Positions 1 to 64,000 of a stretch of DNA of 64,000 nt are shown piece after piece. The stretch spans positions 3,782,001-3,846,000 of the forward strand of contig CM030338.1 of assembly GCA_017654855.1 (NCBI GenBank). Reading direction: 5' to 3'. The stretch's first letter is position 1, and the number at the start of each line of letters is the position of its first letter. The notes under the pieces are model-generated. The model did no database searches, was not told the origin of the DNA, and worked only from the letters and a program-made list of their open reading frames with translations. Both the position numbers and the translations under genes were made by a program. The stretch is from Podospora anserina. Lineage: Eukaryota.

Positions 1-733
1 ACGAACTGAAGTTCTCGAACACCCTGTTGTTCACCAAACTGAGCACTCAGTTGGCCAACCCCCAGTTGAGCACCCAGTTGAGTGCCTAGGTACCTAGGCA
101 GCACAATGGCCTACACTTGTTCACAAGATCAAGGTAGCCTTTTATATTGGGCTCTGGGGCAAATAAAGCGCAGATATTTCTTCAAATTCACTCTCTCGTA
201 TGCCGATCCCAGATGTCACCATCCGCGCCCAAGAGGATAGTGCCGCCGCACTCGGCAGCTTCCCCAATGCGGAAGCTCGCTCTCATTCAGGCGGCCAGTT
301 CCGAAATCCGGGGTGCATAATCCACTGCCGCCGATGAATACTACCGTTACCCAGTTTTTATTTCGTCACAATGCCCACGTCGTTTCATTCTTATTGCAAC
401 TGTCCACTGGTCTTTCGGCGCGGATGAGCACCGAAAGCAACAGCAAGCGGCATAGGAACGTTCGGGGGCGAGAGCTCCGAAAGTCAGTGGGCATTGACAT
501 AAATCCCACGAATGATCAGGTCGTGTTTACAAGAGGCTTGTTTAATATCGCCGGTAATTATACCCGTAGAGCAACCATCCCGGCTCGGCAGTCCGCCGGG
601 TGATTTCTGGTGAACAGTATAAATCTCTCCGTTCACCTCTCCGTCAGGTCCATATACCTCTTTTCTCGGTATCAACATCCAACTCCCAATCCCTGTGCTG
701 ACCGTCATCGTCTCTGGGATCACGCTGCCCAAC

Positions 734-1273
734 ATGCGTGTCCTTCTCCAGCTCTTTACCCTCCTCTGGGTCTACACATCCTTCGCCACCGCAGCCATCA
801 GCTGGAGCCTCCAGAAGGCGAGCAACCCGACCTCTGACCAGAACGACGCCTACGCCCGTATCGAGAATGCCATGCGTCTCGCCGTTGCCAGGTACAACAG
901 GCTCGCTCCACGGGCAAACAAAGTCGTGACAGTCCAATACGTCCCCTCTGTCCAAACCGCTGACGGCAACTTCAACGGCAACATCCGCTTCGGCTCAAAC
1001 AGGTCCTATATGAATGAACGAGTTGCGCTACACGAGATCTCTCACACGCTAGGTGTGGGTACCACCAACGGGTTCAACCAGCGCTGCTCTCAAAACAACT
1101 GGCCGACAGCCACCCCCCTTCTGAAGAGCTGGGATGGGCAAGACGCAAAGATTAACTGCGGAGGCTCACACGTGTGGCCTTATGGTCTTAACCAGAATTC
1201 AGAAATGAGTGAAACGAACGCGAACAGACATTGTCAGCTCGTGAACGCGATGATCATTGATGGCATGTTTTGA
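734..1273 (+). CDS. Small secreted zinc metallopeptidase-like protein (HExxH)
   Basis: ATG at 734; signal peptide MRVLLQLFTLLWVYTSFATA; motif ALHEISHTLGVG; intronless. Confidence 0.75.
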   Translation: MRVLLQLFTLLWVYTSFATAAISWSLQKASNPTSDQNDAYARIENAMRLAVARYNRLAPRANKVVTVQYVPSVQTADGNFNGNIRFGSNRSYMNERVALHEISHTLGVGTTNGFNQRCSQNNWPTATPLLKSWDGQDAKINCGGSHVWPYGLNQNSEMSETNANRHCQLVNAMIIDGMF

Positions 1274-1383
1274 TGGGTTAGGGTTGTGAATTGGGTTAGG
1301 GTTAAGGTTACTTGGAGTTTTGCACACAGCATCCTCACAGGGGCTTTCCCCTGTCACCGGCTCAGAGAAAGAAAGAAGAGCAA

Positions 1384-2632
1384 TTACTCATCCCATCTGC
1401 TCTCCAGTCCATTGACCCCCCTCGGCCTTTCTGCCAGCGTCGTGATCCTGAACCCATGCCTCAACCCTTCCTGGGGCACGTGAACATTGTAATCGCTGAT
1501 AGCAGTGTGACTTGTCACCCTATTATCCCAGAGTGCGACCGTCCCCTCCTCCCACTTGACCCTCACTTGAAAGTCCTGGCCAAACGTGATGTGGTGGAAA
1601 AGAAGCTTCAACAGCGCCTCGCTCTCCTCATCCTTCAGCCCCACAATCCTCTTGGTAAAACCCGGGTTGACAAAAAGTGCCTTTTGGCCTGTGGCAGGGT
1701 GAACCCGAACGATCGGGTGCTCGGTTTTCACTGGTTCGCGGCGCACAAACAGGCCGTCACGGCGGGCGCCTTCTGCTTGGGGAAAGCCGGAGTGCTCAGC
1801 GCGGAGGTTTTCAAGAAGCGCCTGGATGGGAGGGGAAAGACGGGCATAGGCGGCAGTTTGGGACTCCCATGCGGTGTCGCCTCCTGTAGGGGGCACCGAG
1901 AGCAAAGTCAGGATGGTGATCCCGGGGGGTTGGCGCTCGTAGGAAACGTCCGAGTGATAGCCGGTCGTGGTGAGACGGTTGCCTCGGCGGCGGTTCCTGT
2001 ATTCGTTGTCGCTACCCAAATATATGTTATGCAATTCTTGCGATTCTTTGACGTGGGCACCGACGGGCTGAGAGGGAAGGGGTTAGAATCATCTAGACAG
2101 GGCAGGGAAGGGTAAAGGGGGGGGAGGGGGGGAGGCGCACATGAATGTGAAGAGGCCCAAAGTACCGGCCAAACTCTTTTTGCTTCTCGATGCCAATGTC
2201 TTTGAAGTCCTGATCGCGGAAAACGACGACGCCTCTCTCGGCGATGAGGAGAGCCAACTCGTCCTTTTGGATGTCGTTGAGCTGACTCAGCTGAAGACCC
2301 CGGATTTCGGTTCCAATACCAGGCGTCAAATTGATCACTTTGAGAGCGGGGACATTCTCTTTGGACAAGAGATTGGGCTTTTCCTTGTTGGCGACGAGAC
2401 CTCTGTCGTTGAACTCGAAGGGTTTGAGAGGGGGAAAAGTGGTCTCGGTGTCATAGACAGGGAGGTATGCCGAGTATTTGTACTAGGGAAGGCTGTTAGT
2501 TTCATGGACGCCATGGAGGTAGGGCATGACAGCAAGTACCTCCTCATGAATCTCCTCCTGGTAGGCCAGGGTCAACTTGAGAGGGGCACTCTCGGTGGCG
2601 GCGGTGGTTTGAGTCTGCGTGATGGTCGCCAT
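1384..2632 (-). CDS. TauD/TfdA family alpha-ketoglutarate-dependent (sulfonate/taurine) dioxygenase, spliced
   Basis: LTPGIGTEIRG..LIAERGVVVFRDQD, H-x-D motif GYHSDVSYE, GGDTAW, HPIVRVHPATG, WDNRVTSHTA, spread over several ORF pieces joined by introns. Confidence 0.9.
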
Positions 2633-2867
2633 GTTGTGAATGTTGAGTTGGCTGAATCTGAATGTCTTCGTTCGTGGTTTATCAACACCCTTTTTATATC
2701 TCCTCGATTGCTTCTGGCCTGATCCTATTTGCACACCTACGCGGCAATCGTGTATGCTGGCAAGTGTCAGCACGTCAACGACACGCATATGACGAACCAA
2801 CCTCTCGATCTTGACGGTACGTCGTGGACAAAATATCTTTCACTGCACAAAAAACTAAATGACGCGT

Positions 2868-3000
2868 CGAAAGATAGTCAATACGCCTTAAAAGACAGTG
2901 AATAGGCCTAAGAGGGTAGTCAATAGGCATTAAAAGATAGTTTGATATGCATTGAAAGATAGTTCATAGGCCTACGAAATGGTTATGAGGCCTATCGACT
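2868..3000. repeat. Degenerate 21-bp tandem repeat array (reverse orientation, AAAAGATAGTYAATAGGCCTT-like)
   Basis: About 6 units, e.g. aaagatagtcaatacgcctt / aaagacagtgaataggccta / aaagatagttcataggccta. Confidence 0.75.
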
Positions 3001-3382
3001 TTCTTGAACGCATAGTTCAGAATATAATGTGCGTTGACTTACCTTTGCATGGCCAATTATTTTGTCCACAACGCGTGGCTGTCTGCTGTGTATCATGGGT
3101 GCGGGGTGTTTGGAGTCGTGATTTGCACAGAAATGGCGATGGCTACGCCATCAGGCATTGACCACTGAAACGACATCAACAGAAGCAGTGGCCTTATTTC
3201 CGGGACAGTGAAGTCGAAGCTCTGCCGGGATCGGGACCGAGCCGGCTCCGTGCGCCGCAGCTCGGCGTGGCTGTGCGTTGATGCCATTCAAGAAACGGCG
3301 ATGCAATGTCATGGGAAACTGTGAAGCCTCTGGAGATAGGTACCCGACGTTACTTTATAACTCAGCTAGCTGGCCAAACCCA

Positions 3383-3962
3383 CTAAAACACACCGCTGAC
3401 ATAGTCGAGCACGGTAATCTTCTCGACCAGAGGTTCAATCTCCTTCTTGAAAGCCAGATGGGCGGGGTCCTGTTCCACGTAGTAATTTCTATCATCCGTG
3501 TTTTCGAATTGCACAACGAAAGCATGTGTCATGCCATTCTTGTCCGAGAGGTCAGCCCATGAGACATGGCGAGGAGGCAAGAGTGGGACGTACCTGGAGG
3601 TTTTCTGGGGAGTTATCTCGACCTCCTGTAATACTCTTGATATACGCGTGTTGCGAATTGGGCCGAAGGCAGTTTTCCTTGAGAGACAAGATCTTGGCAC
3701 AGGCCTGATATCATGTGAGAAGGGTGTTAATTGGCCGGTAAACGACGGGACTCACCACATCTACAGCTCCATCATCAAGATCGGGCTTAAACTTGAACAG
3801 GACAATGTGTGTCACCATTGTGGTCGAGCCTGGGGGTGCGAGGTTGTAGTTCATGGTGGATGCGAAGCCGATGGGGTCGAAGAACAGAAACACGGAGAGA
3901 ATGCAGAAGAGGGCGATGGTGATCCTCAACGCGTGAGGCCTGGCCCCGGAGATATTGACCAT
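3383..3962 (-). CDS. Stress-responsive A/B barrel (Dabb) domain protein with N-terminal hydrophobic anchor, spliced
   Basis: VTHIVLFKFKPD and GMTHAFVVQFENTDDRNYYVEQDPAHLAFK..VLDY match Dabb signatures. Confidence 0.8.
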
Positions 3963-4741
3963 GTTGAACGGGTACAGAGTGGTTTGCGCAACGCTGCGGG
4001 CTTCCGGTGTGTCCTTCCCCAGAAGGTCATCGCGATTGAATCAGCATGTCTCAGTGGCCTGGCTGGGCTGAGCTGAGAAAGCAGCACGTGACACAAGAGC
4101 CCCGATAATACCCCTGAGCAGCGCCGCAGCCCAGACTGCTTCTGTGTTAGCCCGTCCAATAATCCATTGAAAGTGTGTTGATTCTCGTGTTGTCCGACTC
4201 ATGAACCAACAGTCGTAATATCGTGAGATGGAGACGCGAAGGCACGTGAGGTTCTTGTGTCGGAGACTACGGTGACGTTCATTTTGCCTTGCAGCGACTG
4301 AGAGCCCCGCAATTTGCTTGGACGGCGTGGAGGGGCAGGGAGACACCAGCAAGAGCACTCGGCGCTGGCTTGGCACAGTCCAGACCAGTGACCTGGATGA
4401 AGTCGATGGTTGTCATTATTTTCTATCGACATTCTCATCCAAATCTCACCCTGTTTAGGTAGCTATGCACTAAACCACGGCGACGCATCCTCGGGACTCA
4501 AAAAGTAACGCCAAGCCCCGAAAACGTCACCACGGCTGGCGGCTTCGATGGTGCGTGCACAAATGACCCGCAACATGCTCTGCAAGGTGGGGTGGCCCTT
4601 CGCCGATGCCTTCGCCGATGCCTTCGCCGATGCCCACCCCGATTGATTGCTTGTTATCAGATCATCTGATTAAAAATCGCTCACGTTTCATGTCAAAACC
4701 AGAGACTGCTCGATTCACAACACCATCCGACTACTCTCATA

Positions 4742-5716
4742 ATGACGCTCATCATCGACACCAAGCTCAAGCTCAACAGTGGCTACGAGATCCCTCAACT
4801 GGGCTTCGGTGTCTACCAGACGTACGCTTCAAAACATGCTATTCTATCAATGTTGAGTGTGACATGCTGACGCTCACTATAGCCCCCCTTCAGATACAGC
4901 AAGATGCGTGTCCGAAGCTGTAAAGGCCGGCTACGCCCATGTGCGAGTCCCCCCTGTAGCATATGCGCAGTTACTGACCACCCCCAGATCGACTCTGCGG
5001 CATTGTACCGCAATGAAGGAGCTTGCGGCCAGGCCATTCGTTCCTTTTCCCGCGAGAAGATCTTCTTCACCACCAAGATCATGCCTTACACACTGGGCTA
5101 TGAGAGTGTTCAGTCCCAGATTGACCGCATGCTCAACGAGACGGGGCTCGGGTATCTCGATCTCGTGCTCATCCACGCCCCCTACGGCGGCTCGGCCAAA
5201 CGCAAAGAATCGTGGAAGGCCCTGGTGGAGGCTGTTGAGGCCGGCAAGGTCAGAAGCATCGGTGTAAGCAACTATGGCGTTGCCCATCTCCACGAGCTGG
5301 AAAGGCACATTGCCGAGTTGGAGGAGGAGCGCGGCGGCAAGGGCAAGGGCGGCGTCATCAGCGTCGGCCAGTGGGAGATTCACCCCTGGTGCCCCAGAGA
5401 CGACATTGTCGAGTGGTGCAAGAAAAGAAACATTGCTGTCGAGGCCTACTGCCCGTTAGTCCAGGGCAACCGATGGGGTGAGCCCATTGTCAAGAAGCTT
5501 GCCGAGAAGCATGGAAAGAGCGAAGCTCAGATCCTGATTCGTTGGAGCTTGCAGAAAGGCCTGGTCCCACTGCCCAAGAGCGTGAAGTCTGAAAGAATCG
5601 TCGCCAACGCTCAGGTCTACGACTTCGAGCTTACTGAGGAGGATATGAAGTCGTTAGACACTGGTGTGTACGAGCATGTGTCTTGGGATCCTACCACCGC
5701 TCCACTCAAGGATTAA
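4742..5716 (+). CDS. Aldo-keto reductase
   Basis: Exon 1 MTLIIDTKLKLNSGYEIPQLGFGVYQ; IDSAALYRNE, FFTTK, YLDLVLIHAP, SIGVSNY, LPKSVKSERI; two short 5' introns. Confidence 0.92.
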
Positions 5717-6098
5717 TTTCATCACGAGCGATAGTACCATCTTACCACGTCCGTTGTGGACCAAATGATAGAGACTGTCGCTAGCAGTAGGGCCTTGAAG
5801 ATAGCTAGCATACCTCCAGAGGTAGTGAGTAGGGCTTGACTACCTACCTTGTATCTTAATAGGCCTTTAAAGATAGTCCATATGTTTTCGGAGATGGTGG
5901 AAAAGCCTTGAAATGATTATATGAGGTGTTTTTCTTATGCTTTACGCACTTTCTTCTACGTTGTGATCTCTATCATTCTATTTACTACGTCTTATCTCAC
6001 TACATCATGCCTTCTCCGTCCCTCCCCCCTCTCCCTTGCACCCTCACCTTTCCCTTCCACTCTTTCCCGTCTCCTCCACCCTCTCCTCACCCCCACGC

Positions 6099-6165
6099 CC
6101 AGTTCAACGCCCAGTTCAACGCCCTGCTCAACGCCCTGCTCAACGCCTTGCTCAACGTCTAGTTG
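6099..6165. repeat. 12-bp tandem repeat (cccwgytcaacg) x5
   Basis: cccagttcaacg cccagttcaacg ccctgctcaacg ccctgctcaacg ccttgctcaacg. Confidence 0.8.
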
Positions 6166-6219
6166 AAAATTGTATCATTTTAAAAGGCCTACAACTTAAA
6201 CTCAACACTTTTTTCATTA

Positions 6220-6485
6220 TCTTTTAAGGCCTATCAAGTATCCTTTAAGGCCTTTTAATTATTTTCAAGGCCTATTTACTATCTTTTTAGGCCTATTGAA
6301 TTTCTTTTAAAGCGTATCAACTATCTTTGAAGGCCTATTAACTATCTTTGGAGGCCTATTAACGATCTTTTAAGGCCTATTACTTATTTTTAAGGCCTAT
6401 TAACTATATTTTAAGCTAAATGAACTATCTTTCGAGGCCTGCTGACTATCCTTCAAGACCTGTTGACTATTTTTAAAGCCTATTA
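6220..6485. repeat. 21-bp minisatellite array (AAGGCCTATTAACTATCTTTT consensus), about 12 units
   Basis: Recurrent aggcctat..actatcttt with about 21-bp period; largest array of this family in the window. Confidence 0.9.
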
Positions 6486-6533
6486 TCTAGGTAGGTACCA
6501 AGCATCACTGACGATGTAGCGCGGTCTAGAATT

Positions 6534-8066
6534 TCAGGAACTTTGAACCGGGACAAAAACCACCAGTACGGCGAGGAATCTGTTGATGTCGTGTCAGCCT
6601 CTTCTTCTGTGGCTCCTACGAGGGGATTCGTGGCCATGCATGATTCTGGTGCACTACCTGTTTGGTTCAGGGAGTCAGGGGCTAAGGGTTCAGGGTTTAA
6701 ATAGGGGTCATCACTGGAGTGCAAAGAAGAGTGTTAAGAGAGACAGAGAAGCTTACGCGGAGGTGGCCGTAAACACTTGAACTCTTGTCCCTTCGGTCAT
6801 GCACATGACTGCTATGGCGAAGAGGACTGTGAAGCATGTGATCATGGCCAGTTTATGGTACAAGTTGGGGACGATAGAGAGGCAAAGAATGGCGACAATT
6901 GGAAGCATGCAGGCCACCAAAGTTGCTCCGCGATAAGTCAGCTTGAGTAGCGTGTCGCCCGAGTATGCTCGAACGTTGTCCTTTCCGATGTTAGTAACCT
7001 GATAGGCTGGCTGGATGACCACCAATCTGAATGTTGACTCACGGTTCTTGACCTCCTTTTCTGCGCTTCTTTATCTGCATCCTCCACATGGTTGGTAGAT
7101 GTCTTTTCGCTTCCCTCTTGACCGGCCGTAGACTCCGAATCATCCGCTTCTCTCTTGTGGGGGTTTTTTACAGCTTCTCTGAAGGGAATGAGTTCCTCCG
7201 CGAGCCACCGTGTCAGGCCGTCGACATCCTTTCGCCAACGAGGTGCCACAAGGTCTGCTCTGGTTGGCGGTTCCGTCTTGTTCCAGAAGCTGATGAGATT
7301 CATGAACTGTTGGCGAAGTGGGGGAGGCTCTGGCTTCTTTTGCTGATCCCCCCATATCTCGCTGCCAACTCCTTGAACAGTCATGTTCCCATGATCTTCG
7401 TCCTGGAGCCACTTCACTAGTTGTCGCATGTTGTGAGTACTGGGTTCAGGGAGCGTTGATATTCGGGAGTACTGCAAGAGCGCTTCGTCTATGCCAATGT
7501 GAGCCCACGACCCGAAATATTTGACGAACTGAGGAGAATACAACAAGATTGAACATACCGTAGCCCTTCAAACATTCCCTCAATTCTCGAATCTTCAAAA
7601 ACTGTTTACTGTTGGTGCCCGGTCCCCAGAAAATCTTCTCGGGTTCTTTGTGAAACTCAGACTCGCCATGAAGGTCGAGACCATTCGAATCCCTGTCCAG
7701 CTCTTCCAGATCCTTCAATTGTTCCCTCAACACTGATAACTCGACTTGATAATACAAAAGGTTTTTGATATGAAGGTCATGGAACCGCGAAAAGGCCGCA
7801 AAATCTGGTGTCTTCGTCATCAATCTTGCGAGATCAAGCCAGCCTTCAGCGGGGATTGGTTCCTCAATGGCAATCGATGCGAGTGATGGAGTCGGTTGGT
7901 GTTCCGCTCCGTCTATTGCTTGTGTCGGGTTGATCAAGGGATCCACTGACGCCGCTGTTACAGTTGTCGGAGCGCTGCTTCCACGCGACCTGTCACTCCC
8001 CATGGGACTGGTTGGGCTTGAGGGCTCTGAGCCTAGAGTTGAGCCTGCAAAGTCTGAGCGTGCCAT
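6534..8066 (-). CDS. DUF6594-like membrane protein, spliced
   Basis: FAAFSRFHDLHIKNLLYYQVEL motif; C-terminal TM helices; last exon rebuilt as ..VFTATSA/FLAVLVVFVPVQSS* (stop at 6534-6536). Confidence 0.75.
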
Positions 8067-10029
8067 CTTGAAGCCTAAGCGTACGTTTCTGGCTGATAAT
8101 GATGGCTGTGCAGCAAATGATATTCGGAAAGCTCGAAGCGCAGCCTTTTCAACGGGTGATGGGAAGCCAGTCCAGAGACTGGGGATTGGAGTGGCAGTCT
8201 CATGGTTAAATGGGTCTGGTTGACAGCCTGTGTAGCAGGAATGCCCACTCATGATGTGATCAAAACTGCACTTAATCTACTGTATTTCTTAACACGTCAA
8301 ATCAAATGGCGGATGTGTTGTGCATTGCATCCTCGCATTGCAGCAGTTCCACGAGGTCTTATAGGCTGAGGGTTGATTGATGCAGGCAGTTGACCTTCAA
8401 GCTTCCTATTTGCCGCCATATATCAGTTCGTGTTCAGCAGCTATAATCTGCCGCCATGATTGATATGCCCCTGGCCGAGAAGATGATAAGTCTCATGAGC
8501 ACACTCTGGTTGAAACGACAGTCGCTATCTCCTGAGATTTGGAACCCTTTTGGTTCACATGAGGCGGAGTCCGACATGTTGATTTCTAAAGAGACTCACA
8601 TATAATGACAAGATGGTTGTCGTTGGTGATGTGGCGCAATGGTGGTTAGCCCTGGTAGGCAGGAGTGGTCGACAAAGTAATAGAGATTGCACAAAGAATT
8701 TAAGCGCTTCAAAGATAATTGATATGCCTTCGACAATCTTTTTAGGGCCCTCTGACTATCTTGAGAGGCCTATTTCCTATCTTTTAGAGGTATATTGCGT
8801 ATCTTGAGGGGCCTGTTGACTCTTTCGCAAGGCCTCAATCTCTTTGTTTACAACGTGACGGAATACCCAGCGGACTCGTATGAACATCATGTACCTAGCT
8901 AGGTACCTACGTTTCCTGCATGGTCTAATTAGCTACTAGCCCTCACCAGGTCACGTCAACTGAGGAGAACCATACATGTGGTGCCACCAGGATCCTCGAA
9001 TGCTACTTGTCTGATTACGAAGTGTGAGAGCAGAATCATGATCTGACTGAGGCATAAGGCTCTCGGCAATGACTACCGGATAGTAATGGATGCCACACAC
9101 CACAAGATAATTCCCGCAGCAAACTCTGGTAAGGGTGCGTGGCAGTGCACACACTTGTCAAATCAAGTCCCTGGTTGTGTGCGACACACCATGAGTAACA
9201 TTGGAACCTAACATCTGAGCGCTGGTGTAGAACAGGCCCCAGATTGGAGAGCCCCAACAATCAGAGGACGTACCATGAGGCTCCGTAGTCACCTACCATG
9301 GGATTGAAGGCAGGCTCCATGCATTGTACATTCACAACTCAGAATTGCTGTATGTTGTGTATGCATAACTTTATGCATCCATAGATTCAGTGGTATTGTT
9401 TACAATTTGTTTTGTGAACACACAGTTAACGAAAGAATACACAAAGATAACCTTTGTTGTTCTATCCGGCGTTGCGAAAGGTCAAACGATGAAGAACAGA
9501 GCCTCACGGGTCGAGCTGACAACTAACAGGTTGAGGCATCACAGCTGATTGCCCCCCTCAAGTCCAGGTGTGCCTCATTTCGACCAGGGGGTTACCACCA
9601 AGGGCCAATCCCTTGGCCATAAAAGGGCAGGCAATACTTTCTTGACGCAGTAGATGGCCGAAATTGGACAGTATCGTTTGGGAAGGCCTGACGCCTCACC
9701 AAAAATGAACAGGCCCTGAACACCATCTTCAGCTCTCCCGCGTCCGGGGCCATCCACAGACCACCATCCAACTCCAAACCGTGAAAGTACTTGATAAGGT
9801 GATGCGTATCGGTGAGGGCGAGCCCCTCTTTTCTTTACCTATTGTAACTGGCCTTCTCACGGTGAAGAGCCCCGAACAAGCCGGTGATGATCACGACACA
9901 GCAAACAACATCACCAGGCTCTGCGGCACAACGGCCTCTTTGACCTGAAAATTCTGGTTTCCGTGTGTACGCCACGCTCGAAAGAGTACATGCGAAAGTT
10001 CCCGTTCTTATGGTCCGAGCCTTGTTGTG

Positions 10030-10167
10030 TGTCTATCTCAGCTCAAGGTAGACAGATATAAGTTTCCACGCTGTTTGATCCCAGCTACACACAGGTCCAC
10101 AGAAGCATTTGTCCATCTCAGCTTCAGAAAGACAGAAGGGTTTGTCTATCTCAGGATTATATAGACG
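10030..10167. promoter_or_regulatory. Three spaced inverted-repeat elements TGTCTA-N13-TAGACA upstream of a small gene
   Basis: 10030 tgtcta-tctcagctcaagg-tagaca; 10110 tgtcca-tctcagcttcaga-aagaca; 10143 tgtcta-tctcaggattata-tagacg. Confidence 0.55.
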
Positions 10168-10218
10168 AACTACCTCCTTCTACCCACGCCAGTTACACGC
10201 ATAACACCAAACGATAAG

Positions 10219-10639
10219 ATGTCCGGTACTGGAGGCGCTACTTTTGTCGATGGGCGCTGTAGGTTATTTCGTCTGAGTCAGCGTGACGGGGCACTTCAAT
10301 AGACACTAACATTTCTATATAGCGCCACAGGCCTGGAAGCTCGAAAAAGCCAGACTAGATAAAGCTCTCACCGATGCGCAACGAACGCTCGATGGCCGCA
10401 AGAGAAGCGACCCGGAAGGCAAAGATCCGAGAACTGCGAATGCTGTTGCTCTAGCGCAGTATGCCGTTGATGTGGCGAACATTCATGTGGCACAATACCA
10501 CATACGTGTAGCGTTTGCCAGTGGAGATGTTGATGACAAGAAGAAGAAGTCTCTTCTGGAGCAGTTGGCTGAGTTGGAAACGGAACTTCAGGAGTTGGCC
10601 CAGGGAAAAGCGAAGAAGGCTGCAAATGGCCAGAACTGA
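10219..10639 (+). CDS. Small helical/coiled-coil protein of unknown function (about 119 aa), one intron; absent from the ORF track
   Basis: ATG 10219; intron GTAGGT..CTAAC..TAG (about 10259-10322); spliced frame MSGTGGATFVDGRSPQAWKLEKARLDKAL...LLEQLAELETELQELAQGKAKKAANGQN*. Confidence 0.65.
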
Positions 10640-11241
10640 TGGTTTTCATACCTAGGTAAGGGACAGCTATGTGCAAGGACAAGGACAAGGACCTACACTC
10701 GTTTACAAGATCAGGATGTCCTTTGACGCTGGGTTTGTCGCAAATGGAGGACAGATCTTTCTTTGAACCAACCCTCTTGTATGTCGATTTCAGATATTTC
10801 TTCTGTGCATCAAAGTCAGTCTTTTCCGAGTGTAATCCTTTCCCACTCGCACCCACATTCAGGTGGCTTGAGATGCTTTCCAACGAGTAGGTAGGCAGTT
10901 CGGAAGGCAGGTTCCGTCAGCTAGCGATTGGAAGCATGAGGGAAGCGGGTCATCCCGCTGTTTACATCTCCATCGCAATTTATCCGATCATTTCGATGCA
11001 ACACTTCCTCCCAAACCGGGTCTTCGTTCCCAAATTCCCGGGAATACCTGCCCCAGCTCCATTCCGTCCATTCTGAAAAGGCAAGTCGGACGACTGAACC
11101 GGGCCGGCTACGCCAAGGTCCCTGTGTGGGTGGGTATCATGAAAATGTCATAAAGTCTCACTTTTCCACCGTTGAAGCTTGGTGAAAAGCTTGACTCTTC
11201 TTGTCACCTTGGCATTGTTCAATCTCAACTTGGCTCTCAAG

Positions 11242-12164
11242 ATGCGTGTTTTCTCTGCTGTTCTCCTACTGACGGCCGGTGCGGCGGCCCAACGCGGGCC
11301 ATATGAGCAGTGTGGTGGTACCGGGCGACCAGACGAGAGCTGCAGTGCTGGCTGGCAGTGCACCACATACAAGTAAAGCCTTCTCAAGACTCCTATTCCT
11401 ACATTGTGGTCGATGATTACTGACGCTTCCCAGCCCATATTATGCCCAGTGCGTTCCAGCAGCCACCTCCGCCCCGGTACCAACCTCGACACCGGCGCCG
11501 TCTCCCACACCTGTCCCATCATCTTCCCAGCTTATTACCTCCTCCTCTCGTGTAATCACCACTCTCACCACTGTCACTACACCCCCATCCATCACCACCT
11601 CTACCCAAGCCGGCTCAGGCTCCGGCCCGGTTGTCCCCACTCCAACCACGCTGCAATCAGGGTGGTACTGGATCCGCGCGGTCGCCACGCCCAACTACCG
11701 CTCTTATCTCCAGCCCCAGCCGACATCCACCCCCGTCCCCAGAGCAGCGGTCCTCGCCAACTCCAAGACGGCCGCCCAGTTCCAGCTCACCTCCGGCCAG
11801 CTAATCCAGAACAACTTTGGCAACTCCCCCAACCTCTACCTCAACGTCGAGAACCCCACCGACAAAACCCAAAGAAGACTCAGGACATGGTTTGACACCA
11901 CACCAAACACCTATGGTACCTTTGGCTGGCAGGGCGACACCCTCACCTGGACCGTCAGTGACATCAACAGGCCCAACAGTGCTGCTTGGTTGGTCTGTGG
12001 TGATAGCAAGGAGGTCTTCATCAACACTGGGGCGTTCCTGTGGGATACACCTGCGGGATGTTTCGATCATACTGTAAGTTTGGCTTTTCCCTTCATACGA
12101 CAAGTGAGCTAACAGCTGGGGGTGATAGATCCACTCGTACAATGGCGCCCAGGCCGATGTTTGA
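11242..12164 (+). CDS. Secreted CBM1 (cellulose-binding) protein with S/T/P linker and C-terminal beta domain
   Basis: Signal peptide; QCGG..C..GWQCTTYNPYYAQC after splicing; linker; WYWIRAV..; two introns. Confidence 0.85.
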
Positions 12165-12250
12165 GATGGAGAAGATTTCGAAAAGTGATGCTCAATGGGT
12201 TGATGGTTGCATAGTGATAGAGGAATCGAGATTAGAAAACAATCGAGACC

Positions 12251-13633
12251 TTATGGCCACATGGACTCATACATGTACAACCAATCATCCCAATACTGTT
12301 CAAACCGCCCAGTCAGCCAGCTTCTTCCGTCTCCATCTCCACCAATCTTCCACGGTCTTGTGTGTAGGCCCTCAGTCTTGAGGTGACGCTTCAGAGCCAC
12401 ATTCATGCTGAACGAACTTGGGCTGATGCCAAAGAAATAGTCACTCGCGACCAACACAACAAAGTCGATCAGGGCTTGTTGGTCCCAGGTCAGAGCCTCC
12501 AACATCAGCAGGTCCTCCCTCGAGTACTTGGCAAGCAGGTCATGTTTGGTGATGACACCCATGCCCAACCTCCTTTCAGCCTCTTCAACCAGCCTCGCTG
12601 CATCTGTCTTATTCCCCGTCGCCAAATAAGCAGCTTTGATCCCCGTTGCCTCAGATGCCGTCAGATACGCCTCTGTCTGGTTCCCAAAATCCGGCCACCG
12701 ACTCAGCGCATCGCTCTCAGTTCTCAAATGTAACCCCACATACCGTCCGCTTCCCCCATGTCTCTTTGCGAACTCTCTCATGTACCCCTTTGCTCTGAAC
12801 CCCAAAGCCAGAATATCCTCCCTGAACCTCAACAGCCCTCCAAAACTGGCAGTGAATTCTGGCCCATCCTTCCAAGTAGGCCACTCAAACTGCACTCCCC
12901 AAGGAAACCTAACCGGCCGGGGGTTCATCTCGTTCAACTCAGGCCATCCAAACTCTTTCTCCGTCCTGTCCAGGTAACCGGCAAATGCCTTGTTGAATAC
13001 CCCGACGTTCTTGTTGAGGTCCCGCTTATCACAGCCTCCCCTCTTCCCCAGATCATGTGGCCTGACCTTTTCGGCTTTCACGGGGAGTTGTACGTTGGGA
13101 ATGCTCTCATCATTATCGTAGACCGTGATCCGAGGGCAAGCCCTTTCCAGATTGGTTCGGAAGTGGTCCTCGTCAAAGAAGTAGGTGAACGGCTGGTAGT
13201 CCAGCATCAAATCTGCTAGATTCTTCTCGCTGCGAGTGCGGATGCGGGGCAGGACGATGCCGGTGGCGCCGGCTTCGATACCATAGCGGATGCAGGTGAG
13301 GATGTAATTCCGGATGTTACCAATTCCTCCCGAATTGTTGTCGCAAATAAACACCAGGCCGGGCCTCCAGATGGTCTGCTCCCGGCAGACACGCTCGAGA
13401 GGCCAGCGGACGAAGGGTGAGTCGGGGAGAGACAGGTCGACCGGGTTTGGTTGGGGTTGCTGGTAAGGTGAGAGTGAGGGTCTGTAAGTGCTTTCGTACA
13501 AGCATATTTTGGGGAGGCGGCAAGACCAGATGGTGACCAAGGAGATGAGGCAGACGAGAAACAGAACGCCCCGAGGCCGGGAGACCAGAGAGGGAGACAT
13601 GGCTGGGCTGATGAAGCCCATTTTTGTCTTCAT
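12251..13633 (-). CDS. O-fucosyltransferase-like (GT-B) type II membrane protein
   Basis: N-terminal TM; GGIGNIRNYILTCIR, YVGLHLRTESD, IDFVVLVASDYFFGISPSSFS motifs; intronless 460 aa. Confidence 0.7.
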   Translation of the reverse strand: MKTKMGFISPAMSPSLVSRPRGVLFLVCLISLVTIWSCRLPKICLYESTYRPSLSPYQQPQPNPVDLSLPDSPFVRWPLERVCREQTIWRPGLVFICDNNSGGIGNIRNYILTCIRYGIEAGATGIVLPRIRTRSEKNLADLMLDYQPFTYFFDEDHFRTNLERACPRITVYDNDESIPNVQLPVKAEKVRPHDLGKRGGCDKRDLNKNVGVFNKAFAGYLDRTEKEFGWPELNEMNPRPVRFPWGVQFEWPTWKDGPEFTASFGGLLRFREDILALGFRAKGYMREFAKRHGGSGRYVGLHLRTESDALSRWPDFGNQTEAYLTASEATGIKAAYLATGNKTDAARLVEEAERRLGMGVITKHDLLAKYSREDLLMLEALTWDQQALIDFVVLVASDYFFGISPSSFSMNVALKRHLKTEGLHTRPWKIGGDGDGRSWLTGRFEQYWDDWLYMYESMWP

Positions 13634-14356
13634 CTCATGGACAAAACATCCTGAGGCTCAGAGAATGGAGAAATGGAGACGTGTTGATGTGCGGATAAAT
13701 GGGCTTGGAGTCGAATGCCATGGCGGACAGTGACCCGCTTTTGCCCACGGAGGCACAACTCCGAGCCCATCACCCGGCATCCAAGAGAGGGATGCTTCGA
13801 TCGTAAAGCTTGTGGAGCTTGGGAAAGTGAAGAAGACAGTTACAAGCCTGTGTCTTGTATTGATTTAGAAAACATGACTTCATGTGAGCAGAACGTTTGA
13901 GGCAGAGGTCATGAGAGTGAATGTGGGCGGCCGATAAGACTTGTTCCAGCCTGAGAATGAGACAGCGCTGAATATCAAGATTCTGTGAATAGTCAGCATT
14001 ATAACTACAAATCGTTGCGATTTACAACCCACAGGGAAAAGAGAGAGTGATAGAGAATGTCCGCCAGACTGGAAATCGAGAGAGTTGACATCGTCGAGCT
14101 TCGCTACTTCCGTGTCCCTGAGTTGGGTCTTGGCATCAATCCCTGCTAGCGGGACTCAGGTGGGGTTGATGCGGGGTGATAAGATGCCCCACTAAAAAGT
14201 TGAAAATCCACAAATTTTTGGTGGGCGGCCCTCGAGATTTTTGCGACCACGACGAACCCCGCCAGCCAGTCCCTCCTCTAATTGTCGCATTGCCGCAAAG
14301 TAATTGAACACCCTACTCGACTGAATATCGCTACCTAGTCAAGAAACACCTTCGAA

Positions 14357-15826
14357 ATGTCCAAGCGCACTGCCGACGAAGACAGCGCCGGCCCCCTCAA
14401 GGGCCGCAGCCGCCCCGATGCTATGGACATCGACGATGACAAGACCAACGAGATGGGCGAGTTCGAGGACGAGTTCGAGGATGAGTTTGAGAGCGAGGAC
14501 GAGATCATCGAGGCTGGTATCGACGGCAGACCAGATGCCGAACGAGAGGCTGAGGAGGGCGCTATGGAGCTCGACAACCCCCAGGGCACATTCATCGTCG
14601 GCAGAACAAAACTCGAGCCTGGCCAGACCCTCTCTCCCGATCCCACCACATACCGCATGCTTCACAACCTGAGCACACCATGGCCATGCCTCTCCTTCGA
14701 CATTATCCGCGACGGGCTCGGCGACAACCGCAGCGTCTACCCCATGACCATGTACACAGTAGCAGGCACCCAGGCCGAGAACACAAAGGCCTTAGACAAC
14801 TCTCTCATGGTGATGAAGCTGAGCGCCCTGAGCAAGATGCAAGGCGGTGACGACGACGATTCCAGCGACGACGAGGACGACGATGAGGATTCTGACCCTC
14901 TCCTTGAGCACAAGAGTATCCCTCTCAATAGCACCACTAACAGGATACGAGCTCACCAGGCCCCTGCCACTGGTGCCTCGCAGACCCCGACCACCCTCAC
15001 CGCGACCATGACCGAGTCCACCAATGTTTACATTCACGACATTACCCCCCACCTCGCCTCCTTTGATACCCCGGGTACCATCATCACCCCCCAACAAAAC
15101 AAGCCCGTCTGCACCATCCGCGCCCACAAGTCCGAGGGTTATGCTGTCGACTGGTCGACCCTTCACCCACAGGGAAAGCTCCTGACTGGTGACAACGACG
15201 GTCTCATCTATGTCACCACCCGCACCGACGGCGGCGGCTTTGTGACCGACAACCGCCCCTTCACCGGCCACACCTCCTCGGTAGAAGAGCTCCAATGGTC
15301 GCCCTCGGAAGCCTCCGTTTTCGCTTCTGCTTCGTCTGATGGCACCATTCGCGTCTGGGATGTCCGCAGCAAGGCCCGCAAGCCAGCTCTCAGCATGCAA
15401 GTCAGCAATGTCGACGTAAACGTCATGTCCTGGTCGAGACAAACCACCCATCTCTTGGCTTCCGGTGACGATGCCGGTGTGTGGGGTGTCTGGGATCTCA
15501 GACAATGGAAGTCGGATGGAAAGCCCACACCCATCGCCAGCTTCGACTACCACAAGGAGCAGATTACCAGTGTCGAATGGCATCCCACTGATGACAGTAT
15601 CGTTGCCGTCTCTGCTGGTGATAACACCGTCACCATTTGGGACTTGGCCGTCGAGCTGGACGACGAGGAGAGCAAGGACACGGGTGGTGTTGCGGACGTG
15701 CCTCCCCAGCTTCTGTTTGTGCACTACCAGAACCTGGCCAAGGAGGTCCACTGGCACTCACAGATTCCCGGCGTGCTGGCTGCCACAGGCGAAGAGTTTA
15801 GCGTTTTCAGGACTATTAGCGTATAG
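14357..15826 (+). CDS. RRB1: Ribosome assembly protein Rrb1/GRWD1 (WD40)
   Basis: Acidic N-terminus; YRMLH..WPCLSFD; GHTSSVEELQWSPSE; DVNVMSW; PPQLLFVH; 489 aa. Confidence 0.95.
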   Translation: MSKRTADEDSAGPLKGRSRPDAMDIDDDKTNEMGEFEDEFEDEFESEDEIIEAGIDGRPDAEREAEEGAMELDNPQGTFIVGRTKLEPGQTLSPDPTTYRMLHNLSTPWPCLSFDIIRDGLGDNRSVYPMTMYTVAGTQAENTKALDNSLMVMKLSALSKMQGGDDDDSSDDEDDDEDSDPLLEHKSIPLNSTTNRIRAHQAPATGASQTPTTLTATMTESTNVYIHDITPHLASFDTPGTIITPQQNKPVCTIRAHKSEGYAVDWSTLHPQGKLLTGDNDGLIYVTTRTDGGGFVTDNRPFTGHTSSVEELQWSPSEASVFASASSDGTIRVWDVRSKARKPALSMQVSNVDVNVMSWSRQTTHLLASGDDAGVWGVWDLRQWKSDGKPTPIASFDYHKEQITSVEWHPTDDSIVAVSAGDNTVTIWDLAVELDDEESKDTGGVADVPPQLLFVHYQNLAKEVHWHSQIPGVLAATGEEFSVFRTISV

Positions 15827-15982
15827 AGGATCTGCTTGGGAAATAAAAGGCAACAAAGTTACCACGCCACACACAGCAAACACCTGGACACACGACAGGA
15901 ATGATCATTCAATGTGATGAAGAACCCTATTTGCCCCCAGCTCCTTACAATACTCACAGACAGACACAACAAACAAATTAAG

Positions 15983-17869
15983 CTAGTAGTTGTACACTGG
16001 TCCCGGCGGAGCGAAACCGGTCAGCTTTTCCCCGTTCAAAGGCTGGAACTTCTTCTCCTTGTACCACGTGTGCGCATTCTCAGCCAGACTCTTGACCTCG
16101 TTCATGTCAAACTGCGGCGCCGGCAGGAGCTGGAACACACCCTCCGAATAATCGGGCGAGATGTTGTACAGCTGGGCGAGATATTTCTTCTGTTCCAGGT
16201 GTCAGCTACAAACTATTTCGCCCTCACTGATTCGAAGCATACCTGAATCTCTGGGTACTTGACAATGCCCAAGTACTTGGCCGTATTCTGAATCGTGTTC
16301 TCTCGCTGCTGGGGCGTCATTACCCTCGCCCAAAGCTGTGTCGCCTGCGCATAGTCATTCTTCTTTCCCTCATGCCAGTAATGGCTCTTCCGGCTCATAA
16401 TGTTGTCGCTGACAGCATACGGCGCCTCGGCCGCGTCGGGCCTGAACTTGTGAGCAAAGCTGTTGGGCGCATACTGCTTGTTACCGGCATGGTTGGCATC
16501 CGACCTCATGGGACCGTCAAAGTTGAGCGAGGCGTAGCTCTTGGCCATGAAGGGGCAGTTGACGGGGATCTGGTGGAGGTTGACACCGATGCGGTGATAT
16601 TGGGCGTCTCTGTAGAAGAACATGCGGAACTGGAGAAGCGGGTCGGGCGAATCCTCAATGCCGGGAACCATGCTGCCGGGGGAGAAGGCGGCCTGCTCGA
16701 CGTCGCGGGTGAAGTTCTCGGGATTCTTGTTGAGGACGAGGCGGCCAAACTCCTTGAGCGGGAACTGGTCTCTGGGCCAGACCTTGGTCACGTCAAAGGG
16801 GTCAAAGCCGAGAAGGTCGGGGTCGGCCTGCTCGGGCTGCATCACCTGGACGTAGGCAGTCCACTCAATCTCCTCGCCGGCCTCAATGGTGTCCCAGAGG
16901 TCACGCTTGGAATAATCTGGATCACGGCCGCACATGGCAACAGCCTCGGAATCGGTAAACTGCTTCTGGCCGTGCTTGGCGAGGAAGGTGTATTTGATGT
17001 ACACGAACTTACCCTCCTTGTTGACCCACTTGAACGTGTGGCAGCCGTAGCCATGGTTGTATCGCCAGCCAACAGGAGTGCCGTGGTCTGAGAAGAACAT
17101 GAGGCCGGCATGATTGGCCTCGGGTGTGTTGGCCAACAGATCAAAGAGAGCATCATAGTCGAGGAGGAAGTTGCGGGGGTTGCGGGACTGAGAGCGGATG
17201 ACATCGGGGCCTTGAATGGGATCGCGGCAGAAGAAGACGGGGAAATTGAGGCCCACGATGTCGTAGTTGCCTTCGGTGGTGTAGAACTTGATGGCAAAGC
17301 CACGGGGGTTGCGGCCTTCGTCGGGAAATTCACGGCCAAAGGTGACGGTCGAGAAACGGGTGAAGACGGGGGTCTTTTCACCCACGCTGGAGAGGAAGTC
17401 GGCTTTCTGGGGTAAGGTCAGCACCTCTTCTGCTCGCAAAAGCTTCAACCTGAGAGATACTTACGGTGAGGTCAGTCACATCCTTGGTACACTCAAAGTA
17501 GCCGAAGGCACCAGAGCCGCATGGGTGAACCATACGCTCGAGGGGCTTGGACCGGTTAAAGTGCTGCTGCTTCTGGAAGAGAAACACATCGCTGGCTACG
17601 GGAATACCACCGATGGTCTTGCTGTGGGCGGGGTCCGGGAATGGGATGGCTTCATTGTTGGTGAAGTAAAGGGCATCGTCTTCTCTCTTTCCGCCAGCTG
17701 AGGCACCGGACACCTTTGCGATGATGTCGGCGGGGCCCTCGTTGGCGCTCTGCATATGGGTCATGCGAGGGTTGCGGCGCTCACCCACCAACTCGGCGGC
17801 AATGCCAGCAGCAGTCGCCTTGAGAGGGTGCTGGCGCGGGTCCATCTGGTTGGAGTTGAGGCCCGACAT
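15983..17869 (-). CDS. Monofunctional heme catalase (small-subunit type), 2 introns
   Basis: PLERMVHPCGSGAFGYF, TPVFTRFSTV, RNPRGFAIKFYT, FDPFDVTKVWP, VEQAAFSP, RMFFYRDAQYHRIGVN. Confidence 0.92.
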
Positions 17870-18771
17870 GGCAATTCTTGGCTGTGATGGTCTTCAGATT
17901 CGAAACAATCCGTAAAGGTTCTCGGGATGAAGTAACAGGAGAGCTGGGATAGGCAGCGGTCCTCGACCCAGATGCCCCTTCAACCCCTTTATCACGGGCA
18001 CCACCATCTTGGCATCTTCGTCATCACGACCATAAACCCCACATCTCGATCAAAGACAATGACTTCCTGTACAACAGACACTTCCCCGCATGAGGAAGTC
18101 GAGTCGATGAATCATCATGCTAGAGAAGGGTAGGAGGAAGCTTGCCCGCTGGCTCGGAAAGCCGAAGCTGTCCAGGAACAGAGGCTCCGGCTTGACACAA
18201 GGTGGTTGACTGGGGCCTGGAGCTATTGATGTTTGTCCAATAGGCAAGGGGCTGTTTTGTTGCTTCAGGAGGCTGTCTGTAATGATAACATCATCGATTG
18301 AACCTGTCGTTTTTTGACTGAAACAACCAACGAACCACAGTCCTCGGCGGTCAGTGCGAGGTGATTTGTGCTTCAGATTCTTATCACGGTCGCAAATGGT
18401 TCATTGTCTCACAGGCTGATTTTGTGATGTTGAAGCTCGGTCTGAATGGCGCTGCTTTGCGGGGACATGAGTTGAGTCGGGTGTAGGATCAGTTGAGTTA
18501 TCGGTTGTGCTTATCAACCCAAGTCCGGTAGAAGTGTCTGGTATCTCAACTTGGGGAATCTTGGGACGATGGAAAAGTTGAGATGGCTATGTGTGAAGGT
18601 CCCAGCTCCTGGGATGGCTCTGTTCACTCTCACGTCTTCCTGACGTGAGTTCCTGTCCCACTTGGCACTACTAAATCTCTACAAATATTGACCTACGATC
18701 CTTGGCGCAAAAGTTGTTTTTCCCCTTTTTGATATTCTTAAGCCGATCGAACCCTTGCCCATTCCTCCACA

Positions 18772-19559
18772 ATGCTTGCAAGTCGCTTCCTCACCAAAAG
18801 ACTCATCCCACGGCCAGGGTTTTCACCAGCTTCGGTCATCTCGGCCCGTGTCCGGCCCATTCAGACGCAGAACGCCCTGGGTGTTGCTTGTATGGCAACA
18901 ATCACCCAGGCTATTACCGACGACCACCGCCATATCCAGGATTGCTATAACGAAGTGGTCAACTCGAGTGACCCGGACCACCAGCAGCGTTGGGGCAATC
19001 AGTTCACGTGGGAACTCGCTCGTCACTCGGTGGGAGAGGAGCTGATTCTGTACCCTGCTTTCGAGTGGCACATGGGCACCGTGGGAAGCCAGATTGCCGA
19101 GACGGACAGAAAGGATCATCACCAGGTTCAGCTCCATCTCCAGGCGGTGGCAGAGCTACTACTAACTCCATGAAGGTCAAGAAAATGCTCAAGGACTTTC
19201 AGAGCATGAGCTCTAGCGACCCCGATTATATACCAAGGATCAAGGAGCTTTGGTGCAAGCTCGAGGACCACATCAAGGACGAAGAAGGCTATGACCTGCC
19301 TGCTCTCGAAGAGAAACTGACACCTGAGCACTCCGAGTCCATGGCGAAAAGCTTTGGACGAACCAAGCACTTTGTTCCCAGCCGCAGTCACCCCTTGGCT
19401 GGAGAGCATCCCCCGTTTGAATCGGTCGTGGGTTTGCTCACAGCCCCGATTGACCGCCTTACCGACTTGTTCCGCAAATTTCCGGAGAAGGGGGAGGAGG
19501 CAAAGCCGAGCGGGCCAAGGATTGATATACCGCCAGGAAGCAATGTGATTCACGACTGA
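18772..19559 (+). CDS. Hemerythrin HHE cation-binding domain protein, possible mitochondrial presequence; 1 intron
   Basis: DDHRHI, ELARHSVGEELILYP, DHHQ, LEDHIKDEE, PSRSHP; intron about 19125-19175. Confidence 0.85.
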
Positions 19560-20177
19560 GGGCTAAGGCACCTTGAAAGGGTTGCTTGTTTCCTACGCCG
19601 TTTATCTCGACGTGGCTGGACTGGAACCGGGGGGTGAAAAGTGCTTGGAACTTGTACATGTCTCGACAAGAGAAAACAGAAATTCTTTTCCCATTGAAGG
19701 AGTTGCTATCATGCCTCGCTTTTCCAAAAACGGTACCTTATCCATCATATCTATGGTCATCCCTAACATCTCCAAGGACTGTCGGGGCTTGTATGTCCAA
19801 GATAGAAACCGAATCGGCGTGCCTCCTTACGGTTTCGCTCGCCTACCTTGGTATGATGGCTCCAGCTCGTTGACCCTCCTTCGACATTGTATATACCCTA
19901 GGTAAGCATTTACACCCCATGACCGATCCGTGATAACACCTGGGTGTAATTAGACAAGGCACCAATTAGCACATGTAAATAAACAATTGTAAGTCACCTC
20001 ATAAACAATAACTCCATAACGTGGTGCCTCCATCTAGGGGTATCTCATCTAACTGTCGCAAAGCCATCCGCACTTCGCCATCTCCTCGCCGCATTTCATC
20101 CACATCATCCCGTCAGATTCCCGTGAGATTTGGAGAAAAGCCCTCATAAATCCCTTGATGTTAGGTATCCAACCGCT

Positions 20178-20318
20178 CCCCTCTCCCCCTCCCCCCCCCT
20201 CCCTCTCCCCTCTCCCCTCTCCCCTCTCCCCTCTCCCCTCTCCCCTCTCCCCTCTCCCCTCTCCCCTCTCCCCTCTCCCCTCTCCCCTCTCCCCTCTCCC
20301 CTCTCCCCTCTCCCCTCC
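20178..20318. repeat. (CTCTCCC)n heptamer microsatellite, polypyrimidine tract
   Basis: About 16 near-perfect CTCTCCC units. Confidence 0.95.
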
Positions 20319-21823
20319 ATCTTAATTCTGGAATAGCTTTGATGACCAGCCCCCTGTAATGGGAGGCGGCGCGGCCGCGGGCTTCAGACTCGAATCTAGA
20401 GGGAACAGATATGTTAGTTATCTCCATGCTGGAACACGAAAGTAAAGACATAGTCAAACCACCAATTTTCCTGCCGGGGTTCGGCTTGAGGCGGCTTGGG
20501 TGATCCATCGGTATCTTCTGTGAGCAGTTGCCCACAAGCCAGTACTCGGCGGCCACCGGCCGCTTCAGTTTCCGCAGCTGTTGTGGGTTCCGCTGCGTTC
20601 GGGTCGTCAAGTTGCAGGCAGTGTGACGTCCCGGCCCCGGTCGTCTTGGTAGTAGTCTGAGCTTTTCGCGGTGCTTGATTGCTTGCTGCCGGATCTCCAG
20701 CACCCTGCTTCTGGGGAGTGATACCAGGACCGCTGATAGAGATCCCCTCCACATAGGCCGATCTCCGGGTCGGGGTCCCCCTTGCCTGGCCGACTTGGCC
20801 CGGTCTTCTTCTGCCCGCACTGTGGTTGAATGCTGATGGGCATTGTGACAGCTGGGCTCCTGGGCTGTTAGACTTGTCGTCAGTCAGTAACCAGTTGACA
20901 ACTGCTTCGCATACAGAGATCAGACCTACCTTTGAAGCTCGAGATTGAATATAAATCGACGTCAACGATGGACGTGATATTGGTGGGAGTGAAGCGGATG
21001 TCTAGCGACTTTAGAGCGTGCCCGAAGACTCCAAACTTGTCAACTTGTTGCTGATTGTGGGCTCAAAGTTTGCTGATCGTAGGTCAGGAAGGATTGGGGC
21101 AAGACTGAAAATAACTGTCGACGCTTGGGGTTCGAGTTGAAAGTAACTCAAATAGTCAATATGTGAGCTTGGTAAGTGTAACGAAACTCTAGAAGAGAGA
21201 CCTGAGTTGCTGATGCTTGCGAGAGACAGTGGGAGGGAGAGAGTTCAGAGTGGTCTGTGGTGGTTTAAATAACTTAAAATTGGCAGACTCTTCTCGCTGA
21301 CGATGCTCCCACTGTGGGGCACCCACTTTATCTGTTCACTCTTTGTGAGTTTTCAGGTGAATAATAATAGCAGAGCAACCAGATGTGGGTTTAGAAGAGC
21401 GACTTGTTGGTCACAGGGGGGCTGGAGAGAGATGGGTGGAAGTGAATAGTGCGTCGCTGCCAAATTTTGCTCTGGCAGAAGCAACTTATTAGAGGGCTTT
21501 GGGTGGTTGGGTTCTGTCAGCAAGTGAATTGGCAGGTGTAGGTGAATAAGTAGGTCGTTAAAGCTAATGTTGATATCAAAAAAATAAAGGAGTCCACAAA
21601 AGCTTGGCTCCTTTTGACCCACACTTTCAAGCTCGCCCTGTCGCACCAATTCTTCTTCCTGCACCACAACACCAGCTTTCGCAACTCCTCATCACCATCG
21701 CTTCGCCTCCTCTCAAACCAGTCAAAAGAGACGAGCTCATTCTGCAAAGCTCGTTGTGATCCAAACCTCTCTCGCCCCGCGCCCATTTGCAACATCACCA
21801 CCAGCGATCAGTCGCATCACAAG

Positions 21824-23526
21824 ATGGAGATCACCGGCAGAAATCAGGACGCGACTTGGTCAGACAGCGACCACACAAACTCAATCTCTCCCAGCGAAAC
21901 CGCTTCATTTAAAGATGCCGAAGCTCAGGCTCCCCCTCCTCTGGAGAATGAGAAATACTACGAGGCTGAACATCGTGGCGGTGTCGAAGATCCCAACGAT
22001 TACTATCCCAGCGGCTTCCATCCCGTCCTTCTGGGTGATTTTCTGGGCAAGAGCAGTCGATTCCGGGCCATCAACAAACTAGGAGCCGGCGCACACGGCA
22101 CGGTTTGGCTTTGCAGAGACAGGGCCACGGCCAAATGAAGGGCCGTCAAAATCTTTTCTGCGAAGGTCTCGCGTCCGACAGCCGACATCGACCCCCACGA
22201 GCTTCCAGATCACCGAACCACTGCAATGGCAGACATGGTCATCTCTAAGCACCTTGCCAAATGGTACCAGCCAGACGACCCAGCCCTTAGAAAACATCAC
22301 ATCGGCATCCCACTTGAGTACTTCCGGATCAATGGTCCGAATGGCAAGCATCTCTGCCACGTTTCGCCTTTTATAGTCCCACCATTGAACACGTCCACGA
22401 CCTGTACTCGCCCTGTCAGTCCTTCCTGAAAGCCATCGCCTATCAGATGGTTCATTCCATGGCCTTTCTTCATCAGCACGGCATCTATCATGGCGACTTT
22501 CGACCCGCAAACGGCATGTTTTGCTTGCTTCCTGGAGTCGACGAATGGCCAGAGGAGAAGATGATCAAGCTCTACGGCAAACCGAAAATAGTCCGAGTCC
22601 ACGCAGTTGACGAGGAGGGGGAACGGGACTTTGAAATCGAACCGAACGTCTCTCCTTATCTCATCCAAACGGCCAACTTCGACCTTTCTTCCGGCGCCTG
22701 TTCTTACAATATCGCGGTTATTGACTTTGGCATGGCCTACTTCCTCGACAATCCACCCACCATCTGCGCCACCCCATTCGAGCTGTCCTCCCCCGAAGGG
22801 ATTTTTACCAACGGGCGATTAGGTTGGCCGGCAGACATTTGGTCACTCGCCTGCACTATTCTTTGGACCGTGGCGGGAAGTTACCCATTCGGCGATGAAG
22901 ACTCGGAGTCCACACCATGGCTTGTCGTAGAGGACGTGGAAAGGCTTATGGGACCAATGCCACTGCGCTATCGTCCCCTGCTCACCAGCTGTGTTAGCGC
23001 CGGCAGAGAACTGAGCGAGCGACAGATGAATGACCCGTCCAAATACGCGACTTTCAATCGTCGGGAATCTCACGCCTCCACATACCATGGCGATCCCGAC
23101 GTGATCAGAAACAGAATTTTTGTCAAATATGTGCTTCCCTGGACATCGGAGGAGTATGAGGAGCTCGCCAAACAGGACGAGATCTGGAGGAAAACAGGAC
23201 GTCTTCCCAAGTACATCAAGGCGGCGGGGACTGGAGGTGAAACGATCTGGCGCCCAAGCCTACTACATGATCGCGAGGATGGCGAGGCTCTGTCGGACCT
23301 GTTGCTATCCATCTTCAAATGGGAACCAACTGAGCGTGCGACTACCAAAACCATGCTGGCACATCCCTGGTTTAAGGACCACCGCTCTCGTGGTTCTGAC
23401 AGCCAGTCAGCATCCCAGCAAGGATGGAACTATCTGGCTAGGGGAAAAGGGTTGATGTGGATCTTGGGTGGTTTGCTTGTTGGGGTGGTATCCTTTCGAC
23501 TTCGCAAGAGAGTTTTGGGCAACTAG
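21824..23526 (+). pseudogene. SRPK/Sky1-like protein kinase, disrupted
   Basis: YYPSGFHPVLLGD..KLGAGAHGTVWLCRD, in-frame TGA at 22136-22138 before RAVKI, 1-bp frameshift near 22376, then HGDFRPAN, DFG, DIWSLAC; C-terminal TM segment. Confidence 0.8.
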
Positions 23527-24635
23527 AAAAGGGGGGGGATGAAGAGTGGGATAGGGGCATTATTTGTCATTGTGTTATCAGGAGTCACAAATCTGAAAGG
23601 GGAGTTCTTGGAATTTGTATTGCTAGGCATGAGGCGAGATAATCGGTGGAGCAGGTGTCAAGGAATGGAATGAAAGGGCGTTGGTATCAATGGAAGCAGA
23701 TGATGATGCTGCTTGGTCAGTTCGTTGAACCGCGGGATGTGAGATTTACCTGAAATGAAAGCCCCTTAATACGTGAGACTTACAGTGCTTTCGCCCTAAA
23801 GTGACAGCATACAACCTGTACAATACAGAAATCGGTAAAGGAACCAAATCAGCCGCAGTCTTCTCAGGCCACAGACCTCTCTACATTTCATCGCATATTC
23901 AACAGTGGTAAGATGATCTAACTAGCAAGTTAAGAAGTTGAATACATCTCGACCAAGCTCAAAGCACCACTGGTATTTGGTCCTCTCTTGTATTTTGGCA
24001 TAGCCAAGCCAATAACCAGATGCTGAACGCCTAAAAAATCCAGGAAACAACTAGATTTCCACAAGACCGAGATAGCATGTAGGTGGCCAATAGACCTTAC
24101 ATGTGAAAATCCCGTTGGTCCGCCCCGTCGATTTCATGTTTTTCTTTTTCTGGGGGGGTTCTGACAGATGCCATTCCAGGGCAGCAAAAACCGACTGCCG
24201 GACCTCCGGGATGGGTAGCCAACAACAGCCATTGGTTGACCTCCTGTGCCGCCAAGATGGGAGAGGCACGGATAGCTACCGAAACTGGCAGCCACACGGG
24301 TCAGGTGCCGGCCGATGATGTTTCCTGGATGGGGGCTGAAGACGGGGACCGGAAAGCTGCATCGTGGGTGACGTTAGAGTGTCACGGAGGGTAATGATTC
24401 GGGGCGATCAACGGCCCTCCGTTCTGCTTCCTGTCTTTTGCTATGACGGGATTCTTTCGACGGACCTCAACATGTAGCAGACAGGCGGATAACAGGGAAA
24501 TGCGATGTGAAGATTGGGGGCTGAAGAAGAGTGGGAATGTCCTAGCTACCTATTTATGGCGATGAACATTCCAGCCAACTCCTGTCCTGAGCTACATATA
24601 ACTCATTCAAATGAAGACAAGAACCGCAAGCCAAA

Positions 24636-25176
24636 ATGAATCTCACCATTTTTACACCTCTTCTGGCCTCTATCGTATTTTCCTGGGCACTAGCTGAAGA
24701 CTTCAGCGGGCCTGGCCAAATTCGCACACTCGATGTCCACGAAAATAATCAAGATCTTGGCTGTTTGACCTCAAAAGGAAAATGGACCACGGTTGAGTCG
24801 CTTTGTGGCGAGTTCAACGCTCAGCGCGTGGGAAGTAACAATGAATTCCGTCTCTCATCAATGGGGGGAGGTAGCTGCGGCATTGATGGGGTCACATTCA
24901 AGTGTGGAATCCAGAGTGGGATCTTTGGCGTACGTGACCGCTGCCTCTTGGTGGCTGGCGACCTGGAAGGAGCAAGAAAGCTAACAATATAACCAACAGA
25001 CATGGGGTACTGAAGGGCCAGTTAGTGGAAGAGAAGTCGTGCGGTATGGGGCCTATGGACTGATGGAAGGGTCCGGGAACAGCCCGCCCGATGCGAAAGA
25101 TGAGGCAGTCGAAATTCACTTTTCGACAGGAAACGAGGGAGGAAAAGCGGTGTGGCTAGGCTGGAAGGCACTCTGA
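24636..25176 (+). CDS. Small secreted protein resembling the C-terminal extension domain of fungal T2 RNases; 1 intron
   Basis: Signal peptide; GCLTSKGKWT..CGEF..C..FKC; exon 2 ends ..VWLGWKAL*; no T2 catalytic His motifs. Confidence 0.55.
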
Positions 25177-25285
25177 AGAGGTTGTGTGGTGTTGTTGAGT
25201 GTAATTAGAGATAGACCACGTTCAGTCCGGACGAACGCAATCGCTACCACATGTCAAAAAGGCTCGTGACAGGACCGCCCACTGA

Positions 25286-25801
25286 CTATTCGCCCTTGAA
25301 CGCCTTTTCCAGTCCCTCAATATCGAGCTTCTTCATCCCCATCATAGCCACTGATGCTCGTCCAGCTGCCGCCACATCCTCGCTGACTAGCATCTCCTTG
25401 AGCCTCTTGGGCACAACCTGCCACGACACGCCAAACTTGTCAGCCAGCCACCCGCACTCTTGCTTTGTGACATCTCCCCCCTCGCTCAACTTCCCCCAGT
25501 AATAGTCGACTTCTTTCTGATCGGCACAGTCAATCATGAAGGACACGGCGTGATTGAAGGTGACGTGAGGCCCGCCATTCAGACCTGAGAAGCGGTGACC
25601 GTCAAGGTCAAACTCGACAAAGAGGATGGAACCGGGTTCCTGTCCATGAACTTCCTGGCCGGCCTCTGAATAGCGCTGGCTGCGCAGGATCTTGGAGTTG
25701 GGAAACACGGACGTGTAGAATTTGGCTGCTTCTTCAGCTTGAGTGTCGAACCAGAGGACAGTGGTGAGGGTGAGGTTGCCGGCGTGAGTGGTAAGCGACA
25801 T
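25286..25801 (-). CDS. PhnB-like VOC protein (3-demethylubiquinone-9 3-methyltransferase family)
   Basis: LWFDTQAEEAAKFYTSVF, LNGGP, QKEVDYYWGKL, CGWLADKFGVSWQVVP, MKKLDI; intronless. Confidence 0.9.
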   Translation of the reverse strand: MSLTTHAGNLTLTTVLWFDTQAEEAAKFYTSVFPNSKILRSQRYSEAGQEVHGQEPGSILFVEFDLDGHRFSGLNGGPHVTFNHAVSFMIDCADQKEVDYYWGKLSEGGDVTKQECGWLADKFGVSWQVVPKRLKEMLVSEDVAAAGRASVAMMGMKKLDIEGLEKAFKGE

Positions 25802-26562
25802 TCTGCAGACAAGTAACGAGGTATGGAAGAGATGGAGAGGCTTGTTGAACGGCTCGAGCCTAGAGGTCCGGGTAGGCGGCCAAGAAGGAAGGAGAGACCA
25901 TCCTCGGGCAAACAACAGGTCGGGCAAGATGGCACATATTAAGCATCATGGACAAAGAAGCCGGAGCGACTTCCTCCCGTCTTGTGGCTTGCGATTACCC
26001 CTCCAAGTCCTCAGGCAGCAACGCCAACCAGGGCATGGTGGCGCCTCCAATGACGCGCTCCCGACAAGCAACTCGTGAAACAGATCCATCTGGACGTGAC
26101 GCGTAGTCACCTGATGTCGTCACCCATCACAGTTTTGTGCGGTTCGCGGGGGTCGGCATTTGTAGGGTTAGGGTCCTGGTAGACATCCCTGAGGCAGACA
26201 TGATGACAACACCATTTCTTAAAGACGGGCAGGTTCAAAATGTCGACATATTAAGTAAGGGGTTACTTGCCTTAAGTTCCTTCTTTCATCTCTCAGGTCT
26301 TTTCTTTCTCGGTGTCCGCCGACTATTATTACCAGCCGCGTTGGGTGACATCTCAAATCCTACAAACCAACCATCCGCCCTATTAAACAAGCGATGATAC
26401 CCTGCTATATAGATACCGAGTTCGTATTCTGTAGCTTCGCCACACCTCGTCGCATGAGAGTACAACTCAACTTAATGCCAATTGCTCGCCCAGACAGTTG
26501 CAGTCCATATCCATTCCATCAATGTCACTTTACAACAAACTTCATCACATACACGCGCCGCC

Positions 26563-27362
26563 ATGACAGAGCCATCACCAGCAACGGTCGAGACACCCCC
26601 CGAAACAGCACCATCGGCGGCGGTCGCGAAAACAGACGTTTTCACCGAACCGCGCACCTCTGCACAGATCAGAAAAGAAAACAGAGCCACAAATCCGGAT
26701 CGCGCTCCCTATCACCGCATCTGGAGTCTCTTCTCCCGAGGAATATTGTTGGTCCTCGAGCTCGCAGCCATAGGGTACACCGCCTACGCACATGAGCTTG
26801 TCAATCGACCCGACTCACCTTTCGAGGGCGGTGTGAAGGACTTTGGTACAAGTTTTGCAGCTGTAGGTGGCGACCTTAAGGAGATGATAAGGTCTCAGTG
26901 CTAACGCGTCAGGCAAACAAGTTTGCAGTGGGTGTCGCCGTCAACCTCTCATGTGTCATTGCTTGTTTCATCGATAGATATGACGCCAGCGGGGCTGGGA
27001 TTGCTGGCTTTTTGGACTTGATACCCGGTATTCTTGGTATTGTTGCCTTCTTCAGTGTCGCATTAGCAGGATATGGTTACGGAGGAAGTGATTATTACGA
27101 CAGAGTGGGCTACCAGGCGGAGAGAACGGCTGTTGCGCAGCTGTCTCTGGCTGTTGGGTATGATTCCTTGTCGATTCTTTTTGATGCAATCACTGACAAG
27201 CAATATAGCATTCTGCACATTCTGTCTTGCTTTGGGGCCTGTGTTAAGTGCTGCATTGTTTGTACTCGGTTAAAAAGCACAACAGTAAAGTCTCGCCCTC
27301 AAGGTGACAAGGAAGTTTCATCAAAGGGAGGGGAGCCCAAGATTGCAGCTGCTGGTGTTTGA
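26563..27362 (+). CDS. Four-TM membrane protein of unknown function, 2 introns
   Basis: Hydrophobic segments across ORFs 26482-26904 and 26898-27362 with canonical intron signals. Confidence 0.6.
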
Positions 27363-27524
27363 TCATGAGCCAGATGATGCTCTTGACAAGCAGTTATACA
27401 TGATATAAGCACAAATATAGCACAAAGTTTGGATATAAGGGGAGGTTCAACATTTCTTGATTTACATAATACTTTTTGACTTACCTAGGTACCTACATAC
27501 CATCTCAACACAGATGTGTGCCCA

Positions 27525-28004
27525 CTACCTCAAGCTTTCCATGGCTTTAAGCAGCGCCGCCCTGAGCGGCTCCAGTCTATTACCCTCCACCCAGGAATCG
27601 CTGCCTCTCCAGATACTCTGCAACTTACATAGGATGACATGCGCCTCTTTCAAGATGAACTCATCATTCAAGAGCTCTTGGGGGCTCTGGAAAGCACAAG
27701 TCCCAGCAGCATGTTGCACAACTCTAATCACGAAGATGGCAGCGTAATCTGCTGGATTTAGGGGCCGGCCCAAGTCGGTCCAAGAGAAACCCACACCTCC
27801 ATTGCTAAGCGCCAGGTTAATCCTAAGCTGAATGTCAGGGAAATGCGGGTCAAGTAGGTTGGGGGCTTGGTGAGCGAGAAGCTCGGAGGCGTAGTCAGCA
27901 AAGCAGGAGACGGCAAGGGCTGCTGCGGCTGGATTGGAGATGTTGAGCTCGCTCATCAAGAGCTGCCAGTAAGCCGGGACTTTGGTGTTAGGGTAAGGAG
28001 ACAT
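27525..28004 (-). CDS. Hypothetical protein (159 aa)
   Basis: ATG-initiated intronless ORF with protein-like composition; family not recognised. Confidence 0.5.
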   Translation of the reverse strand: MSPYPNTKVPAYWQLLMSELNISNPAAAALAVSCFADYASELLAHQAPNLLDPHFPDIQLRINLALSNGGVGFSWTDLGRPLNPADYAAIFVIRVVQHAAGTCAFQSPQELLNDEFILKEAHVILCKLQSIWRGSDSWVEGNRLEPLRAALLKAMESLR

Positions 28005-28399
28005 CTTTGGTGAGCTTTTTGTTGAAGGTTTCCTGTATAGGTATATCTAGTGTTAGAGTGGAAAGATGATGAGGCAGATGTTCACGCTGATACAATTCAG
28101 AGCTAAGGCGCGGTTTTAATAGCTCCAAGGGCGCGATGCCTTGTTGTAGGACAATGCCATTGTATTTCTAGATTGATTTCGAACAGAACAGACCAGTTTG
28201 GGTGTCTTTGTTCCTTCCCTTTCGACACTGTTCAAACAATGTTCGACATGGTCAACAAAGAAACACCAGATAGAAGGTTGAACTGGGATTCTCCTCAAAC
28301 TCTCGGTTTTCAACGTCAAGATTCTCTCACGCTGTGGACAGAATGATGGGGATTTCTCCGTAGGGTGAAATCAAGGCAGGAAAAGATAACAGACCCGTC

Positions 28400-28520
28400 C
28401 TCGACTATCATTGATACCTCTTTAAGTACTTTTAAAGACCTTTTGACTTTCTTTATCGATGTATCGAGTATCTTCTAATGCGTATCAACTATCTTTCAAG
28501 GCTTACTGGTGATCTTCAAT
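28400..28520. repeat. Degenerate 21-bp repeat array
   Basis: gactatcattgatacctc..gtatcaactatctttcaaggctt units. Confidence 0.55.
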
Positions 28521-28629
28521 GGCCCTCATCTCAAAGTGATAGTGTCTATTATGTCACCGTGACGTGTCTGTCTAGTAGGTTCTCAGGTTGAGAAAGTACC
28601 AGATCCCTCTCCCATTCGTTTCGTCTAGC

Positions 28630-29442
28630 CTATTCGGCCTTCTGAACAACAAACTTGGTGCAGTCATCCTGCGATCCCCGCTGCGCAATAGGCATGACCA
28701 CTGGCTGATGGTTCCTAGCAGATATGATGGTGCATACGCGGTACACGCCCTCCAGCAAACCACCCGTTACCTCAGCCTGCAAACCGCCCTTCCCATTGCC
28801 TTCATCATCCACACCCTTAAAGTAGGCAAATTTAGTCGGGTCGGGAGGGTTGACAGAACGGAGACTTCCAATGTTCTGAATGGTGATGTGACAGTGCCCA
28901 ATGATATCGCCGTTCTCATCGAGGTCTTGAGGGGCAGTGTAATATGCAACGCTGGGATTCACGAGAAATCCAACCCTCAAATGGCGGGTTTGGATCGTTA
29001 CATTGAACGTCTTTTGCGCAGGGATAATGTCACCCGGTTGCGGATGGGTGATGATGGACGTGATCATGTTGGACGAGGCCGGTATCTTCCCCATGGGTAT
29101 GCCATTGCAGGATCCAGCCGAATTCTGACGGCCATTGGTGAGAGTTTGACCAACGCAGAAGTTGATAAAGTTGCTCGGATTTCTGCAGGGATCCGTTAGC
29201 CTTGCATCAAGAGTAAACATCGGACCGGGAGTGTCGTCTTACGTGTCCGATTTTGACAAGCCTGGTCGAATTCCCGTTGTTCCTTCCTCCAGTCCGGTAT
29301 ACAAGCTTGCGCTCTGGACGGCTTTTGGAGAGAGACATGCTGGGCCGGGCTTTGGGTCATGCTTGGTTGAGCCGACAGTAACGGCTTTGACACTGCCAAA
29401 AAGTGCGAATGCCCCTATGGCGAGTGTATGAGGTTTGACCAT
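28630..29442 (-). CDS. Secreted conserved fungal protein (NFINFC / SCNGIPMG motif family), 1 intron
   Basis: Signal peptide in exon 1; NFINFCVGQTLTNGRQ..SCNGIPMGKIP..YYTAPQDL..GHCHITIQ..MPIAQRGSQDDC. Confidence 0.75.
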
Positions 29443-30154
29443 TTTGGGCTCCCTGTGAACTGACCTGGACAGTGTCAGATAGAACGGTTGTCGACACGGA
29501 GATCAAGGTCAACATCAAGCACAAATGCGACAGGAAAGTAGCTTCTCTTTAAGGAAGAAGAGAATGTGACTTTAGCGCTTACCTCAGAAGCATCCCATTC
29601 CAAGAACTGTTGATTGGGTGCCAAGGGAAATATAGTGTCTAAGACCGGTTAAAATCAATTTGCTGCCCTCAATGGGAAGACTGACATGCTCCGGCTTCAA
29701 GTAAATGGACGATGTCTACCAATGACAGATGATCATGCACTGAGTGAGGCGCAGGAATCAACCGATCGTTCTGACTGACATGAGCTTATTATAGTAGTGT
29801 ATGCACAAACGAGGTAGCTGGCAGGCGGAGTCCACGCCCCAAGTACCAAACCTTTACAAAGGGCAAGGAACCGTCGCACCCCTTGCCACACGTCATGGAC
29901 GAGAATGTATGCATTGCAAAACTGTCTGTACCACGCCCCCAATATAAGCCAAAGATTCTTCAAGGATAGGTACCTAGGTAAGTAGGTGGCTAACGTGGCA
30001 CAAGATACCTACCTACCTACCTAGTTAATATACCTGACCTCAAGCTATAGCAGGTAACTAGTCTATTGTCCACCTAGAGAACCTAGTGGAGGCTGATTGT
30101 ATCACCTATTCAACTACCCCATAGAATTGACTATTTTGTCCATGGCGTGTATAT

Positions 30155-31858
30155 CTACAGCGTGATTCCCTCGATCTTCCCTAGAATCCTCTCAACGAAC
30201 TTTATCCCGACCACGATCAGATCCTGTTTGTTATGTGTGACGTCCGAGCTGCCGAACTCATTATTCCCATCATCCAAACAGGTAAGACAATCCACCACGA
30301 TCTCTGTATACAACCACCCCATGCGCTGCGGGAGGGTCTGTTTTGTCAGCAAGACAAGATCCTCTTTGATCCATGACGTGGATCCTGGTAAATGGGCATG
30401 TTCAAAGTCCCGATCGCTCAGATGCTTTCTCAGCTGCAGTGAATATCCAGGAACAGGAGTTGGGATCGATGATGACGAGTTAGTGTGATTGGGGTGATGA
30501 TAGGTTGACGAGGTCGAGCTACTGGTGGACGGGTACCAGACCAAAGACCGCCATAATCCAATCTCAAGGAGGCACACACCCAGGCTATATATATCGTGCT
30601 GCATAACATATCTCTCCAAAATGCAAAGTCCCTGTCGTGCTGGATGCCGGTAAAGGTTCCGATACCAGGCTGTGTCACCGAGGCGGTTCGTCTCCATGTT
30701 GATGCTTCGAAATTGCGAGAAGCCGACAAGAAAAGCCTGGCCCAGTTCCAGAGGTCGCAGAGCAGCAAGAGCTGTTGGGAACAGCAGAATATTGTCCGGA
30801 CGAATATTCTTGTGTACCAAGTCGCAGGTGTGCACGAAGCTGACAGAACGAACAAGCTGTTTTGCCAGTGCGATGACCGAACTGAGACAAACAGGTCTTT
30901 GCTCAAGTAAGAGGCTGCGAAGGGTGGTAGGCGGCTTGAGAGGGTCTGCCTGGGCCGGGGTATGATACACAATCTGGGGACCGAGGGGAAAGGTCTTGTT
31001 GTCGTCAATGATCTCGAGGAGACCCTTGCAGCGTAGAAGGCCAAATATGCTTGGGTCAACGCTCTGGAGTCTCCTGCATAGTTGATAGGCGTCCGATGTA
31101 GTGTTTGTGTTGGTATTTGGGGCAGTACCAATGCCTTCCATGACATACAGACTTTGAGATTTCGGTCGGGCCACAACGTTGACGCTTGAAAAAGGAACGC
31201 TGGTTGCTGTGGTAAAGTCCCATCCTGTCTCATCCATGACGATGCTATTCGCACTTCTGATATCGGTGTTGATCGTGTAATCGATGGCCTTTCTTAACGC
31301 AAACATGTGATCCAGAGGGCTTGCGGGAGATTGGTTGTGTGGTAGCTGTCGGGATCTATCTTGTCCTAACTGCTGCAGTGCCGGGTCCAAGACCTTGCCG
31401 CCGATGAGCATAATCGTATACCACGATGGATCGAACAGACTTTGCCAGCACTGTAACTCCGTCATCAACGCGTCCAACCCTTTTTTGGCCACAGCATATC
31501 TCCACCTGTCAAGCTGAAGCATTCTGGTCAGCACATGTCCCTGTCCAGTACTGGTGGAGGCGACTATCGATGAAGCCGCTGCTTCGAGCTGAGATACCGC
31601 CTGTAGCAGAGTTCCGCGTAGTCTTTGGAGAAGATCAAAATGACATTGTGCAAGTTCTTCAGTCAGATGATCTTTGATCCCGCGGAGGAAAACGAGCTGT
31701 ATCTCTAGTTTCGTCCAAATCGTTTCGAGTAAAAGCACCTTATCACAGAGATCTTTCTTCGCAGTCCTGAAAGCTTGGCAGATGCGCAGGGTCTTGTTGG
31801 CAAGCTTGATGCAAATGTCGACGACGCTGACAACTGCGAGAGCGAGTTCTGCAGACAT
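30155..31858 (-). CDS. HeLo-like (HELL) N-terminal domain plus C-terminal pseudokinase (MLKL-like architecture)
   Basis: MSAELALAVVSVVDICIKLAN amphipathic N-terminal helix; RWRYAV..WQSLFDPSWY; kinase C-lobe VHKNIRPDNILL (HRD to HKN), LVGFSQFR (no DFG), YRHP, HDIYSLGVCLLEIG; intronless. Confidence 0.8.
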   Translation of the reverse strand: MSAELALAVVSVVDICIKLANKTLRICQAFRTAKKDLCDKVLLLETIWTKLEIQLVFLRGIKDHLTEELAQCHFDLLQRLRGTLLQAVSQLEAAASSIVASTSTGQGHVLTRMLQLDRWRYAVAKKGLDALMTELQCWQSLFDPSWYTIMLIGGKVLDPALQQLGQDRSRQLPHNQSPASPLDHMFALRKAIDYTINTDIRSANSIVMDETGWDFTTATSVPFSSVNVVARPKSQSLYVMEGIGTAPNTNTNTTSDAYQLCRRLQSVDPSIFGLLRCKGLLEIIDDNKTFPLGPQIVYHTPAQADPLKPPTTLRSLLLEQRPVCLSSVIALAKQLVRSVSFVHTCDLVHKNIRPDNILLFPTALAALRPLELGQAFLVGFSQFRSINMETNRLGDTAWYRNLYRHPARQGLCILERYVMQHDIYSLGVCLLEIGLWRSLVWYPSTSSSTSSTYHHPNHTNSSSSIPTPVPGYSLQLRKHLSDRDFEHAHLPGSTSWIKEDLVLLTKQTLPQRMGWLYTEIVVDCLTCLDDGNNEFGSSDVTHNKQDLIVVGIKFVERILGKIEGITL

Positions 31859-32497
31859 GGTTCTTGCAGTTCTGTGGACCAGGTGACGCGATTGTGAGGT
31901 TGTTGTAAGGTATGTTGTATCAGATGGTAAGGTGGTGATGAAAAAATGCGGTCTGTGTCGGCTGGTTTTGGCGTGGCGCAGCTCGGGGAAAGGCGTCGTA
32001 GACAATATAATAGACAATGGAGCTATCCCGAAAGATGCTAACCAGAAACACCATGGATGTCTTCAACAGCTCTTGTAATATACCTATATCAAGCACCTCT
32101 AAAGGAGCTGAAAGGGTATGTGGACTGCCCTTGCAGGCATATTACTTGCCACGGTATCTAGGTAGGTAGGTATCTTTAAAGACTTATTAACTACCTTCAA
32201 AAGTCTGTGAACTATCTTCCAAATCCTCATCCAAAGTACAGATTCCATTTTTTTTGTCCACGACGTATTCAGGGGTCGGCTGACTGCTGCCTGGCCGCCG
32301 CTTGCATGTGGCCAAGCAAGCCACAGCGCCATAGCTCGTTTCTGGACGCGCGCTGAAGACAGGGGGCGCGCTGAAAACTAAAAACGCGCTTAAATCCAAG
32401 GCATGAATATGGATGTTAAATACTGCCATCGTTCCTCACTGTCGTATCACTTAGAGCCTGACTTACCCATATATGAGGTAGTTTGGATGCTGTGACC

Positions 32498-34458
32498 ATG
32501 GCTGAAGGTATATCCGAGTTGGTTAATTCCTCTCGGCTGGTGACAGAATTTTACCTCCCGAATTTTGTTGTCCACCATCTTGAAACTGTTAATGAAATCT
32601 GGGATCTGAGAGAAGAAATTGGCTATGGAGGATCTGGCGTGGTGCGAAAAGAGGAACGTCGAGTTCACTCCAGTGGAGAGAAATATCAGGGTCCAATGGT
32701 ACGAGCCGTGAAACAGATGAGAAAGGTTCCTCAAAACCCAGACCAAGGACAGTGGAATTATAGAGCCGAGTTGGAAGCAGTGGTGAAGTTCTCACAGCCA
32801 GAGGTATGCAAGCACGTGTGGTGGAAATGTCCAATGAAAGTTAACATTCAGCAACTTGCTAGTATGACCCTTTCTTTGTGCGCACCTTTGGGTGGTTCGA
32901 AAACCAAGAATCTGTGTTTCTGGCCATGGAATATCTTCCATCGAGTGACCTAGAGAAATTCAGAAGGTCCTCGCCTCCGCTTTCCGAATTTGACACGAGC
33001 CTGATCGTGTGGCAGCTGATTCAAGGTGTGCGACACATGCACGATGCTGGGTTTGCGCATCGAGACTTGAAGCCAGGGGTAAGTGGTGATACTACGTGTT
33101 CTTCATGTCCTCGACCATGTCACATGTGTCCCAATACAGTCAGTCGTTATTGCCTGTAAATACCTAGCTCACATCGACATACCCAGAATATACTCATTGC
33201 CTCAACATCACCGATCTGGCACGTCAAAATCGCCGACTTTGGAATCAGCAAGCAAGCTATGCAGGGTGTAACACGCTTTCACACCATGCGAATCTTCGGG
33301 ACCTTGGGATATATGGCACCCGAGGTATTGGGTTACTATGCCAACAACACCGGAATCAACAATACCACGATTGCATACACTATGTCGGTCGATATTTGGG
33401 CCGTTGGTGTAATTGCAATGACCTTGCTGCTTGGGCGCGATATCTTTCCTTTGCCGGGCGATTACGCCAAATATGTCTTTGGACAACGGGCTCTTGACTT
33501 TGCCCGTGGTCAAGGTGAGGTTTTGACAGACGATTGCCAGGACTTCATCGCGGCCCTTCTTGCAGCGGATCCAATACTTCGACCGACTGCTGCTGCTGCC
33601 CTCGCCCACCCTTGGTTAATGCAGGCCACCGAAGCAACTGAACCTTCTCCAGTAAGAGAGATCCCGGACTCGGAAGCAGACTCAGACGAGGACTCCGCTC
33701 CATCTGATTCACTACAGCCTTCCACAAAGAATCCGTGGGCGACAATCGGCAGTAGAACTTGGCCGAGCAAAGGATCGAAGACATACAGCGACGCGCTCCT
33801 GACGAAGTTCAAGTACCTCTGGCTTGATATTATTCTTCTATCTCCCAAGTTCCATACTATTGAGTTCGAGAAGGTTTGTCTCTCTCCTTGTCCATTGGCC
33901 AGCCAATGGCACGATTTAACGGCGTTCTTCTTCACCTCAGACTCGGTTTTATGTTCTACGCTCCGATAACGCCACAGATATTGAGACAAGCGCTGCTCAG
34001 AGCGTGTGGACTTCTAGTCAGCGTGTCAACAAGATCCTTGACAAAGGATACCGGACATCCGAAGGCCATGTGGTTCTATTCTTCTCCGTGATTGGTAGGT
34101 AAGTAATCGTTTCACATGATTCAAATTACCTATTACTGGTGGAGGTAGGCAAGGTATCTTATAAAGACATGAAGCTGACACACACTGCACCAGTCGGCGA
34201 TTCTGTGGAGTAGCACAGATGACCAGCGCACTGGATTGGGAGAATACTGACCCCCATTGGGTTGAGGATGTCTGGCAGGGACGGTTCACCTTGGCCTGGC
34301 TCAGTCATACAGAGCTCTCATTTGACCTTGTCAACCATGTCCCGGTAAAGGAGACCACACCGGGTTTCAGAGCTATCGCTTGTTACGATGGCACTGAGAT
34401 CTCACCTGGATCCGCATATGAATTATTGAGAGTTTTTTCGGCGGCGGAAAGACGGTGA
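32498..34458 (+). CDS. Ser/Thr protein kinase fused to a C-terminal YTH domain (543 aa, 5 exons)
   Basis: Exons 32498-32803, 32863-33078, 33187-33873, 33941-34098, 34194-34458 splice in frame (1632 nt). Kinase: GYGGSGVV, RAVK, HRDLKPGN, DFG, APE. YTH: RFYVLRS..VWTSS..NKILD..LFFSVIGSRRFCGVAQM..HWVEDVWQGRF..YDGTEI. Confidence 0.85.
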
Positions 34459-34843
34459 TCGTGGACTTGAGTTTATCGGGATCCCACATCAAGGTGCCTG
34501 GGTACCTAGGTAAGATATTTGGGTGGCCTTACTCTGCGATCGGGGTCAGAGAGTTGCTAGATCCTGGTATCATTCCATTGGGTCAGATTGGTTACATTAT
34601 CTTATCAACCAGGACGAGGACTCCTACCTAAGTGCCGCCGAGAGGCCGGCCAACACAGAAGGACACAGTCACCGCGAGGGGCCTTGATGGGGTAGTAACA
34701 TTCTCAGGTACTTGTATATTCATGGCCAAAAGCACTATCCTTCTCAACCGACAAGTAGACTCTTGTCAAATTCAAGGAACTACAGCCAGACTTCATGAAA
34801 CAAACCCCGGTTTCTCTTCACCCATCTCCATTCATCCCTCGCC

Positions 34844-35570
34844 TTAAATCCACTGATAAACGCTGAGTTTGCTTGAACCACCGCAAGTCTCGGTGGGAGC
34901 ACCAGTACAGGCCAAATCACAATCCGTGTCTTCGAGTTGGACGCTCAAAGCATCTAGCTCATGGCCACAAAAGCATTCAGCCATGTATTGCAGTCCAAAG
35001 AAGACAAATCCAGAGTTGAGACAGTAATCCGCACAGCGTTCGATTGTCATGGCCGCAGGGGAGAAGCCAAAGCCTCCAGCGAGAGCCCGATCGGGGGCGG
35101 GGAGCTCACTAAAGCATCCTTGGTACACTGGGGCGGAGACCTCAGGGTGAGGATAAGGCGTATGTGGAGGGGCCTCCTCAGAACTGCCCCAGAGAGAGAT
35201 GCGGTTTGGACCTCCGCATGTCTGACCGGCGTCTCCAGTGCATTGCATGGAGCAATCTTCCGGGAAGGTAGGGAAGGAACCTGTGTCAAGAGAGTTGCCA
35301 CAGTAGCTGTGAGACTTGTTAGATACCGGATGATACGGAAACGGGGAGAGCTTCTTTGACTTACCACTCGCCTCCATATTCTAGTCCCCAGAGGGTGAAA
35401 TTACGGGTGGGATCGGTGCAGTATGTCTCGCAAGCCTCCACGGTCATCGCCTCGAAATCCGCGGTGCTCGCGCCAGTCAAAGCCCGAGTGGGAATTTCCG
35501 TATAGCAGCCGTAAGAAGTTTGCCCGACGACGGCGGGGACAAGGGCGGCAAGAGCGAGAACGGAGTACAT
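34844..35570 (-). CDS. Secreted double-WSC-domain protein, 1 intron
   Basis: Signal peptide; YGCYTE..MTVEACETYC..GLEYGGECYCGN..C...CGG repeated twice. Confidence 0.88.
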
Positions 35571-38500
35571 CTTGATGGGTTGGAAAAGATCTTTGGTTGA
35601 GATTGTAGAGGATGGTGACTGATGATGGGGGAAGAGATCAGAATGACAACATCGAGGGTGGTCGTCTTACTTATAGACTTCGAGGCATCATCCTCTTTGC
35701 TTCTTCATGGTTGTGGATATATTGTGACTGATTGCGTCCCGTCTGGCCTATCTCCTGTGTCCCCAACACCATTGACTCGATACCACTCTGCATTGGTACT
35801 CTCCCAAGAAGGTAAACACGGAGTGCACCTGCATGATCGCATCTTGACGAGCCTCGAACGCCCGGCTAACGACAAAATGTCTGGCATGCAGAAAAGACAA
35901 TATCACATGCAGCCCAAAAGAGATATACATGCAAGTGGACCCCTGAATCCTTCGTACGATCCGTGAATCGAAATAGCCTCAATGTCTCGTCAAGATATCG
36001 CCAAGACCTTTGAGGTTGTGTAACCAATGCTGATGGGAAAATCGTGACATAAAGGTAACTAGGCAAGATACCTACCGACTTAGATGATTGACTGCGGTTC
36101 TTGATAGAAGTGTGCCCATAATTTTGTATAATCCTTCATTGCACTCAAGGTTGGCGCTCAGTCATTACCTACCTGGAAAACCAGATCTTCAACGGCAAGG
36201 GATGCGGATCGTTCCGTTCCTCGAGGTCCCTGAGCTTGCAAGGGTCTAAAGCAGAAAGCTGCATATGCCAGCCCTCGGATTACCACCCTGTACCTAGTTA
36301 GTACGTACTTTTCTGCTTCTTACGCTCACCGATTTTCCACAACAAACGCCGAGTTGCAAAGATGGACTCACGCCGGGCGCCGGCAGGGAATATAATTCAA
36401 TAGAGAGTCAGCCACTTGCCCAAGTTCTTTGACCGGACAAGTCCCGCCAGCAGGGAAAAAACAGTAAAGTAAGCGTGGCCAGAAGGGGGCGTGCTGCATG
36501 CACTGTTGCGCAACATAGCCCAGAAATTGTTGGAGCCAGGACTCTTTGAACAGTGTCTAGAAGTTGCTTCGGTCAACGGGTTCGCCTCCAAAGATAGACA
36601 AGAGAGAGTAGCGTCGGTGTCACGGTAGGTGGATGCGATGAGACCCTGATGCAGATCGATTGTGACGTGAGGCTCCCCCATGCACACATCCTTTGTAGCT
36701 GCAATATGTGAACCGCGGTTGCGGGATTGTTTTCCGCGCCATTCAGCGGTCAACGCGTGCAGGCGTGACATGGCCGATGCCAAACCATCGGGGGTTTTAC
36801 CTATTACCCGTTTCTTTTTTATTACACACGATCTGATATCCGTCCATGCATGTCTCAATGGGCCCCTGATTCCCCATTCTGTGGGGTTGTGCTACCAGGT
36901 CTTGCCGCCCCCTGAAGAGGCTGATGGCCTAGACGACAGCTTGCCAGGGGCATGAATGCTACCCGAGTAACTAAGAAAAACCTAAGCGGGAAGGTGACGG
37001 TTCTTGAATAACACCTCGGGGAGGTAGGCCAAGCAAAATAAACGGTCTGGACGCAAAAGCTGAACAAATGATCTCCACCGAGTACTACATGACTTGACAC
37101 CCAGTCTCTATTGTCAGACCACCCCGCCTGTGGTAGAGTTGGACTTCTCAGGTTGTAGTCACAGTGCAGTTGCATATTTGGCTGCAGAGCTATATCTGCA
37201 GGATATCAATATCGAGCAGAGATTTCGATGGGATCCTCATCCGACTCGGCCGTGATTAGGAAACGCTGCGAGAAAGGACGCACGGCACCCAACGGGTATC
37301 ATCCACTTGCCAGACTTGCAGAGCACCATTTCATGCCGCTGTACCCTTTGATAAGGGATAGAATATCAACCTGAACAGTCTGGGTAAGAAGGAAATTCCT
37401 CGGGACTGACGACAGCCCTTGCGTTCAAGTTGCAAAGCAGATGGAGTTCATGAACGCTCCTGGGAAAGGGCATCGGATGTTCCGGTAACATGGATCCTGT
37501 TCCAGTCACGACTGCCAGAGGATTACCTTAGCTTTGCCGCTGCCACAGTGCCACACCGGCCCAGTCTCACCAGATGCAAAGTTCTAGCCAACTTCCAATG
37601 GTGGCTGTATTGAGTCCAATATGGACGCTGTGTGGCTAGCTGACAGGCCCCAATTGACCTTTGAAGCTGACACAGAGTCTACTAGATATATTCATCGTGT
37701 ATGACCCTGGATCGACTTGAAGCGCATCGGTAATTACTCACGGATTCCCACCTTCATTGATGACAAGACTCTGTTCACCTAGCCACATACGCCATTTCAC
37801 AGCCATTCTCGTCACCATGCTGCCTATTCACTCACTTGAATCTTGAAATGACTTTCTGACATAGACACTGGTCCCACGCCTTCAAAAGCGCTGATACCAA
37901 ATAGACTGTGGGTGTGTAGTAGCCGCTAATCCTACACAAACACGCACATGGATGACCAAGTACCAATTTCCACTACAGAGCAGACGTCATTGTCTCGGTA
38001 CAGGCTGCCATGCCATCTCCCGGACTGATATATAACGTTCCTACCGATGTCGCACTCCAATGGCCACCACCGCTATGGGTACATCCCCCATGCTGACTCA
38101 AAACCAGGTCCCAACAACCTACTCAGGTATCCGGTTGTAGTCAGGATTCTACTGGTACAATTTGATCATCTCGACAGTGGTACAAGATCCCTACTCATAT
38201 TACAGACCCTGGCCAATAGGCGACCTAATCTCTGGTGATGGTGTGATTTGTGGCTTGACGGTTTTTGTGGGGTGCCTACGATGTGCATCGACTCTAGATT
38301 AACGACATGTTTGCAGAAAGGCTAGCGATGTTTGGCATATATAAAGACAATACTCCAAATTCGAAAACATCTTTCTGCGAGAGGTTCTATTTACATTGCC
38401 GTCTGTCTACCTATTCAGCCTCCCCACATTAACGCCAATTCAATGGGTTGCATTGCGTCACCGCTGAGCAGAGCTCGTGTCTATATGATTGGGACGAGCA

Positions 38501-38589
38501 GTATTTCTGCTGATGGTTGGGATTAGTGGTGTCCTTGTGAAGCAGCTCACCACGAGGATTGACATACCTTATCGACCATAGTTGGGCAT

Positions 38590-38826
38590 TCATTTTCTGC
38601 AGCAGCACTTCTTCGCACCAAGGCCTTTGCAGCCGTCCCCGGTCATGTGGGAGAAGAGCTTGTCTCCACACCATGCCTCGCATCTGCCTGACCAAAACAC
38701 AGAGCAAATACTTGGGCTTTTGCAGGTAGCTCTGGTCTCAAGCTGGGCTGCCTCTATCTCGGAATAAGGGGCGGCAAGGACGCCGGCAACAGCGGTGAGG
38801 ATAAGGTAGAGGGTGGTGGTCTTCAT
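38590..38826 (-). CDS. Small secreted cysteine-rich peptide (prepro, 8 Cys), defensin/antimicrobial-like
   Basis: Signal peptide, short acidic pro-region ending LETR, cationic mature peptide ATCKSPSICSVFWSGRCEAWC...GCKGLGAKKCCCRK. Confidence 0.75.
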   Translation of the reverse strand: MKTTTLYLILTAVAGVLAAPYSEIEAAQLETRATCKSPSICSVFWSGRCEAWCGDKLFSHMTGDGCKGLGAKKCCCRK

Positions 38827-39471
38827 GTTCGGATAGTCGAGGCGTAGACTAAGGTAGGATGTTGCACCTGTGCTGTATCTGGAGATACTGGGTTTGTAGG
38901 ACAGGATGGGTCACAGGAAAGGTGCCTACCTATTTATCTTGAGTCGATGGACGCAGGAAGATCGCAAGTGTTCCCTATCCTGTAACTCCACGGGCAGCGT
39001 TGGACTTGCCGAGCTCGGAAGACGGCATTATTAGGCCATGATCTGAGTACATGCCACGGAAATCGAGCCGAATCGGAGTACGATGAAATGGTGTAGAGTT
39101 ACAACGTCCCAAGTAGCTGGCTTGGATGTCTTTGGTGGCTTGGCGATGTCACTTTCGGCTGGAGTTTGGGACCGCGATCCTACTTCGTCCCCAGAGCGCC
39201 GTGATATTTTCGCCTAACTCTTCTTTCTATGGTAAAGCACCGTACCTCAAGCGACCTTCTCTCGTCTTCCAGATCCACCGCACTGTCTGTAGCCCGGCAA
39301 TAGCCCTTCCGCATTACGTACATTGAACAAGCCTCTCTCAAGACATATTTCTGACCAAGATGTCGGCAAGAGTACCATGACTTGACATTATAACCGTTGA
39401 ACTTAACCCCTAGTCCCCCACAGGGTCGGCGCCGGTAGCTCTCGAACCCACTCGGGGTTCAAGATACAGCC

Positions 39472-40139
39472 TTACATCATCATGCTTCCACCTGCCATCA
39501 TCAGCTGCTGGATCCTCGCACCAGCCCCGCTCGCCGCTCCGGGCGCGTGCCCGTACACAGACTCGCCGAACATACGCATCTGCATAGGAAGAAACCTGTC
39601 GCCATAATGGTCGATAATATCTGATTTCTCGACGGCCGAACGCAGGCTGGACCATCCACCCGAGGATCCCAACGCAATGCATGCCTTGGCCTTCTCCTCA
39701 TTCCATCACGCCGGCAACAATTCAGACTTGCTCTCAACGTCCTTTAGGAAGCGGCGAAAAGGTTCGATGGAGTCCTGGCGCCACCGTAGAGGCCATCCTC
39801 ATCGGCGTCTCCTTCAAATTTGTATTGGTCATCAGCGCGGAGGCGGTATACATCGACGAGTAGTTTGTAGACTTCTTTTTCCGGGCGGCTATACAGCCAG
39901 GAACCTTGGTTGAGTTGGCCGAAGGAGTTGTTACCCTCCATGTGAGGCTGGGAATGCATGCTGTTGGCAAAAGGGCGTCCTTCGGCCCCGGGCTGGCCTG
40001 GCTTGCCGCAGATCTTTTTGTGAGCTTTCCAGTCCTGTTTTTGGCACTCGCGGGAACAATATTCGGTGAGTGTACACTTGGCACACCGCTTCAGGGGGAC
40101 CTCGGAGGCTGACTTGCTGCAAGTGGTGCAGGAGGACAT
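39472..40139 (-). pseudogene. MYND zinc-finger protein, disrupted
   Basis: CTTC..RCAKC..YCSRECQKQDWKAHKKIC; frameshift near 39775; LLPA*WN nonsense codon at 39706-39708; downstream frame continues ..AVEKSDIIDHYGD..MQMRMFGESVYG. Confidence 0.8.
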
Positions 40140-40330
40140 TGTGAGTTGTGTGAGGTCTGAGTGGGTGGCTTCCGAAAGTCTTGGTTTGGGAAGTGTTTGG
40201 GGAACTTGAAAGGAAAGAGAGAGATCCTCGGGCCAGCATGTTACAGCCCTTGCCACAACATAGTTGGTATATAAAAGTAAGTCAACTTATATTATATTGT
40301 GAATTGAGCCTCAAAAGATAACTATTAGGC

Positions 40331-41960
40331 TGTCACACGTTACTTAACCAACCGGCCACACCACGGCCAAACTGCTATCTAACTGCACGTCGTGAGCTAG
40401 TGGTTAAAAGTAAGGCAGGCAATCAAGTACCACGCGGTTATCAAAGGATTAGTATTAGCCAACTGGGTATAGGCAGGCTCTTGGTAGTGGCCTAAGGTCA
40501 CAGAGTAAAGGCCACTAGGTAGTAGATGAATACGCGTCCGAGGGACCTTTTTATATTTCCTAATGTGTTTATTTTCTTGATTATTTACTTCAAGGTTATT
40601 AAAGATTGTAAATTAAATGAAACTACTATTTAAGCCTTAATATATAACCTTTATCATATATTGAAATGGTGAGAAAACACACAAAATAACCACAACACCA
40701 CAAATATTGAAATAGTGAGAAAACACACAAAACAACCACAACACCACAAATATACCCTCAACAGGTCTCTGAATGAACACACCTGCGTGACAGTGGCTCG
40801 CTCGCAGGCCGCACTTCACGTAGGACAAAGAAAAGACACTATGGGCTCGGAGGCCACATAATAAGCACCGGATTGGCCTAATCAGAGGGCCAGAATTGCC
40901 TGGACGCGTGTAAGGCACAAAATACGAAGAAAATAAGAGTCGATATCTTATTTAAAATAGAATGTCCGAAGTAGACCGCTTATATATATAGCCCCCCCTG
41001 AACCCCTAAGTCCTTTAAAAGCCCCGCTTCCTTACTTATACTCTTAGGCCTATAGCCGTACCCCAGACCAACCGTCGTCTCTTCCTTTTATCGTTAAGGT
41101 AATAAGGTCCTTATACGCGTATACCCTTACGCTTCCTACGGCGCTAGTATTGCCGATCGTTAATACGGACTGTGACGAACCCCTATACAGAACCTCTGAA
41201 AGGGATACTGGTTGAAGGTAACTTCTGACAATTGGTTCGGTGCAGCTAAACAGTGCACAACAAGATGTCTCAATGTAAACACAAGATACCGTGAATACAA
41301 GCTGAATTGCATACTGCGGAACTGTCTATCTACACCAGCCAGTTCCTCCGTATATATAGACCTGTGGATCACCTGGATCGCGTTCCCTAGCGGTGATCCG
41401 GATCACATCCTCCACCTGAGGCTCACCATGATCACCGTGATCCTGTCGCTCCGCTCACCGGGATCACCATGAGCCTTTCGCTCCTCTTCCGACTGGTCCG
41501 TAATGACTGGCCAGGGGCGCCCCGCGCCCCGTGCGTTGGTCCCCCACCAATGATTGTGACATAACATACTTCTTTTATTCGTACATTTTATAGTTTACCT
41601 GAGCCTTGTGAAGTACAGAGCTTCAGAAGCAATATAATGGCTTGAAATTAATGTCACAGTTAAGCTAACAGGCAGAACGGACCGTGTGCGGGGTACGACA
41701 CGCACAGCTAATCGCTAGTAGAACCAACCAGGACGGGGAATAGCCTCACTTGTGGGATCATTGCCAAGAGTCAATGATCCAGGAGACCAGTAGGTCTATA
41801 TATATGGAGGAACTGGCTGGTGTAGATAGACAGTTCCGCAGTATGCAATACAAGTCACAATGGTTAGTATCTTGATTATTGTGATTGAGACAAGCCATTT
41901 GTTATACACTGTTTAGCTGAGGATTGTATTTCCACAATAGTGTCCACGTAGATCTATCGC
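40331..41960. mobile_element. Cluster of solo-LTR-like retroelement fragments, partly RIP-mutated
   Basis: TGTCAC..GTGACA-bounded segments (40331-40792; 41171-41561 on the minus strand; another starting at 41652); TGTAAGG start near 40909; shared about 125-bp TATA-containing block in inverted orientation; no matching TSDs found and boundaries are approximate. Confidence 0.65.
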
Positions 41961-42147
41961 AACCCTACCACTTTGACGGCATCCTGGATTGTCAGTGGAG
42001 CATGAAAACGAGAAGATGTTTGCGGCCGGCCACGAATACTCGCAGAGAACTCCACCGTTAACTCCACCACACAAAAGCTTAGCACGTCACAAATACAAAC
42101 CCTAATTCCACCCCACCAGCACATCAATCCAATCGGAACCATCCTCA

Positions 42148-42239
42148 TCGGGTATGGTGTAGCGGTAACATCGTTGACTCTCACTTCTCAGAAGTGTCTG
42201 TTCTCTCAACAGCCCCGGGTTCGACTCCCGGTATCCGAG
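42148..42239 (+). tRNA. tRNA-Glu(CTC) with intron
   Basis: Acceptor TCGGGTA/TATCCGA; D arm TGGTGTAGCGGTAACA; anticodon stem GTTGA/TCAAC with CT-CTC-A; about 21-nt intron; GGTTCGACTCC T-arm; T-run terminator downstream. Confidence 0.9.
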
Positions 42240-42321
42240 TATCAACTTCTTTTTGGTTCATGTCAAGTCTATTTTTCGTATTATTATTTCCTTCTCTCCT
42301 CATTATTTCTTCCTTCTCTCC

Positions 42322-43346
42322 TCATAACCGTTGACTGATGGTCTCCAACCACAGCACCTCCTCAGGCCGCAATGTGATCCCTTCGGGTATTATGACCTCC
42401 CCACGTTTGATAACCACCTCGGCATCCTCCCCCATCCCTCTTTCAGAATCAGTGCTGCTGGTGGCCGATGCCCCAGGTTTTTCCAGCCTTGGCCTGTTTT
42501 CCTCTTCTTTTTGTCTCTGTTGCTCCCGTCTCGCCGCTTGGTTCCAGAACAACCCCGTCTCACTAGGTGACCACCAGTAGAATGGGAACCTCCGCTGAAT
42601 GTTGTTAACAAGCAGGGCCACTATCAGCATGAGGCCACACCCCAGTGAGACAGGCACCAACACATACCACCCCAGCCTGCTCACATCATCATCCACCACT
42701 GCCATCAGAGCCGTGGCTCCAGCAGGCGGGTGCACCGTTCCCGTCAGGGCCATAACCGCCGTGGCGAGACCGCATGACAGCGCCCCTCCCAGCCATCGAA
42801 CACGCTCAAACTCCTCCGGCCCCAGCAAGGCGAACAGTTTACAGACGATAATCCCCGTGATACTGGCTAATATCTGACCGAGGATGGCGTTGCGGGGCTG
42901 GGCAAGCGGCGACTCGATTGCGTAAAAGTCCAACACGGCGGCAGCACCCTATGTTGATATCAGCAAACACATTCGAGAGAAACAAGAGCCGGAACACAAC
43001 ATACAAAACTCCCAATGATAACCGGCACCCCCTTCTCCCCAAACCCCGGAATCTCCTGCCCTACCGCCCCGATCAAGGCCAAGCTGCTGAATATCCCCAC
43101 CACGGCCCAGAATATCATGGGAATATTGCCCAGTGGTGGCTTCGGATGCGCCGCTGGAGGATGAGGGGTGCGGTACCCGAGGAAGTGCGCCACGGCCCGG
43201 GGAAAGCGGGGCAGGAATGAGGAAGGAAAGAACGGGTTGACGTGAGCGTCAACATCGAAGTGGAGTGTTGACCATGACGACCTTGGCTTCTCGGTGGGTG
43301 GTTTTCGGGTTACGTGCGTGTTGGAGGGTGAGGGGGTGAAGGACAT
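42322..43346 (-). CDS. HPP family integral membrane protein, 1 intron
   Basis: IIGSFGAAAVLDF..ESPLAQPRN after splicing; TVHPPAGATAL. Confidence 0.92.
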
Positions 43347-44456
43347 CTTGGCTGCGATGTCAGTGAACTGGATGGTGAAAAGGTCGATCTGATATTCTTT
43401 TCATGGCATCTGGAGTGCTCGTGGAGTTTTAAGACTGGAGGGAGGAATTCCTGGGAGGAGCAACACCAGTCACACAATGGAAAGAGCGGGCAAAACCCTG
43501 GACGATCGCATGGCTGACGAAGAATCCATCTTTATTAAGCGGTATGTTGCCATACAAAGCCATGGTGCCACGAGCGAGCTCCCAGGCTTCGAAAAGGGCA
43601 GGAAGGGTCAACCTGTGACTAAATGTTTTGCTCCAAAGCGAACCAACCGTCAACTGTTTTCGTGGCTCTCTCTCGGCGTTTACGTCAGATTTGCTAAGGG
43701 AAACTCCCAAAGAGGGATAGCGGCCGGGTGGATAGAGAGCCCAAGCCTTTTTGACGCCTCGTGCCTCGGCCGCTGGCAGCCGGCTGGGATAGGCTATTTC
43801 CGCGGAGGCTGAAAGTCAAAATCGTCTTCATCTCTGTCTCTTGTTCGAGCAGCTGTCTTGTCTCGATGCTTTTGGAGCATCAATGCCCTTGTTTTGATGG
43901 GGATGTCACAAAAGGGACGACCCAAGAGGAGGAAGTGGGGGGACCACCTACGGCATGCTATTGGTGTGCGCCGTGGGCGGGTTTTGCGGGATGAGAAGCC
44001 AACTCCCCAAACATCGATCGAAAGCTTGCGGGGGTGGAGAACCATGGAAGTCGGCAATTCGGGAATATGGGGAAAGCAGCATCCCATGACGCTGACAGTT
44101 CCCGGACCGCTCGCTGCACAAGAAGAGACGATGATCTGTGTCTTGACACAGATTAGGTACACCATGGGATTTAAACGTCCACGGATGTAAGCTCGAGCTT
44201 CATATTCAGTCCATTCATGATGAACTCGCACATGTACCGCTGAAGGAGACGACGGTCTTCCCGTAGCTTTTGCACTGCAGTCTACCGAACAAGATAAAAC
44301 CCCAATGAACCCCGATGATTCTCCATTGAATGATGACACTGACATTAACAATTACACCAACTACGACGATATTTACATGTATAAAATAACCATTTTGAGA
44401 CTCCCGCTAAAAAAAAAATCATCCCACACTGATTTTTGGTGCAACAGAAGGCCGAA

Positions 44457-46713
44457 TCAATAGCCCTGCTGATACGGAGCCTGTCCATATCCTTGACCTT
44501 GCTGTTGTTGGTGATGCTGCTGATATCCTTGATGATATTGCCGCCGCTCTGGATATCCTGCAATATCTACCTCTTGATACTGTGGCTGTTGTTGAGAATA
44601 TACTTGTTGCTGCTGCTGTTGCTGCTGTTGGAGATATTGCTGCTCATATTGGCGTTGTTGCTCGGAAACCACCGGCGAGTCCTGCTGCTGGTACCCCGGC
44701 GCAGGCGCTTGATACCCTTCCTGTGGGTGAGCAGACCCAGCACCTGGATACCCGGTATCCTTCTCAGCCGGCGCAGCTCCAGTTCTGAAGCCCATCTGCC
44801 TGACAACACCCCACCCGGTCTTCTGCTTCTTCCGCTTGTCACCACCCGGGCGCTTTGTGTTGGCTCCATTGAAGAAAATCGGTGGTGGCTGAGGCAGATG
44901 GTTGAGGATGAGAACGGCAAAGAGGGTAATGACAAGAATCGGCAACGGCCAGGGTGTCCCCCAGAGTTGAAGGACCTGCTCTGTGTTGAGGGTGATCAAC
45001 GTGACCAGGCAAAGGCCGACGCCAATGAGGAAGTTGAGACCTTTGCGGACGTAGTTGAAGGGAGTCCAGCCTCCGTTGCGAGAGACGATGTAGAGGAGGT
45101 TCATCATGATGAGTGTGAGCCCCGCGGCGACGTAGGCGTAGGTGAAAACGAGCTTGAACTTGCCCCAGTTCAGCTCCCAAACTCGTTCCTCTAGTTCCGC
45201 AGCGTTTTTGAAAACCTCGTCGCTACCTTCAAAGGCCGAGTACCCGTTGACATTGAATGTTGCAAAGAGTGAATTCTGCATAGCAGTAAGCAGTTCCTCC
45301 AAGGCGTTGATGATGTGGCTGACTGTTTCATTGTTCAAGAATTCCTCTTCTGGTACATCCTGGACTGTGGCCCAGAAGTCATCGGGGATTTCCATGAGCA
45401 ATGCCAACCCATCGCTGATCGATTGAGGGGTTACATCATATTTTGGCCTGTAGAGCTGAAACACCTCGTTGAGAGTTCCGTTGATGGTTGAGACGAACCA
45501 CGATGTGGTGACATTGAAGCCGGGGTCATCCCCTGCCTTCAAGGCGGTCATGAACATCTTGTTGGTAGAGAGATAAGTTTCGATGACTTTCCACCAGATG
45601 ACAAACTGCGATGAGCCGAGGATGAAAAGCTTTAAAAAGAGGTGGAAGGGGAAATGGAGGAATGACCACAGAAGCTCTCTATAAAGCGGCATCCTCAGGT
45701 TCCTCCTCCAGTCAAAGTAGATCATGTAAATGAGGTAGAGGTTGGAGATTCCCGCGGCCACGTTGCCTATTGTCGCGCTTGTCCACGAATTGTGATTGAT
45801 CACAACCTTGGTGACGGCGCTCAGGACGGTGATGATCCCTTCGCCCATGAAGATGTAGCTGAGAAGCGACATGCGAGAGACGATATGCGTGCCTGAGAAG
45901 CTCAGAACTTGAAACTTAAGGGATAAGACAATGGTGATGAGGGTCTCCAGGCCAACCATGATGAACCAAATGGCGTATAGCTTGCTGTCTGTGCCGTCCT
46001 TGAAGGCAAATGCAACGCCGAGATAGATGATGGCAGAAACAAGATTTAATGCCACCATCATCCCCATGGGTAGCCTGGTTTTCTTGAATCTTCGAATGTG
46101 CCACATGATGGATCCGTATTGTGAGGCCATGGCAAGCCGAGACGCCATGAGGATAAGGGAGAGGGTTCGGTATGTCTGGGATTTATTTTCGTATAGGGAC
46201 CACGTTGGTGCAACAACTGCGAAGCCAACCATGACACCAAAATGCACCGCTCGTATGGATCGTTCTGTGAACTTGACGGTTAGTCATACTCTCTATGAGT
46301 AATGCCCAGCCCGACAGGAGGGAAGACTTACCAAAAATACTATCCGTTATGAAGCGGACATCGAAGAAGCCCAATAGAGCCCAATTGCCCAGCCACAACA
46401 GCACAAAGTAAGCGATGAAGCTGTTGAGCTGTTGCAAGTTGGTCACATCTTGCACCTCTGCAAAGACGCACAGAATTGCAGCAAAAAAGAGGTCGTAAAA
46501 GACCTCGATATTCGTCGCTTCGGCGTGCTTCTCAAACTCCGGGTGATCATCGTCCGACTCCCTCCAACCGAGGCTTTCGAGATTGGGGTTGCCCCCTTGA
46601 CCGTCGGCTGGCGATGGGCTTTCCTTGGGAAAAGACTTGACGCGGACAACAGGGCTCTTCATCAGAGGCACGTTGTCCTCGTCCGGATCGACTGTGAGGT
46701 GTTCGTTTGCCAT
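44457..46713 (-). CDS. LtrA-like (low temperature requirement A) multi-pass membrane protein with Q/Y-rich tail, 1 intron
   Basis: IEVFYDLFFAA, DVRFITDS, RMSLLSYIFMGEGII, WSFLHFPFH; many TM segments; Q/Y/G-rich C-terminus. Confidence 0.75.
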
Positions 46714-47823
46714 GGTGTGCGCGTATTGTCTCTGCCGTGGTGTGTCGTGTGGTAGGTAGGGTGGTAACCTGTGCCACTTCTTCTGGACAAGAAGGAATAG
46801 AAGCAAAAGGCTGCAAGAGCTCGGTACGGTGAGAAATGTTCCCGATCATCATGGTTGCGGTCCTTAAGGATTTTGACCTTGAATCCTGGTCAGCAGCCTG
46901 ATGCCAAGCATCGCCAGCGGATGAGAAGCTGACGCCGAGGACTGATGCGATGAGAAGGGCTACCCCTATTTGACATGGCTCCCTGTTCGATCTTCAGCAA
47001 ACTGGCAAGGATCGGCCTTTATCCAGCGCTTTCTGAGCAAGTGCCCGTTGTTGATCCACTGGCCCATCAAACCTTTTTCTGCCATTAATAGTGGATTCTG
47101 GAACTGCCATTCCTTAGTTGTCCTCGTGGTAGAGTAAGAACTATAAAGGTAGCGCGCTGCCTTGCTTGGTGGAGCGGCTATAGGGTTGAGATCACGGCAG
47201 TTCTATTTTCGGCGAATATAATGGAGCTGCTTTTGGGAGGCTGTGGTTTTCCAGACAGGGGCAAAAGGCTTGAAAGACTGCAGCCTGAAGTGGCGGCCTT
47301 TTGAGACCCAGGATCGGGATGAGCGATGTTGCGCTGGTTTCTGACGTTTTTGATCTTGATTGGCTTTGCTGCTTGGTATAAGGATTTAAGCTCTTTGATC
47401 GAAAGCCAAGCGAGAGCCAAGGGAGCCAAGTGCTGAGCCAAGTCCACTGGTGTTACGGGTGGAACACGGTTAAGTCGGCATCAGGACTGTGGTCCAAAGG
47501 TTGAGGTGAGAACTGAACTGGTGCAAACTGCCCTGTGGTGTGAGTTGGCGAAGGGGAGCGAGGAAAAGAAGAGAATGTGGCGACCTTCTACCACACCCTC
47601 CCTGATTCCCTTTTGCTCGAGCGCCATAATGACTGGCTGTGGTGTTTGCGTACCAGGTGGCTTTTCTTATCACATTAGCTCTATATAATCAATTTCTTCA
47701 CGTCGAGGCGTTACTATCTTTCAAGGTACCTATAAATCAACATTTTTAAAACATATTTACTATCTTCCAACGCCTGTTACATCTGGCACTACAATACAAA
47801 ACATGATAGCCGATACGCTGAAG

Positions 47824-50800
47824 TTATTTGAGCACGGAGACCTTCGATAGGGACGCGAAGGGGTTGATCAAATGCTGCCTCGTGTCCGTCGGCAGAACCT
47901 GCTTCTCATCACCAGCCATAAAACATGGCCGCAACCCATTCCCCCAGACCAAGAGAGTATCCGGCTGCAGCATACTACCAGCCTCGTCCAACACCACAGC
48001 CTCGGCGGTCCCGTTGAGATCCGCATACTGCTTGTCGCCGGCGGCATGTGGATGGTACAAACCACATCGGCCTCCTGATCACCATCCCCAAGAGTCTGAT
48101 GATCTTGATCTCCAGATCACGTGCGCTCTCCGCCGATTGTTGGCCCAAATCTGTTTCCTGCTCACCCTCAACCCAAGTAACAATCTCTGCGAACGTATCG
48201 TCAGCGCGGATGGACTCTCTGAGCTCCCTGAGACGATAGGGCAAAAGAAAAGTGTTTCCCTCTAGCTGCTTCAGGGTGAGCCACAACCAGAATGCAGCGG
48301 ATAGCTTGAACTGCCACTTGTTGGCCAATGATTGTCCCCCACCATGGCAGCAAGCGTCTGGGTCATGCCAGTTCCAGCACACCCCAGGATGACATAGACG
48401 CCCATGCGAGCCACGGTAAAATATTCATGAGTTCATCTCGCAGTCCCTCAACCACGTAGCCAAGGCAGAGCTCCTTCGGCGTGGGGTGAATGTTGTCCAC
48501 AACAGAGAAGCAAGGAAGTGACTGGGGCCGCCGAAGTGCCATGGTCGCCATGCCGTCCACAGGCTCATCTCCTGTTGCCCTCCCTCGACGATGGCCGAAG
48601 GTTCATGTTGGCAGTTGCCAGAGACTTCCAGAACCCAGAACCGGTGAGAAGGTCGCGCTTGAGCAAGTGCTTGAACCAGTCGTCGGGGTTGGAGTCGCGG
48701 TCGTATGGGTTACAACCGAACGCATTGTAAACAGCGTTAACTCTCTCTTCGCAATACTGAGACCCACGTCGAACTTGAGGTAGATTTGCTGAAGACTCGG
48801 ATAGTTCTGGGGGGTCCTCTGGCGAATTCTGAAGCCCAAGTCAAACCGATCGGGGCGGCGAACTATTAGGACAAGATCCGGGCGCGGCCTTATAGTGTTG
48901 TACTTATCCGTATCCAGGTAATACGGGGGCCAGACTTTGGTGTCCCTGTCCATCTCGGGGTCGTCCTCAATCTCAGTGGAAGAGGGCAACTTCAGTGGAA
49001 GACGGCAACTCAAAAGCAATGTCAAACCGAGCATTAACCCCGCCAACACAGCGATCGATTGACGACTTGAACCGGAGACGATTAGAACCCTACAGACGCA
49101 AAGCGTTAGCAAACGAAAATAACAACACGACAGCTCGTTCCCAGGCCCTCACATCCGGCTCCTAACCACACAACAGTTCGTTTGCAGACCCTCACATCCA
49201 TCTCCTAGCCCTCGTTCTAGATTCCCAATCTCTCGCTCATGCCCCCGAGCCGCTTGCTCATGCCCCTAATTATTACTAACAAACGCAATCCCTCTCTGGA
49301 GCCTTTGGCATGAGCTCGTTATACTTGGCGATGTCCCATGGCCTAAGAGAAATGTCAGTTCTAGTGCATTGACAAACCAGGACACGAAATGCAATGCAAC
49401 TTACCCGAACAGATACCCATTGAAAATGAGCGCCTTGTCCAAAGGCAACTTGTTGAAGAACCAGTTGTTGGTGTGTCTTACACAATCGAGAGATAGGACA
49501 ACGAGGGTGAACCGTCTTCGGGCAGCAAATTCCAGCAGACGCACTCCATCAAAAAGACCATTGTTGAAAAGGGCCTTGTCGTCGGCGTCGGTGGCAGTGG
49601 TGGTCGGCATCCCGAGGTTGACCAACTGAGCAGACTTGCCATCCTTGACGGTAATGACAATCTCAGCGAGCTTCGATGGGTCCACTCGCTTGCCTTTGTT
49701 CACCATGGGCTGGAGAAGAGCCCTCTTGGTGGCTGAGGGGCACAGCACGGGCAGTAAACTCGCCATGTTAGACCCTGAAGTCCAACCGCTGAACACTGGT
49801 GATCTCTTCACGGGAGCTGAAATAGGTTGCCGAATCCGAAGGACTGCGAGGAATCGTGAACATGAATCCAACGGATGGTAAAGCACGTCGCTGAGCGGAG
49901 TAATGACCACGGTCGAATGGCATCAGGGATCAAAACACAACGGGGAAGGAACGCATAGACACGGCCGAAGAGCAGCACACCCGACTCGATAAGGTAATGG
50001 TATAAAATTCATTTTTCTTAGCTCGCACCATGGTGTAGTCCGAGACTTGAATGTTCAATACATGACGCGATCACAAAACCCCTTCCGGCTCGGCCATGGC
50101 TCAAAACACCTGCCCTCCCACTGAATCGCCGTCCCTTCTTTCAGGGAATACTCTTGACTAACACGAACCACCTTTGCTTCATGTTTCAGGGCCTCCCCAT
50201 ACGCAGCCAAATATCTGGCCCCAGTGCTGGAGTAATTGAATGGTAGATCACCGGCACAGGTATTGTAGTTAAACTGTGACTTGAGCGTGATTCCCTCGAG
50301 CTCCACGTCGGTCAAGCGTCTCAAGGCCATATTTTGAAGCTGTTCATCCGGCTGTTCCATCGGCTGAAAGCACGAAAACGTGCCTGATGAAAGGCATAAA
50401 CACTTGTAAATTCTGAGGTGAATCCATAGCAATGTCAGCCCTGCCAAAAGGCTGTATCATGTAATGAGAAGCTTCGTCAGTTTGCCGCACCATGCTCCTC
50501 GCTTTCAACATCCCCAAACTCCGCCACGAAAGAAGCTCGTGTGCTTTGCCACAGTGGTGTTGAGTTGCCCAATGTCTTTGATGTGCAGACGTAAAGCAGG
50601 GGCAATAGGCGTCTTTGAAGTAAACCTGCATCAAATTAAAAGGCGTGTATATTAAATAGAGATAAAAATAGACGTGGTCTTGTCAGTAAACGTTGTCTCA
50701 GTGTCAGCAAGACCATGGGCCCTCCCTAGCCTCCGTTCCAATGAGTATTGTCCAAAGAGACCCGACTCTGTCCTTATCGTCATAAATCGTGACCATCGTG

Positions 50801-50950
50801 TGGAGAGACTTCAAGAGGTGTGCTGGTTTCCCATCTCGGAAATTCACCTCCGGGGTGATGTCATCGGGCCGGTGATGCTTGGCACGGACCTCGGGGCAGC
50901 TCCGGGACTCCACTGCAACCGACCTGGCGATCATGGCGTATCGGCAGCAT
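47824..50950 (-). pseudogene. Fragmented SF1 (Upf1/DNA2/NAM7-like) helicase-related gene
   Basis: VVLDEAG (motif II) and MAGDEKQ (motif III) at 47.9-48.0 kb; upstream broken same-strand ORF fragments; no intact Walker A seen; 5' extent uncertain. Confidence 0.55.
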
Positions 50951-50993
50951 GACGCTTGATCTCATCAAATCTTCCCTGCTCTTTGGTGTCCAT

Positions 50994-51239
50994 TTATCGG
51001 CCTGAGATCTTCTCCCACAGACTGGATCCCTTTCGAGGATGGGCGGGTTCGACGGGTTTAAGTTGACTCCCCGTCAGCTTGTTGATGGCATCCAGTACCT
51101 TCAGGTGTTCTGTCTTGAGCGCCTCAAAGTCCTCGTCGAGCTGCTTATGCCACGGATATAAAACGGTCACCTGGAAACACAGCGCTGTAGTGGCAACGGC
51201 AAAGTTCGTGATGCTGACAAGCCTGGTGATGAAGGCCAT
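50994..51239 (-). CDS. Small conserved single-TM protein
   Basis: MAFITRLVSITNFAVATTALCFQVTVLYPWHKQLDEDFEALK: TM segment followed by coiled coil. Confidence 0.7.
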   Translation of the reverse strand: MAFITRLVSITNFAVATTALCFQVTVLYPWHKQLDEDFEALKTEHLKVLDAINKLTGSQLKPVEPAHPRKGSSLWEKISGR

Positions 51240-51912
51240 TTTAATCTGTTGAAACAAGCGAGCGGTGATTGTCTGCCACAACTGATCTAATCGAGTACTG
51301 GATATTAGCAACGACTTGCATGATGCGCAATCTTGTCAAAATTATACGCACGGGACTGTCCGGTTGAGCGGAACTGAGGGGGAGTTGGACCTTGAAGAAA
51401 AGTTCAAGAAGGGAGAAAACGATGAAGCGGGGAGTTGCTGTTTATTAGTGCGGCGACGCATTTGCCGACACCCGGAGTGACAACGGATGGATCATGGATA
51501 ACACGAGCTTCAGGTTCAATTTGTGGCAAAACTGGCGAGGGCCCCATAAGTTCACACACGACAGGGATGGATGATTAGACGTCTTCTCACGTTGTATCAG
51601 ATGAATCATCGTCCCAAGTGATTTGTCCTTGCAGTGACTGATTGATGCTGGCGGGAAAAGGGACAGGAAGAGGTTGCCTCGGTATTATCATCCACGTGTC
51701 CACGTAGGGTGAGATTTCGTGATCCGGACCCAATGCCGGCGCCCACGCCGCAGCGGACCGAGACCAAATGCGGCGTTTTAGGTATAGCTTGAGACAACAA
51801 GTCCGTGTCGCCGGGTGAAGACGGCGTTTGGACCCACACTGCCGTCCGGTCTCGTGGGGTCAGAGTCATGCTAAGTTCCCAAGTGGCGTGATAGCGACCA
51901 AACGTGTATCAA

Positions 51913-52662
51913 TCAATTCTCATTGAACACCCGGGCACGCAGCCAGGCGGCAGCGTCTTGGATACCATGCGGAGAGTGAAACCAATGCCCACCAGTCGGG
52001 TACTCCCGCCATTCCACCTGAGCACCGAAGCTTGAGAGGCTGTCCCGGACCTCCCGTCCATTCTGGACCCTAGAAAGAGGGTCGTCGGTGCAGTGTTGCA
52101 CCAGCACGGGTGTCGTCCGCACTGCGCTGTCGTCCTCGGGGACCTCGGCCAGATCCAATATCGATCTCATTTTGGCTAATGTTCTGCCGGAAAAGGGCAT
52201 CCTCCCACTGAAGACCATGAGACCCCCAAGGCCTTTAGCTACGTTGAGAACTGTATGCACAGCTGTCGCGCCGCCCTGACTCAGCCCTGCAAGGACGACC
52301 TTCTCTCGCTGTCCACCCAAGCTGGCCACCTCCCTGTCCACAAGCAACCGGATGCTTGCGACGCTTTCCTTCAGGCCCTCGATTTGGAGTTCTTCCTTTT
52401 CGTGTAAATTGGCAATGTCCCAGGTGTCAAACCATTGCGACATGCGGGCGCCGGGGAATCTAACAGGAGAGCGCAACTCGCTTTGAGGGAAGACCCAACG
52501 GACCGAGGGAAACAGCTCGGGGAGGGATGGTGATTCCGAGTCGCGCCATTCCTGGAAAGAGTGCATAAAGTTTCTGGCTGTGTCTCCGCGGCCGTGAAGG
52601 AAGATTATGGTATTTTCGTGTCCTGCGGTCGGAGGGATGGTGCAGACAGACAGCACCGCCAT
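51913..52662 (-). CDS. Phospholipase/carboxylesterase (acyl-protein thioesterase-like alpha/beta hydrolase)
   Basis: IFLHGRGD, WFDTW, GLSQGG nucleophile, D in HCTDDPL, H in GGHWF. Confidence 0.9.
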   Translation of the reverse strand: MAVLSVCTIPPTAGHENTIIFLHGRGDTARNFMHSFQEWRDSESPSLPELFPSVRWVFPQSELRSPVRFPGARMSQWFDTWDIANLHEKEELQIEGLKESVASIRLLVDREVASLGGQREKVVLAGLSQGGATAVHTVLNVAKGLGGLMVFSGRMPFSGRTLAKMRSILDLAEVPEDDSAVRTTPVLVQHCTDDPLSRVQNGREVRDSLSSFGAQVEWREYPTGGHWFHSPHGIQDAAAWLRARVFNEN

Positions 52663-53222
52663 CTTGCGCTGTCTGTGGTTTCGGAACAAACTGTGGGTCA
52701 CCCGCCTGGAGCAGCCAATTCAGGGTGTCGTTCACGTTATCATATCCTAGGGTTAGGGTTACACAGAGTCCCTCGTCAAGCTTTGGATTGTTTTTTCAAT
52801 TTGTAGAGAAAACAACATAAACAAGTTGGGGCCCCAACTTGTCGAATGAACGACTGATATGAAACAGGTACCTAGTTCCCTTCCTTTCGATACGTTTAGT
52901 TGTCCACCTCACTCTTCTGACTTCTCCAAATCTCCACTCAACCGTCCACAATCATGTGACCTTCTTCGACATGACTACCTACGCGTTTACACCGAGATGG
53001 CCATGGCAGGCGAGGCGGCCGCTCTGGTTGCTGACAATAGGTAATGAACGCTATCATTTGTACAAAGGCCCTAATAAAAGATGCTAATTAAACTTTTCAA
53101 GCTGGTGGAGAGATGTTTAAAGATAGTTGATCGAGAGGCTCTTCTTCTTAGGTGCATTTGTAGCTGGGCCGCGGCCGGTTCCCTCCATCACTCGCATCAC
53201 CGATACCGTATTGTCATCCTGT

Positions 53223-55248
53223 CTACACGTCCAACTTATCGATCAGCGACCACATTCCATCCCATTCCCAATAGTCAACCATGCCTTCTCGACTTTCGGT
53301 AATCATATGCATTTTCCCAGCGGAGCTCCCTTGCGCCAGACTCCAGACTTGTTTTACCTCTTGACCCGGGCCAGCTGTTACCCTTTGGATCATTTCCCAC
53401 TGTTCTCCCATTTGTGGACGCCATCGCCAGTGCTCCACAGCCCCATTAACGGCAACAACCAACTGAAAGCCGCACGGAGTAGTCTCATCCTTTGTGTCAA
53501 AGTTGTCCTGGATCATGACGGGAACTGCGTCCCCTGGGGCTCCTTCTCCGAAAGCCTCGCCCTCATTCCATGTGTCCGACTTTCCTTCTCTCCAGAACGT
53601 TTGCATCTTGCCGTTTTTCCGAACGGCAACTGTGTAAAGATTGCCGTGAGAGTTTCCGGAAAAATCATACATGTCGAATCCAATGTTGGATTGCACAAGG
53701 CTTGCACCACTCTGGGTGATGTTCATTGCAATTGGCGACTGCATCATTTTCCAGGCTGTGGACTGAGGCTCTTGCCGGTACTATTCGGTGATGACCTTGG
53801 TTAGTTCAAACCCAACACGCCTGATCCGCCGGTAGGCCACTAACCTCATTTAGGGTCCCATCGATATGCCTTACTACAAGTAGCAAGGACCCGTCATCAA
53901 TCTGCGTGAATCCCGTGAATCCATCCACTTTCGATTGCCCCAAGCTCGACACCTGCGACCACTTCTTGTCCGTGTAGGCCCACTGCTGTATGCTTTTATC
54001 CTCAGTAACAGCCACAGCATGAAAGTCTCGATTTCTGGAGGTTCCAATGATGGACGGCTGACCAAGGACACCCACGCCCTCATCGCTTGACAACTGTGAC
54101 ACCTCGCTCCATTCACCAGTGTCGCCGTTCCTCGAGATGTGTCTAATGCCCTTGACCGGGTCAGACAAAAGCAGCTCAAAGTTCCTATGAGTCTCTCCGT
54201 CCCCGGACTGCATCATGTTCCCGCTTTGGTGCCTCCTCCGAGTCCAAGGGTCGGGGTTAACGTTTCTGAGACCATATTTGACCCAAATATCGATGTTCGC
54301 ATTATCGTATCTGGGTACAGCCTTGGTTAGCCCCTTTAACTTCAGCCAACACAGAACAGAACAGACCTACGCAAAATAAACAAACCCTCCGTCACCCCAG
54401 GTCTTGCCCCAAGAATTCTTCATGATCCACGCCCCTCTTTCATCATCATAACCAACCACCAGGGCGATGTGGTTGCCCGTATTGCCTGATGCACCGTCCC
54501 ACGCATACACATGATGTGGATTCGTTGGGTCAGGCTTCCACTCACCAAAGTTGTCATACAGGATAAATGTTGCCACGATAGGTCCGTACTCATGGAGCCA
54601 CCTCTTTTGATCCTCGATGGCACCAATAGCTTGGAAATTACCGATATGCGTAGTTCTCCCCGACCGGTCACTGCAGTGGACATGCGCTGTTGTACTGTCT
54701 TGATACGGATCGCACGCCCAGTCAGCAATGCCCGGCTTCTCACCCCCGTGGGTCGAGGAGTTGGTATTCCCTGCAACATACTGCAGTGTCGCTTCTGCAC
54801 TGCCGGTAGTCTCACAAATCGCCCCGATACCATCGTGGACGTCTGCCTCGCTTCGCTTTGACCAGACAGAGTGTTCTATCCTGACTTGGGATTCGATGAG
54901 GGCTGTCACGGCAAAGGCCCAGCAAGACTGGCAGACTCCTTGGTCTTGAGGGGTGGTGATGAAGTTGACCCCTGATCGGTTGCGCCAGTCTACCACGGGT
55001 GGTAGAGAGCTCGAGGCAAAGTTGATGTTTGCGGCAGAAACCTTCTTGCTTGACGAGTGTTGAGCCTGGGGAAAGTCGCCCAATGGCTGAAAGATGGGAG
55101 CTCCAATGTCACTCCACTCGATGGGGGGTACTGAAGAAGCAGGGACTGGGGCAGGCCATGCTACACCTTTGCGCGGAGGAAGCGCATGGACGCCTGGTAT
55201 TGTAAGAAGCGAAAGAAACAGCAGCTCAACCAAAGCCATGTCGTTCAT
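53223..55248 (-). CDS. Secreted papain-family (C1A) cysteine peptidase with C-terminal Trp-rich beta-repeat region, 2 introns
   Basis: Signal peptide; VDWR, QDQGVCQSCWAFA, GNHIALVVGY, WIMKNSWG.. WG; downstream exons with repeated W-containing beta units. Confidence 0.85.
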
Positions 55249-55870
55249 GATGAAATCGCCTCCAAGAGAGAAACTTTTTCCATCAGATGCCGTCCATTCA
55301 CGCAAAAAGAGAATCTTTTGTTGATGTAAATTTAAACTCTTTCTATAATGCGGCATTTGCAGCCCAGGAAGCATTACACGGACAGATCTTCCCGTCCCCA
55401 CAGAATTCAGTGTTCGTTTGCTCGAGTGTAGTTCCGAAGACAGCCCTACTCGGACCTCTTATTGATGATCAATTTTTTCACCACCATGGACCCAGTTCCG
55501 GCGTTCTCTTCCACCAATGGTCGCAAGACCAACCGAACCGCCGTGGATCGAACCTGGTTCGACCCATGCCAGATCTCGCGTAGATCACCCGATGAGCCGT
55601 CTGAAACGCGGTAGAGACTCCACATCGGCACACGCATTCAGCCGTCTGTTTGGATGCGGGATTGCATCAACCGGTGGAAATCAGAACTTAACAGGACTCA
55701 ACTATAGATTCTGTGGATACCCATCACAATTCCGGCTTTTGTAAGGGACAGAAGGAAGATTGGAAAGTGCTGCTAGGGGTATGCTGACAAGAGAATAAGA
55801 GACATCGATATGATATAAAGTGGTGAAGAGAAAGAATATACGCATCTCTACCATCTTTAGATATCTAGTA

Positions 55871-57748
55871 ACGTATATTATAAGCGAGTCGTACATATAA
55901 GCGAGTCGTACAGTCTCCACCACGACGCGTCCTCCTTACACCTAACATCAATTTTTTCCACAACCCAACATGCCTCCTACTTCAAAGGAAGCCAGGATAC
56001 TTTTAGCCCTTGAGGCTCTCCAAAAGGACGAAAAATTAAGCCTCCGAGCTATAGCTAAGCTTTACAACGTACCACCTATGACTCTCTCTAACCGACGCGC
56101 CGGCCGGCCTACATAACACGATACTACGCCTAGATCGAAAAAGCTTACTTAATCCGAAAAGGAGGCTATTATTTATTATATTATTAAGCTATCTACGCGA
56201 GCTTTTCCACTAAGGTTACGTAGTGTAGAAGATATAGTTAATTAACTATTATACGTACGCAACGCGCCCCCTATTAGTAAACTTTAAATATATAATTTTA
56301 TTAAACGTTAATTATAGTTTTATATATATTTTACGTGTAAATATAATTATTAAAGGGTTAAATACGAAAATCCGAAGGTTATTACCGAATAATTTACGTT
56401 TATACGGAATATTAAAATTAAATATAGTATTATAAATAATAATATTTTTAATTTTAACGAAATTAGGTTTATAATAAATATTATTTTCGTAAATATAATA
56501 ATTATAATCTCGGACGGCCTTAGTAAAGTAAAATTAGTTTAGTTTAATAATCGCGAATAAAAAATAATAATTTAAAAAGTTAATACCTTTAATTAAATTA
56601 TTCCGCCCTTTATTATTTTAACCGTATAATATTATTTTATTAATTAATATATTAAGTATAATTTATTATTTATTTAATATATTATAATTATTAATAATAA
56701 TTAAATTATTAATCCGGTAAATTTAAATTAAATTAAGTATTTCGATTATTATATAACGTTCCGTACTAAAAATAAATATTAATTATTAATCTTTAATAAT
56801 TACAAAAATTATTATTTAATTAAATTCGAATACTATTATTAATAAAATAATATTATTATACTTTATATATTTTTATATTTCTTTTACTTTTTTTAATTAC
56901 TTAATATTAATTATTTTAGGTTATTAAAATAGGTATATAGCCGCTAGATCGAGGGTTTAATATATATATATATTAATTACGTAAGTAAGCTTGAGTTTCT
57001 CTATACTTTCCGTAAAACTTTTTTCGCTTCTATAATGGAGAAAAATATATAAAGTAGCTTTATAATATTAATTTTATACTATACGATTTAAAGAAAGTAC
57101 TTTCTAAATTAAATATAAAGCTTTATACGCTAATACCTTTATTTATAAAACCGGGTACGGTATTTCTTTAAATATTTTAAATATTATAAAATCTTTAAGA
57201 AACTAACTTATATTTAATATTTATTAAAATTTATATTATTAATTATTAAAATAACTTTCCGACTTTAATATTAAATACTATAAATTAATTTACTAAAAGT
57301 ATAATAATTATAATATATTAAGTGGCCCTCTTATAGGTAGAGGTCTCTTCGCTCCGTAAGGCTAATAAGGTACTAAGTAAGCGCCGGAGAGCTAAAAAAA
57401 TACGTGTACGGCTCGGAGGATCACTTACTGTGCAAGATGCACAGGATCTACTAGACCAGAAGGCCGTGGGTGGGGAGGTAGTGGAAGAAATATAGCCGGA
57501 TAGCGGTAGTGCAGGGGGGGCTCGTACGACGGTTCGGTGCTGTGGTGTGTGCGGCAAGCCTGGCCATAACGCGCGCACTTGCTAGGAGGCTGGGGAATCA
57601 TCTGATTCAGCCGTTTCTGATGTAATTGTAGTTGCTTCCTAATGTTGTTGCGGTATAATTGAGGATAGTTGTTGTAGGGTGGTGGAGACTGTACGACTCG
57701 CTTATATGTACGACTCGCTTATATGTACGACTCGCTTATAATATACGT
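55871..57748 (+). mobile_element. Fot1/pogo (Tc1-mariner superfamily) DNA transposon, RIP-inactivated
   Basis: TA target duplication (55869-70 and 57749-50); TIRs acgtatattataagcgagtcgtaca..gtctccaccac; ATG 55970 MPPTSKEARILLALEAL..SLRAIAKLYNVP (HTH); CGVCGKPGHNARTC near 57540; extremely AT/TpA-rich core with many stops. Confidence 0.95.
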
Positions 57749-57830
57749 TAACTATCTTTTAATACCTATTCACCATCTTTAAATACCTACTTACTATCTT
57801 TAGATATTTATTTACTATCTTTAAAGCCAT
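57749..57830. repeat. 21-bp repeat array interrupted by the transposon
   Basis: taactatcttttaatacctatt caccatctttaaatacctactt actatctttagatatttattt; a matching unit lies left of the element at 55845-55870. Confidence 0.7.
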
Positions 57831-59929
57831 CGTAGTTCTCTTTGGGGAAATCTCAAGTATGTTTTAGTGCCACCATCTTGCGAGTAAGAAGTCATCGCCT
57901 TCTGTTAATGATTACCTTAGGTGTTCTAACACGAAAGAACGCCCTTTTAAAGACAAGGTCTAATTTTTGATATACTTCGATAAGTTCCAGTAAATAACGG
58001 ATTCCTTAGCCACTCAACCCATGATATATTGATCACTGTTGGTTTTACGCTAATCTCTTTCACGAAAAGGTGTTGCAAGATCGCCTCCTAAAAGCAACTC
58101 CCTACCTAGGTACCAGGTAAACAAACTCCACGAGCAGCCCGCTCCTCATCACGAGTGGACCGTGACAGTACCTCCGTTGTTGAAAACACTGAGCTTCCTT
58201 CTCTCGATGTTCGGTAGCATGGGATTAATCGTGAAATCTGCAATTCCAGAATGGCTGACAAACCTATCTCCCAGCAAAAGGGAGATCGTCAGAGAAATTA
58301 TTTCATGGCTTACATATCGAAATGGGTTACATTTAAGAGAGTAGGTAGGTAAACATAAGATGAACGGGGACATAGATAGGAGCGCATCTAGACCTATAAC
58401 ATTAGGTAAGGAAGCAGACATCCTGTGGGAGGATGAGTTGCTCCCGGATTCAGTTAGGTTGCTCTTAGGGCTTCCGCCCTGTCGGCCAGGCACAAATTTT
58501 GTTAGTCTAGATATGTCTTCTGCTCCCCGGAGATGTTTTTCCTAGTGCTGCTCAACATCATCACTTTTCTCGCAGTTCTGCTGGCGCTCCACACATCCGC
58601 TACGAATCATGTGTTGCCCCAAAAATAGGAGGTATTTTTTGCGATGCAGGTGGGGGTTTCGAGTGATGGTTCCAACTTGCGGCGAAGAGATCGAGATTCA
58701 ACAGGTTGAAAAGCAGGTTTTGACCAGACCTGTGGGGAGGAGATGGGCCGTGGGAGTTGCGCTGTTCGGTCCAGCTAGACCAAGTACGTCTAGTGGATAG
58801 TGGGTGGTTGAGCGTTCAATCCTTGAAAATATCCGTTGTAAAACCAAGGCAGCAAATTTGCACATGCCCGTATGGATGCACAGCATTTCTCTCCATATCG
58901 GTGGAGTTTGGCCTTGACTCGCAACCCACCCGACCCTTGTAGAAACGAAAGTTCCTCTGTTCGGGTCCGGGAACCATTGGCATCTCGGTTGGGTTGGAGG
59001 TGTGTGTAAGGTAGGTGGCTTCATCGTGCATTGGGGGGTTACCATCAACCAGTGAGCTGTTATCGTCGGTTTTGGTTTCTAAGACGTACTCGGTCCTGCA
59101 ACTCCAGTTCATGTAGACCGACGTAACTGAAGATAGAAATCCATGGTAAGGCGGGTCGTATTCGGGCATTGCTTGCCATGTTTTATGCAGCTCAGAGCTG
59201 TAGAGCTGAAGCTAGCTGATGGGGAGTCGGCATGCAGACCATCTGAGACAGGTATTTCCGCCTGCAGATCCTGCAAATCGCCACTCTTTATGGCCAAGCG
59301 TCTCGGTGTTCGAAATTCTGGTTCCTGATTCTCATCATCAGCAAAGCCGCATCCCGCATCATGCCACCATCAGCATGTCACCTTCAGCATCCGCTATCGG
59401 GTTGGCAGGTGGATTCTCGCAAGGTCCCCCACCATTTTTGGCACCGATTTTGTGGCGGGCGAGTCGCCGCGGGCCGTCCAGGAGTGCAGTAGCTCAACCG
59501 CCAAGCATCTTGACCATCTTGATAGCTGTCAGATGCTGCGCAATCCTGGTATTAGCGTGGGGCTCCCGTGGGATCGTCACAGGCATTACTCTGTATTTGG
59601 TCTGGTGCCTGATAGTGATAGTTCTCGCTGGCATGATCCCTCACCCGCTCCCAGACTACCATTGGGTCGAAGATCCGGCATCGTTCCCCTATAGGCGATC
59701 CAAGTTTCCCTCAGACCCCACGACGACTAGGTAACTTAGGTAGGCAGGTAGCGAGAGGAGTAGACACTGAAAGATGCAGCGTGACGTGAGGAGACGGGCA
59801 TTTCAAATTCCCGGGAGCCCATCTTCATAAAGTAGCCGTTCTCCTTCAGTCTCGGATGGCTAGAGGTGTGCTGCAGGCTGCCAGTCCAGTGTGTGTTGTT
59901 GTGCAACGATCATCCGCAGAATCCATACC

Positions 59930-61731
59930 ATGGTTCGTGTTCTGGCCATTCTCGGAGCCATCGCCTTCGGCCTCGGCTGTGCGGATGCCACTGTCTTCCC
60001 ATACACATCAGTTTGCGAACAAATCAACGGAAATCTCACCAGTGCGAGTGATGTGATCTTCCCAAGTAAGACACCTGCAGAGAGCTGATTCGGTTTTTTG
60101 CAACTAACCGTTCGCGAGCAGTCCAGGCGGTCACGTACCAGAAAGAGACCCAACATTGGTTCCTATCCTCAGATCAAAACCCTTCCTGTGTGGTTCGCGT
60201 TGGGTCCAGTCAAGATATCTCCAGAGTTCTTCAGATCATCCGAGACACAAAGACCCCTTTTGCCGTCCAGTCTGGGGGCCATGCCTCCAATCCAGGCTTC
60301 TCTAGCACCACAGGCGTCCACATTTCCCTATCACTACTGGACCAGGTAGTCCTTTCTCCCGACAAGAAGACGGCGGAAATTGGGTTCGGCCAGGTAGGTC
60401 CAACAATCCAGAACAAGATGGGCACCTACTGATATTGCGACAGACCTGGGCCGATGTCTATGACAAGCTTGAACCACACGGACTCAACGTCGTAGGAGGG
60501 AGGGTGATTGGACCTGGTATCGGTGGCTTCACTCTAGGAGGCGGCTATTCATGGTAAGTCTCTTCTGTCACGCGTATCCTGCGTTGTGGTGTCGGATGCC
60601 GATTGCTCTTTTCCTGACATGATCAACATCGTGCATGAGGAAACTCCATTTCGGACAACAGTATTTAACCCCTGGGTAGGAAGACGAATCAGTTCGGGCT
60701 TACCTGTGATACGGTCGAGCTCTTCAACATTGTCCTTCCGGTCAGTACCTAGGCTTGTCCCCTTGTCCGGCCCTACCTATTCTGACATTCCGTCACAGAA
60801 CGGCACAGTCACCACGGCGAGCCCAAGTTACAATCAAGACCTATTCTTTGCCCTCAAGGGCGGCAAGAATCGCTTTGGTATTGTGACCTCCGCAATTTTC
60901 CGAACTCACCCCCAAGGTCGAGTCTGGGGTGGACTCCGCATCTACCCCTCTACCTCTGTCCCAGCCCTTCTCAACGCCACGCGTCTCTTTCAAACGGAGA
61001 ACACGGATCCCAAGGCGGGACTCATCACCACTCTCGAGGGTGGCGCCCTTGGCACTACGGCGCTTGTTCTCATGTTTTACGATGGCCCTGAGAAGCCCCC
61101 CATTTTCGACCTCTTCGATGGCATCCCTTTTCTGGTTAGCGGGACGCTCCCCAATCGCAAGTGGACCAACTTCATCGCCAGCTTTCCCGCCGAGCTGAAG
61201 CTGAACCTCCGGGGAACCTTCGCCAGCGTGTCGACTTCGACACTGACCACGAGGTTCCTGGACGCCATCAAGAATGAGACGGACTCGATTGGGTTGACCA
61301 AGGGCTTGAAGACCGGCACGACAGTGTCATACGACATAGAACCTTTCACCCAGTACGGTGTACATGCCACCGACAGCGCTTTCCCCCACGCTGACTCCCC
61401 TCTGCCTGTAAGTCATAGCATCAACCCCTTGCCACTAACCGTGACCCTGACACTGACTGGTCATTAGCTGAATCTTTACTTCTCCTGGGCCAGCGCTGCC
61501 CACGATGAGTATTGGTATAACCGGATGAAGCAGTCGATTGCTACGCTTAAGCAGGTGGCTATTGAGGAGGGTATCTACTCAGAATCCTTCACTTCGTATC
61601 CAAACTATGCGATCTCGGGGACAACGGCAGAGGAGCTCTACGGCGAGGCTAATGCGGAGAGACTGAGAGAGATTAGAGACATCTATGACCCCGAAAAGGT
61701 CATGGATCTTGCGGGGGGATTTGAGATTTGA
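59930..61731 (+). CDS. Secreted FAD-linked oxidoreductase (BBE/VAO-like, FAD_binding_4), multi-exon
   Basis: Signal peptide; FAVQSGGHASNPGFSST; VVGGRV..GGFTLGGG; DLFFALKGG.NRFGIVT; YPNYA; YDP. Confidence 0.9.
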
Positions 61732-62180
61732 AGAAATGTACCCAAGGTACTAATGTAATTACTGTTCAATTTCAGTGGTCGAGAAGACCACTAGATGTTG
61801 GAAGGAAAATGTAAAATATTGTGGCGCCTTGTTCTTTTCCGGTTGTCATACCCTGTTGTGATGAAATGTGCGTTTGGTAGCTATCCAACCCCTTTTCTTC
61901 ACCTCCATAGTTGCCTCTCGGCTCATTGGTAGGATATTGCGAATGTCAGTGATAGGAAACGCTTTGGTGCTTCGCATCCAGCTGTTTGCGAACTCGTCCT
62001 GTTTCACGGTTCCCTGTGGTGGTTCGCGGTACACTTTCATCCATCATTCTGCTGCCCCATAAAGTCCTTTACAATTTCCGTGACCCTACTTCTCCTTTTA
62101 ACGCGAGTCGGTGTTGCTGGTGGCGGTTGGCTAGACCGAACAGCGGTTCGCAAAGTCTGCTTCAGGTCAGTTCCTTTGAC

Positions 62181-63530
62181 CTAAATTGTTAATTTTGCTA
62201 TGAGATGAGCACCCACGAATTCTAGTAGTTCGCGCACCCCAAATCCAGTCTCTGGATCACAAAAAAAGTAGCTTGTGGCTCCAATGTCCTTTGTAATGCA
62301 GAGAGGGACGAAGTCATCCGAGTCTTGCGGTTCTTGGAATGGACCGGCGGCTGCGTCTTCATCTGGATTCTTCAGTCCAACCAACACAAGGGGTACCTCC
62401 GGACAATAGCTTTTAATTTCCCATGTCCACTTTCCCAGGATCGCGTCTTTAGCGGCGGTAGGATTCTCGGCGCGGAAGCACAAAAGAACTACGTCAGCCC
62501 CGTTGTATGAGAAAGGTCTCAGTTTGTCGTAGTCTTCTTGTCCTGACGTGTCTTTGAGCTCAAGTTGAAGGTCGACTCCGTCTACTTGGCAACCGATGAC
62601 GCAACTATCAAAGACTGTTGGGCTGTATGGTCCTGGAAGTCTGTTATATGCGAAAGCGCTGAGAAGGCGTGTTTTGCCCGCATTTCGGTCCCCTACAACC
62701 ACACACTTGAACCTCGTGCGAATCGGGGGCTCTTTGAGTGGAGAGGCGGGTTGGAAAGCCTGATCTTGATTGAAGGTCAAAGTTTCGTCGATGGTTGACA
62801 CAGAAGTCTCGACGTCGTGTCCTTTCCGGATGCTAGCGGAGCGGATCGAGTTGAGACGCAGACTGACGGTATCAGAGATGAGATCTTCGTCGTTTTGTGA
62901 GGCAAGAGCAATCTCTTCCAGTGTCTCTAGATCGTCAATTTCGGATATCTCAACCTCAACGATATGGCGTTGTTTGAGAGCGATATCTCCGAAGCAGCGA
63001 GTCATGGCTTCAAGATCGTCGTTCAAATCTTTAAGATGCTGGATCAGTTGTGCAAAATGTTCCCTGTCCGAAATAGCCCACGAAGCGGTATTCCAAAGTC
63101 GGGAGGCTCTTTGTTGTTTCTTCCAGAAGAAAAAAGGGCGTCTTGTACCCAGGGAGCTTGAACCCAACAATTGTAGGGCTGGTGCACGATTGCTACCACG
63201 CTGCTTTGGTGGCACCAGCCCATATCGATTTCTGAGAAGCGACTCATCCTGGAATAGGTCCTTGATACACTCCAGAGTGGCTGTTACTCTTGATCGTAGC
63301 ACGGGATCATCAAGTCGTTTGTCGTACTGCTCCATGCCCATCCCCGATAAGCCACAAGCCTTGCCCCAAGAGAGTAATCGTAGCTCTTGGTTGTCGAATT
63401 TCGTCTCGAGCAGCTTAAAGTCCCTCTCCAATCGAGCTCCCCGCCGAACCAACTGATAACACCCGGCGCATGTTGTGAATAGGCCTGCCAGCCCTATCAC
63501 ACCAATAGCGAGGCCGGCCGTTTCGGCCAT
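62181..63530 (-). CDS. HeLo (HET-S/LopB) domain fused to an atypical Rho-like GTPase domain
   Basis: MAETAGLAIGVIGLAGLFTTC..DFKLLETKFDNQELRLLSWGKACGL..WAISDREHFAQLIQHLKDLNDDL; then KCVVVGDRNAGKT, YSPTVFD, DTSGQEDYDKLRPFSY; a possible terminal intron could extend the CDS to 62037. Confidence 0.88.
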   Translation of the reverse strand: MAETAGLAIGVIGLAGLFTTCAGCYQLVRRGARLERDFKLLETKFDNQELRLLSWGKACGLSGMGMEQYDKRLDDPVLRSRVTATLECIKDLFQDESLLRNRYGLVPPKQRGSNRAPALQLLGSSSLGTRRPFFFWKKQQRASRLWNTASWAISDREHFAQLIQHLKDLNDDLEAMTRCFGDIALKQRHIVEVEISEIDDLETLEEIALASQNDEDLISDTVSLRLNSIRSASIRKGHDVETSVSTIDETLTFNQDQAFQPASPLKEPPIRTRFKCVVVGDRNAGKTRLLSAFAYNRLPGPYSPTVFDSCVIGCQVDGVDLQLELKDTSGQEDYDKLRPFSYNGADVVLLCFRAENPTAAKDAILGKWTWEIKSYCPEVPLVLVGLKNPDEDAAAGPFQEPQDSDDFVPLCITKDIGATSYFFCDPETGFGVRELLEFVGAHLIAKLTI

Positions 63531-64000
63531 TGTTGGTGGAATGTTAGTCAAACGGAGATTCTGCAAATGAAGGATGGAGCGCAGGGCCCGCAACGTTTTG
63601 TCCTCTCCTGGGTCAACTCGGACTTGACAGATTCTGGGGGGCCAAAGAAGCCGGGCAGTGCAGGGAGGCACAGCATCCCAACGTAGTATGCACCTGCTGC
63701 TGCTGCGGGGAAGCCATCGACAGTCTACCCTAACCCTGTTTTATGGGTAATTCCTATGCTGACAAAATTGAACCTTCCTCGACTCCTACAAAAGGATGTT
63801 AGGTATCTTTTAAGATCTCGTAACTATCTTTCCAAGGCGTAACAACTGTCTTTGAAGGCCTCATTATATCTTTCAGTAGGTACCCTTATCCTCACCAGCA
63901 GTCCCAGCTTTCTTACCTACGACACATCATGTCCTTCCACTGCGCTTATATATCACCATGCCTTTTCCCGATAGGATTCACAGGATTAAAAAATGCAAAG

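Follow-up and report, generated by a model that had tools for sequence, protein, structure and literature searches.

Organization of the locus

Two divergently transcribed genes lie near the centre of the window, the whole 64,000-nucleotide stretch of Podospora anserina DNA that was analysed. Inspection of the sequence places a minus-strand ATG ending at 31858 and a plus-strand ATG at 32498, with 639 bp between them, exactly as the original prediction had it, and the two-gene observation as a whole is confirmed. The features of the locus are as follows.

30155..31858, minus strand: pseudokinase coding sequence, PODANS_7_990; single exon, 567 aa, about 100% identical to P0001 with 1 residue different
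31340..31858, minus strand: N-terminal domain, residues 1-173; four-helix bundle and a fifth, brace-like helix, as predicted by AlphaFold
30158..31270, minus strand: pseudokinase domain, residues about 197-567; full kinase fold by structure comparison
30806..30814, minus strand: catalytic-loop triplet H349-K350-N351 replacing HRD; aligns to the HRD of the partner kinase
30689..30691, minus strand: Thr390 in the activation segment; Thr in 35/36 aligned family members, a gap in the other one
31859..32497, no strand: divergent intergenic region, 639 bp, flanked by both ATGs; no contig over 31921-32449
32498..34458, plus strand: kinase-YTH gene, 543 aa; exons 32498-32803, 32863-33078, 33187-33873, 33941-34098 and 34194-34458
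32606..33618, plus strand: Ser/Thr kinase domain, CAMK group, active by its motifs; 163.8 bits to Pfam Pkinase in P0121; interrupted by introns 1 and 2
33941..34437, plus strand: C-terminal YTH domain; PF04146 106.9 bits in P0121; spans intron 4

Every intron in the model of the kinase-YTH gene is of the GT..AG type, and all four (59, 108, 67 and 95 nt) are found as joints in transcript-type contigs from runs X1, X2 and X3, each joint being supported by 2-3 runs from two studies. The 543-residue product is approximately 98% identical to the annotated orthologue P0121, save for 4 aa that differ at the first donor. Transcript contigs of PODANS_7_990 are unspliced over 30122/30170-31920. There is a one-residue discrepancy in this gene (A at 30316), the window encoding Trp and the reference protein and 4/4 runs having Arg. 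No transcript contigs were found over 31921-32449, though both flanking genes are covered, and the 639-bp intergenic stretch is presumed to be a bidirectional promoter.

The kinase-YTH protein

The spliced product contains the kinase motifs GYGGSG, AVK, HRDLKPGN, DFG and APE, and K72, HRD, N179, DFG and APE vary little or not at all across 29 orthologues. Judged by these residues, the kinase is catalytically intact. The solved sequences closest to it are those of Rad53, STK17B, DAPK2 and CaMKI/II, all of the CAMK group. The YTH domain is recognized by PF04146 even from the last exon of the window gene alone (32.3 bits against a cutoff of 22.1), and its closest solved relative is YTHDF2 (E 5.2e-19). 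All three positions that align to Trp residues of YTHDF1/2 have retained Trp, and we take these to be the residues of the methyl-adenine cage; W482 and W487 are invariant and W430 nearly so in the 29 orthologues. By its residues, the cage is intact and predicted to be m6A-competent. The full set of catalytic motifs, the PF04146 match and the three cage Trp bear out the original prediction of an intact kinase with a YTH domain.

The protein shares the YTH fold and the three cage tryptophans with YTHDF-type readers, including the fungal Pho92 and YTH1 clades, but here the YTH domain is fused to a protein kinase. The available text of a survey of fungal YTH proteins (PMC10826363) uses the word 'kinase' zero times and states that entries with 'irrelevant protein names' were dropped. 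Two other identities were considered and rejected: the RIPK family, as the kinase is CAMK-type and not TKL and the product lacks the [IV]Q[IV]G core of a RHIM, and the fungal NLRs, as the only domains that Pfam recognizes in the two window proteins are kinase and YTH domains, with neither NACHT nor NB-ARC.

The pseudokinase domain

The C-terminal part of PODANS_7_990 scores below the Pfam Pkinase cutoff (22.5 bits versus 31.7). Structure comparison with VIA-align nevertheless yields a full kinase fold, with Z 21.1 to FES and BRAF, 19.5 to RIP3 and 18.1 to the rat MLKL pseudokinase over 240-262 aligned residues; the MLKL pseudokinase ranks 40th, amid many kinases at Z 18-21. The best Foldseek matches of the model are SRPK, CLK and IRAK4. 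The prediction that this kinase fold lacks catalytic residues holds, and the loss runs through the family. The H and K of the catalytic-loop triplet are invariant in 36/36 aligned members, and at the position of the HRD Asp 31 members have N, 4 have G, 1 has K and none has D; the DFG-equivalent Asp is replaced by G in 36/36, and the β3 Lys position is E or D in 34/36. Despite this loss the activation segment is highly conserved across the family. It includes Thr390, a candidate phospho-acceptor suggested by this conservation, which lies in a region (residues 390-399) with pLDDT below 50 in the full-length model.

The N-terminal helical head

The AlphaFold model of the head (mbf26128bc041, pLDDT 88.7) features a four-helix bundle comprising residues 3-29, 35-60, 67-101 and 109-141, with a brace-like fifth helix at 144-171. 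The full-length model repeats these helices and adds another at 181-193. The first 25 or so residues are hydrophobic. VIA-align superimposes the head on MLKL (4btf_A) with Z 8.4 and rmsd 2.6 over 97 aligned residues, at rank 22, a score within the range that helical bundles attain through common arrangement; designed bundles outscore this MLKL match (Z 12 vs 8.4), and plant CC domains lie at Z 7.5-9.3. The top 40 of 48,161 chains include the MLKL four-helix bundle and five plant NLR CC/CC-R entries. In the ESM-Atlas, a language-model look-alike search that yields neither alignment nor E-value, the nearest named clusters are of PF14479 HeLo (score 0.94, 177 shared features, 7 hits), and the PF17111 and PF17107 clusters lie at 0.85-0.86. 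Some relatives carry the source name 'het-s domain protein'.

The Pfam models for HeLo (PF14479), Helo_like_N (PF17111) and SesA (PF17107) matched 0/36 members at E≤1, and HeLo-type models matched 0/10 members at E≤0.05, including entries with the source name 'het-s domain protein'. PDB sequences searched with a profile of the head gave no significant match (best E 0.23), and Foldseek gave no match at E≤0.001. No sequence-level homology to MLKL was detected, MLKL being absent among the 60 matches listed of 509 at E≤1. Within the best 150 of 657 representatives, no protein that carries the head exceeds 650 aa and none is of NLR length, which sets the head apart from classical HeLo-like domains. 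The label 'HeLo-like' given in the original prediction is not borne out by the Pfam models; as used here it rests on predicted fold, language-model look-alikes and source names.

Conservation of the YTH pair

All 32 YTH relatives found (32/32) are kinase-YTH fusions. In 23/31 species the orthologues of the pseudokinase and of the kinase-YTH protein are on contigs of equal size, some of just 16-36 kb, and the partners carry neighboring locus tags (PODANS_7_990 and QC761_700980; ANO14919_060580 and ANO14919_060590). Three orthologous metagenome loci (L001, L002 and L026) are all arranged head to head, with spacers of 379-422 bp. Orthologues of the pair range from Sordariales to Helotiales, and identity among P. 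anserina isolates is 99%. Such deep orthology with low divergence fits a housekeeping role as well as it fits immunity.

Paralogous gene pairs and their sensor tails

A related kinase lies within 3.5 kb of a pseudokinase paralogue in 43 of 66 distinct locus groups, and in 22 of the 27 groups that have at least 2.5 kb of flank on both sides; the remaining 5/27 have no adjacent kinase, which counts against reading the pair as a module. In the 310 kb that lie no more than 3.5 kb from a pseudokinase relative there are 42 related-kinase hits, versus 2 in the 269 kb farther off, so that the pairing is far beyond chance. Both HxD and DxG are kept in 39/41 partner kinases. The 44 arrangements comprise 34 divergent pairs with a short spacer, 5 tandem pairs with the kinase first and 5 with the kinase second. 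A 2.8-kb inversion of the kinase gene distinguishes L029 from L051 and the adjacency survives it; in L012 adjacency has been lost relative to its 95%-identical relative L011, which again counts against a module. Adjacency holds across paralogous pairs at just 30-35% identity. Partner distances co-vary with Mantel r 0.905 over 37 pairs (0/1000 permutations as high), a correlation inflated through shared species history, and r is 0.63 among pairs with a pseudokinase distance above 0.4.

The C-terminal tails of the partner kinases differ between loci. Among 28 loci, with tails assigned from open frames and not from gene models, there are WD40 repeats in 10, KA1 in two, TPR, ANK and C2H2 in one each, a weak ZZ in one, a borderline DUF629 in one and no Pfam hit in 11. 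The tail shares an open frame with the kinase C-lobe in at least 12 loci. Mapped onto the pseudokinase tree, the tail types are clustered, requiring 33 changes versus 40.7 in shuffles (0/200 as low). For the partners of the paralogues Pfam shows kinase and repeat domains and found neither NACHT nor NB-ARC. Tandem DNA repeats of 126 bp with 73-85% matches are present in L058, L077 and L054 (WD40) and in L080 (TPR), the four arrays tested all being from paralogous partner kinases, whereas the window's kinase has YTH. High internal repeat identity is described as a hallmark of fungal NLR sensor arrays in the available text of Dyrka 2014 (PMC4986451). Conserved linkage with swappable sensor domains had been put forward as the key test of the original prediction, and both were found, the linkage in 22/27 groups and the variation in the tails.

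A proposed sensor-kinase/executioner module

The observed architecture, catalytic loss, expression and splicing, adjacency, partner co-divergence and variable tails lead us to propose, with a probability of roughly 45%, that the pair belongs to a widespread, conserved sensor-kinase/executioner two-gene module of filamentous ascomycetes that works like RIPK3-MLKL. One gene encodes a CAMK-type Ser/Thr kinase, active by its motifs, whose C-terminal tail would bind a ligand; this tail is here a YTHDF-like YTH domain and in paralogous modules a WD40, TPR or ankyrin array, KA1 or zinc fingers. The other gene encodes a conserved pseudokinase that begins with a four-helix bundle of MLKL/HeLo-like appearance. 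Binding of a ligand by the tail, here m6A-modified RNA, would turn on the kinase, which would phosphorylate the activation segment of the pseudokinase, with Thr390 as the candidate site. The helical bundle would then be freed and its hydrophobic first helix could act on the membrane, the outcome being cell death or ion leak. We infer the ligand, its binding, the phosphorylation and the lethal output; for activation by phosphorylation the evidence is indirect, namely the conservation of Thr390, the adjacency and the co-divergence of the partners. The earlier interpretation is partly supported: all its structural statements stand, and the linkage that it proposed to look for is there. The kinase being CAMK-type, what the module has in common with necroptosis is its logic and probably not its descent. 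Foreign RNA, which it had suggested as the trigger, is doubtful because m6A also marks the fungus's own mRNA. Fungal m6A writers and readers are reviewed in PMC10826363, in the part of its text that was available.

The two genes may instead form a non-lethal signalling pair, which we regard as unlikely. The pseudokinase would activate the adjoining kinase allosterically, serve as its scaffold or anchor it to the membrane, roles for which STRAD (for LKB1) and KSR (for RAF) are precedents, the YTH tail would bring the kinase to m6A-marked mRNPs and so regulate mRNA fate, and the head would serve oligomerisation or localisation. The deep conservation of the YTH pair as orthologues with little within-species divergence is as expected from such a role, as are the two KA1 tails, a type typical of ordinary regulatory MARK/AMPK-related kinases, the transcription of both genes in ordinary cultures, apparently harmlessly, and a head that has no Pfam HeLo match and is not on NLR-length proteins among the best 150 of 657. 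However, WD40, TPR and ANK tails and near-identical 126-bp DNA repeats (in the four arrays tested) mark fungal immune receptors and not housekeeping kinases, the head most resembles HeLo clusters, MLKL and plant CC domains, and there are many paralogous pairs, rearranged between close relatives as in immune loci.

An improbable variant of the death module is that the YTH domain is an integrated decoy mimicking m6A readers, so that a viral or microbial attacker of YTH readers would set off the kinase and, through it, the executioner. With m6A being a self mark, it is awkward to suppose that 'foreign' m6A RNA is sensed directly, and the YTH domain is of the common YTHDF type, both of which suit a decoy; but we know of no effector aimed at fungal YTH proteins, and the cage Trp kept in 29 orthologues suggest that ligand binding is under selection, although a decoy could need the cage too. 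There is precedent in the available text of PMC12258605, in which integrated decoys, kinase domains included, are proposed for Sordariales NLRs. Least probable of all is that the genes are neighbors only, through a shared bidirectional promoter or gene-order inertia and with no direct biochemical link, as the head-to-head orientation of 34/44 arrangements, with a short spacer, might suggest, since adjacency persists in three arrangements (34 divergent, 5 + 5 tandem), outlasts the kinase-gene inversion between L029 and L051 and holds at 30-35% identity with co-diverging partners, and a dead kinase beside a live one (39/41) is hard to explain via promoter sharing.

Comparison with known systems

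The proposed module resembles RIPK3-MLKL of vertebrate necroptosis in having an active kinase and a partner with a four-helix bundle, brace helices and a dead kinase fold. It differs in that the kinase is closest to Rad53, DAPK and STK17B and not to RIPK/TKL kinases, in that the sensor is fused to the kinase where RIPK3-MLKL recruits it by amyloid adaptors, and in that the genes are adjacent. Convergence probably accounts for the resemblance. Plant MLKLs (Mahdi et al. 2020, 10.1101/681015) and Pm13 (PMC10951266) likewise combine a HeLo/4HB-type head with a pseudokinase in immunity outside animals, but are of a different lineage, and their abstracts describe no dedicated adjoining sensor kinase.

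The available text of the review PMC12881547 describes the NLR/HeLo amyloid pairs of fungi (NWD2/HET-S, PNT1/HELLP) along with 'all-in-one' HeLo-NLRs. These have adjacent sensor and executioner genes, WD40/TPR/ANK arrays with high repeat identity and a helical membrane-targeting head; adjacency and a helical head recur in the window pair, and the arrays in paralogous partner kinases. The window pair, in contrast, has no NACHT, NB-ARC or amyloid motif by Pfam, its head is unmatched by the HeLo and HeLo-like Pfam models, and its signal would go by phosphorylation and not by amyloid templating. Gasdermin-protease pairs of the het-Q1/het-Q2 type, as described in the same part of that source, also join an activating enzyme, often with WD40/TPR/ANK repeats, to a pore-forming executioner; here a kinase would take the place of the protease and a 4HB-pseudokinase that of the gasdermin.

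The kinase/pseudokinase pairing was not found in the published literature searched, in agreement with the earlier claim that no system of such composition had been characterised. Somewhat more tentatively than the module itself, we suggest that the pairs could constitute a third, hitherto undescribed class of two-gene death/immune modules in filamentous ascomycetes, next to the NLR/HeLo amyloid pairs and the protease/gasdermin pairs, in which a sensor-fused kinase phosphorylates a 4HB-pseudokinase executioner. This would be an independently invented necroptosis switch, and its YTH branch would be the first death trigger reading N6-methyladenine on nucleic acid.

Significance

The adjacency names a likely upstream kinase for each such 4HB-pseudokinase, namely its neighbor, and the partner kinases carry the repeat types of fungal immune receptors. 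The pair described here is in a genetically tractable organism, Podospora anserina, and comes with m6A as candidate ligand, Thr390 as candidate phospho-site and clear control mutants. If the proposed reading is true, death signalling from a kinase to a pseudokinase has more than one origin, and RNA methylation would be tied to the control of cell death in fungi.

Gene models and transcripts of the divergent pair

The original prediction had placed two genes head to head with their ATGs 639 bp apart, and the gene models give the same spacing, while the contigs of public sequencing runs give two divergent transcripts. In the Podospora anserina window, the minus-strand open reading frame encodes a product whose identity to the reference protein PODANS_7_990 (P0001) rounds to 100%, with one residue different. 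The plus-strand gene starts at 32498, its introns are all GT..AG, and our model agrees with the annotated Podospora bellae-mahoneyi orthologue P0121 except for the intron-1 donor, which lies 12 nt further on in the annotation. The pair and the other features recognized in the window are listed here.

Features of the window (positions; strand where assigned)
22318-23526, plus: kinase-like ORF ~7 kb from the pseudokinase gene; Pkinase 62.7 bits, C-lobe only
25286-25945: 3-demethylubiquinone-9 3-methyltransferase-family ORF
30155-31858, minus: pseudokinase ORF, one exon, 567 aa
32498-32803, 32863-33078, 33187-33873, 33941-34098, 34194-34458, plus: kinase-YTH gene, five exons, own model, 543 aa
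34844-35570, minus: WSC-domain gene (PF01822, 100.3 bits); convergent orientation relative to the kinase-YTH gene
39744-40286: zf-MYND ORF
42322-42948: HPP-family membrane ORF
56001-58000: isolated AT-rich block, GC 0.286 (~0.5 in the rest), as a repeat relic mutated by RIP would be

Transcript evidence was taken from contigs of four public runs, none of which is on record as RNA, yet which carry GT..AG joints. Joints across all four kinase-YTH introns (59, 108, 67 and 95 nt) are present in contigs of three of these runs (X1, X2 and X3, from two studies), and the intron-1 donor in the contigs is that of our model, not that of the P0121 annotation, whose 4 additional residues at intron 1 are unsupported by the P. 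anserina transcript contigs. The pseudokinase gene is spanned without joints (30122/30170-31920), and 31921-32449 has no contig coverage among the four runs. The joints over the introns, the unspliced coverage of the pseudokinase gene and the bare stretch between the two therefore establish two separate, divergent, expressed transcripts, with contig depth offering no basis for ranking the expression of one gene against the other.

Several smaller observations were made in the same contigs. The window has A at 30316, giving Trp at pseudokinase residue 515, where P0001 has Arg and all four runs have G; A-to-I editing was ruled out because the mRNA-strand change would be U>C, and the discrepancy probably reflects strain variation or an error in the assembly. 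X3 alone carries an extra 49-nt GT..AG intron inside kinase exon 2 (32965-33013), a splice form that is probably unproductive, since removing this intron causes a frameshift upstream of the HRD motif. An X2 contig of depth 368 (33656-34600; adjoining kinase contigs have depth 3-4) has intron 3 spliced and intron 4 retained, the latter introducing a stop directly at the end of the YTH domain's first half. This may reflect regulated retention of the intron or a 3' transcript of high abundance; contig depth is a poor measure.

Kinase-YTH protein and pseudokinase domain

The spliced plus-strand product is, as had been proposed, an intact kinase with a YTH domain. The Gly-rich loop, AVK, HRDLKPGN, DFG and APE motifs are all there, and in P0121 Pfam assigns Pkinase with 163.8 bits and YTH with 106.9 bits. 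The nearest solved kinases (Rad53, STK17B, DAPK2 and CaMKI/II) all belong to the CAMK group, and a relationship to RIPK was rejected on that ground. The YTH part is nearest to YTHDF2 (E 5.2e-19) and has Trp at all three positions aligned to Trp residues of YTHDF1/2, which we take to be the m6A cage. Across 29 orthologues, the catalytic residues and the three YTH tryptophans are invariant or nearly so. The kinase-like ORF at 22318-23526 has HGD at the HRD site and shows hardly any similarity to the YTH kinase (BLASTP E 0.001).

The minus-strand gene had been described as a kinase fold lacking catalytic residues, and the full-length model (pLDDT 74, pTM 0.75) contains a complete kinase fold at residues ~205-567 with no HRD or DFG Asp. 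The Pfam Pkinase match at residues 314-440 is sub-threshold (22.5 bits vs a cutoff of 31.7), and DUF7580 gives only weak sub-threshold matches, to the kinase C-lobe, in 8/36 family members. The VIA-align Z scores of FES and BRAF (21.1), RIP3 (19.5) and the rat MLKL pseudokinase (18.1) fall in one band of tied scores, and Foldseek matched the fold to SRPK, CLK and IRAK4.

Conservation was counted on an alignment of 36 family members with identity down to 33%. In place of the HRD triplet the family has H-K followed by N (31 members), G (4) or K (1), the residue after strand β8 is Gly in 36/36, and the β3 Lys position is occupied by Glu or Asp in 34/36. Strand order in the model makes GFS the DFG equivalent, whereas HMMER and BLAST align DFG to residues 369-372 instead; either way, the site has no Asp. 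Given these shared losses at HRD, DFG and, in 34/36, the β3 Lys, the family is an old, conserved pseudokinase and not a recent wreck. The activation segment is disordered in the full-length model and is among the best-conserved parts of the protein, with T390, a candidate phospho-site, kept in 35/36 members and G394, D395, Y403, R404, H405, P406 and Q409 invariant.

A phase-0 intron interrupts the first helix of the head, after codon 18, in most family members (L001, L002, L007, L013 and L026 being among the metagenome loci compared). It is absent from the P. anserina gene (31805-31858), which sits on a long branch (0.94 vs 0.44 for L002) and whose product carries a Ser/Thr-rich insert (residues 446-463).

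Helical head of the pseudokinase

The head (residues 1-173) was modeled from a 48-sequence alignment of the window and metagenome loci, and comprises four long helices and a fifth (pLDDT 88.7). In a VIA-align comparison against 48,161 representative chains, where Z < ~13 is common for helical proteins, the MLKL four-helix bundle (4btf_A; Z 8.4, rmsd 2.6, 97 aligned) was among the best natural matches, as were the N-terminal helical domains of plant NLRs (Z of 9.3 for Rx, 9.2 for Sw-5b, 8.2 for MLA13, 7.8 for NRG1.1 and 7.5 for a wheat resistosome), with designed bundles above them all (Z 12.1). HET-s was not among the best 50 matches, an absence that excludes nothing. In an ESM-Atlas feature search the nearest clusters were HeLo (PF14479; 0.94, 177 shared features), followed by PF17111 and PF17107 clusters (0.85-0.86). 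Foldseek against the PDB gave no match at E<=0.001, the head profile found nothing significant among PDB sequences, its best match (E 0.23) being noise from coiled coils, and Pfam HeLo-family models matched 0/36 members and 0/10 in a second scan. The VIA-align and ESM-Atlas results agree with a bundle of HeLo/MLKL type, and the Pfam, profile and Foldseek blanks do not; we therefore label the predicted head "MLKL/HeLo-like in fold", and not a member of the Pfam HeLo families.

An exhaustive search with the head profile returned 657 representatives, 469 of them at E<=1e-10. Among the best 150 of these 657, the head travels with the pseudokinase, because all 150 are <=650 aa, with none of NLR length (> 650 aa), and the 45 head-bearing proteins < 320 aa (E<=3e-28) are collinear fragments of full-length members. 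A search of 67-303 aa proteins in a 5.8-billion set gave none at E<=0.01, which is unreliable, as the exhaustive search lists those 45.

Conserved linkage and variable kinase tails

With the last YTH exon as query, 32 proteins were recovered, all with Pkinase and YTH (32/32). Linkage was assessed in 31 species from organism names and the longest-contig size of the YTH and pseudokinase matches. The two lie on contigs of identical length in 23/31 species (among them Triangularia setosa, 15,949 bp; Achaetomium macrosporum, 31,579 bp; and Podospora australis, 35,683 bp) and on contigs of different size in two, Xylaria arbuscula and Verticillium longisporum; in the other six the pseudokinase was not among the 120 of 1312 matches listed. 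Positional locus tags adjoin (7_990 and 700980; ANO14919_060580/060590), and the species belong to Sordariales and Xylariales, with Amylocarpus from the Helotiales. At the DNA level the linkage is seen directly in L001, L002 and L026, where a kinase-YTH gene lies head to head with the pseudokinase gene, 379-422 bp off, the pseudokinases being 42-44% identical to that of the window. The annotation of P0152 from V. longisporum joins kinase, YTH and cytochrome P450 parts in a single protein of 996 aa, and probably represents two merged gene models.

Pairing extends beyond the YTH orthologues. A metagenome scan gave 80 loci, which grouping at 95% nucleotide identity reduces to 66, and a relative of the window kinase (tblastn, 30-52% identity) lies <=3.5 kb away in 43/66 groups, as it does in 29/37 groups with >=2.5 kb upstream and in 22/27 with >=2.5 kb on both sides. 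As a control, the near flank contained 42 kinase matches in 310 kb, and the far flank 2 in 269 kb. The arrangement is divergent in 34 cases and tandem in ten (kinase first in 5, second in 5), and 39/41 distinct partner kinases keep both HxD and DxG. YTH tails occur among the metagenome loci only in the three orthologous ones; tails elsewhere differ.

Tails of partner kinases (Pfam on the open frame downstream of the kinase domain; 28 loci, 30 ORFs)
WD40: 10 loci
TPR_10/TPR_12: 1 locus
Ankyrin: 1 locus
KA1: 2 loci
C2H2 finger, including dsRNA-binding "jaz" type: 1 locus
ZZ, sub-threshold: 1 locus
DUF629, at threshold: 1 locus
No Pfam match: 11 loci

Tail and kinase C-lobe share one uninterrupted frame in at least 12 loci, an intron being assumed in the others. 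The expectation of conserved linkage with swappable sensor domains is matched by the 23/31 species, the 22/27 well-flanked groups and the WD40, TPR, ANK, KA1 and C2H2 tails. Four arrays were tested (three WD40, one TPR), and all consist of 126-bp units repeated in tandem at the DNA level with 73-85% matches, an unusual trait shared with fungal NLR sensor arrays; ANK, WD40 and TPR are the three fungal NLR repeat types (PMC4986451). The C2H2 fingers of the partner kinase in L078 (1126-2946, minus strand) also match the dsRNA-binding zf-C2H2_jaz (35.7 bits). Pfam-blank tails have short C-terminal motifs conserved within clades (one in L059/L071, another in L007/L021/L033, a third in L049/L072), which may be undescribed sensor modules. 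In L011 a second kinase ORF (6008-6787, minus strand; Pkinase 95.4 bits) follows the partner's tail, so that two consecutive kinases stand beside the pseudokinase.

Co-inheritance and rearrangement of the pairs

Pairwise distances of pseudokinase and partner kinase domains correlate with r = 0.905 (37 pairs, 0/1000 permutations as high), falling to 0.63 for pairs > 0.4 apart; the correlation is inflated by shared species history and shows only joint inheritance and duplication of the two genes. In a quick ML phylogeny with 64 pseudokinases, from which L001 and L026 are missing because an extra intron shortened the extracted frame, tail labels require 33 changes vs 40.7 in shuffles (0/200 as low), and the WD40 tail accounts for at least 6 changes across starred branches. 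Rearrangements between close relatives (93-96% identical) fall exactly at the spacer: the kinase-WD40 gene is inverted between L029 (6957-9742) and L051 (6990-9743), a 2.8-kb segment with its breakpoint at the spacer, and L012 has lost the kinase present in L011, with other sequence in its place from ~350 bp upstream of the pseudokinase.

A sensor-kinase and executioner interpretation

The earlier view of the pair as a counterpart of RIPK3 and MLKL is partly supported, its comparative prediction having been borne out and its biochemistry being a proposal. That no such system had been characterized agrees with searches of the openly accessible full-text literature, which yielded no description of the pairing or of a kinase-YTH fusion. 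The accessible text of Wojciechowski 2022 treats MLKL-like heads for NLRs only, and a Fusarium m6A paper (PMC10826363) never uses the word "kinase". A complex prediction for the kinase and pseudokinase domains, with alignments not used, returned a score of 0.00 ("no answer") and is evidence neither way.

A serious rival is that the YTH pair has a non-lethal regulatory role, for which its deep conservation speaks. Alternatively, the YTH domain may serve as a decoy for factors attacking m6A readers; a paper on Sordariales NLRs (PMC12258605) discusses kinase domains inside NLRs as possible decoys. Descent of the fungal pair from the animal necroptosis system is unlikely, since the kinase is of CAMK type and lacks a RHIM core, and searches gave no sequence homology with MLKL.

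The comparative data fit a sensor-kinase/executioner module working like RIPK3-MLKL, with which the pair shares the logic of a live kinase and a dead-kinase/bundle partner, whereas the window kinase differs in its type. The live kinase with its ligand-binding tail would act on the neighboring dead kinase with its bundle head. In the YTH branch the ligand would presumably be N6-methyladenine on RNA and, because m6A is a self mark too, the trigger could alternatively be mislocalized or excess m6A RNA, or host-methylated viral RNA. The two P. anserina genes would thus be a sensor/executioner gene pair with necroptosis-like logic.

Follow-up and report, generated by a model that had tools for sequence, protein, structure and literature searches.

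Fungal HeLo executors are switched by amyloid templating, and gasdermins are switched by proteolysis. Animal necroptosis works through a phosphorylation switch, and to our knowledge no such switch has so far been demonstrated in fungi. A 2025 review stated that the extent to which necroptosis is conserved in fungi needs clarifying. The RIPK3–MLKL mechanism is laid out in passages of PMC13519141, and excerpts of PMC6013482 give the relevant MLKL residues as VAIK230, HGK331, GFE351 and T357/S358 and report that MLKL binds ATP. For fungi, the Fig. 6 legend of PMC12881547 notes that HELL domains are in some cases joined to kinase or pseudokinase domains, as in MLKL, and section 20 of the same paper describes gasdermin-activating proteases carrying WD40, ANK and TPR tails. 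The sections of PMC9262711 dealing with het-Vb describe an MLKL/HeLo protein with a TUDOR domain, encoded at a different locus from the one reported here.

The window analysed in this study is a 64,000-nt stretch of the Podospora anserina genome (GCA_017654855.1, contig CM030338.1, positions 3,782,001 to 3,846,000). It contains Pa_7_990, which the initial annotation described as encoding a fungal protein with MLKL-type pseudokinase degeneration, probably a switchable pore-former rather than an enzyme. This gene lies head-to-head with Pa_7_980, which encodes a kinase with a YTH tail (Table 1), and the retention of such a head-to-head pair across many fungi suggests a kinase-triggered cell-death switch. 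The layout of a HeLo-like head joined to a pseudokinase is already known from the legend in PMC12881547; the sensor-kinase partner, the predicted phosphosite and the YTH tail go beyond what that legend contains. Among the mainly open-access papers searched, none dealt with the gene pair, its locus names or a kinase–YTH fusion, and no such kinase/pseudokinase pair appears in the accessible portions of PMC9815663, PMC10197012, PMC5485727, PMC11476962, PMC13449251 and PMC13475620.

Table 1. Features of the Pa_7_990/Pa_7_980 locus, in positions of the 64,000-nt window.
Feature	Position	Strand	Basis
Pa_7_990, helical-head pseudokinase gene, intronless, 567 aa	30155..31858	-	ORF; PODANS_7_990 match; putative-RNA contig
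Four long helices (residues 3-28, 35-64, 67-103, 109-152), candidate HeLo/4HB-like executor domain	31403..31858	-	AlphaFold model; ESM atlas
First helix (residues 1-19), hydrophobic and a candidate for membrane insertion	31802..31858	-	Hydropathy
Pair of short linker helices (157-171, 181-193) in a position resembling that of the MLKL brace	31280..31390	-	Model secondary structure
Pseudokinase domain, about residues 202-567	30158..31255	-	
Strand beta-3, ATP-binding Lys absent; family has Asp/Glu at position 241	31133..31150	-	Alignment and AlphaFold model
Catalytic loop HKNIRPDN; Asn replaces the catalytic Asp; RD-Arg position held by Lys350	30791..30814	-	Family alignment
GFSQFR instead of DFG; Arg384 at DFG+3	30707..30724	-	Family alignment
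Thr390, near-invariant activation-loop residue, predicted phosphosite	30689..30691	-	Family alignment
Divergent intergenic region between start codons, 639 bp	31859..32497	.	Sequence
Pa_7_980, Ser/Thr kinase-YTH fusion, 543 aa, five exons	32498..34458	+	Open spliced frame; spliced contigs
Exons of Pa_7_980	32498-32803, 32863-33078, 33187-33873, 33941-34098, 34194-34458	+	
YTH domain of partner kinase, two exons	33941..34455	+	Pfam PF04146 above cut-off in both exons

The Pa_7_990 product differs from the public PODANS_7_990 by one residue, and a contig from a putative RNA run covers 30170-31920 without a joint. No sequencing run is recorded as RNA; the RNA nature of two runs, X1 and X2, was argued from their spliced joints, and their read depth is unable to rank genes. 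A pseudogene or decay reading of Pa_7_990 was rejected on the basis of the open frame, the family-wide motifs and the putative-RNA contigs. At 30316, the window has A and all four runs compared have G, and residue 515 is Trp in the window and Arg in all ten other Podospora sequences; the A at 30316, and with it Trp515, is probably an assembly error or a private variant. Members of the Podospora complex show 97-99% conservation of this protein (13-18 differences), with no sign of the hypervariability seen in many incompatibility genes. This low variation argues against a fast-evolving incompatibility gene, though not against a role in defence.

Of 7998 candidates scored in searches for the family, 1312 proteins passed E<=0.001, and clustering at 50% gave 3077 representatives. 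All named matches come from filamentous ascomycetes, and homologues were auto-named 'het-s domain protein' or 'HET-s/LopB domain protein'. The positions discussed below were compared in a family alignment of 262 proteins, 11 of which are near-identical Podospora rows.

A passage of PMC13519141 defines a pseudokinase at the sequence level by the loss of the VAIK Lys, the HRD Asp or the DFG Asp. In Pa_7_990 all three catalytic positions are lost, together with the G-loop, and the kinase fold is present, supporting its designation as a pseudokinase by sequence. The initial annotation had pointed out that HKNIRPDNILL contains no catalytic Asp, that LVGFSQFR occupies the DFG position and that neither a G-loop nor a VAIK lysine is evident, and closer analysis bore out all of these observations. 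In an alignment with StkP, the catalytic Asp position within the first motif (residues 349-359) is taken by Asn351, a position held by Asn in 216 of the 262 aligned proteins and by Asp in 4, and the DFG Asp position within the second motif (residues 377-384) is taken by Gly379, which is kept in 259. In the AlphaFold model (mean pLDDT 83, pTM 0.86), the strand preceding helix C (237-242, LYVMEG) has no Lys and no GxGxxG before it; position 241 is Asp or Glu in 233 of the 262 proteins, and strands 2-3 hold no conserved replacement Lys in the alignment. As judged from these counts, the catalytic-site changes are family-wide and not decay.

Two basic residues are retained around the lost active site, namely Lys350 (256/262 family proteins, and all 74 members that are paired with a kinase) and Arg384 (259/262), which we take from kinase anatomy to be the RD arginine position and DFG+3, respectively. 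In RD kinases, these two basic residues hold the activation-loop phosphate. Residue 390, which aligns with the StkP activation-loop site, is Thr or Ser in 258 of the 262 family proteins (gap in 3) and in 73 of the 74 paired members (gap in one), and a phospho-switch at Thr390 is considered probable. Of the SINMET segment, which had been put forward at the outset for phosphomimetic substitution, Thr390 alone is conserved; Ser385 was rejected as a phosphosite because it is present in only 69 of the 262 proteins. Because Thr390 and the putative pocket formed by Lys350 and Arg384 are kept in a dead enzyme, the protein would resemble a phosphorylation-controlled switch.

The model supports an MLKL-like layout of four long helices, two short linker helices and a kinase fold, in which the linker helices may resemble the MLKL brace. 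A hydrophobic N-terminal helix of the kind found in membrane-inserting HeLo-like domains had been noted in the initial annotation, and its hydrophobicity was confirmed by a mean hydropathy of 1.82 over the first 19 residues, compared with 1.81 for the best N-terminal window of a protein of this genome which we take to be HET-S-type; across 93 family members whose start looks complete, the median is 1.54. An ESM atlas search restricted to named clusters, with kinase families filtered out, placed residues 1-195 closest to HeLo clusters (0.94, 179/256 features in common), and among the ESM clusters around the whole protein, PF14479 occurs on 11-35% of members. Three of eight distant paralogs in this genome match PF14479 above the cut-off, ahead of the related domain. 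However, no HeLo-superfamily Pfam match (PF14479, PF17111, PF17107, PF22215) was obtained in Pa_7_990 or in 162 members scanned; for HeLo, HELL and MLKL_N these scans gave 0/70 members at E<=0.1 and 0/92 (of 141 further representatives) at E<=0.01. Compared with five HeLo sequences, the head profile matched weakly at P 0.043, against 0.34 for a reversed control; with only the HET-S-type sequence the value was P 0.099, and both matches were confined to helix 4. The 16 matches of the head profile to PDB sequences at E<=10 were at chance level and included no HeLo or MLKL chain. Whole-model fold searches returned kinases over residues 198-567 and listed no HeLo/4HB protein, but the head region was left uncovered by these matches, so the result is not evidence of absence. 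Modelled alone and without an alignment, the head reached a pLDDT of 53. Weighing the embedding, the hydropathy and the Pfam matches of the paralogs against the negative or weak HMM and profile tests, the candidate head likely belongs to the HeLo/4HB superfamily.

The neighbouring gene Pa_7_980 was identified as PODANS_7_980 and starts about 640 bp from Pa_7_990; repeats in the region between them are only short and at chance level. The kinase motifs are intact (G-loop, AVK, HRDLKPGN, DFG and APE), as they are in 120-124 of 125 kinase homologues. All four GT-AG joints (59, 108, 67 and 95 nt) were observed in X1 and three of them in X2, both putative RNA, and none in X7, which covers the gene partially, or in the full-cover control run X15. 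The public model of PODANS_7_980 uses different splice sites at introns 1 and 3, whereby the start of the YTH domain is lost; introns 32804-32862 (59 nt) and 33874-33940 (67 nt) are backed by the putative-RNA contigs. The YTH domain is closest to YTHDF1-3 chains, and its three cage Trp residues align with those of YTHDF1/2. A YTH domain was found in 53 of the 125 kinase homologues, with Trp at the three cage positions in 51, 52 and 49 of the 53. The RHIM core motif is absent from both Pa_7_990 and Pa_7_980. Elsewhere in the window, a WSC-domain gene (34844-35377, minus strand) lies directly downstream of Pa_7_980 and shows very high contig depth in two runs, a further kinase gene with a Pfam Pkinase match, presumably SRPK-like by its motifs, lies 6.6 kb away (21824-23526, plus strand), and a sharp AT-rich dip at 56001-58000 (GC 22-35%) is probably a RIP-mutated repeat.

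The conservation of the pair was assessed in metagenomic loci, of which the best 80 of 201 were reduced to 59 groups at 90% identity; 38 groups had at least 1.5 kb of upstream sequence. With a kinase-bearing member taken as the representative whenever the group had one, a kinase lies within 2.8 kb in 31 of the 38 non-redundant loci and is lacking in seven. Of the paired loci, 28 are head-to-head, two have the kinase upstream on the same strand and one has it downstream; a kinase was also visible in three of the 21 short-flank groups left out. Given 69 kinase matches in the 36 Mb of this genome, the chance of a kinase being adjacent is estimated at about 2-3%. A profile search of the unpaired loci revealed no hidden kinase, and the six of them in which the loop could be read retain a Thr at or near the 390 place. 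These seven loci have no shared alternative neighbour (one HET domain, one JmjC, others unrelated); the unpaired family member at L055:5270-7174 adjoins a HET-domain gene. The loci L017 and L022 have pseudokinase genes that are 95% alike, but the upstream kinase is present only in L022, where a second kinase follows the first; L017, with a flank of 8 kb, is rearranged about 350 bp upstream of the pseudokinase gene. This difference is possibly an idiomorph-like presence/absence polymorphism.

Pairing was also seen among named matches: 41 of 120 listed kinases were inferred by eye to share a contig with one of 120 listed pseudokinase homologues, and six named genomes outside Podospora, among the matches listed, have consecutive locus tags for the two genes. 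Trees were built from 74 pairs (Pa_7_980/990, 40 inferred same-contig pairs and 33 pairs observed in loci, after omission of two loci in which the kinase is a short piece). The 74 partner kinases group in one clade (SH-aLRT 97.4) apart from 22 other kinases of this genome, in an alignment built on the partner profile, which favours a single-clade outcome. The kinase and pseudokinase trees have 27 of 35 strong splits in common and no strong conflicts, and their pairwise distances correlate with r 0.89. Linkage alone predicts such agreement, suggesting that the pair was inherited and duplicated as a unit, without implying contact between the proteins. Overall, we regard it as very probable that the two genes form a functional pair.

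Within this genome, a close paralog on contig C2 is also head-to-head with a kinase (C2:58442-62800), whose tail of about 366 aa is rich in Ala, Ser and Pro and has no Pfam match. None of the eight distant paralogs has a kinase neighbour. At seven loci of this genome (L098 and L100-L105), such distant paralogs carry a HeLo or unknown head, and several show weak matches to DUF7580 (PF24476), which appears to be the C-lobe of these pseudokinases. A separate 449-aa ORF in the window (62181-63530, minus strand) fuses a HeLo domain to a Ras/Rho-type small GTPase, with both Pfam families above the cut-off.

The tails of the partner kinases are diverse. In 29 of 34 metagenomic partners, the tails contain WD40 (9), YTH (3), ANK (1), TPR (1), KA1 (1), small-GTPase pieces (1), C2/WW (1) or no family (12), and the small-GTPase pieces and C2/WW may be separate genes. 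The twelve tails without a family gave no Pfam match at E<=0.001, and a rescan of 11 at E<=0.05 likewise brought up nothing meaningful. Kinase-WD40 and kinase-TPR fusions were confirmed in annotated members of the kinase family, which also include kinases with SH3, RhoGAP and alpha-kinase tails; these are family members, and pairing to a pseudokinase is not implied. A single clade (98.5) holds all 37 kinases of the YTH group. The C-terminal tail of the partner is interchangeable, and in Pa_7_980 it is a YTH domain.

Anatomy and pairing are what was observed, and from them we infer a course of events in which a conserved two-gene sensor-kinase module resembling RIPK3–MLKL has Pa_7_990 as its executor half, a reading that we favour slightly. 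The tail of the kinase would sense a ligand or a disturbance and turn the kinase on, and the Pa_7_980 kinase would then phosphorylate Thr390. Lys350 and Arg384, as a retained RD-type pocket, would hold the phosphate and thereby rearrange the activation loop, and the change would be relayed through the linker helices to free the head. The hydrophobic first helix of the freed head would attack the membrane, and the hyphal compartment would die as a defence response; a membrane-killing output of the candidate head is considered moderately probable. The 'switchable pore-former' of the initial annotation thus becomes likelier and more specific, because an active kinase is conserved head-to-head with the gene and the activation-loop Thr is near-invariant. 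The seven unpaired loci among the 38, the Thr retained at the six of them that could be read, and the eight of eight unpaired distant paralogs were counted against the executor-module reading. A doubtful extension of this reading is an m6A-sensing two-gene necroptosis circuit, in which the YTH cage would bind m6A RNA, the clustered kinases would become active, and phosphorylation of Thr390 would unleash the MLKL-like executor. The m6A-bearing RNA may be non-self, as suggested by the only MT-A70 match found in the genome (C7:1391444-1391968), which is METTL4-like by PDB matches, and by the lack of a METTL3/14 match, both from an exon-wise search that can miss split genes. The genome has two other YTH genes.

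The same pairing and co-divergence are equally compatible with a signalling pair without a pore, in which Pa_7_990 would be an allosteric regulator, inhibitor or scaffold in the style of KSR, STRAD or JAK-JH2 and the head a coiled-coil interaction module. The failed HMM tests for HeLo and the low variation within the genus point in this direction. However, the first helix is as hydrophobic as the HET-S-type one, the embedding of the head is nearest to HeLo, distant paralogs have Pfam HeLo matches, and the partner kinases carry immune-type repeat tails, so that we consider such a pair unlikely.

The logic could also be reversed, as in a guard or toxin-antidote system: the kinase would keep Pa_7_990 off by constant phosphorylation or binding, and death would follow when the effector of an antagonist hits the kinase or its decoy YTH tail, or when the kinase is lost on fusion with a strain lacking it. 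The varied tails do resemble integrated decoys (KA1, SH3, RhoGAP, GTPase pieces), L017 and L022 differ in kinase presence despite their 95% likeness, and part of PMC13519141 reports that RIPK3 also restrains dormant MLKL. Such an arrangement is nevertheless improbable. At the kinase-less loci the pseudokinase frame stays open, a situation that would be lethal without cover from an unlinked kinase, and the normal role of an RD-type pocket is to stabilise an active-like state. Polar residues around the pseudo-active site are very strongly conserved, which could alternatively reflect a repurposed active site made of the HKN-x-RP, GF-xx-R and YRHPxRQG residues, as in SelO, SidJ and POMK, precedents for which are found in sections of PMC13519141. 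However, with all three catalytic positions and the G-loop gone and no substitute Lys in strands 2-3, a non-canonical enzyme is very improbable, and a phosphate pocket and structural roles would account for the conserved residues.

If the executor-module reading is correct, the locus offers the missing upstream kinase, one predicted phosphosite and a candidate ligand class, in a tractable fungus that serves as the model for cell-death genetics in fungi. Its interchangeable kinase tails would provide a new catalogue of what fungal immune sensors watch, and the m6A circuit, if true, would give fungi an equivalent of nucleic-acid-triggered necroptosis that needs no RHIM amyloid.

Several known systems share parts of this arrangement. 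The YTH tail has the profile and the three cage Trp residues of the m6A readers YTHDF1-3 and Pho92, but it is fused to a kinase, and RNA binding is a prediction. The het-Q-type gasdermin-protease clusters likewise combine an executor with an enzyme fused to WD40, ANK or TPR; clustering of gasdermin and protease exceeds 80% according to section 20 of PMC12881547, compared with 31/38 for the pair described here. These clusters use a cleavage switch and a beta-barrel pore, in contrast to the proposed phosphorylation switch and helical head of the Pa_7_990 module. The het-S/nwd2 and HELLP amyloid clusters also place a HeLo-type executor beside its activator, whereas the regulatory part of the Pa_7_990 pair is a pseudokinase, with no prion-forming domain and no NLR. 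The HET-S-type locus of this genome, to which we presume the names het-S/nwd2 apply, is also head-to-head. The fungal HELL/HeLo proteins with kinase or pseudokinase domains in PMC12881547 have the same layout as Pa_7_990, and the legend that presents them names no activating kinase, gene pair or phosphosite. In wheat R3NLR/R3AK and plant MLKLs, as described in part of bioRxiv 10.64898/2026.08.07.743466, a 4HB-kinase executor is also paired with a sensor, which is an NLR there and a kinase fusion here.

The closest comparison is with animal MLKL and RIPK3. Both systems have, according to the model, a helical head, two linker helices and a pseudokinase in the same order, and both lack the catalytic Asp, have an activation-loop Thr/Ser as the candidate switch and come with a dedicated upstream kinase, putative in the fungal pair. 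The parallel with MLKL drawn at the outset holds for the DFG motif, where GF at the DF positions of MLKL GFE351 recurs in the Pa_7_990 family and Glu is the commonest next residue (87/262), but it does not extend to the VAIK Lys (K230), which MLKL keeps, binding ATP, and the family has lost. The candidate site lies 9 residues past GFx in Pa_7_990, compared with 6-7 in human MLKL. RIPK3 bears a RHIM, whereas Pa_7_980 has no RHIM-type motif, carries a fused tail and is encoded next door. For the kinase domain of Pa_7_990, MLKL is not the best match by fold or by sequence, so orthology with MLKL is putative. Pa_7_990 most plausibly works like MLKL, yet it is not to be filed as MLKL.

What the first reader, a model, noticed from the sequence alone, without database searches (positions are those of the whole stretch)
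33941..34458. Hidden YTH domain with intact aromatic cage fused to a protein kinase
Splicing 33873/33941 and 34098/34194 (GT-AG introns with branch-like TTAAC/CTGAC) gives TRFYVLRSDNATDIETSAAQSVWTSSQRVNKILDKGY..VVLFFSVIGSRRFCGVAQMTSALDWENTDPHWVEDVWQGRFTLAW..YDGTEI. This parallels the YTHDF/Pho92-type pattern as I recall it (RFFIIKS..DDI..IWCST..NKRLD..LFSVNGSGHFCGVAEM..WSQDKWKGRF..RDTQEV). All three cage Trp residues are kept (VWTS, HWVEDVW). Known YTH proteins act as RNA readers, helicase fusions (YTHDC2) or CPSF30 fusions; a kinase-YTH fusion would couple RNA modification directly to phosphorylation. The ORF track misses most of this domain.
Basis: partly seen in the sequence, partly recalled or inferred. 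Interest (0 to 1): 0.85.

Follow-up and report, generated by a model that had tools for sequence, protein, structure and literature searches.

The report
Fungal protein kinase fused to YTH reader
A five-exon fungal gene encodes an apparently active protein kinase joined to a complete YTH domain, the module that normally reads methylated adenine in RNA; the design is conserved in many moulds but seems never to have been studied.

Summary
Window 32498-34458 (+) is a five-exon gene of 543 codons.

- **Domain identity.** Exons 4 and 5 each match Pfam YTH (PF04146), at profile positions 1-50 and 54-134, E about 1e-12 each. Exons 2-3 match Pkinase.
- **Splicing.** The runs' RNA label is a guess.
- **Pocket.** The three Trp align with the YTHDF1 cage residues W411/W465/W470. 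They are kept in 30, 31 and 31 of 31 orthologues.
- **Fold.** A YTH-only model (pLDDT 84.9) matches YTHDF2 with target TM-scores of 0.83-0.89 in the ten top hits.
- **Fusion.** It is conserved: 32 of 32 and 44 of 44 database relatives carry both domains. They come from Sordariales, Xylariales, some Hypocreales and a few others.
- **Conservation.** The YTH part is the best conserved (73% against 52% for the kinase, 17% for the linker). The kinase catalytic residues are intact.

The architecture is therefore already in public protein sets, named only as "kinase". Nine literature searches found no description of it.

Function is inferred: a CAMK-like kinase tethered to, or switched by, m6A-marked RNA. 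Two caveats apply. Two RNA-contact positions differ from YTHDF, and the domain is not basic. Verdict: real, a new variant of a known kind, moderately high interest.

The parts
32498..32803 (+). Exon 1. Holds the start codon, a conserved N-terminal extension, the glycine loop and the ATP-anchoring Lys codon at 32711-32713.
   Evidence: The sequence was read. Contigs cover the stretch from 32450 (X1) and 32491 (X2), and the joint 32803|32863 is seen in X1 and X2. The Lys is present in 28 of 31 orthologues; the other 3 have gaps.
32804..32862 (+). Intron 1, 59 nt, GT..AG, with TTAAC at 32841.
   Evidence: The public model P0003 uses a donor 12 nt further downstream, which adds 4 residues. The contigs do not show that donor.
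32863..33078 (+). Exon 2. Kinase N-lobe to catalytic loop (HRDLKPG), with the catalytic Asp codon at 33064-33066.
   Evidence: Pfam Pkinase profile 58-126, E 3.1e-14. The Asp is present in 31 of 31 orthologues.
33079..33186 (+). Intron 2, 108 nt, GT..AG.
   Evidence: The joint is seen in X1 and X2; the ends were checked.
33187..33873 (+). Exon 3. Kinase C-lobe (DFG Asp codon at 33235-33237, APE), then an acidic, Ser-rich disordered linker and a short conserved segment before the YTH domain.
   Evidence: Pfam Pkinase profile 127-263, E 1.2e-23. In the model, the linker (residues 330-390 of P0003) has pLDDT below 50. Linker identity is 17%.
33874..33940 (+). Intron 3, 67 nt, GT..AG, with TTAAC at 33916. 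This is the joint that fuses the kinase to the YTH domain. If it is retained, the frame stops at 33967-33969.
   Evidence: The joint is seen in X2 record 9 (216 letters on the shorter side) and in X1 record 5 (18 letters). Searches give the frame and the ends.
33941..34098 (+). Exon 4. First third of the YTH domain, with the first cage Trp codon at 34007-34009.
   Evidence: Pfam YTH profile 1-50, E 1.1e-12. The Trp aligns with the Trp of SIWCST in YTHDF1.
34099..34193 (+). Intron 4, 95 nt, GT..AG, with CTGAC at 34175. It splits a Ser codon. If it is retained, the frame stops at 34100-34102.
   Evidence: The joint is seen in X1 record 5 only, with a side of 158 letters. X2 record 9 runs through the intron unspliced.
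34194..34458 (+). Exon 5. Rest of the YTH domain, with cage Trp codons at 34258-34260 and 34273-34275, and the TGA stop at 34456-34458.
   Evidence: Pfam YTH profile 54-134, E 8.7e-13. The stretch aligns with YTHDF2 and YTHDF1.
33786..34813 (-). Antisense transcript over the YTH exons, with its own minus-strand intron at 34564-34627. It is probably a long 3' end of the convergent WSC-domain gene (34847-35582, minus strand).
   Evidence: X5 record 14 and X7 record 20 carry a CT..AC joint at 34562|34627. X5 also has a T-run loose end before 33786.

Best explanation
Shown. One gene encodes, from N to C terminus: a short conserved extension; an RD-type Ser/Thr kinase domain of CAMK/Rad53/DAPK-like sequence with all catalytic residues; a poorly conserved, disordered acidic linker of about 60 residues; and a complete YTHDF/Pho92-type YTH domain with the Trp-Trp-Trp pocket.

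Inferred. The YTH domain binds N6-methyladenine in RNA and so holds the kinase, on a flexible tether, at m6A-marked transcripts. There the kinase phosphorylates proteins of the same RNA-protein particle, for example translation, decay or processing factors. In this reading the effector arm that other YTH readers recruit is replaced by a built-in enzyme.

The ligand, the substrates and any effect of RNA on kinase activity are not shown.
For: - **Domain identity.** Pfam YTH is matched on both exon halves and Pkinase on exons 2-3. The best solved relatives of the kinase are Rad53 (E 1.1e-29), STK17B, DAPK2 and CaMKII. The fold of the full model matches CaMKII and CDPK.
- **YTH fold.** The YTH-only model has pLDDT 84.9 and pTM 0.83. 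Its best fold match is YTHDF2 bound to N6-methyladenine (7ywb_A): E 2.6e-14, target TM 0.86, rmsd 2.1 A. YTHDC1 ranks lower, at 24-26% identity.
- **Pocket.** The three Trp and the Asp align with chain positions 48, 102, 107 and 38 of YTHDF1 chain 4rcj_A. With an offset of 363 these are W411, W465, W470 and D401. The review PMC6112328 (passages read) names the three Trp as the m6A cage and D401 as the N1 contact.
- **Pocket conservation.** The Trp are kept in 30 of 31 (one gap), 31 of 31 and 31 of 31 orthologues, and the Asp in 30 of 31.
- **Kinase competence.** Lys 28 of 31 (3 gaps), HRD Asp 31 of 31, catalytic Asn 31 of 31, DFG Asp 31 of 31, APE 31 of 31.
- **Selection pattern.** Mean identity to P0003 is 73% for YTH, 52% for the kinase and 17% for the linker. 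The ligand-binding module is the most constrained and the linker behaves as a tether.
- **Fusion.** Spliced contigs show it. It is conserved in 32 of 32 hits and 44 of 44 hits. No full-length stand-alone close YTH relative was found under 300 aa; the 8 hits, of 61-109 aa, are fragments.
Against: - No binding or activity data exist.
- Two positions differ from the YTHDF proteins and are fixed in this family. The residue aligned with the Tyr four residues before D401 of YTHDF1 is Asp in 27 of 31. The residue aligned with the Arg of the SRDTQE stretch of YTHDF2 is Tyr in 29 of 31. I recall that this Arg is an RNA-backbone contact; I did not check that in a paper.
- The YTH domains of the family are near-neutral (median net charge -1, median pI 6.2, n = 31). 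By my hand count, the aligned YTHDF1 stretches printed are about +5. The review says a negatively charged groove is one reason why Mmi1 does not bind m6A RNA.
- The genome is not held, so I could not test whether this organism has an m6A writer or other YTH genes.
- Junction 4 rests on one contig of one run. An antisense transcript covers the same exons.
Confidence: 0.5

Rival explanations
1. Sensor-switch model, PKR-like. The YTH domain is a regulatory module rather than a tether. Ligand binding relieves autoinhibition, or drives dimerisation on RNA, and so turns the kinase on. The protein then converts the presence of methylated RNA into a phosphorylation signal.
For: It is an RD kinase with conserved activation-loop Thr residues (T207, T211 and T217 are nearly invariant), so activity is likely to be regulated. 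CAMK-type relatives are typically controlled by a C-terminal regulatory segment; this is established knowledge, recalled. A short segment just before the YTH domain is partly conserved (L391, D392, L395, L396).
Against: The linker is long, disordered and only 17% identical, which fits a loose tether better than a fixed regulatory interface. The full-length model gives no confident interdomain arrangement (pTM 0.55).
Confidence: 0.2
2. Different ligand. The pocket is kept, but the domain reads something other than internal m6A in mRNA. Candidates are N6-methyladenine in single-stranded DNA, a free N6-methylated adenine nucleotide, or an unmodified RNA motif bound on another surface as in Mmi1.
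For: The family-specific changes at two nucleic-acid contact positions and the near-neutral charge point this way. Solved YTHDC1 complexes with N6mA DNA (7l4y, 6wea) and a YTHDF2 complex with the free base (7ywb) are among the fold matches, so YTH pockets can take such ligands. Mmi1 shows that a YTH fold can bind unmodified RNA elsewhere on its surface (review passages).
Against: The base-contact Asp equivalent to D401 of YTHDF1 is kept in 30 of 31, whereas Mmi1 has Ala at that site. All three cage Trp are kept. Nine basic positions are conserved as Lys or Arg in at least 28 of 31 within the domain; a tenth, R546, lies just beyond the Pfam match.
Confidence: 0.2
3. The fusion is a minor or non-functional isoform. 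The usual product is a kinase that ends in the retained intron 3 (stop at 33967-33969), or a form truncated by retained intron 4 (stop at 34100-34102). On this view the YTH exons are mostly transcribed as antisense RNA of the neighbouring gene.
For: X2 record 9 keeps intron 4. X5 and X7 contigs run unspliced through introns 3 and 4 and carry a minus-strand joint. Junction 4 is seen in one contig only.
Against: The unspliced contigs of X5 and X7 carry a CT..AC joint, so they are minus-strand RNA and say nothing about the sense mRNA. The YTH part is the best conserved part of the protein across 31 orthologues, which a rarely used appendage would not be. Profile positions 1-50 and 54-134 meet exactly at the splice.
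Confidence: 0.05

Closest known systems
YTHDF1-3 / yeast Pho92 (MRB1) m6A readers
   Same: They share the Pfam family and the fold. These are the best sequence and fold matches: YTHDF2 at E 3.6e-07 on one exon half and target TM 0.86-0.89. The Trp-Trp-Trp cage and the Asp at the N1-contact site are as in YTHDF1.
   Different: Those proteins pair the YTH domain with a low-complexity region that recruits effectors and have no enzyme domain (recalled). Here the partner is a protein kinase. Two contact positions differ (Tyr to Asp, Arg to Tyr) and the domain is not basic.
YTHDC2 (YTH plus RNA helicase) and plant CPSF30-L (zinc fingers plus YTH)
   Same: They are precedents for a YTH domain built into a larger enzyme or processing factor. 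The domain lists were read in PMC6112328 and PMC7641849.
   Different: The partner domains there act on RNA. A protein kinase acts on proteins, so the output would be a signalling event rather than RNA remodelling or cleavage.
PKR (dsRNA-binding domains plus eIF2-alpha kinase) and KIS/UHMK1 (kinase plus RRM-like UHM domain)
   Same: They work alike in principle: an RNA-related recognition module on the same chain as a Ser/Thr kinase (recalled, not tested here).
   Different: There is no homology of the recognition module. The kinase here is CAMK/Rad53/DAPK-like by sequence, not an eIF2-alpha kinase. The domain order is reversed relative to PKR.
S. pombe Mmi1
   Same: It is a fungal YTH-fold protein and a reminder that the fold does not guarantee m6A reading (review passages).
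   Different: Mmi1 has Ala at the N1-contact site and a blocked pocket. The present family keeps Asp there (30 of 31) and all three Trp.

Membership tests
YTH domain (Pfam PF04146) | Match to the family HMM above the curated cut-off, over the whole domain. | tested here: met
   The two exon halves score 48.4 and 48.6 bits against a cut-off of 22.1 and cover profile positions 1-50 and 54-134 of 135. Whole orthologues score higher, for example P0007 at 104.2 bits over profile 1-133.
YTH domain (Pfam PF04146) | YTH alpha/beta fold. | tested here: met
   The model covers residues 378-547 of the orthologue P0003, which is 530/543 identical to the window's product. It has pLDDT 84.9. The best fold matches are YTHDF2, YTHDF3, YTHDF1 and YTHDC1 YTH domains, from E 2.6e-14, with rmsd of 1.7-2.6 A in nearly all listed hits. 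The window's own spliced protein was not folded.
m6A-reading YTH domains (YTHDF/YTHDC/Pho92 type) | Three-residue aromatic cage (W411, W465, W470 in YTHDF1) plus a polar residue at the N1 contact (D401 in YTHDF1, N367 in YTHDC1). | tested here: met
   The alignments place Trp at all three sites and Asp at the fourth. Residue identities come from PMC6112328. Conservation is 30, 31, 31 and 30 of 31.
m6A-reading YTH domains (YTHDF/YTHDC/Pho92 type) | Basic RNA-binding groove and backbone-contact residues. | tested here: inconclusive
   The Arg of the SRDTQE stretch of YTHDF2 aligns with Tyr (29 of 31). The Tyr before D401 aligns with Asp (27 of 31). Median net charge of the domain is -1. However, nine basic positions in the domain are conserved in at least 28 of 31. 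Surface electrostatics were not computed.
m6A-reading YTH domains (YTHDF/YTHDC/Pho92 type) | Measured preference for m6A over A in RNA. | not testable with these tools
   This needs ITC, EMSA or fluorescence polarisation with a purified domain.
Eukaryotic protein kinase (Pfam PF00069), active form | HMM match plus the catalytic residues: glycine loop, ATP Lys, HRD Asp, catalytic Asn, DFG Asp and APE. | tested here: met
   Pkinase is matched at E 3.1e-14 and 1.2e-23 on exons 2 and 3. All the motifs are present in the window's product and almost invariant in 31 orthologues.
CAMK group kinases (Rad53 / DAPK / CaMK) | Closest sequence and fold relatives lie in that group. A formal group assignment would need a kinome-wide tree. 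| tested here: inconclusive
   The best solved relatives are Rad53, STK17B, DAPK2 and CaMKII. The best folds are CDPK and CaMKII. No tree was built.
YTHDF/Pho92 reader proteins (whole-protein family) | The YTH domain is the only globular domain, joined to a low-complexity effector region (recalled definition). | tested here: not met
   The N-terminal two thirds of the protein is a protein kinase domain. It is not filed as a member of this whole-protein family.

The most novel reading that the evidence does not exclude
The protein is a nucleic-acid-modification sensor kinase. Occupancy of the YTH pocket switches on a CAMK-like kinase, giving fungi a direct signalling output from the epitranscriptome. 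The ligand could be m6A in RNA or, given the altered contact residues and the non-basic surface, a free N6-methylated adenine nucleotide released by RNA turnover. This would be a counterpart of PKR for a base modification rather than for double-stranded RNA.
Probability: 0.2. Interest if true: 0.85.

Novelty: new variant of a known kind. Interest (0 to 1): 0.6.

Why it matters
YTH readers are thought to act by recruiting other factors. A reader with a built-in protein kinase would link an RNA base modification directly to phosphorylation signalling.

The family is conserved across many Sordariomycetes. It includes genetically tractable Podospora and also plant and human pathogens (Verticillium, Madurella). 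The idea can therefore be tested with knockouts, cage mutants and kinase-dead mutants.

It also shows that surveys of fungal m6A readers which filter YTH proteins by name can miss such members. PMC10826363 removed entries with 'irrelevant protein names', and the word 'kinase' does not occur in it.

Tried and rejected
- **Run search.** No RNA holder is listed on record. The runs I laid are labelled RNA only as a guess.
- **Whole genome.** It is not held, so other YTH genes and an MT-A70 writer in this organism could not be sought.
- **Cluster members.** The shared database is switched off, so names and taxa of the representative hits P0035-P0182 are unknown.
- **Bacterial promoter and terminator scan, 33700-34900.** 0 and 0 sites. 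The scan does not apply to a fungus.
- **Fold search with the full-length model.** Only kinases were listed, so the YTH part needed its own model.
- **Complex prediction of the kinase part against the YTH part.** No verdict: scores 0.00 and 0.00, controls not run, alignments not used.
- **Search for short stand-alone relatives of the YTH part.** 8 hits among 32 candidates, 61-109 aa, covering 34-59% of the query. They are exon-sized fragments, not split genes.
- **Earlier notes of this scan.** Nothing relevant.
- **ESM Atlas with the YTH part.** The nearest clusters are all plain YTH families, with scores of 0.91-0.93. This adds nothing beyond Pfam.
- **Immune-type, fast-evolving sensor reading.** I considered and rejected it. 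The YTH part is the most conserved part of the protein and the pocket is invariant.
- **Placing this YTH among the fungal YTH clades of PMC10826363.** This could not be done. No canonical fungal YTH sequences came back from the word-limited searches, and I did not see the paper's supplements.
Full report
**What is in the sequence**

Reading 31500-36500 and the stop-to-stop ORFs shows a plus-strand gene that starts at ATG 32498. Its exons and introns are:

| Part | Coordinates | Notes |
|---|---|---|
| Exon 1 | 32498-32803 | |
| Intron 1 | 32804-32862 | 59 nt |
| Exon 2 | 32863-33078 | |
| Intron 2 | 33079-33186 | 108 nt |
| Exon 3 | 33187-33873 | |
| Intron 3 | 33874-33940 | 67 nt, TTAAC at 33916 |
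| Exon 4 | 33941-34098 | |
| Intron 4 | 34099-34193 | 95 nt, CTGAC at 34175 |
| Exon 5 | 34194-34458 | TGA at 34456-34458 |

All four introns are GT..AG. Joined in a script, the exons give 1632 nt, 543 codons and one terminal stop. The product is identical at 530 of 543 residues to P0003, an annotated 547-aa protein of Podospora bellae-mahoneyi. The differences are 13 substitutions and a 4-residue stretch that comes from a different intron-1 donor in that model. The window therefore comes from a close relative of that species.

**Is the YTH domain real?**

- The translation of 33941-34096 matches Pfam YTH (PF04146) profile positions 1-50, at E 1.1e-12 and 48.4 bits.
- The translation of 34195-34455 matches positions 54-134 of 135, at E 8.7e-13 and 48.6 bits. 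The curated cut-off is 22.1 bits.
The split Ser codon and its neighbours fill profile positions 51-53.
- Against solved structures, the halves hit only YTH domains. The exon 5 half gave 10 distinct sequences, all YTHDF1, YTHDF2 or YTHDF3, best E 3.6e-07. The exon 4 half gave 12: YTHDF1-3, the yeast reader MRB1 and one zinc-finger YTH protein.
- A model of residues 378-547 of P0003, built with 40 orthologues as the alignment, has pLDDT 84.9 and pTM 0.83. Its best fold matches are YTHDF2 YTH domains. The top hit, 7ywb_A, has E 2.6e-14, target TM 0.86, rmsd 2.1 A and 30% identity. YTHDF3, YTHDF1 and YTHDC1 (24-26% identity) follow.

The domain is thus of the YTHDF/Pho92 type.

**The pocket**

In the alignments to YTHDF1 chain 4rcj_A, the three Trp of the window's protein align with chain positions 48, 102 and 107, and an Asp aligns with position 38. 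With an offset of 363 these are W411, W465, W470 and D401. The review PMC6112328 (passages read) describes the three Trp as the m6A cage of YTHDF1 and D401 as the counterpart of the N1-contacting N367 of YTHDC1.

In the alignment of 31 orthologues (A1), the three Trp are present in 30 (one gap), 31 and 31 sequences, and the Asp in 30. A1 holds all hits except P0034, a 996-aa model that runs on into a P450.

Two positions differ from the human readers and are fixed in the family:
- The residue aligned with the Tyr four residues before D401 is Asp in 27 of 31.
- The residue aligned with the Arg of the SRDTQE stretch of YTHDF2 is Tyr in 29 of 31.

The YTH domains of the family are near-neutral, with median net charge -1 and median pI 6.2 (n = 31). 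By my hand count, the aligned YTHDF1 stretches printed are about +5. Nine basic positions in the domain are still conserved in at least 28 of 31.

**The kinase**

- Exons 2 and 3 match Pfam Pkinase, profile 58-126 and 127-263.
- The glycine loop, the ATP Lys, HRD, the catalytic Asn, DFG and APE are all present and almost invariant in the 31 orthologues.
- The nearest solved relatives of P0003 are Rad53 (E 1.1e-29), STK17B, DAPK2, CaMKII and CaMKI.
- The full-length model has pLDDT 70.8 and pTM 0.55, and residues 330-390 fall below pLDDT 50. It matches CDPK, CaMKII and phosphorylase kinase folds.

The linker between the domains is disordered, acidic and only 17% identical on average. The kinase is 52% identical and the YTH domain 73%.

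**Is it one protein?**

Four runs of the 24 listed were laid on 32200-34900. They are contig sets whose RNA label is only a guess.

- Joints 32803|32863 and 33078|33187 are seen in one contig each of X1 and X2.
- Joint 33873|33941 is seen in X2 record 9, with 216 letters on the shorter side. It is also seen in X1 record 5, where the side is only 18 letters and falls below the 31-letter rule.
- Joint 34098|34194 is seen in X1 record 5, with a side of 158 letters.

No single contig bridges junctions 3 and 4 with 31 letters on every side, and X2 record 9 keeps intron 4.

Independent support comes from conservation:
- With the exon 5 peptide as query and longer proteins as targets, 32 of 63 candidates passed E 0.001, and 32 of 32 carry both PF00069 and PF04146.
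- With the YTH part of P0003 and near-length targets, 44 of 190 candidates passed, and 44 of 44 carry both.
- The sources' names place them in several groups:
  - Podospora, Cercophora, Triangularia, Apiosordaria, Rhypophila and Immersiella
  - Chaetomium, Madurella, Canariomyces and Achaetomium
  - many Xylaria, Nemania and Astrocystis
  - Dactylonectria, Emericellopsis, Verticillium, Amylocarpus and one Lasiodiplodia record
- Shorter targets gave only 8 fragments of 61-109 aa.

These searches see only relatives that share exact words, so absence from other fungi is not shown. Table 1 of PMC10826363 lists a single PF04146 protein, YTH1, in Fusarium graminearum (passage read). This suggests a patchy distribution.

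**The wider kinase family**

An exhaustive search with P0003 found 455 representatives at E up to 1e-30. I scanned the top 76 of the 150 listed against Pfam. Of those 76, 75 have Pkinase and 7 have YTH. Others carry beta-propellers, TPR, RhoGAP, ENTH or SH3 domains; per-protein tables for ten of them are. Bit scores fall from 351 or more for the top eight listed hits to about 240 for the next. Seven of those eight carry YTH; P0035, a 433-aa model, does not. The fusion family is thus a small, distinct branch of a large fungal kinase family with varied C-terminal parts.

**Surroundings**

Downstream, on the minus strand, lies a WSC-domain gene (34847-35582, Pfam WSC E 7e-29). Contigs of X5 and X7 run from about 33786 to 34807 with a CT..AC joint, which is a minus-strand intron at 34564-34627. 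X5 also has a T-run loose end before 33786. A minus-strand transcript therefore overlaps both YTH exons, probably as a long 3' end of the WSC gene.

Upstream, on the minus strand, a 567-codon ORF (30158-31858) has only a sub-threshold kinase match (22.5 bits against a cut-off of 31.7).

**How it most likely works**

Shown: an active-looking CAMK-like kinase and a YTHDF-type pocket sit on one chain, joined by a flexible linker, and the pocket is the most constrained part.

Inferred: the YTH domain binds N6-methyladenine in RNA and brings the kinase to proteins on those RNAs (confidence 0.5).

Rivals:
- RNA binding switches the kinase on, as in PKR (0.2).
- The pocket reads another ligand, given the altered contact residues and charge (0.2).
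- The fusion is a rare isoform (0.05).

**Comparison with what is known, and novelty**

The domain is a member of the YTH family and meets the cage test. The whole protein is not a YTHDF/Pho92-type reader, because its other part is an enzyme. YTHDC2 (helicase) and plant CPSF30-L are the known YTH fusions. PKR and KIS/UHMK1 (recalled) are the known kinases with RNA-related recognition modules.

Nine full-text searches found no description of a kinase-YTH protein. Term look-ups in six papers also found none:
- The fungal m6A-factor phylogeny PMC10826363 does not contain the word 'kinase', and it removed entries with 'irrelevant protein names'.
- The EVE/YTH survey PMC7641849.
- A rice m6A survey, in which the Pkinase domain is on ALKBH proteins rather than YTH proteins.
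- The Madurella kinome paper and a fungal kinase-domain survey, neither of which contains 'YTH'.
- The YTH-domain review PMC6112328, read for pocket residues only.

The library holds only open-licence PMC papers and bioRxiv, and supplements were not seen. The architecture is nonetheless already present in public protein sets with both Pfam domains on record. I therefore rate it a new variant of a known kind, real and conserved, with function untested.

Noticed in passing
window 33786-34813, minus strand; intron 34564-34627: Contigs of two runs (X5, X7) show a minus-strand spliced transcript that overlaps both YTH exons and ends near 33786 with a T-run loose end. It is probably a long 3' end of the convergent WSC gene, and it could act as a natural antisense RNA to the kinase-YTH gene.
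   Followed up: partly
window 34847-35582, minus strand: A secreted-looking protein with two WSC domains, in two ORF pieces split by an intron near 35380 (Pfam WSC E 7e-29 and 5.7e-07). Contigs of all four runs cover it.
   Followed up: partly
window 30158-31858, minus strand: A 567-codon ORF with a helical N-terminal part and a kinase-like region that stays below the Pfam cut-off (22.5 bits against 31.7, E 8.8e-05). It reads HKNIRPDN where kinases have HRDLKPxN, so it may be a pseudokinase.
   Followed up: no
window 32804-32815 (compare P0003 residues 103-106): The public model of the P. bellae-mahoneyi orthologue uses an intron-1 donor 12 nt further downstream, adding VCKH. The spliced contigs of X1 and X2 support the upstream donor, 32803|32863.
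   Followed up: yes
window 34099-34193: X2 record 9 is spliced at intron 3 but keeps intron 4. In a sense mRNA this would stop at 34100-34102 and give a kinase with one third of a YTH domain. The contig may instead be a merge of sense and antisense reads.
   Followed up: no
P0034 (Verticillium longisporum, 996 aa): This public model runs from a kinase-YTH protein straight into a cytochrome P450 (PF00067) and lacks the kinase N-terminus. It is probably two merged gene models.
   Followed up: no
P0041-P0108 (representative hits): The closest kinase-only relatives, about 40% identical, carry varied C-terminal parts: WD40-type propellers in up to 5 of 76, TPR in 3, and RhoGAP, ENTH and SH3 in 2 each. 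This fungal kinase branch seems prone to domain shuffling at its C-terminus.
   Followed up: partly

What the first reader, a model, noticed from the sequence alone, without database searches (positions are those of the whole stretch)
62181..63530. HeLo cell-death domain fused to a degenerate Rho GTPase (possible integrated decoy or switch)
Seen: a canonical HET-S-like HeLo domain followed by a Rho-like G domain. The P-loop GDRNAGKT has Arg at the RhoA G14/Ras G12 position. Switch I (YSPTVFD) and switch II (GQEDYDKLRP) are well kept, while G4 (LKNP) and G5 (CDP in place of CSA) are degenerate. There is no CAAX box in either possible 3' end. Established: Rho switch regions are targets of bacterial toxins. 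Inference: the domain may be a decoy or nucleotide-state sensor that releases the HeLo pore-former without an amyloid trigger.
Basis: partly seen in the sequence, partly recalled or inferred. Interest (0 to 1): 0.72.

Follow-up and report, generated by a model that had tools for sequence, protein, structure and literature searches.

The report
HeLo pore-former fused to dead Rho
A Podospora gene joins a HET-S-type membrane-piercing cell-death domain to a Rho-derived domain that can no longer recognise guanine, a conserved and expressed fusion that may show a new way for fungi to control such killer domains.

Summary
On the minus strand, one gene starts at the ATG at 63530. It encodes a HeLo domain (Pfam E 2.8e-48; HET-s structure 2wvn, E 4.6e-13), a disordered linker and a Rho-fold domain (best solved match RhoA, E 3.4e-36).

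The 3' end is now fixed. Contigs from three runs guessed to be RNA skip 62157-62216, a 60-nt GT..AG intron, and each spans both domains. The CDS therefore ends at 62037, giving 477 aa with no CAAX box.

The fusion is a family, not a one-off. I found 19 further HeLo+Rho proteins, in Sordariales, Lulworthiales and Pleosporales.
- None of the 19 keeps a complete NKxD motif or the SAK Ala and Lys.
- Gly at the RhoA-G14 position survives in 1 of 19.
- The phosphate/Mg core and switch II are kept (T19 and D59 in 19 of 19).
- The Rho part is about as conserved as the HeLo part, and far more than the linker. This is not neutral decay.

My reading is a regulated pore-former whose control module is a Rho-derived pseudoGTPase, analogous to MLKL's four-helix bundle plus pseudokinase. 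No paper on this fusion turned up in eight searches. Function, toxicity and nucleotide binding are untested.

The parts
62037..63530 (-). Whole coding region: exon 1, a 60-nt intron, exon 2 and the stop codon; 477 aa
   Evidence: ORF and translation. Splice seen. Exon 2 translation is identical to the C-terminus of P0002.
62217..63530 (-). Exon 1, residues 1-438. The ATG at 63530 is the first in-frame ATG.
   Evidence: The stop-to-stop frame 62181..63740 has no Met upstream of MAETAG. Homologs start at the same place.
62157..62216 (-). Intron of 60 nt: GTGGGT donor, CTGAC branch-like site, CAG acceptor. It lies inside Rho helix alpha5.
   Evidence: Skipped in one contig each of X1, X2 and X10, but not in X15. 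Sequence. An intron sits at the same spot in metagenome locus L002.
62037..62156 (-). Exon 2, residues 439-477, plus the stop codon at 62039-62037
62832..63530 (-). HeLo domain, residues 1-233
   Evidence: Pfam PF14479, E 2.8e-48. PDB 2wvn_A, E 4.6e-13 over residues 1-229. The AF2 model has helices up to residue 233.
63447..63521 (-). N-terminal hydrophobic, glycine-rich helix, residues 4-28. It is the counterpart of the buried membrane-inserting segment of HET-S.
   Evidence: The most hydrophobic 19-residue windows of the whole protein start at residues 4-7 (mean Kyte-Doolittle 1.8). It aligns to HET-s residues 1-34. The HET-S mechanism is taken from passages of PMC3531502.
62727..62831 (-). 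Linker, residues 234-268; poorly conserved and predicted disordered
   Evidence: pLDDT below 50 for residues 238-258. Identity to P0003 and P0004 is 52% and 48%, against more than 70% in both domains.
62121..62726 (-). Rho-fold domain, residues 269-450, interrupted by the intron
   Evidence: Pfam Ras, E 5.3e-23. RhoA, E 3.4e-36. Foldseek best match is RhoA, E 1.7e-12, with target TM-scores of 0.79-0.85 among the top 10.
62670..62693 (-). P-loop GDRNAGKT, residues 280-287. R282 sits at the RhoA G14 / Ras G12 position.
   Evidence: Read from the DNA. Alignment to RhoA. Family counts.
62601..62627 (-). Switch I, YSPTVFDSC, residues 302-310. T305 corresponds to RhoA T37.
62514..62552 (-). Switch II, DTSGQEDYDKLRP, residues 327-339. 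This is the most conserved segment of the Rho part across the family.
62364..62375 (-). G4 remnant LKNP, residues 386-389, in place of NKKD. The guanine-specifying Asp is lost.
   Evidence: No complete NKxD-type motif in any of the 19 family members.
62250..62261 (-). G5 position CDPE, residues 424-427, in place of CSAK. It is a motif conserved within the family.
   Evidence: D at position 160 in 10 of 19 and P at 161 in 10 of 19; Ala and Lys in 0 of 19.
62040..62120 (-). C-terminal tail, residues 451-477: proline-rich, then basic (RVKRRSR), then a short predicted helix. No CAAX box.
   Evidence: helix 463-472; 89% identical in P0003, 63% in P0004; no CAAX in any of 19.
61820..63587 (-). Stretch covered by all three spliced RNA-like contigs. 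It is a single transcript body spanning both domains with untranslated ends.
   Evidence: X1 covers 61700-63729, X10 covers 61727-63587 and X2 covers 61820-63659 (table 8).

Best explanation
The gene encodes a single-chain, regulated membrane-attacking protein. The N-terminal HET-S-type HeLo domain is the executioner, with its buried hydrophobic N-terminal helix. The C-terminal domain is a Rho-derived pseudoGTPase. It has lost guanine-base recognition (G4 and G5), the prenylation signal and, through R282 at the G14 position, probably GTP hydrolysis. It keeps the Rho fold, the phosphate/Mg-binding core and the switch II surface.

I propose that this dead-switch domain takes the role of the amyloid tail in HET-S, the NOD module in HeLo-NLRs, or the pseudokinase in MLKL. 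It would hold or report a state, such as partner binding at the switch surface, modification, or base-unspecific nucleotide binding. It would convert that state, probably through oligomerisation, into release of the HeLo helix.

Shown here: domain identities, one spliced transcript, family-wide conservation, and the pattern of motif loss and retention.

Inferred, not tested: toxicity of the HeLo part, autoinhibition, the nature of the trigger, and any role in defence or cell death.
For: Domain identity:
- HeLo: Pfam E 2.8e-48; full-length match to the HET-s HeLo structure.
- The N-terminal segment is the most hydrophobic of the protein.
- It lacks the D23 and P33 residues that inactivate HET-s; the window has G23 and R33 (alignment; significance from passages of PMC3531502).
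- Rho fold.

One gene:
- A single contig spans both domains in 3 of 3 RNA-like runs laid. The 60-nt intron is removed in those and present in the DNA-like run.

A conserved family:
- 19 further HeLo+Rho proteins among 180 stored proteins.
- Named members come from Sordariales, Lulworthiales and Pleosporales.
- Metagenome loci L002/L003, L010 and L018 carry both domains with open exons.

Constraint:
- The Rho part is 81% and 74% identical in the two closest orthologs, against 86% and 72% for HeLo and 52% and 48% for the linker.

PseudoGTPase pattern over the 19:
- Complete NKxD-type motif in 0 of 19; S160 in 1, A161 in 0, K162 in 0; Gly at G14 in 1; G17 in 7.
- Kept: K18 in 16, T19 in 19, D59 in 19, G62 in 18, E64 in 18, Y66 in 17.
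- Switch II is the best conserved segment of the Rho part (0.64, against a domain mean of 0.49). The insert region is the worst (0.19).

Other points:
- No CAAX in any of 19.
- The precedent of an executioner domain joined to a dead enzyme, including fungal HELL plus kinase/pseudokinase proteins, appears in passages of PMC12881547.
Against: - Nothing here measures toxicity, membrane binding, nucleotide binding or any trigger.
- The window's own P-loop (GxxxxGKT), T305, D327, G330 and Q331 are intact. This particular protein may still bind, or even slowly turn over, a nucleotide. 'Pseudo' rests on G4, G5 and R282 alone.
- The closest other partners of this HeLo clade look catalytically intact. 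Of 60 HeLo relatives, 19 carry UQ_con, 15 show an HPN...C motif and 9 a Walker A motif. The HeLo module is therefore not generally paired with dead enzymes.
- The AF2 model gives no confident contact between the domains (pTM 0.55, disordered linker).
- In HET-S the HeLo domain alone binds liposomes but does not cause leakage (passages of PMC3531502). The Rho part would therefore need to supply oligomerisation, for which I have no evidence.
Confidence: 0.5

Rival explanations
1. Integrated decoy or guard. The Rho-like domain mimics the fungus's own Rho switch surface. An effector or toxin that binds or modifies Rho switch regions also hits this copy. That event releases the HeLo pore-former, giving effector-triggered cell death without an NLR.
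For: - Switch II, and much of switch I, is kept while the parts needed only for a working GTPase are lost (guanine pocket, insert, prenylation).
- The same HeLo clade is also fused to copies of other housekeeping folds: E2 in 19 of 60 and AAA in 8 of 60.
- The Rho parts sit on long branches compared with ordinary Rho proteins (end branches 1.2-2.4 against a median of 0.24).
- From my own recall, not from any call: Rho switch residues are common toxin targets, and Pyrin guards RhoA in mammals.
Against: - The residues I recall as classical targets are not uniformly kept: T37 in 9 of 19, N41 in 2 of 19.
- No toxin or effector of Podospora is known to me, and none was sought.
- The E2 and AAA partners look catalytically intact rather than decoy-like.
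- No whole genome was available, so similarity to the fungus's own Rho paralogs could not be measured.
- The tree does not tie the domain to one Rho paralog.
Confidence: 0.17
2. A working but atypical nucleotide switch. The domain still binds a nucleotide through its phosphate/Mg core with altered or relaxed base specificity, for example ATP. As I recall, this has been reported for RhoBTB3. Nucleotide-dependent oligomerisation would then activate HeLo, as a miniature of the NOD module of HeLo-NLRs.
For: - In the window protein GxxxxGKT, T305, DTSGQ and Q331 are all intact.
- K18 is kept in 16 of 19, T19 in 19 and D59 in 19.
- G5 is replaced by a conserved new motif (CDP) rather than by noise.
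- AAA ATPases with an intact Walker A are alternative partners of this HeLo clade.
Against: - G17 is kept in only 7 of 19 and T37 in 9 of 19. P0011, P0039 and P0046 lack the P-loop lysine, so nucleotide binding cannot be required family-wide.
- G4 is variable, not re-specified: LKNP, LKCE, LNQP, IRAR and others.
- A non-Gly residue at the G14 position argues against cycling. This is established knowledge for Ras G12 and Rho G14, recalled and not taken from any call.
Confidence: 0.18
3. Not a death protein. The HeLo domain serves as a membrane-targeting or anchoring module that replaces the lost prenyl anchor. The protein would be a membrane-tethered Rho-like scaffold in ordinary signalling or morphogenesis.
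For: - CAAX is lost in all 19, while a membrane-competent N-terminal helix is present.
- A basic stretch followed by a short helix sits at the C-terminus, as in Rho polybasic regions.
- Spliced contigs were found in all three RNA-like runs laid, which come from three studies. The protein is evidently tolerated when made.
- E2 and AAA partners with intact active sites could likewise be membrane-tethered enzymes.
Against: - In the only studied case, the HeLo helix is buried in the soluble fold and its exposure is lethal (passages of PMC3531502).
- HeLo domains are otherwise found as effector domains of NLRs (passages of PMC12881547).
- Loss of G4 and G5 and of the Rho insert argues against ordinary Rho signalling.
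Confidence: 0.12
4. A decaying chance fusion or mis-annotation with no function of its own.
For: Several G motifs are lost. Automatic names in databases disagree with one another: 'Rho-related BTB domain-containing protein 1', 'gtp-binding protein rho2', 'prion-inhibition and propagation-domain-containing protein'.
Against: - The frame is open and a spliced transcript spans both domains.
- The architecture is conserved across two fungal classes.
- The Rho part is about as conserved as the HeLo part and far more than the linker.
- An intron position is shared with a distant relative.
Confidence: 0.03

Closest known systems
HET-S of Podospora anserina (HeLo domain plus prion-forming tail, partnered with the NLR NWD2)
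   Same: Homologous HeLo domain over its whole length (2wvn_A, E 4.6e-13, residues 1-229). The N-terminal position and the hydrophobic first helix are the same.
   Different: - There is no amyloid repeat tail. The C-terminal partner is a 180-residue Rho-fold domain.
- No NLR was seen in the 18 kb of window on one side: Pfam was run on 10 of 22 ORFs of at least 130 aa. The other side is cut off by the window end.
MLKL (four-helix bundle plus pseudokinase) and fungal HELL-kinase/pseudokinase proteins
   Same: An executioner helical bundle at the N-terminus is joined by a linker to a domain derived from a signalling enzyme that has lost catalytic motifs. Fungal HELL plus kinase/pseudokinase proteins are mentioned in passages of PMC12881547. 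MLKL is listed as a nucleotide-binding pseudokinase in passages of PMC5593906.
   Different: The regulatory domain is a small-GTPase fold, not a kinase fold. No activating enzyme is known. The analogy is architectural only.
Atypical Rho proteins and pseudoGTPases (Rnd family, RhoBTB, p190RhoGAP pG1/pG2, CENP-M)
   Same: GTPase fold with missing G motifs and a non-glycine residue at the G14 position. It meets the definition given in PMC5593906. Databases name the ortholog after RhoBTB.
   Different: - As I recall, the Rnd proteins keep the guanine-binding motifs; here G4 and G5 are both lost.
- There is no BTB domain, and the protein is fused to a pore-forming domain.
- The nucleotide-binding class (i, ii or iii) is unknown.
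HeLo-NACHT / HeLo-NB-ARC 'all-in-one' fungal NLRs
   Same: A HeLo effector sits at the N-terminus of a P-loop NTPase-fold domain (passages of PMC3531502 and PMC12881547).
   Different: The P-loop domain is a small GTPase of about 180 residues, not a STAND NTPase. There are no C-terminal repeats.
Integrated decoys of plant NLRs and the Pyrin guard of RhoA (recalled, not from any call)
   Same: The concept is the same: a copy or monitor of a host target coupled to a death output.
   Different: No receptor module is present, and no effector is known. Nothing was tested here.

Membership tests
HeLo domain (Pfam PF14479) | Sequence match above the curated threshold | tested here: met
   164.9 bits against a cut-off of 23.2, residues 6-206. 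PDB 2wvn_A, E 4.6e-13.
HeLo domain (Pfam PF14479) | First domain of the protein, with a hydrophobic helix at the extreme N-terminus that could span a membrane | tested here: met
   The domain starts at residue 1. The most hydrophobic 19-residue windows start at residues 4-7. The criterion is taken from passages of PMC3531502.
HeLo domain (Pfam PF14479) | Membrane permeabilisation or toxicity on activation | not testable with these tools
   Needs liposome or in vivo assays.
HET-S-type amyloid-signalling pair | C-terminal prion-forming repeats, and an adjacent NLR gene carrying the matching motif | tested here: not met
   - The C-terminal partner is a Rho fold.
- The 27-residue tail is basic and proline-rich.
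- No NACHT or NB-ARC was found among the 10 of 22 large ORFs scanned in 44000-62100.
- The upstream side is not visible, because the window ends at 64000.
Rho family small GTPase | Small-GTPase fold closest to Rho/Rac/Cdc42 | tested here: met
   All 60 best PDB sequence hits shown are Rho-class. Foldseek top match is RhoA, with target TM-scores of 0.79-0.85 among the top 10.
Rho family small GTPase | G1 P-loop GxxxxGK[ST] | tested here: met
   GDRNAGKT in the window. However, Arg sits at the G14 position, and the motif is complete in only 7 of 19 relatives.
Rho family small GTPase | G2 Thr (switch I) and G3 DxxGQ (switch II) | tested here: met
   T305 and D327-T-S-G-Q331 are present. In the family, T37 is kept in 9 of 19, D59 in 19, G62 in 18 and Q63 in 14.
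Rho family small GTPase | G4 [NT]KxD guanine-specificity motif | tested here: not met
   LKNP in the window. No complete motif in any of 19 relatives.
Rho family small GTPase | G5 SAK/SAx motif | tested here: not met
   CDPE in the window. Ser is kept in 1 of 19, Ala in 0 and Lys in 0.
Rho family small GTPase | Rho insert helix between beta5 and alpha4 | tested here: not met
   - A segment of similar length is present, but it is acidic.
- It is 5% identical to a RhoA-like sequence and is the least conserved region (0.19).
- It is predicted as coil, with pLDDT about 60.
Rho family small GTPase | C-terminal CAAX prenylation box | tested here: not met
   The spliced C-terminus ends ...QQNDG. No CAAX in any of 19 relatives.
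PseudoGTPase (definition in PMC5593906) | [quoted passage not shown] | tested here: met
   Fold. G4 and G5 missing. Definition read in passages.
PseudoGTPase (definition in PMC5593906) | Demonstrated defect in nucleotide binding or hydrolysis (class i, ii or iii) | not testable with these tools
   Needs biochemical assays.
Integrated decoy | The domain is bound or modified by a pathogen effector that targets the genuine host protein, and this triggers the output | not testable with these tools
   No effector is known. Only the conservation of switch residues could be counted.

The most novel reading that the evidence does not exclude
HeLo-Rho is a one-chain guard-and-executioner. The dead Rho copy acts as bait for toxins or effectors that attack Rho switch regions, and a hit on it directly unleashes a pore-former. 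This would be effector-triggered immunity in a fungus without any NLR.

Together with the HeLo-E2 and HeLo-AAA relatives, it would point to a family of 'HeLo plus host-target copy' sensors.
Probability: 0.15. Interest if true: 0.9.

Novelty: new variant of a known kind. Interest (0 to 1): 0.6.

Why it matters
HeLo and HeLo-like domains are the fungal relatives of the MLKL four-helix bundle and of plant CC/RPW8 domains. The ways of switching them on that I know of are amyloid templating from an NLR, direct fusion to an NLR, and (for HELL domains) fusion to a kinase-like domain.

A conserved, expressed fusion to a Rho-derived pseudoGTPase would add a fourth control logic. It would also be a natural case of a small-GTPase fold repurposed as the regulator of a pore-former.

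It gives a tractable system in a model fungus, with one gene of 477 aa and no partner required a priori. Two questions could be asked with it:
- How is a HeLo domain kept silent and then released?
- Do fungi monitor attack on their Rho GTPases?

Tried and rejected
- **Whole genome.** None is held. Paralogs and the fungus's own Rho genes could not be compared.
- **RNA runs.** No RNA holder is listed on record. The runs I used are only guessed to be RNA. The splice junction itself is what I rely on.
- **Complex prediction.** HeLo (1-237) against the Rho part (262-477) gave the verdict 'no answer' (score 0.00, controls not run). This is no evidence either way.
- **Homolog search with the Rho part alone.** Only 126 candidates were scored and there was 1 hit. 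It was uninformative about the donor paralog.
- **Tree of Rho domains.** I used 74 rows and the quick method. I left out Rho-only rows whose matched stretch was 150 residues or shorter, and kept only each protein's best-scoring Rho stretch. The 19 fused domains can form one group, but with zero branch support and many long branches. The tree shows neither a single origin nor a donor paralog.
- **Earlier findings of this scan.** Nothing by place, words or sequence.
- **Paralogs in the window.** tblastn of both domains against the window found only the gene itself.
- **Neighbourhood.**
  - Within 44000-62100 I found only an alpha/beta hydrolase, a papain-like protease and a borderline BBE-type oxidase tail.
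  - There is no NLR there, so a gene-pair arrangement of the HET-S/NWD2 kind is not supported on that side.
- **Literature.**
  - Eight searches found no paper describing a HeLo-Rho or HeLo-GTPase protein.
  - A 2025 review of fungal cell death has no occurrence of the word 'GTPase'.
  - Supplementary tables were closed. Those of Podospora HeLo and NLR surveys (for example PMC4835503, which counts 7 non-NLR HeLo genes) may list this gene.
- **Stand-alone HeLo paralogs.** I rejected the idea that the roughly 294-aa 'HeLo only' hits are stand-alone paralogs.
  - Of 21 examined, 9 end exactly in 'YK' and one in 'FK'. These are the first residues of the Rho beta1 strand.
  - Metagenome locus L018 shows '...FYK', then a stop, then an intron, then the Rho exon.
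  - These hits are therefore most likely gene calls cut at an intron.
Full report
**What is in the sequence**

The finding lies on the minus strand. From the ATG at 63530 an uninterrupted frame runs to 62181, giving 449 aa. No in-frame ATG lies upstream within the stop-to-stop frame.

Pfam finds two domains:
- HeLo (PF14479) at residues 6-206, E 2.8e-48, 164.9 bits against a cut-off of 23.2.
- Ras (PF00071) at residues 275-388, E 5.3e-23, with a weaker Roc match.

Against solved structures the C-terminal part is closest to RhoA (8zny_A, E 3.4e-36, residues 273-439). All 60 rows shown are RhoA, RhoB, RhoC, Rac1 or fungal RHO1. The first 250 residues match the HET-s/HET-S HeLo structures 2wvn, 2wvo and 2wvq, with E 4.6e-13 over residues 1-229. 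The acidic helices that look like a linker therefore belong to the HeLo fold.

| Motif | Sequence | Residues | Note |
|---|---|---|---|
| P-loop | GDRNAGKT | 280-287 | R282 at the RhoA G14 position |
| Switch I | YSPTVFDSC | 302-310 | |
| Switch II | DTSGQEDYDKLRP | 327-339 | |
| G4 | LKNP | 386-389 | replaces NKKD |
| G5 | CDPE | 424-427 | replaces CSAK |

**Gene structure and expression**

The closest database protein is P0002, from Podospora pseudoanserina. It differs at 5 of 438 positions in exon 1 and is 477 aa long. Its end...ELLEF|TLRTAVRSS...QQNDG, is encoded by a second window frame at 62037-62180.

I laid Logan contigs of four runs on 61700-64000. Three of them (X1, X2, X10) come from three studies and are only guessed to be RNA. 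Each has one contig that skips 62157-62216, which is 60 nt with CT..AC on the plus strand, so GT..AG on the gene's strand. The DNA-like run X15 reads straight through.

The intron has a GTGGGT donor, a CTGAC branch-like site and a CAG acceptor. The spliced reading continues Rho helix alpha5 in register with RhoA.

The same three contigs each span both domains:
- X1: 61700-63729
- X10: 61727-63587
- X2: 61820-63659

So the CDS is 63530-62217 plus 62156-62040, with the stop at 62039-62037, giving 477 aa. The two domains are on one transcript, and there is no CAAX box.

Caveat: none of these runs is on record as RNA. The canonical junction, missing from the DNA-like run, is the evidence.

**The fusion is a conserved family**

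- The word-indexed search found 11 of 37 hits carrying both PF14479 and PF00071.
- The exhaustive representative search gave 12,868 hits at E ≤ 0.001. I looked only at its best 150.
- Scoring all 180 stored proteins with the two halves of P0002 gave 20 with both domains (the window's own and 19 others), 99 with HeLo only and 61 with Rho only.
- A profile search added Didymosphaeria variabile and gave the name Bimuria novae-zelandiae for P0045; 12 of 38 hits carried both families.

Named members come from:
- Sordariales: Podospora, Cercophora, Triangularia, Cladorrhinum, Immersiella
- Lulworthiales: Zalerion
- Pleosporales: Lentithecium, Bimuria, Didymosphaeria

A metagenome scan returned 22 loci. 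Four of them (L002 and L003, which look like the same gene, plus L010 and L018) carry both domains in separate exons.

The roughly 294-aa 'HeLo only' hits are probably truncated models of the same family. Of 21 examined, 9 end exactly in 'YK' and one in 'FK', the start of Rho strand beta1. L018 reads '...FYK', then a stop, then an intron, then the Rho exon.

The window's alpha5 intron is at the same position in L002 (FEA|ATRAAIRAK). Several database models (P0005, P0009, P0010, P0043, P0049) stop a few residues after that point, as the unspliced window ORF does.

**Pattern of loss and retention**

Counts are over the 19 relatives, in RhoA numbering.

| Position or motif | Kept in |
|---|---|
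| Gly at G14 | 1 of 19 (R 4, L 4, K 3, others) |
| G17 | 7 of 19 |
| K18 | 16 of 19 |
| T19 | 19 of 19 |
| Y34 | 15 of 19 |
| T37 | 9 of 19 |
| D59 | 19 of 19 |
| G62 | 18 of 19 |
| Q63 | 14 of 19 |
| E64 | 18 of 19 |
| Y66 | 17 of 19 |
| Complete [N/T/L]KxD | 0 of 19 |
| S160 | 1 of 19 |
| A161 | 0 of 19 |
| K162 | 0 of 19 |
| CAAX | 0 of 19 |

By segment, measured as the mean share of the commonest residue:
- Switch II is the most conserved part (0.64, against a domain mean of 0.49), and is 70% identical to a RhoA-like sequence.
- G4 (0.36) and the Rho-insert region (0.19) are the least conserved.
- G5 is conserved within the family (0.63) but unlike RhoA (0.20). It is therefore a replaced motif, not noise.

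Identity to P0002 by region:

| Ortholog | HeLo | Linker | Rho part |
|---|---|---|---|
| P0003 | 86% | 52% | 81% |
| P0004 | 72% | 48% | 74% |
| P0005 | 68% | 36% | 52% |

The Rho part is under constraint of the same order as the HeLo part. I could not run codon-level tests because no orthologous DNA close enough was available.

**Structure**

AlphaFold2 was run on a 74-row alignment with P0002 as target. It gives mean pLDDT 80.2 and pTM 0.55.
- Both domains are confident.
- Residues 238-258 have pLDDT below 50.
- The region where the Rho insert helix would be (about 390-410) is coil at pLDDT about 60.
- A short helix is predicted at 463-472 in the tail.

Foldseek's best matches are RhoA chains (E 1.7e-12, target TM-scores 0.79-0.85 among the top 10). 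No inter-domain confidence is reported by the tool.

**The HeLo part looks competent**

- The most hydrophobic 19-residue windows of the protein start at residues 4-7. They align with the segment of HET-S that is buried in the soluble fold and inserts into the membrane on activation (passages of PMC3531502).
- The two residues that distinguish inactive HET-s, D23 and P33 (passages), are G23 and R33 here (alignment).
[quoted passage not shown] Its C-terminal part supplies both the trigger and the oligomerisation. Any model for the present protein must assign those jobs to the Rho-like part.

**Most likely mechanism**

I read this as a regulated pore-former whose control module is a Rho-derived pseudoGTPase. 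It has a GTPase fold lacking G motifs, which is the definition given in passages of PMC5593906.

By analogy with MLKL, and with the fungal HELL plus kinase/pseudokinase proteins mentioned in passages of PMC12881547, the dead enzyme domain would receive a signal at its conserved switch II surface. It would pass that signal on as release of the HeLo helix, probably with oligomerisation.

The steps after 'two conserved domains on one transcript with this motif pattern' are inference. Confidence is about 0.5.

Three rivals remain open:
- **Decoy for Rho-targeting effectors (0.17).** It is favoured by the keep-the-surface, lose-the-enzyme pattern. It is weakened by the poor retention of T37 and N41.
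- **Still-working, base-unspecific nucleotide switch (0.18).** It is plausible for the Podospora protein, whose phosphate-binding residues are all intact. It cannot hold family-wide, because G17 is kept in only 7 of 19 and three members (P0011, P0039, P0046) lack the P-loop lysine.
- **Non-lethal role, with HeLo as a membrane anchor replacing prenylation (0.12).**

A decaying accident is disfavoured (0.03).

**Context that bears on the model**

I took 60 further close HeLo relatives longer than 380 aa.
- 19 carry a ubiquitin-conjugating E2 domain, 8 an AAA ATPase and 1 ankyrin repeats.
- 15 of the 60 show an intact HPN...C motif and 9 a Walker A motif.
- So this HeLo clade is recombined with several housekeeping-type domains, and those other partners look catalytically intact. 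This cuts both ways for the decoy and pseudoenzyme ideas.

The ESM Atlas lists a cluster of 77 Ascomycota proteins (Ras 96%, PigL_N 12%) as nearest by features, with score 0.92 and 161 shared features. That is a lead only.

**Comparison with what is known, and novelty**

The protein is a member of the HeLo family; its sequence, position and hydrophobic helix all meet the criteria.

It is Rho-derived but is not a bona fide Rho GTPase. Four defining features were tested and not met: G4, G5, the insert helix and the CAAX box.

It is not a HET-S-type amyloid-signalling protein. It has no prion-forming tail, and no NLR was seen on the visible side.

The proteins are in public databases under conflicting automatic names. 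Eight full-text searches found no description of a HeLo-Rho or HeLo-GTPase protein. Supplementary tables, which may list the gene, were closed.

I rate it a new variant of a known kind: a HeLo executioner with a previously undescribed regulatory partner. Interest is 0.6.

Noticed in passing
Proteins P0031-P0171 (relatives), not in the window: The closest HeLo relatives of this gene are fused to other housekeeping-type domains. Of 60, 19 carry UQ_con (E2), 8 carry AAA ATPase (5 of 60 also match DUF7025) and 1 carries ankyrin repeats. An HPN...C motif is present in 15 of 60 and a Walker A motif in 9 of 60. HeLo-E2 fusions were not found in my literature searches.
   Followed up: partly
Proteins P0012-P0020, P0024, P0025, P0028; locus L018:900-1100: Database 'HeLo only' proteins of about 294 aa end exactly at the first residues of the Rho beta1 strand ('YK'). 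L018 shows a stop and an intron at that point, followed by the Rho exon. A conserved intron therefore sits at the domain junction in many species. It is absent in the Podospora gene, and many gene models are truncated there.
   Followed up: partly
window 60538-61731 (+): A convergent neighbouring gene ends at 61731. Its last 87 aa give a borderline BBE (berberine-bridge-like oxidase) match, 20.7 bits against a cut-off of 20.6. The X1 contig of 3508 nt runs past 61700, so the 3' ends of the two genes may overlap.
   Followed up: partly
window 63807-64000: Separate RNA-like contigs start at 63807-63880 and run off the window end (X1 record 2, X10 record 4, X2 record 7). Another transcribed gene lies just upstream of the HeLo-Rho gene. 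Its identity cannot be seen in this window.
   Followed up: no
window 51913-52719 (-) and 54367-55458 (-): ORFs matching Abhydrolase_2 (E 1.2e-26) and papain-family Peptidase_C1 (E 2.8e-25). These are ordinary neighbours with no evident link to the finding.
   Followed up: no
Proteins P0040, P0042, P0051, P0057, P0058, P0068: Several unnamed proteins carry two to six tandem Rho-like domains. Examples are P0040 (1207 aa, four stretches) and P0057 (655 aa, six short stretches).
   Followed up: no
ESM Atlas cluster: A cluster of 77 Ascomycota proteins of about 555 aa was returned, with Ras on 96% and PigL_N (PF17111) on 12% of members. I recall PF17111 as a HeLo-like N-terminal domain of fungal STAND proteins. 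This may be a second, separate 'helical N-domain plus Ras-like' architecture. Score 0.92; a lead only.
   Followed up: no
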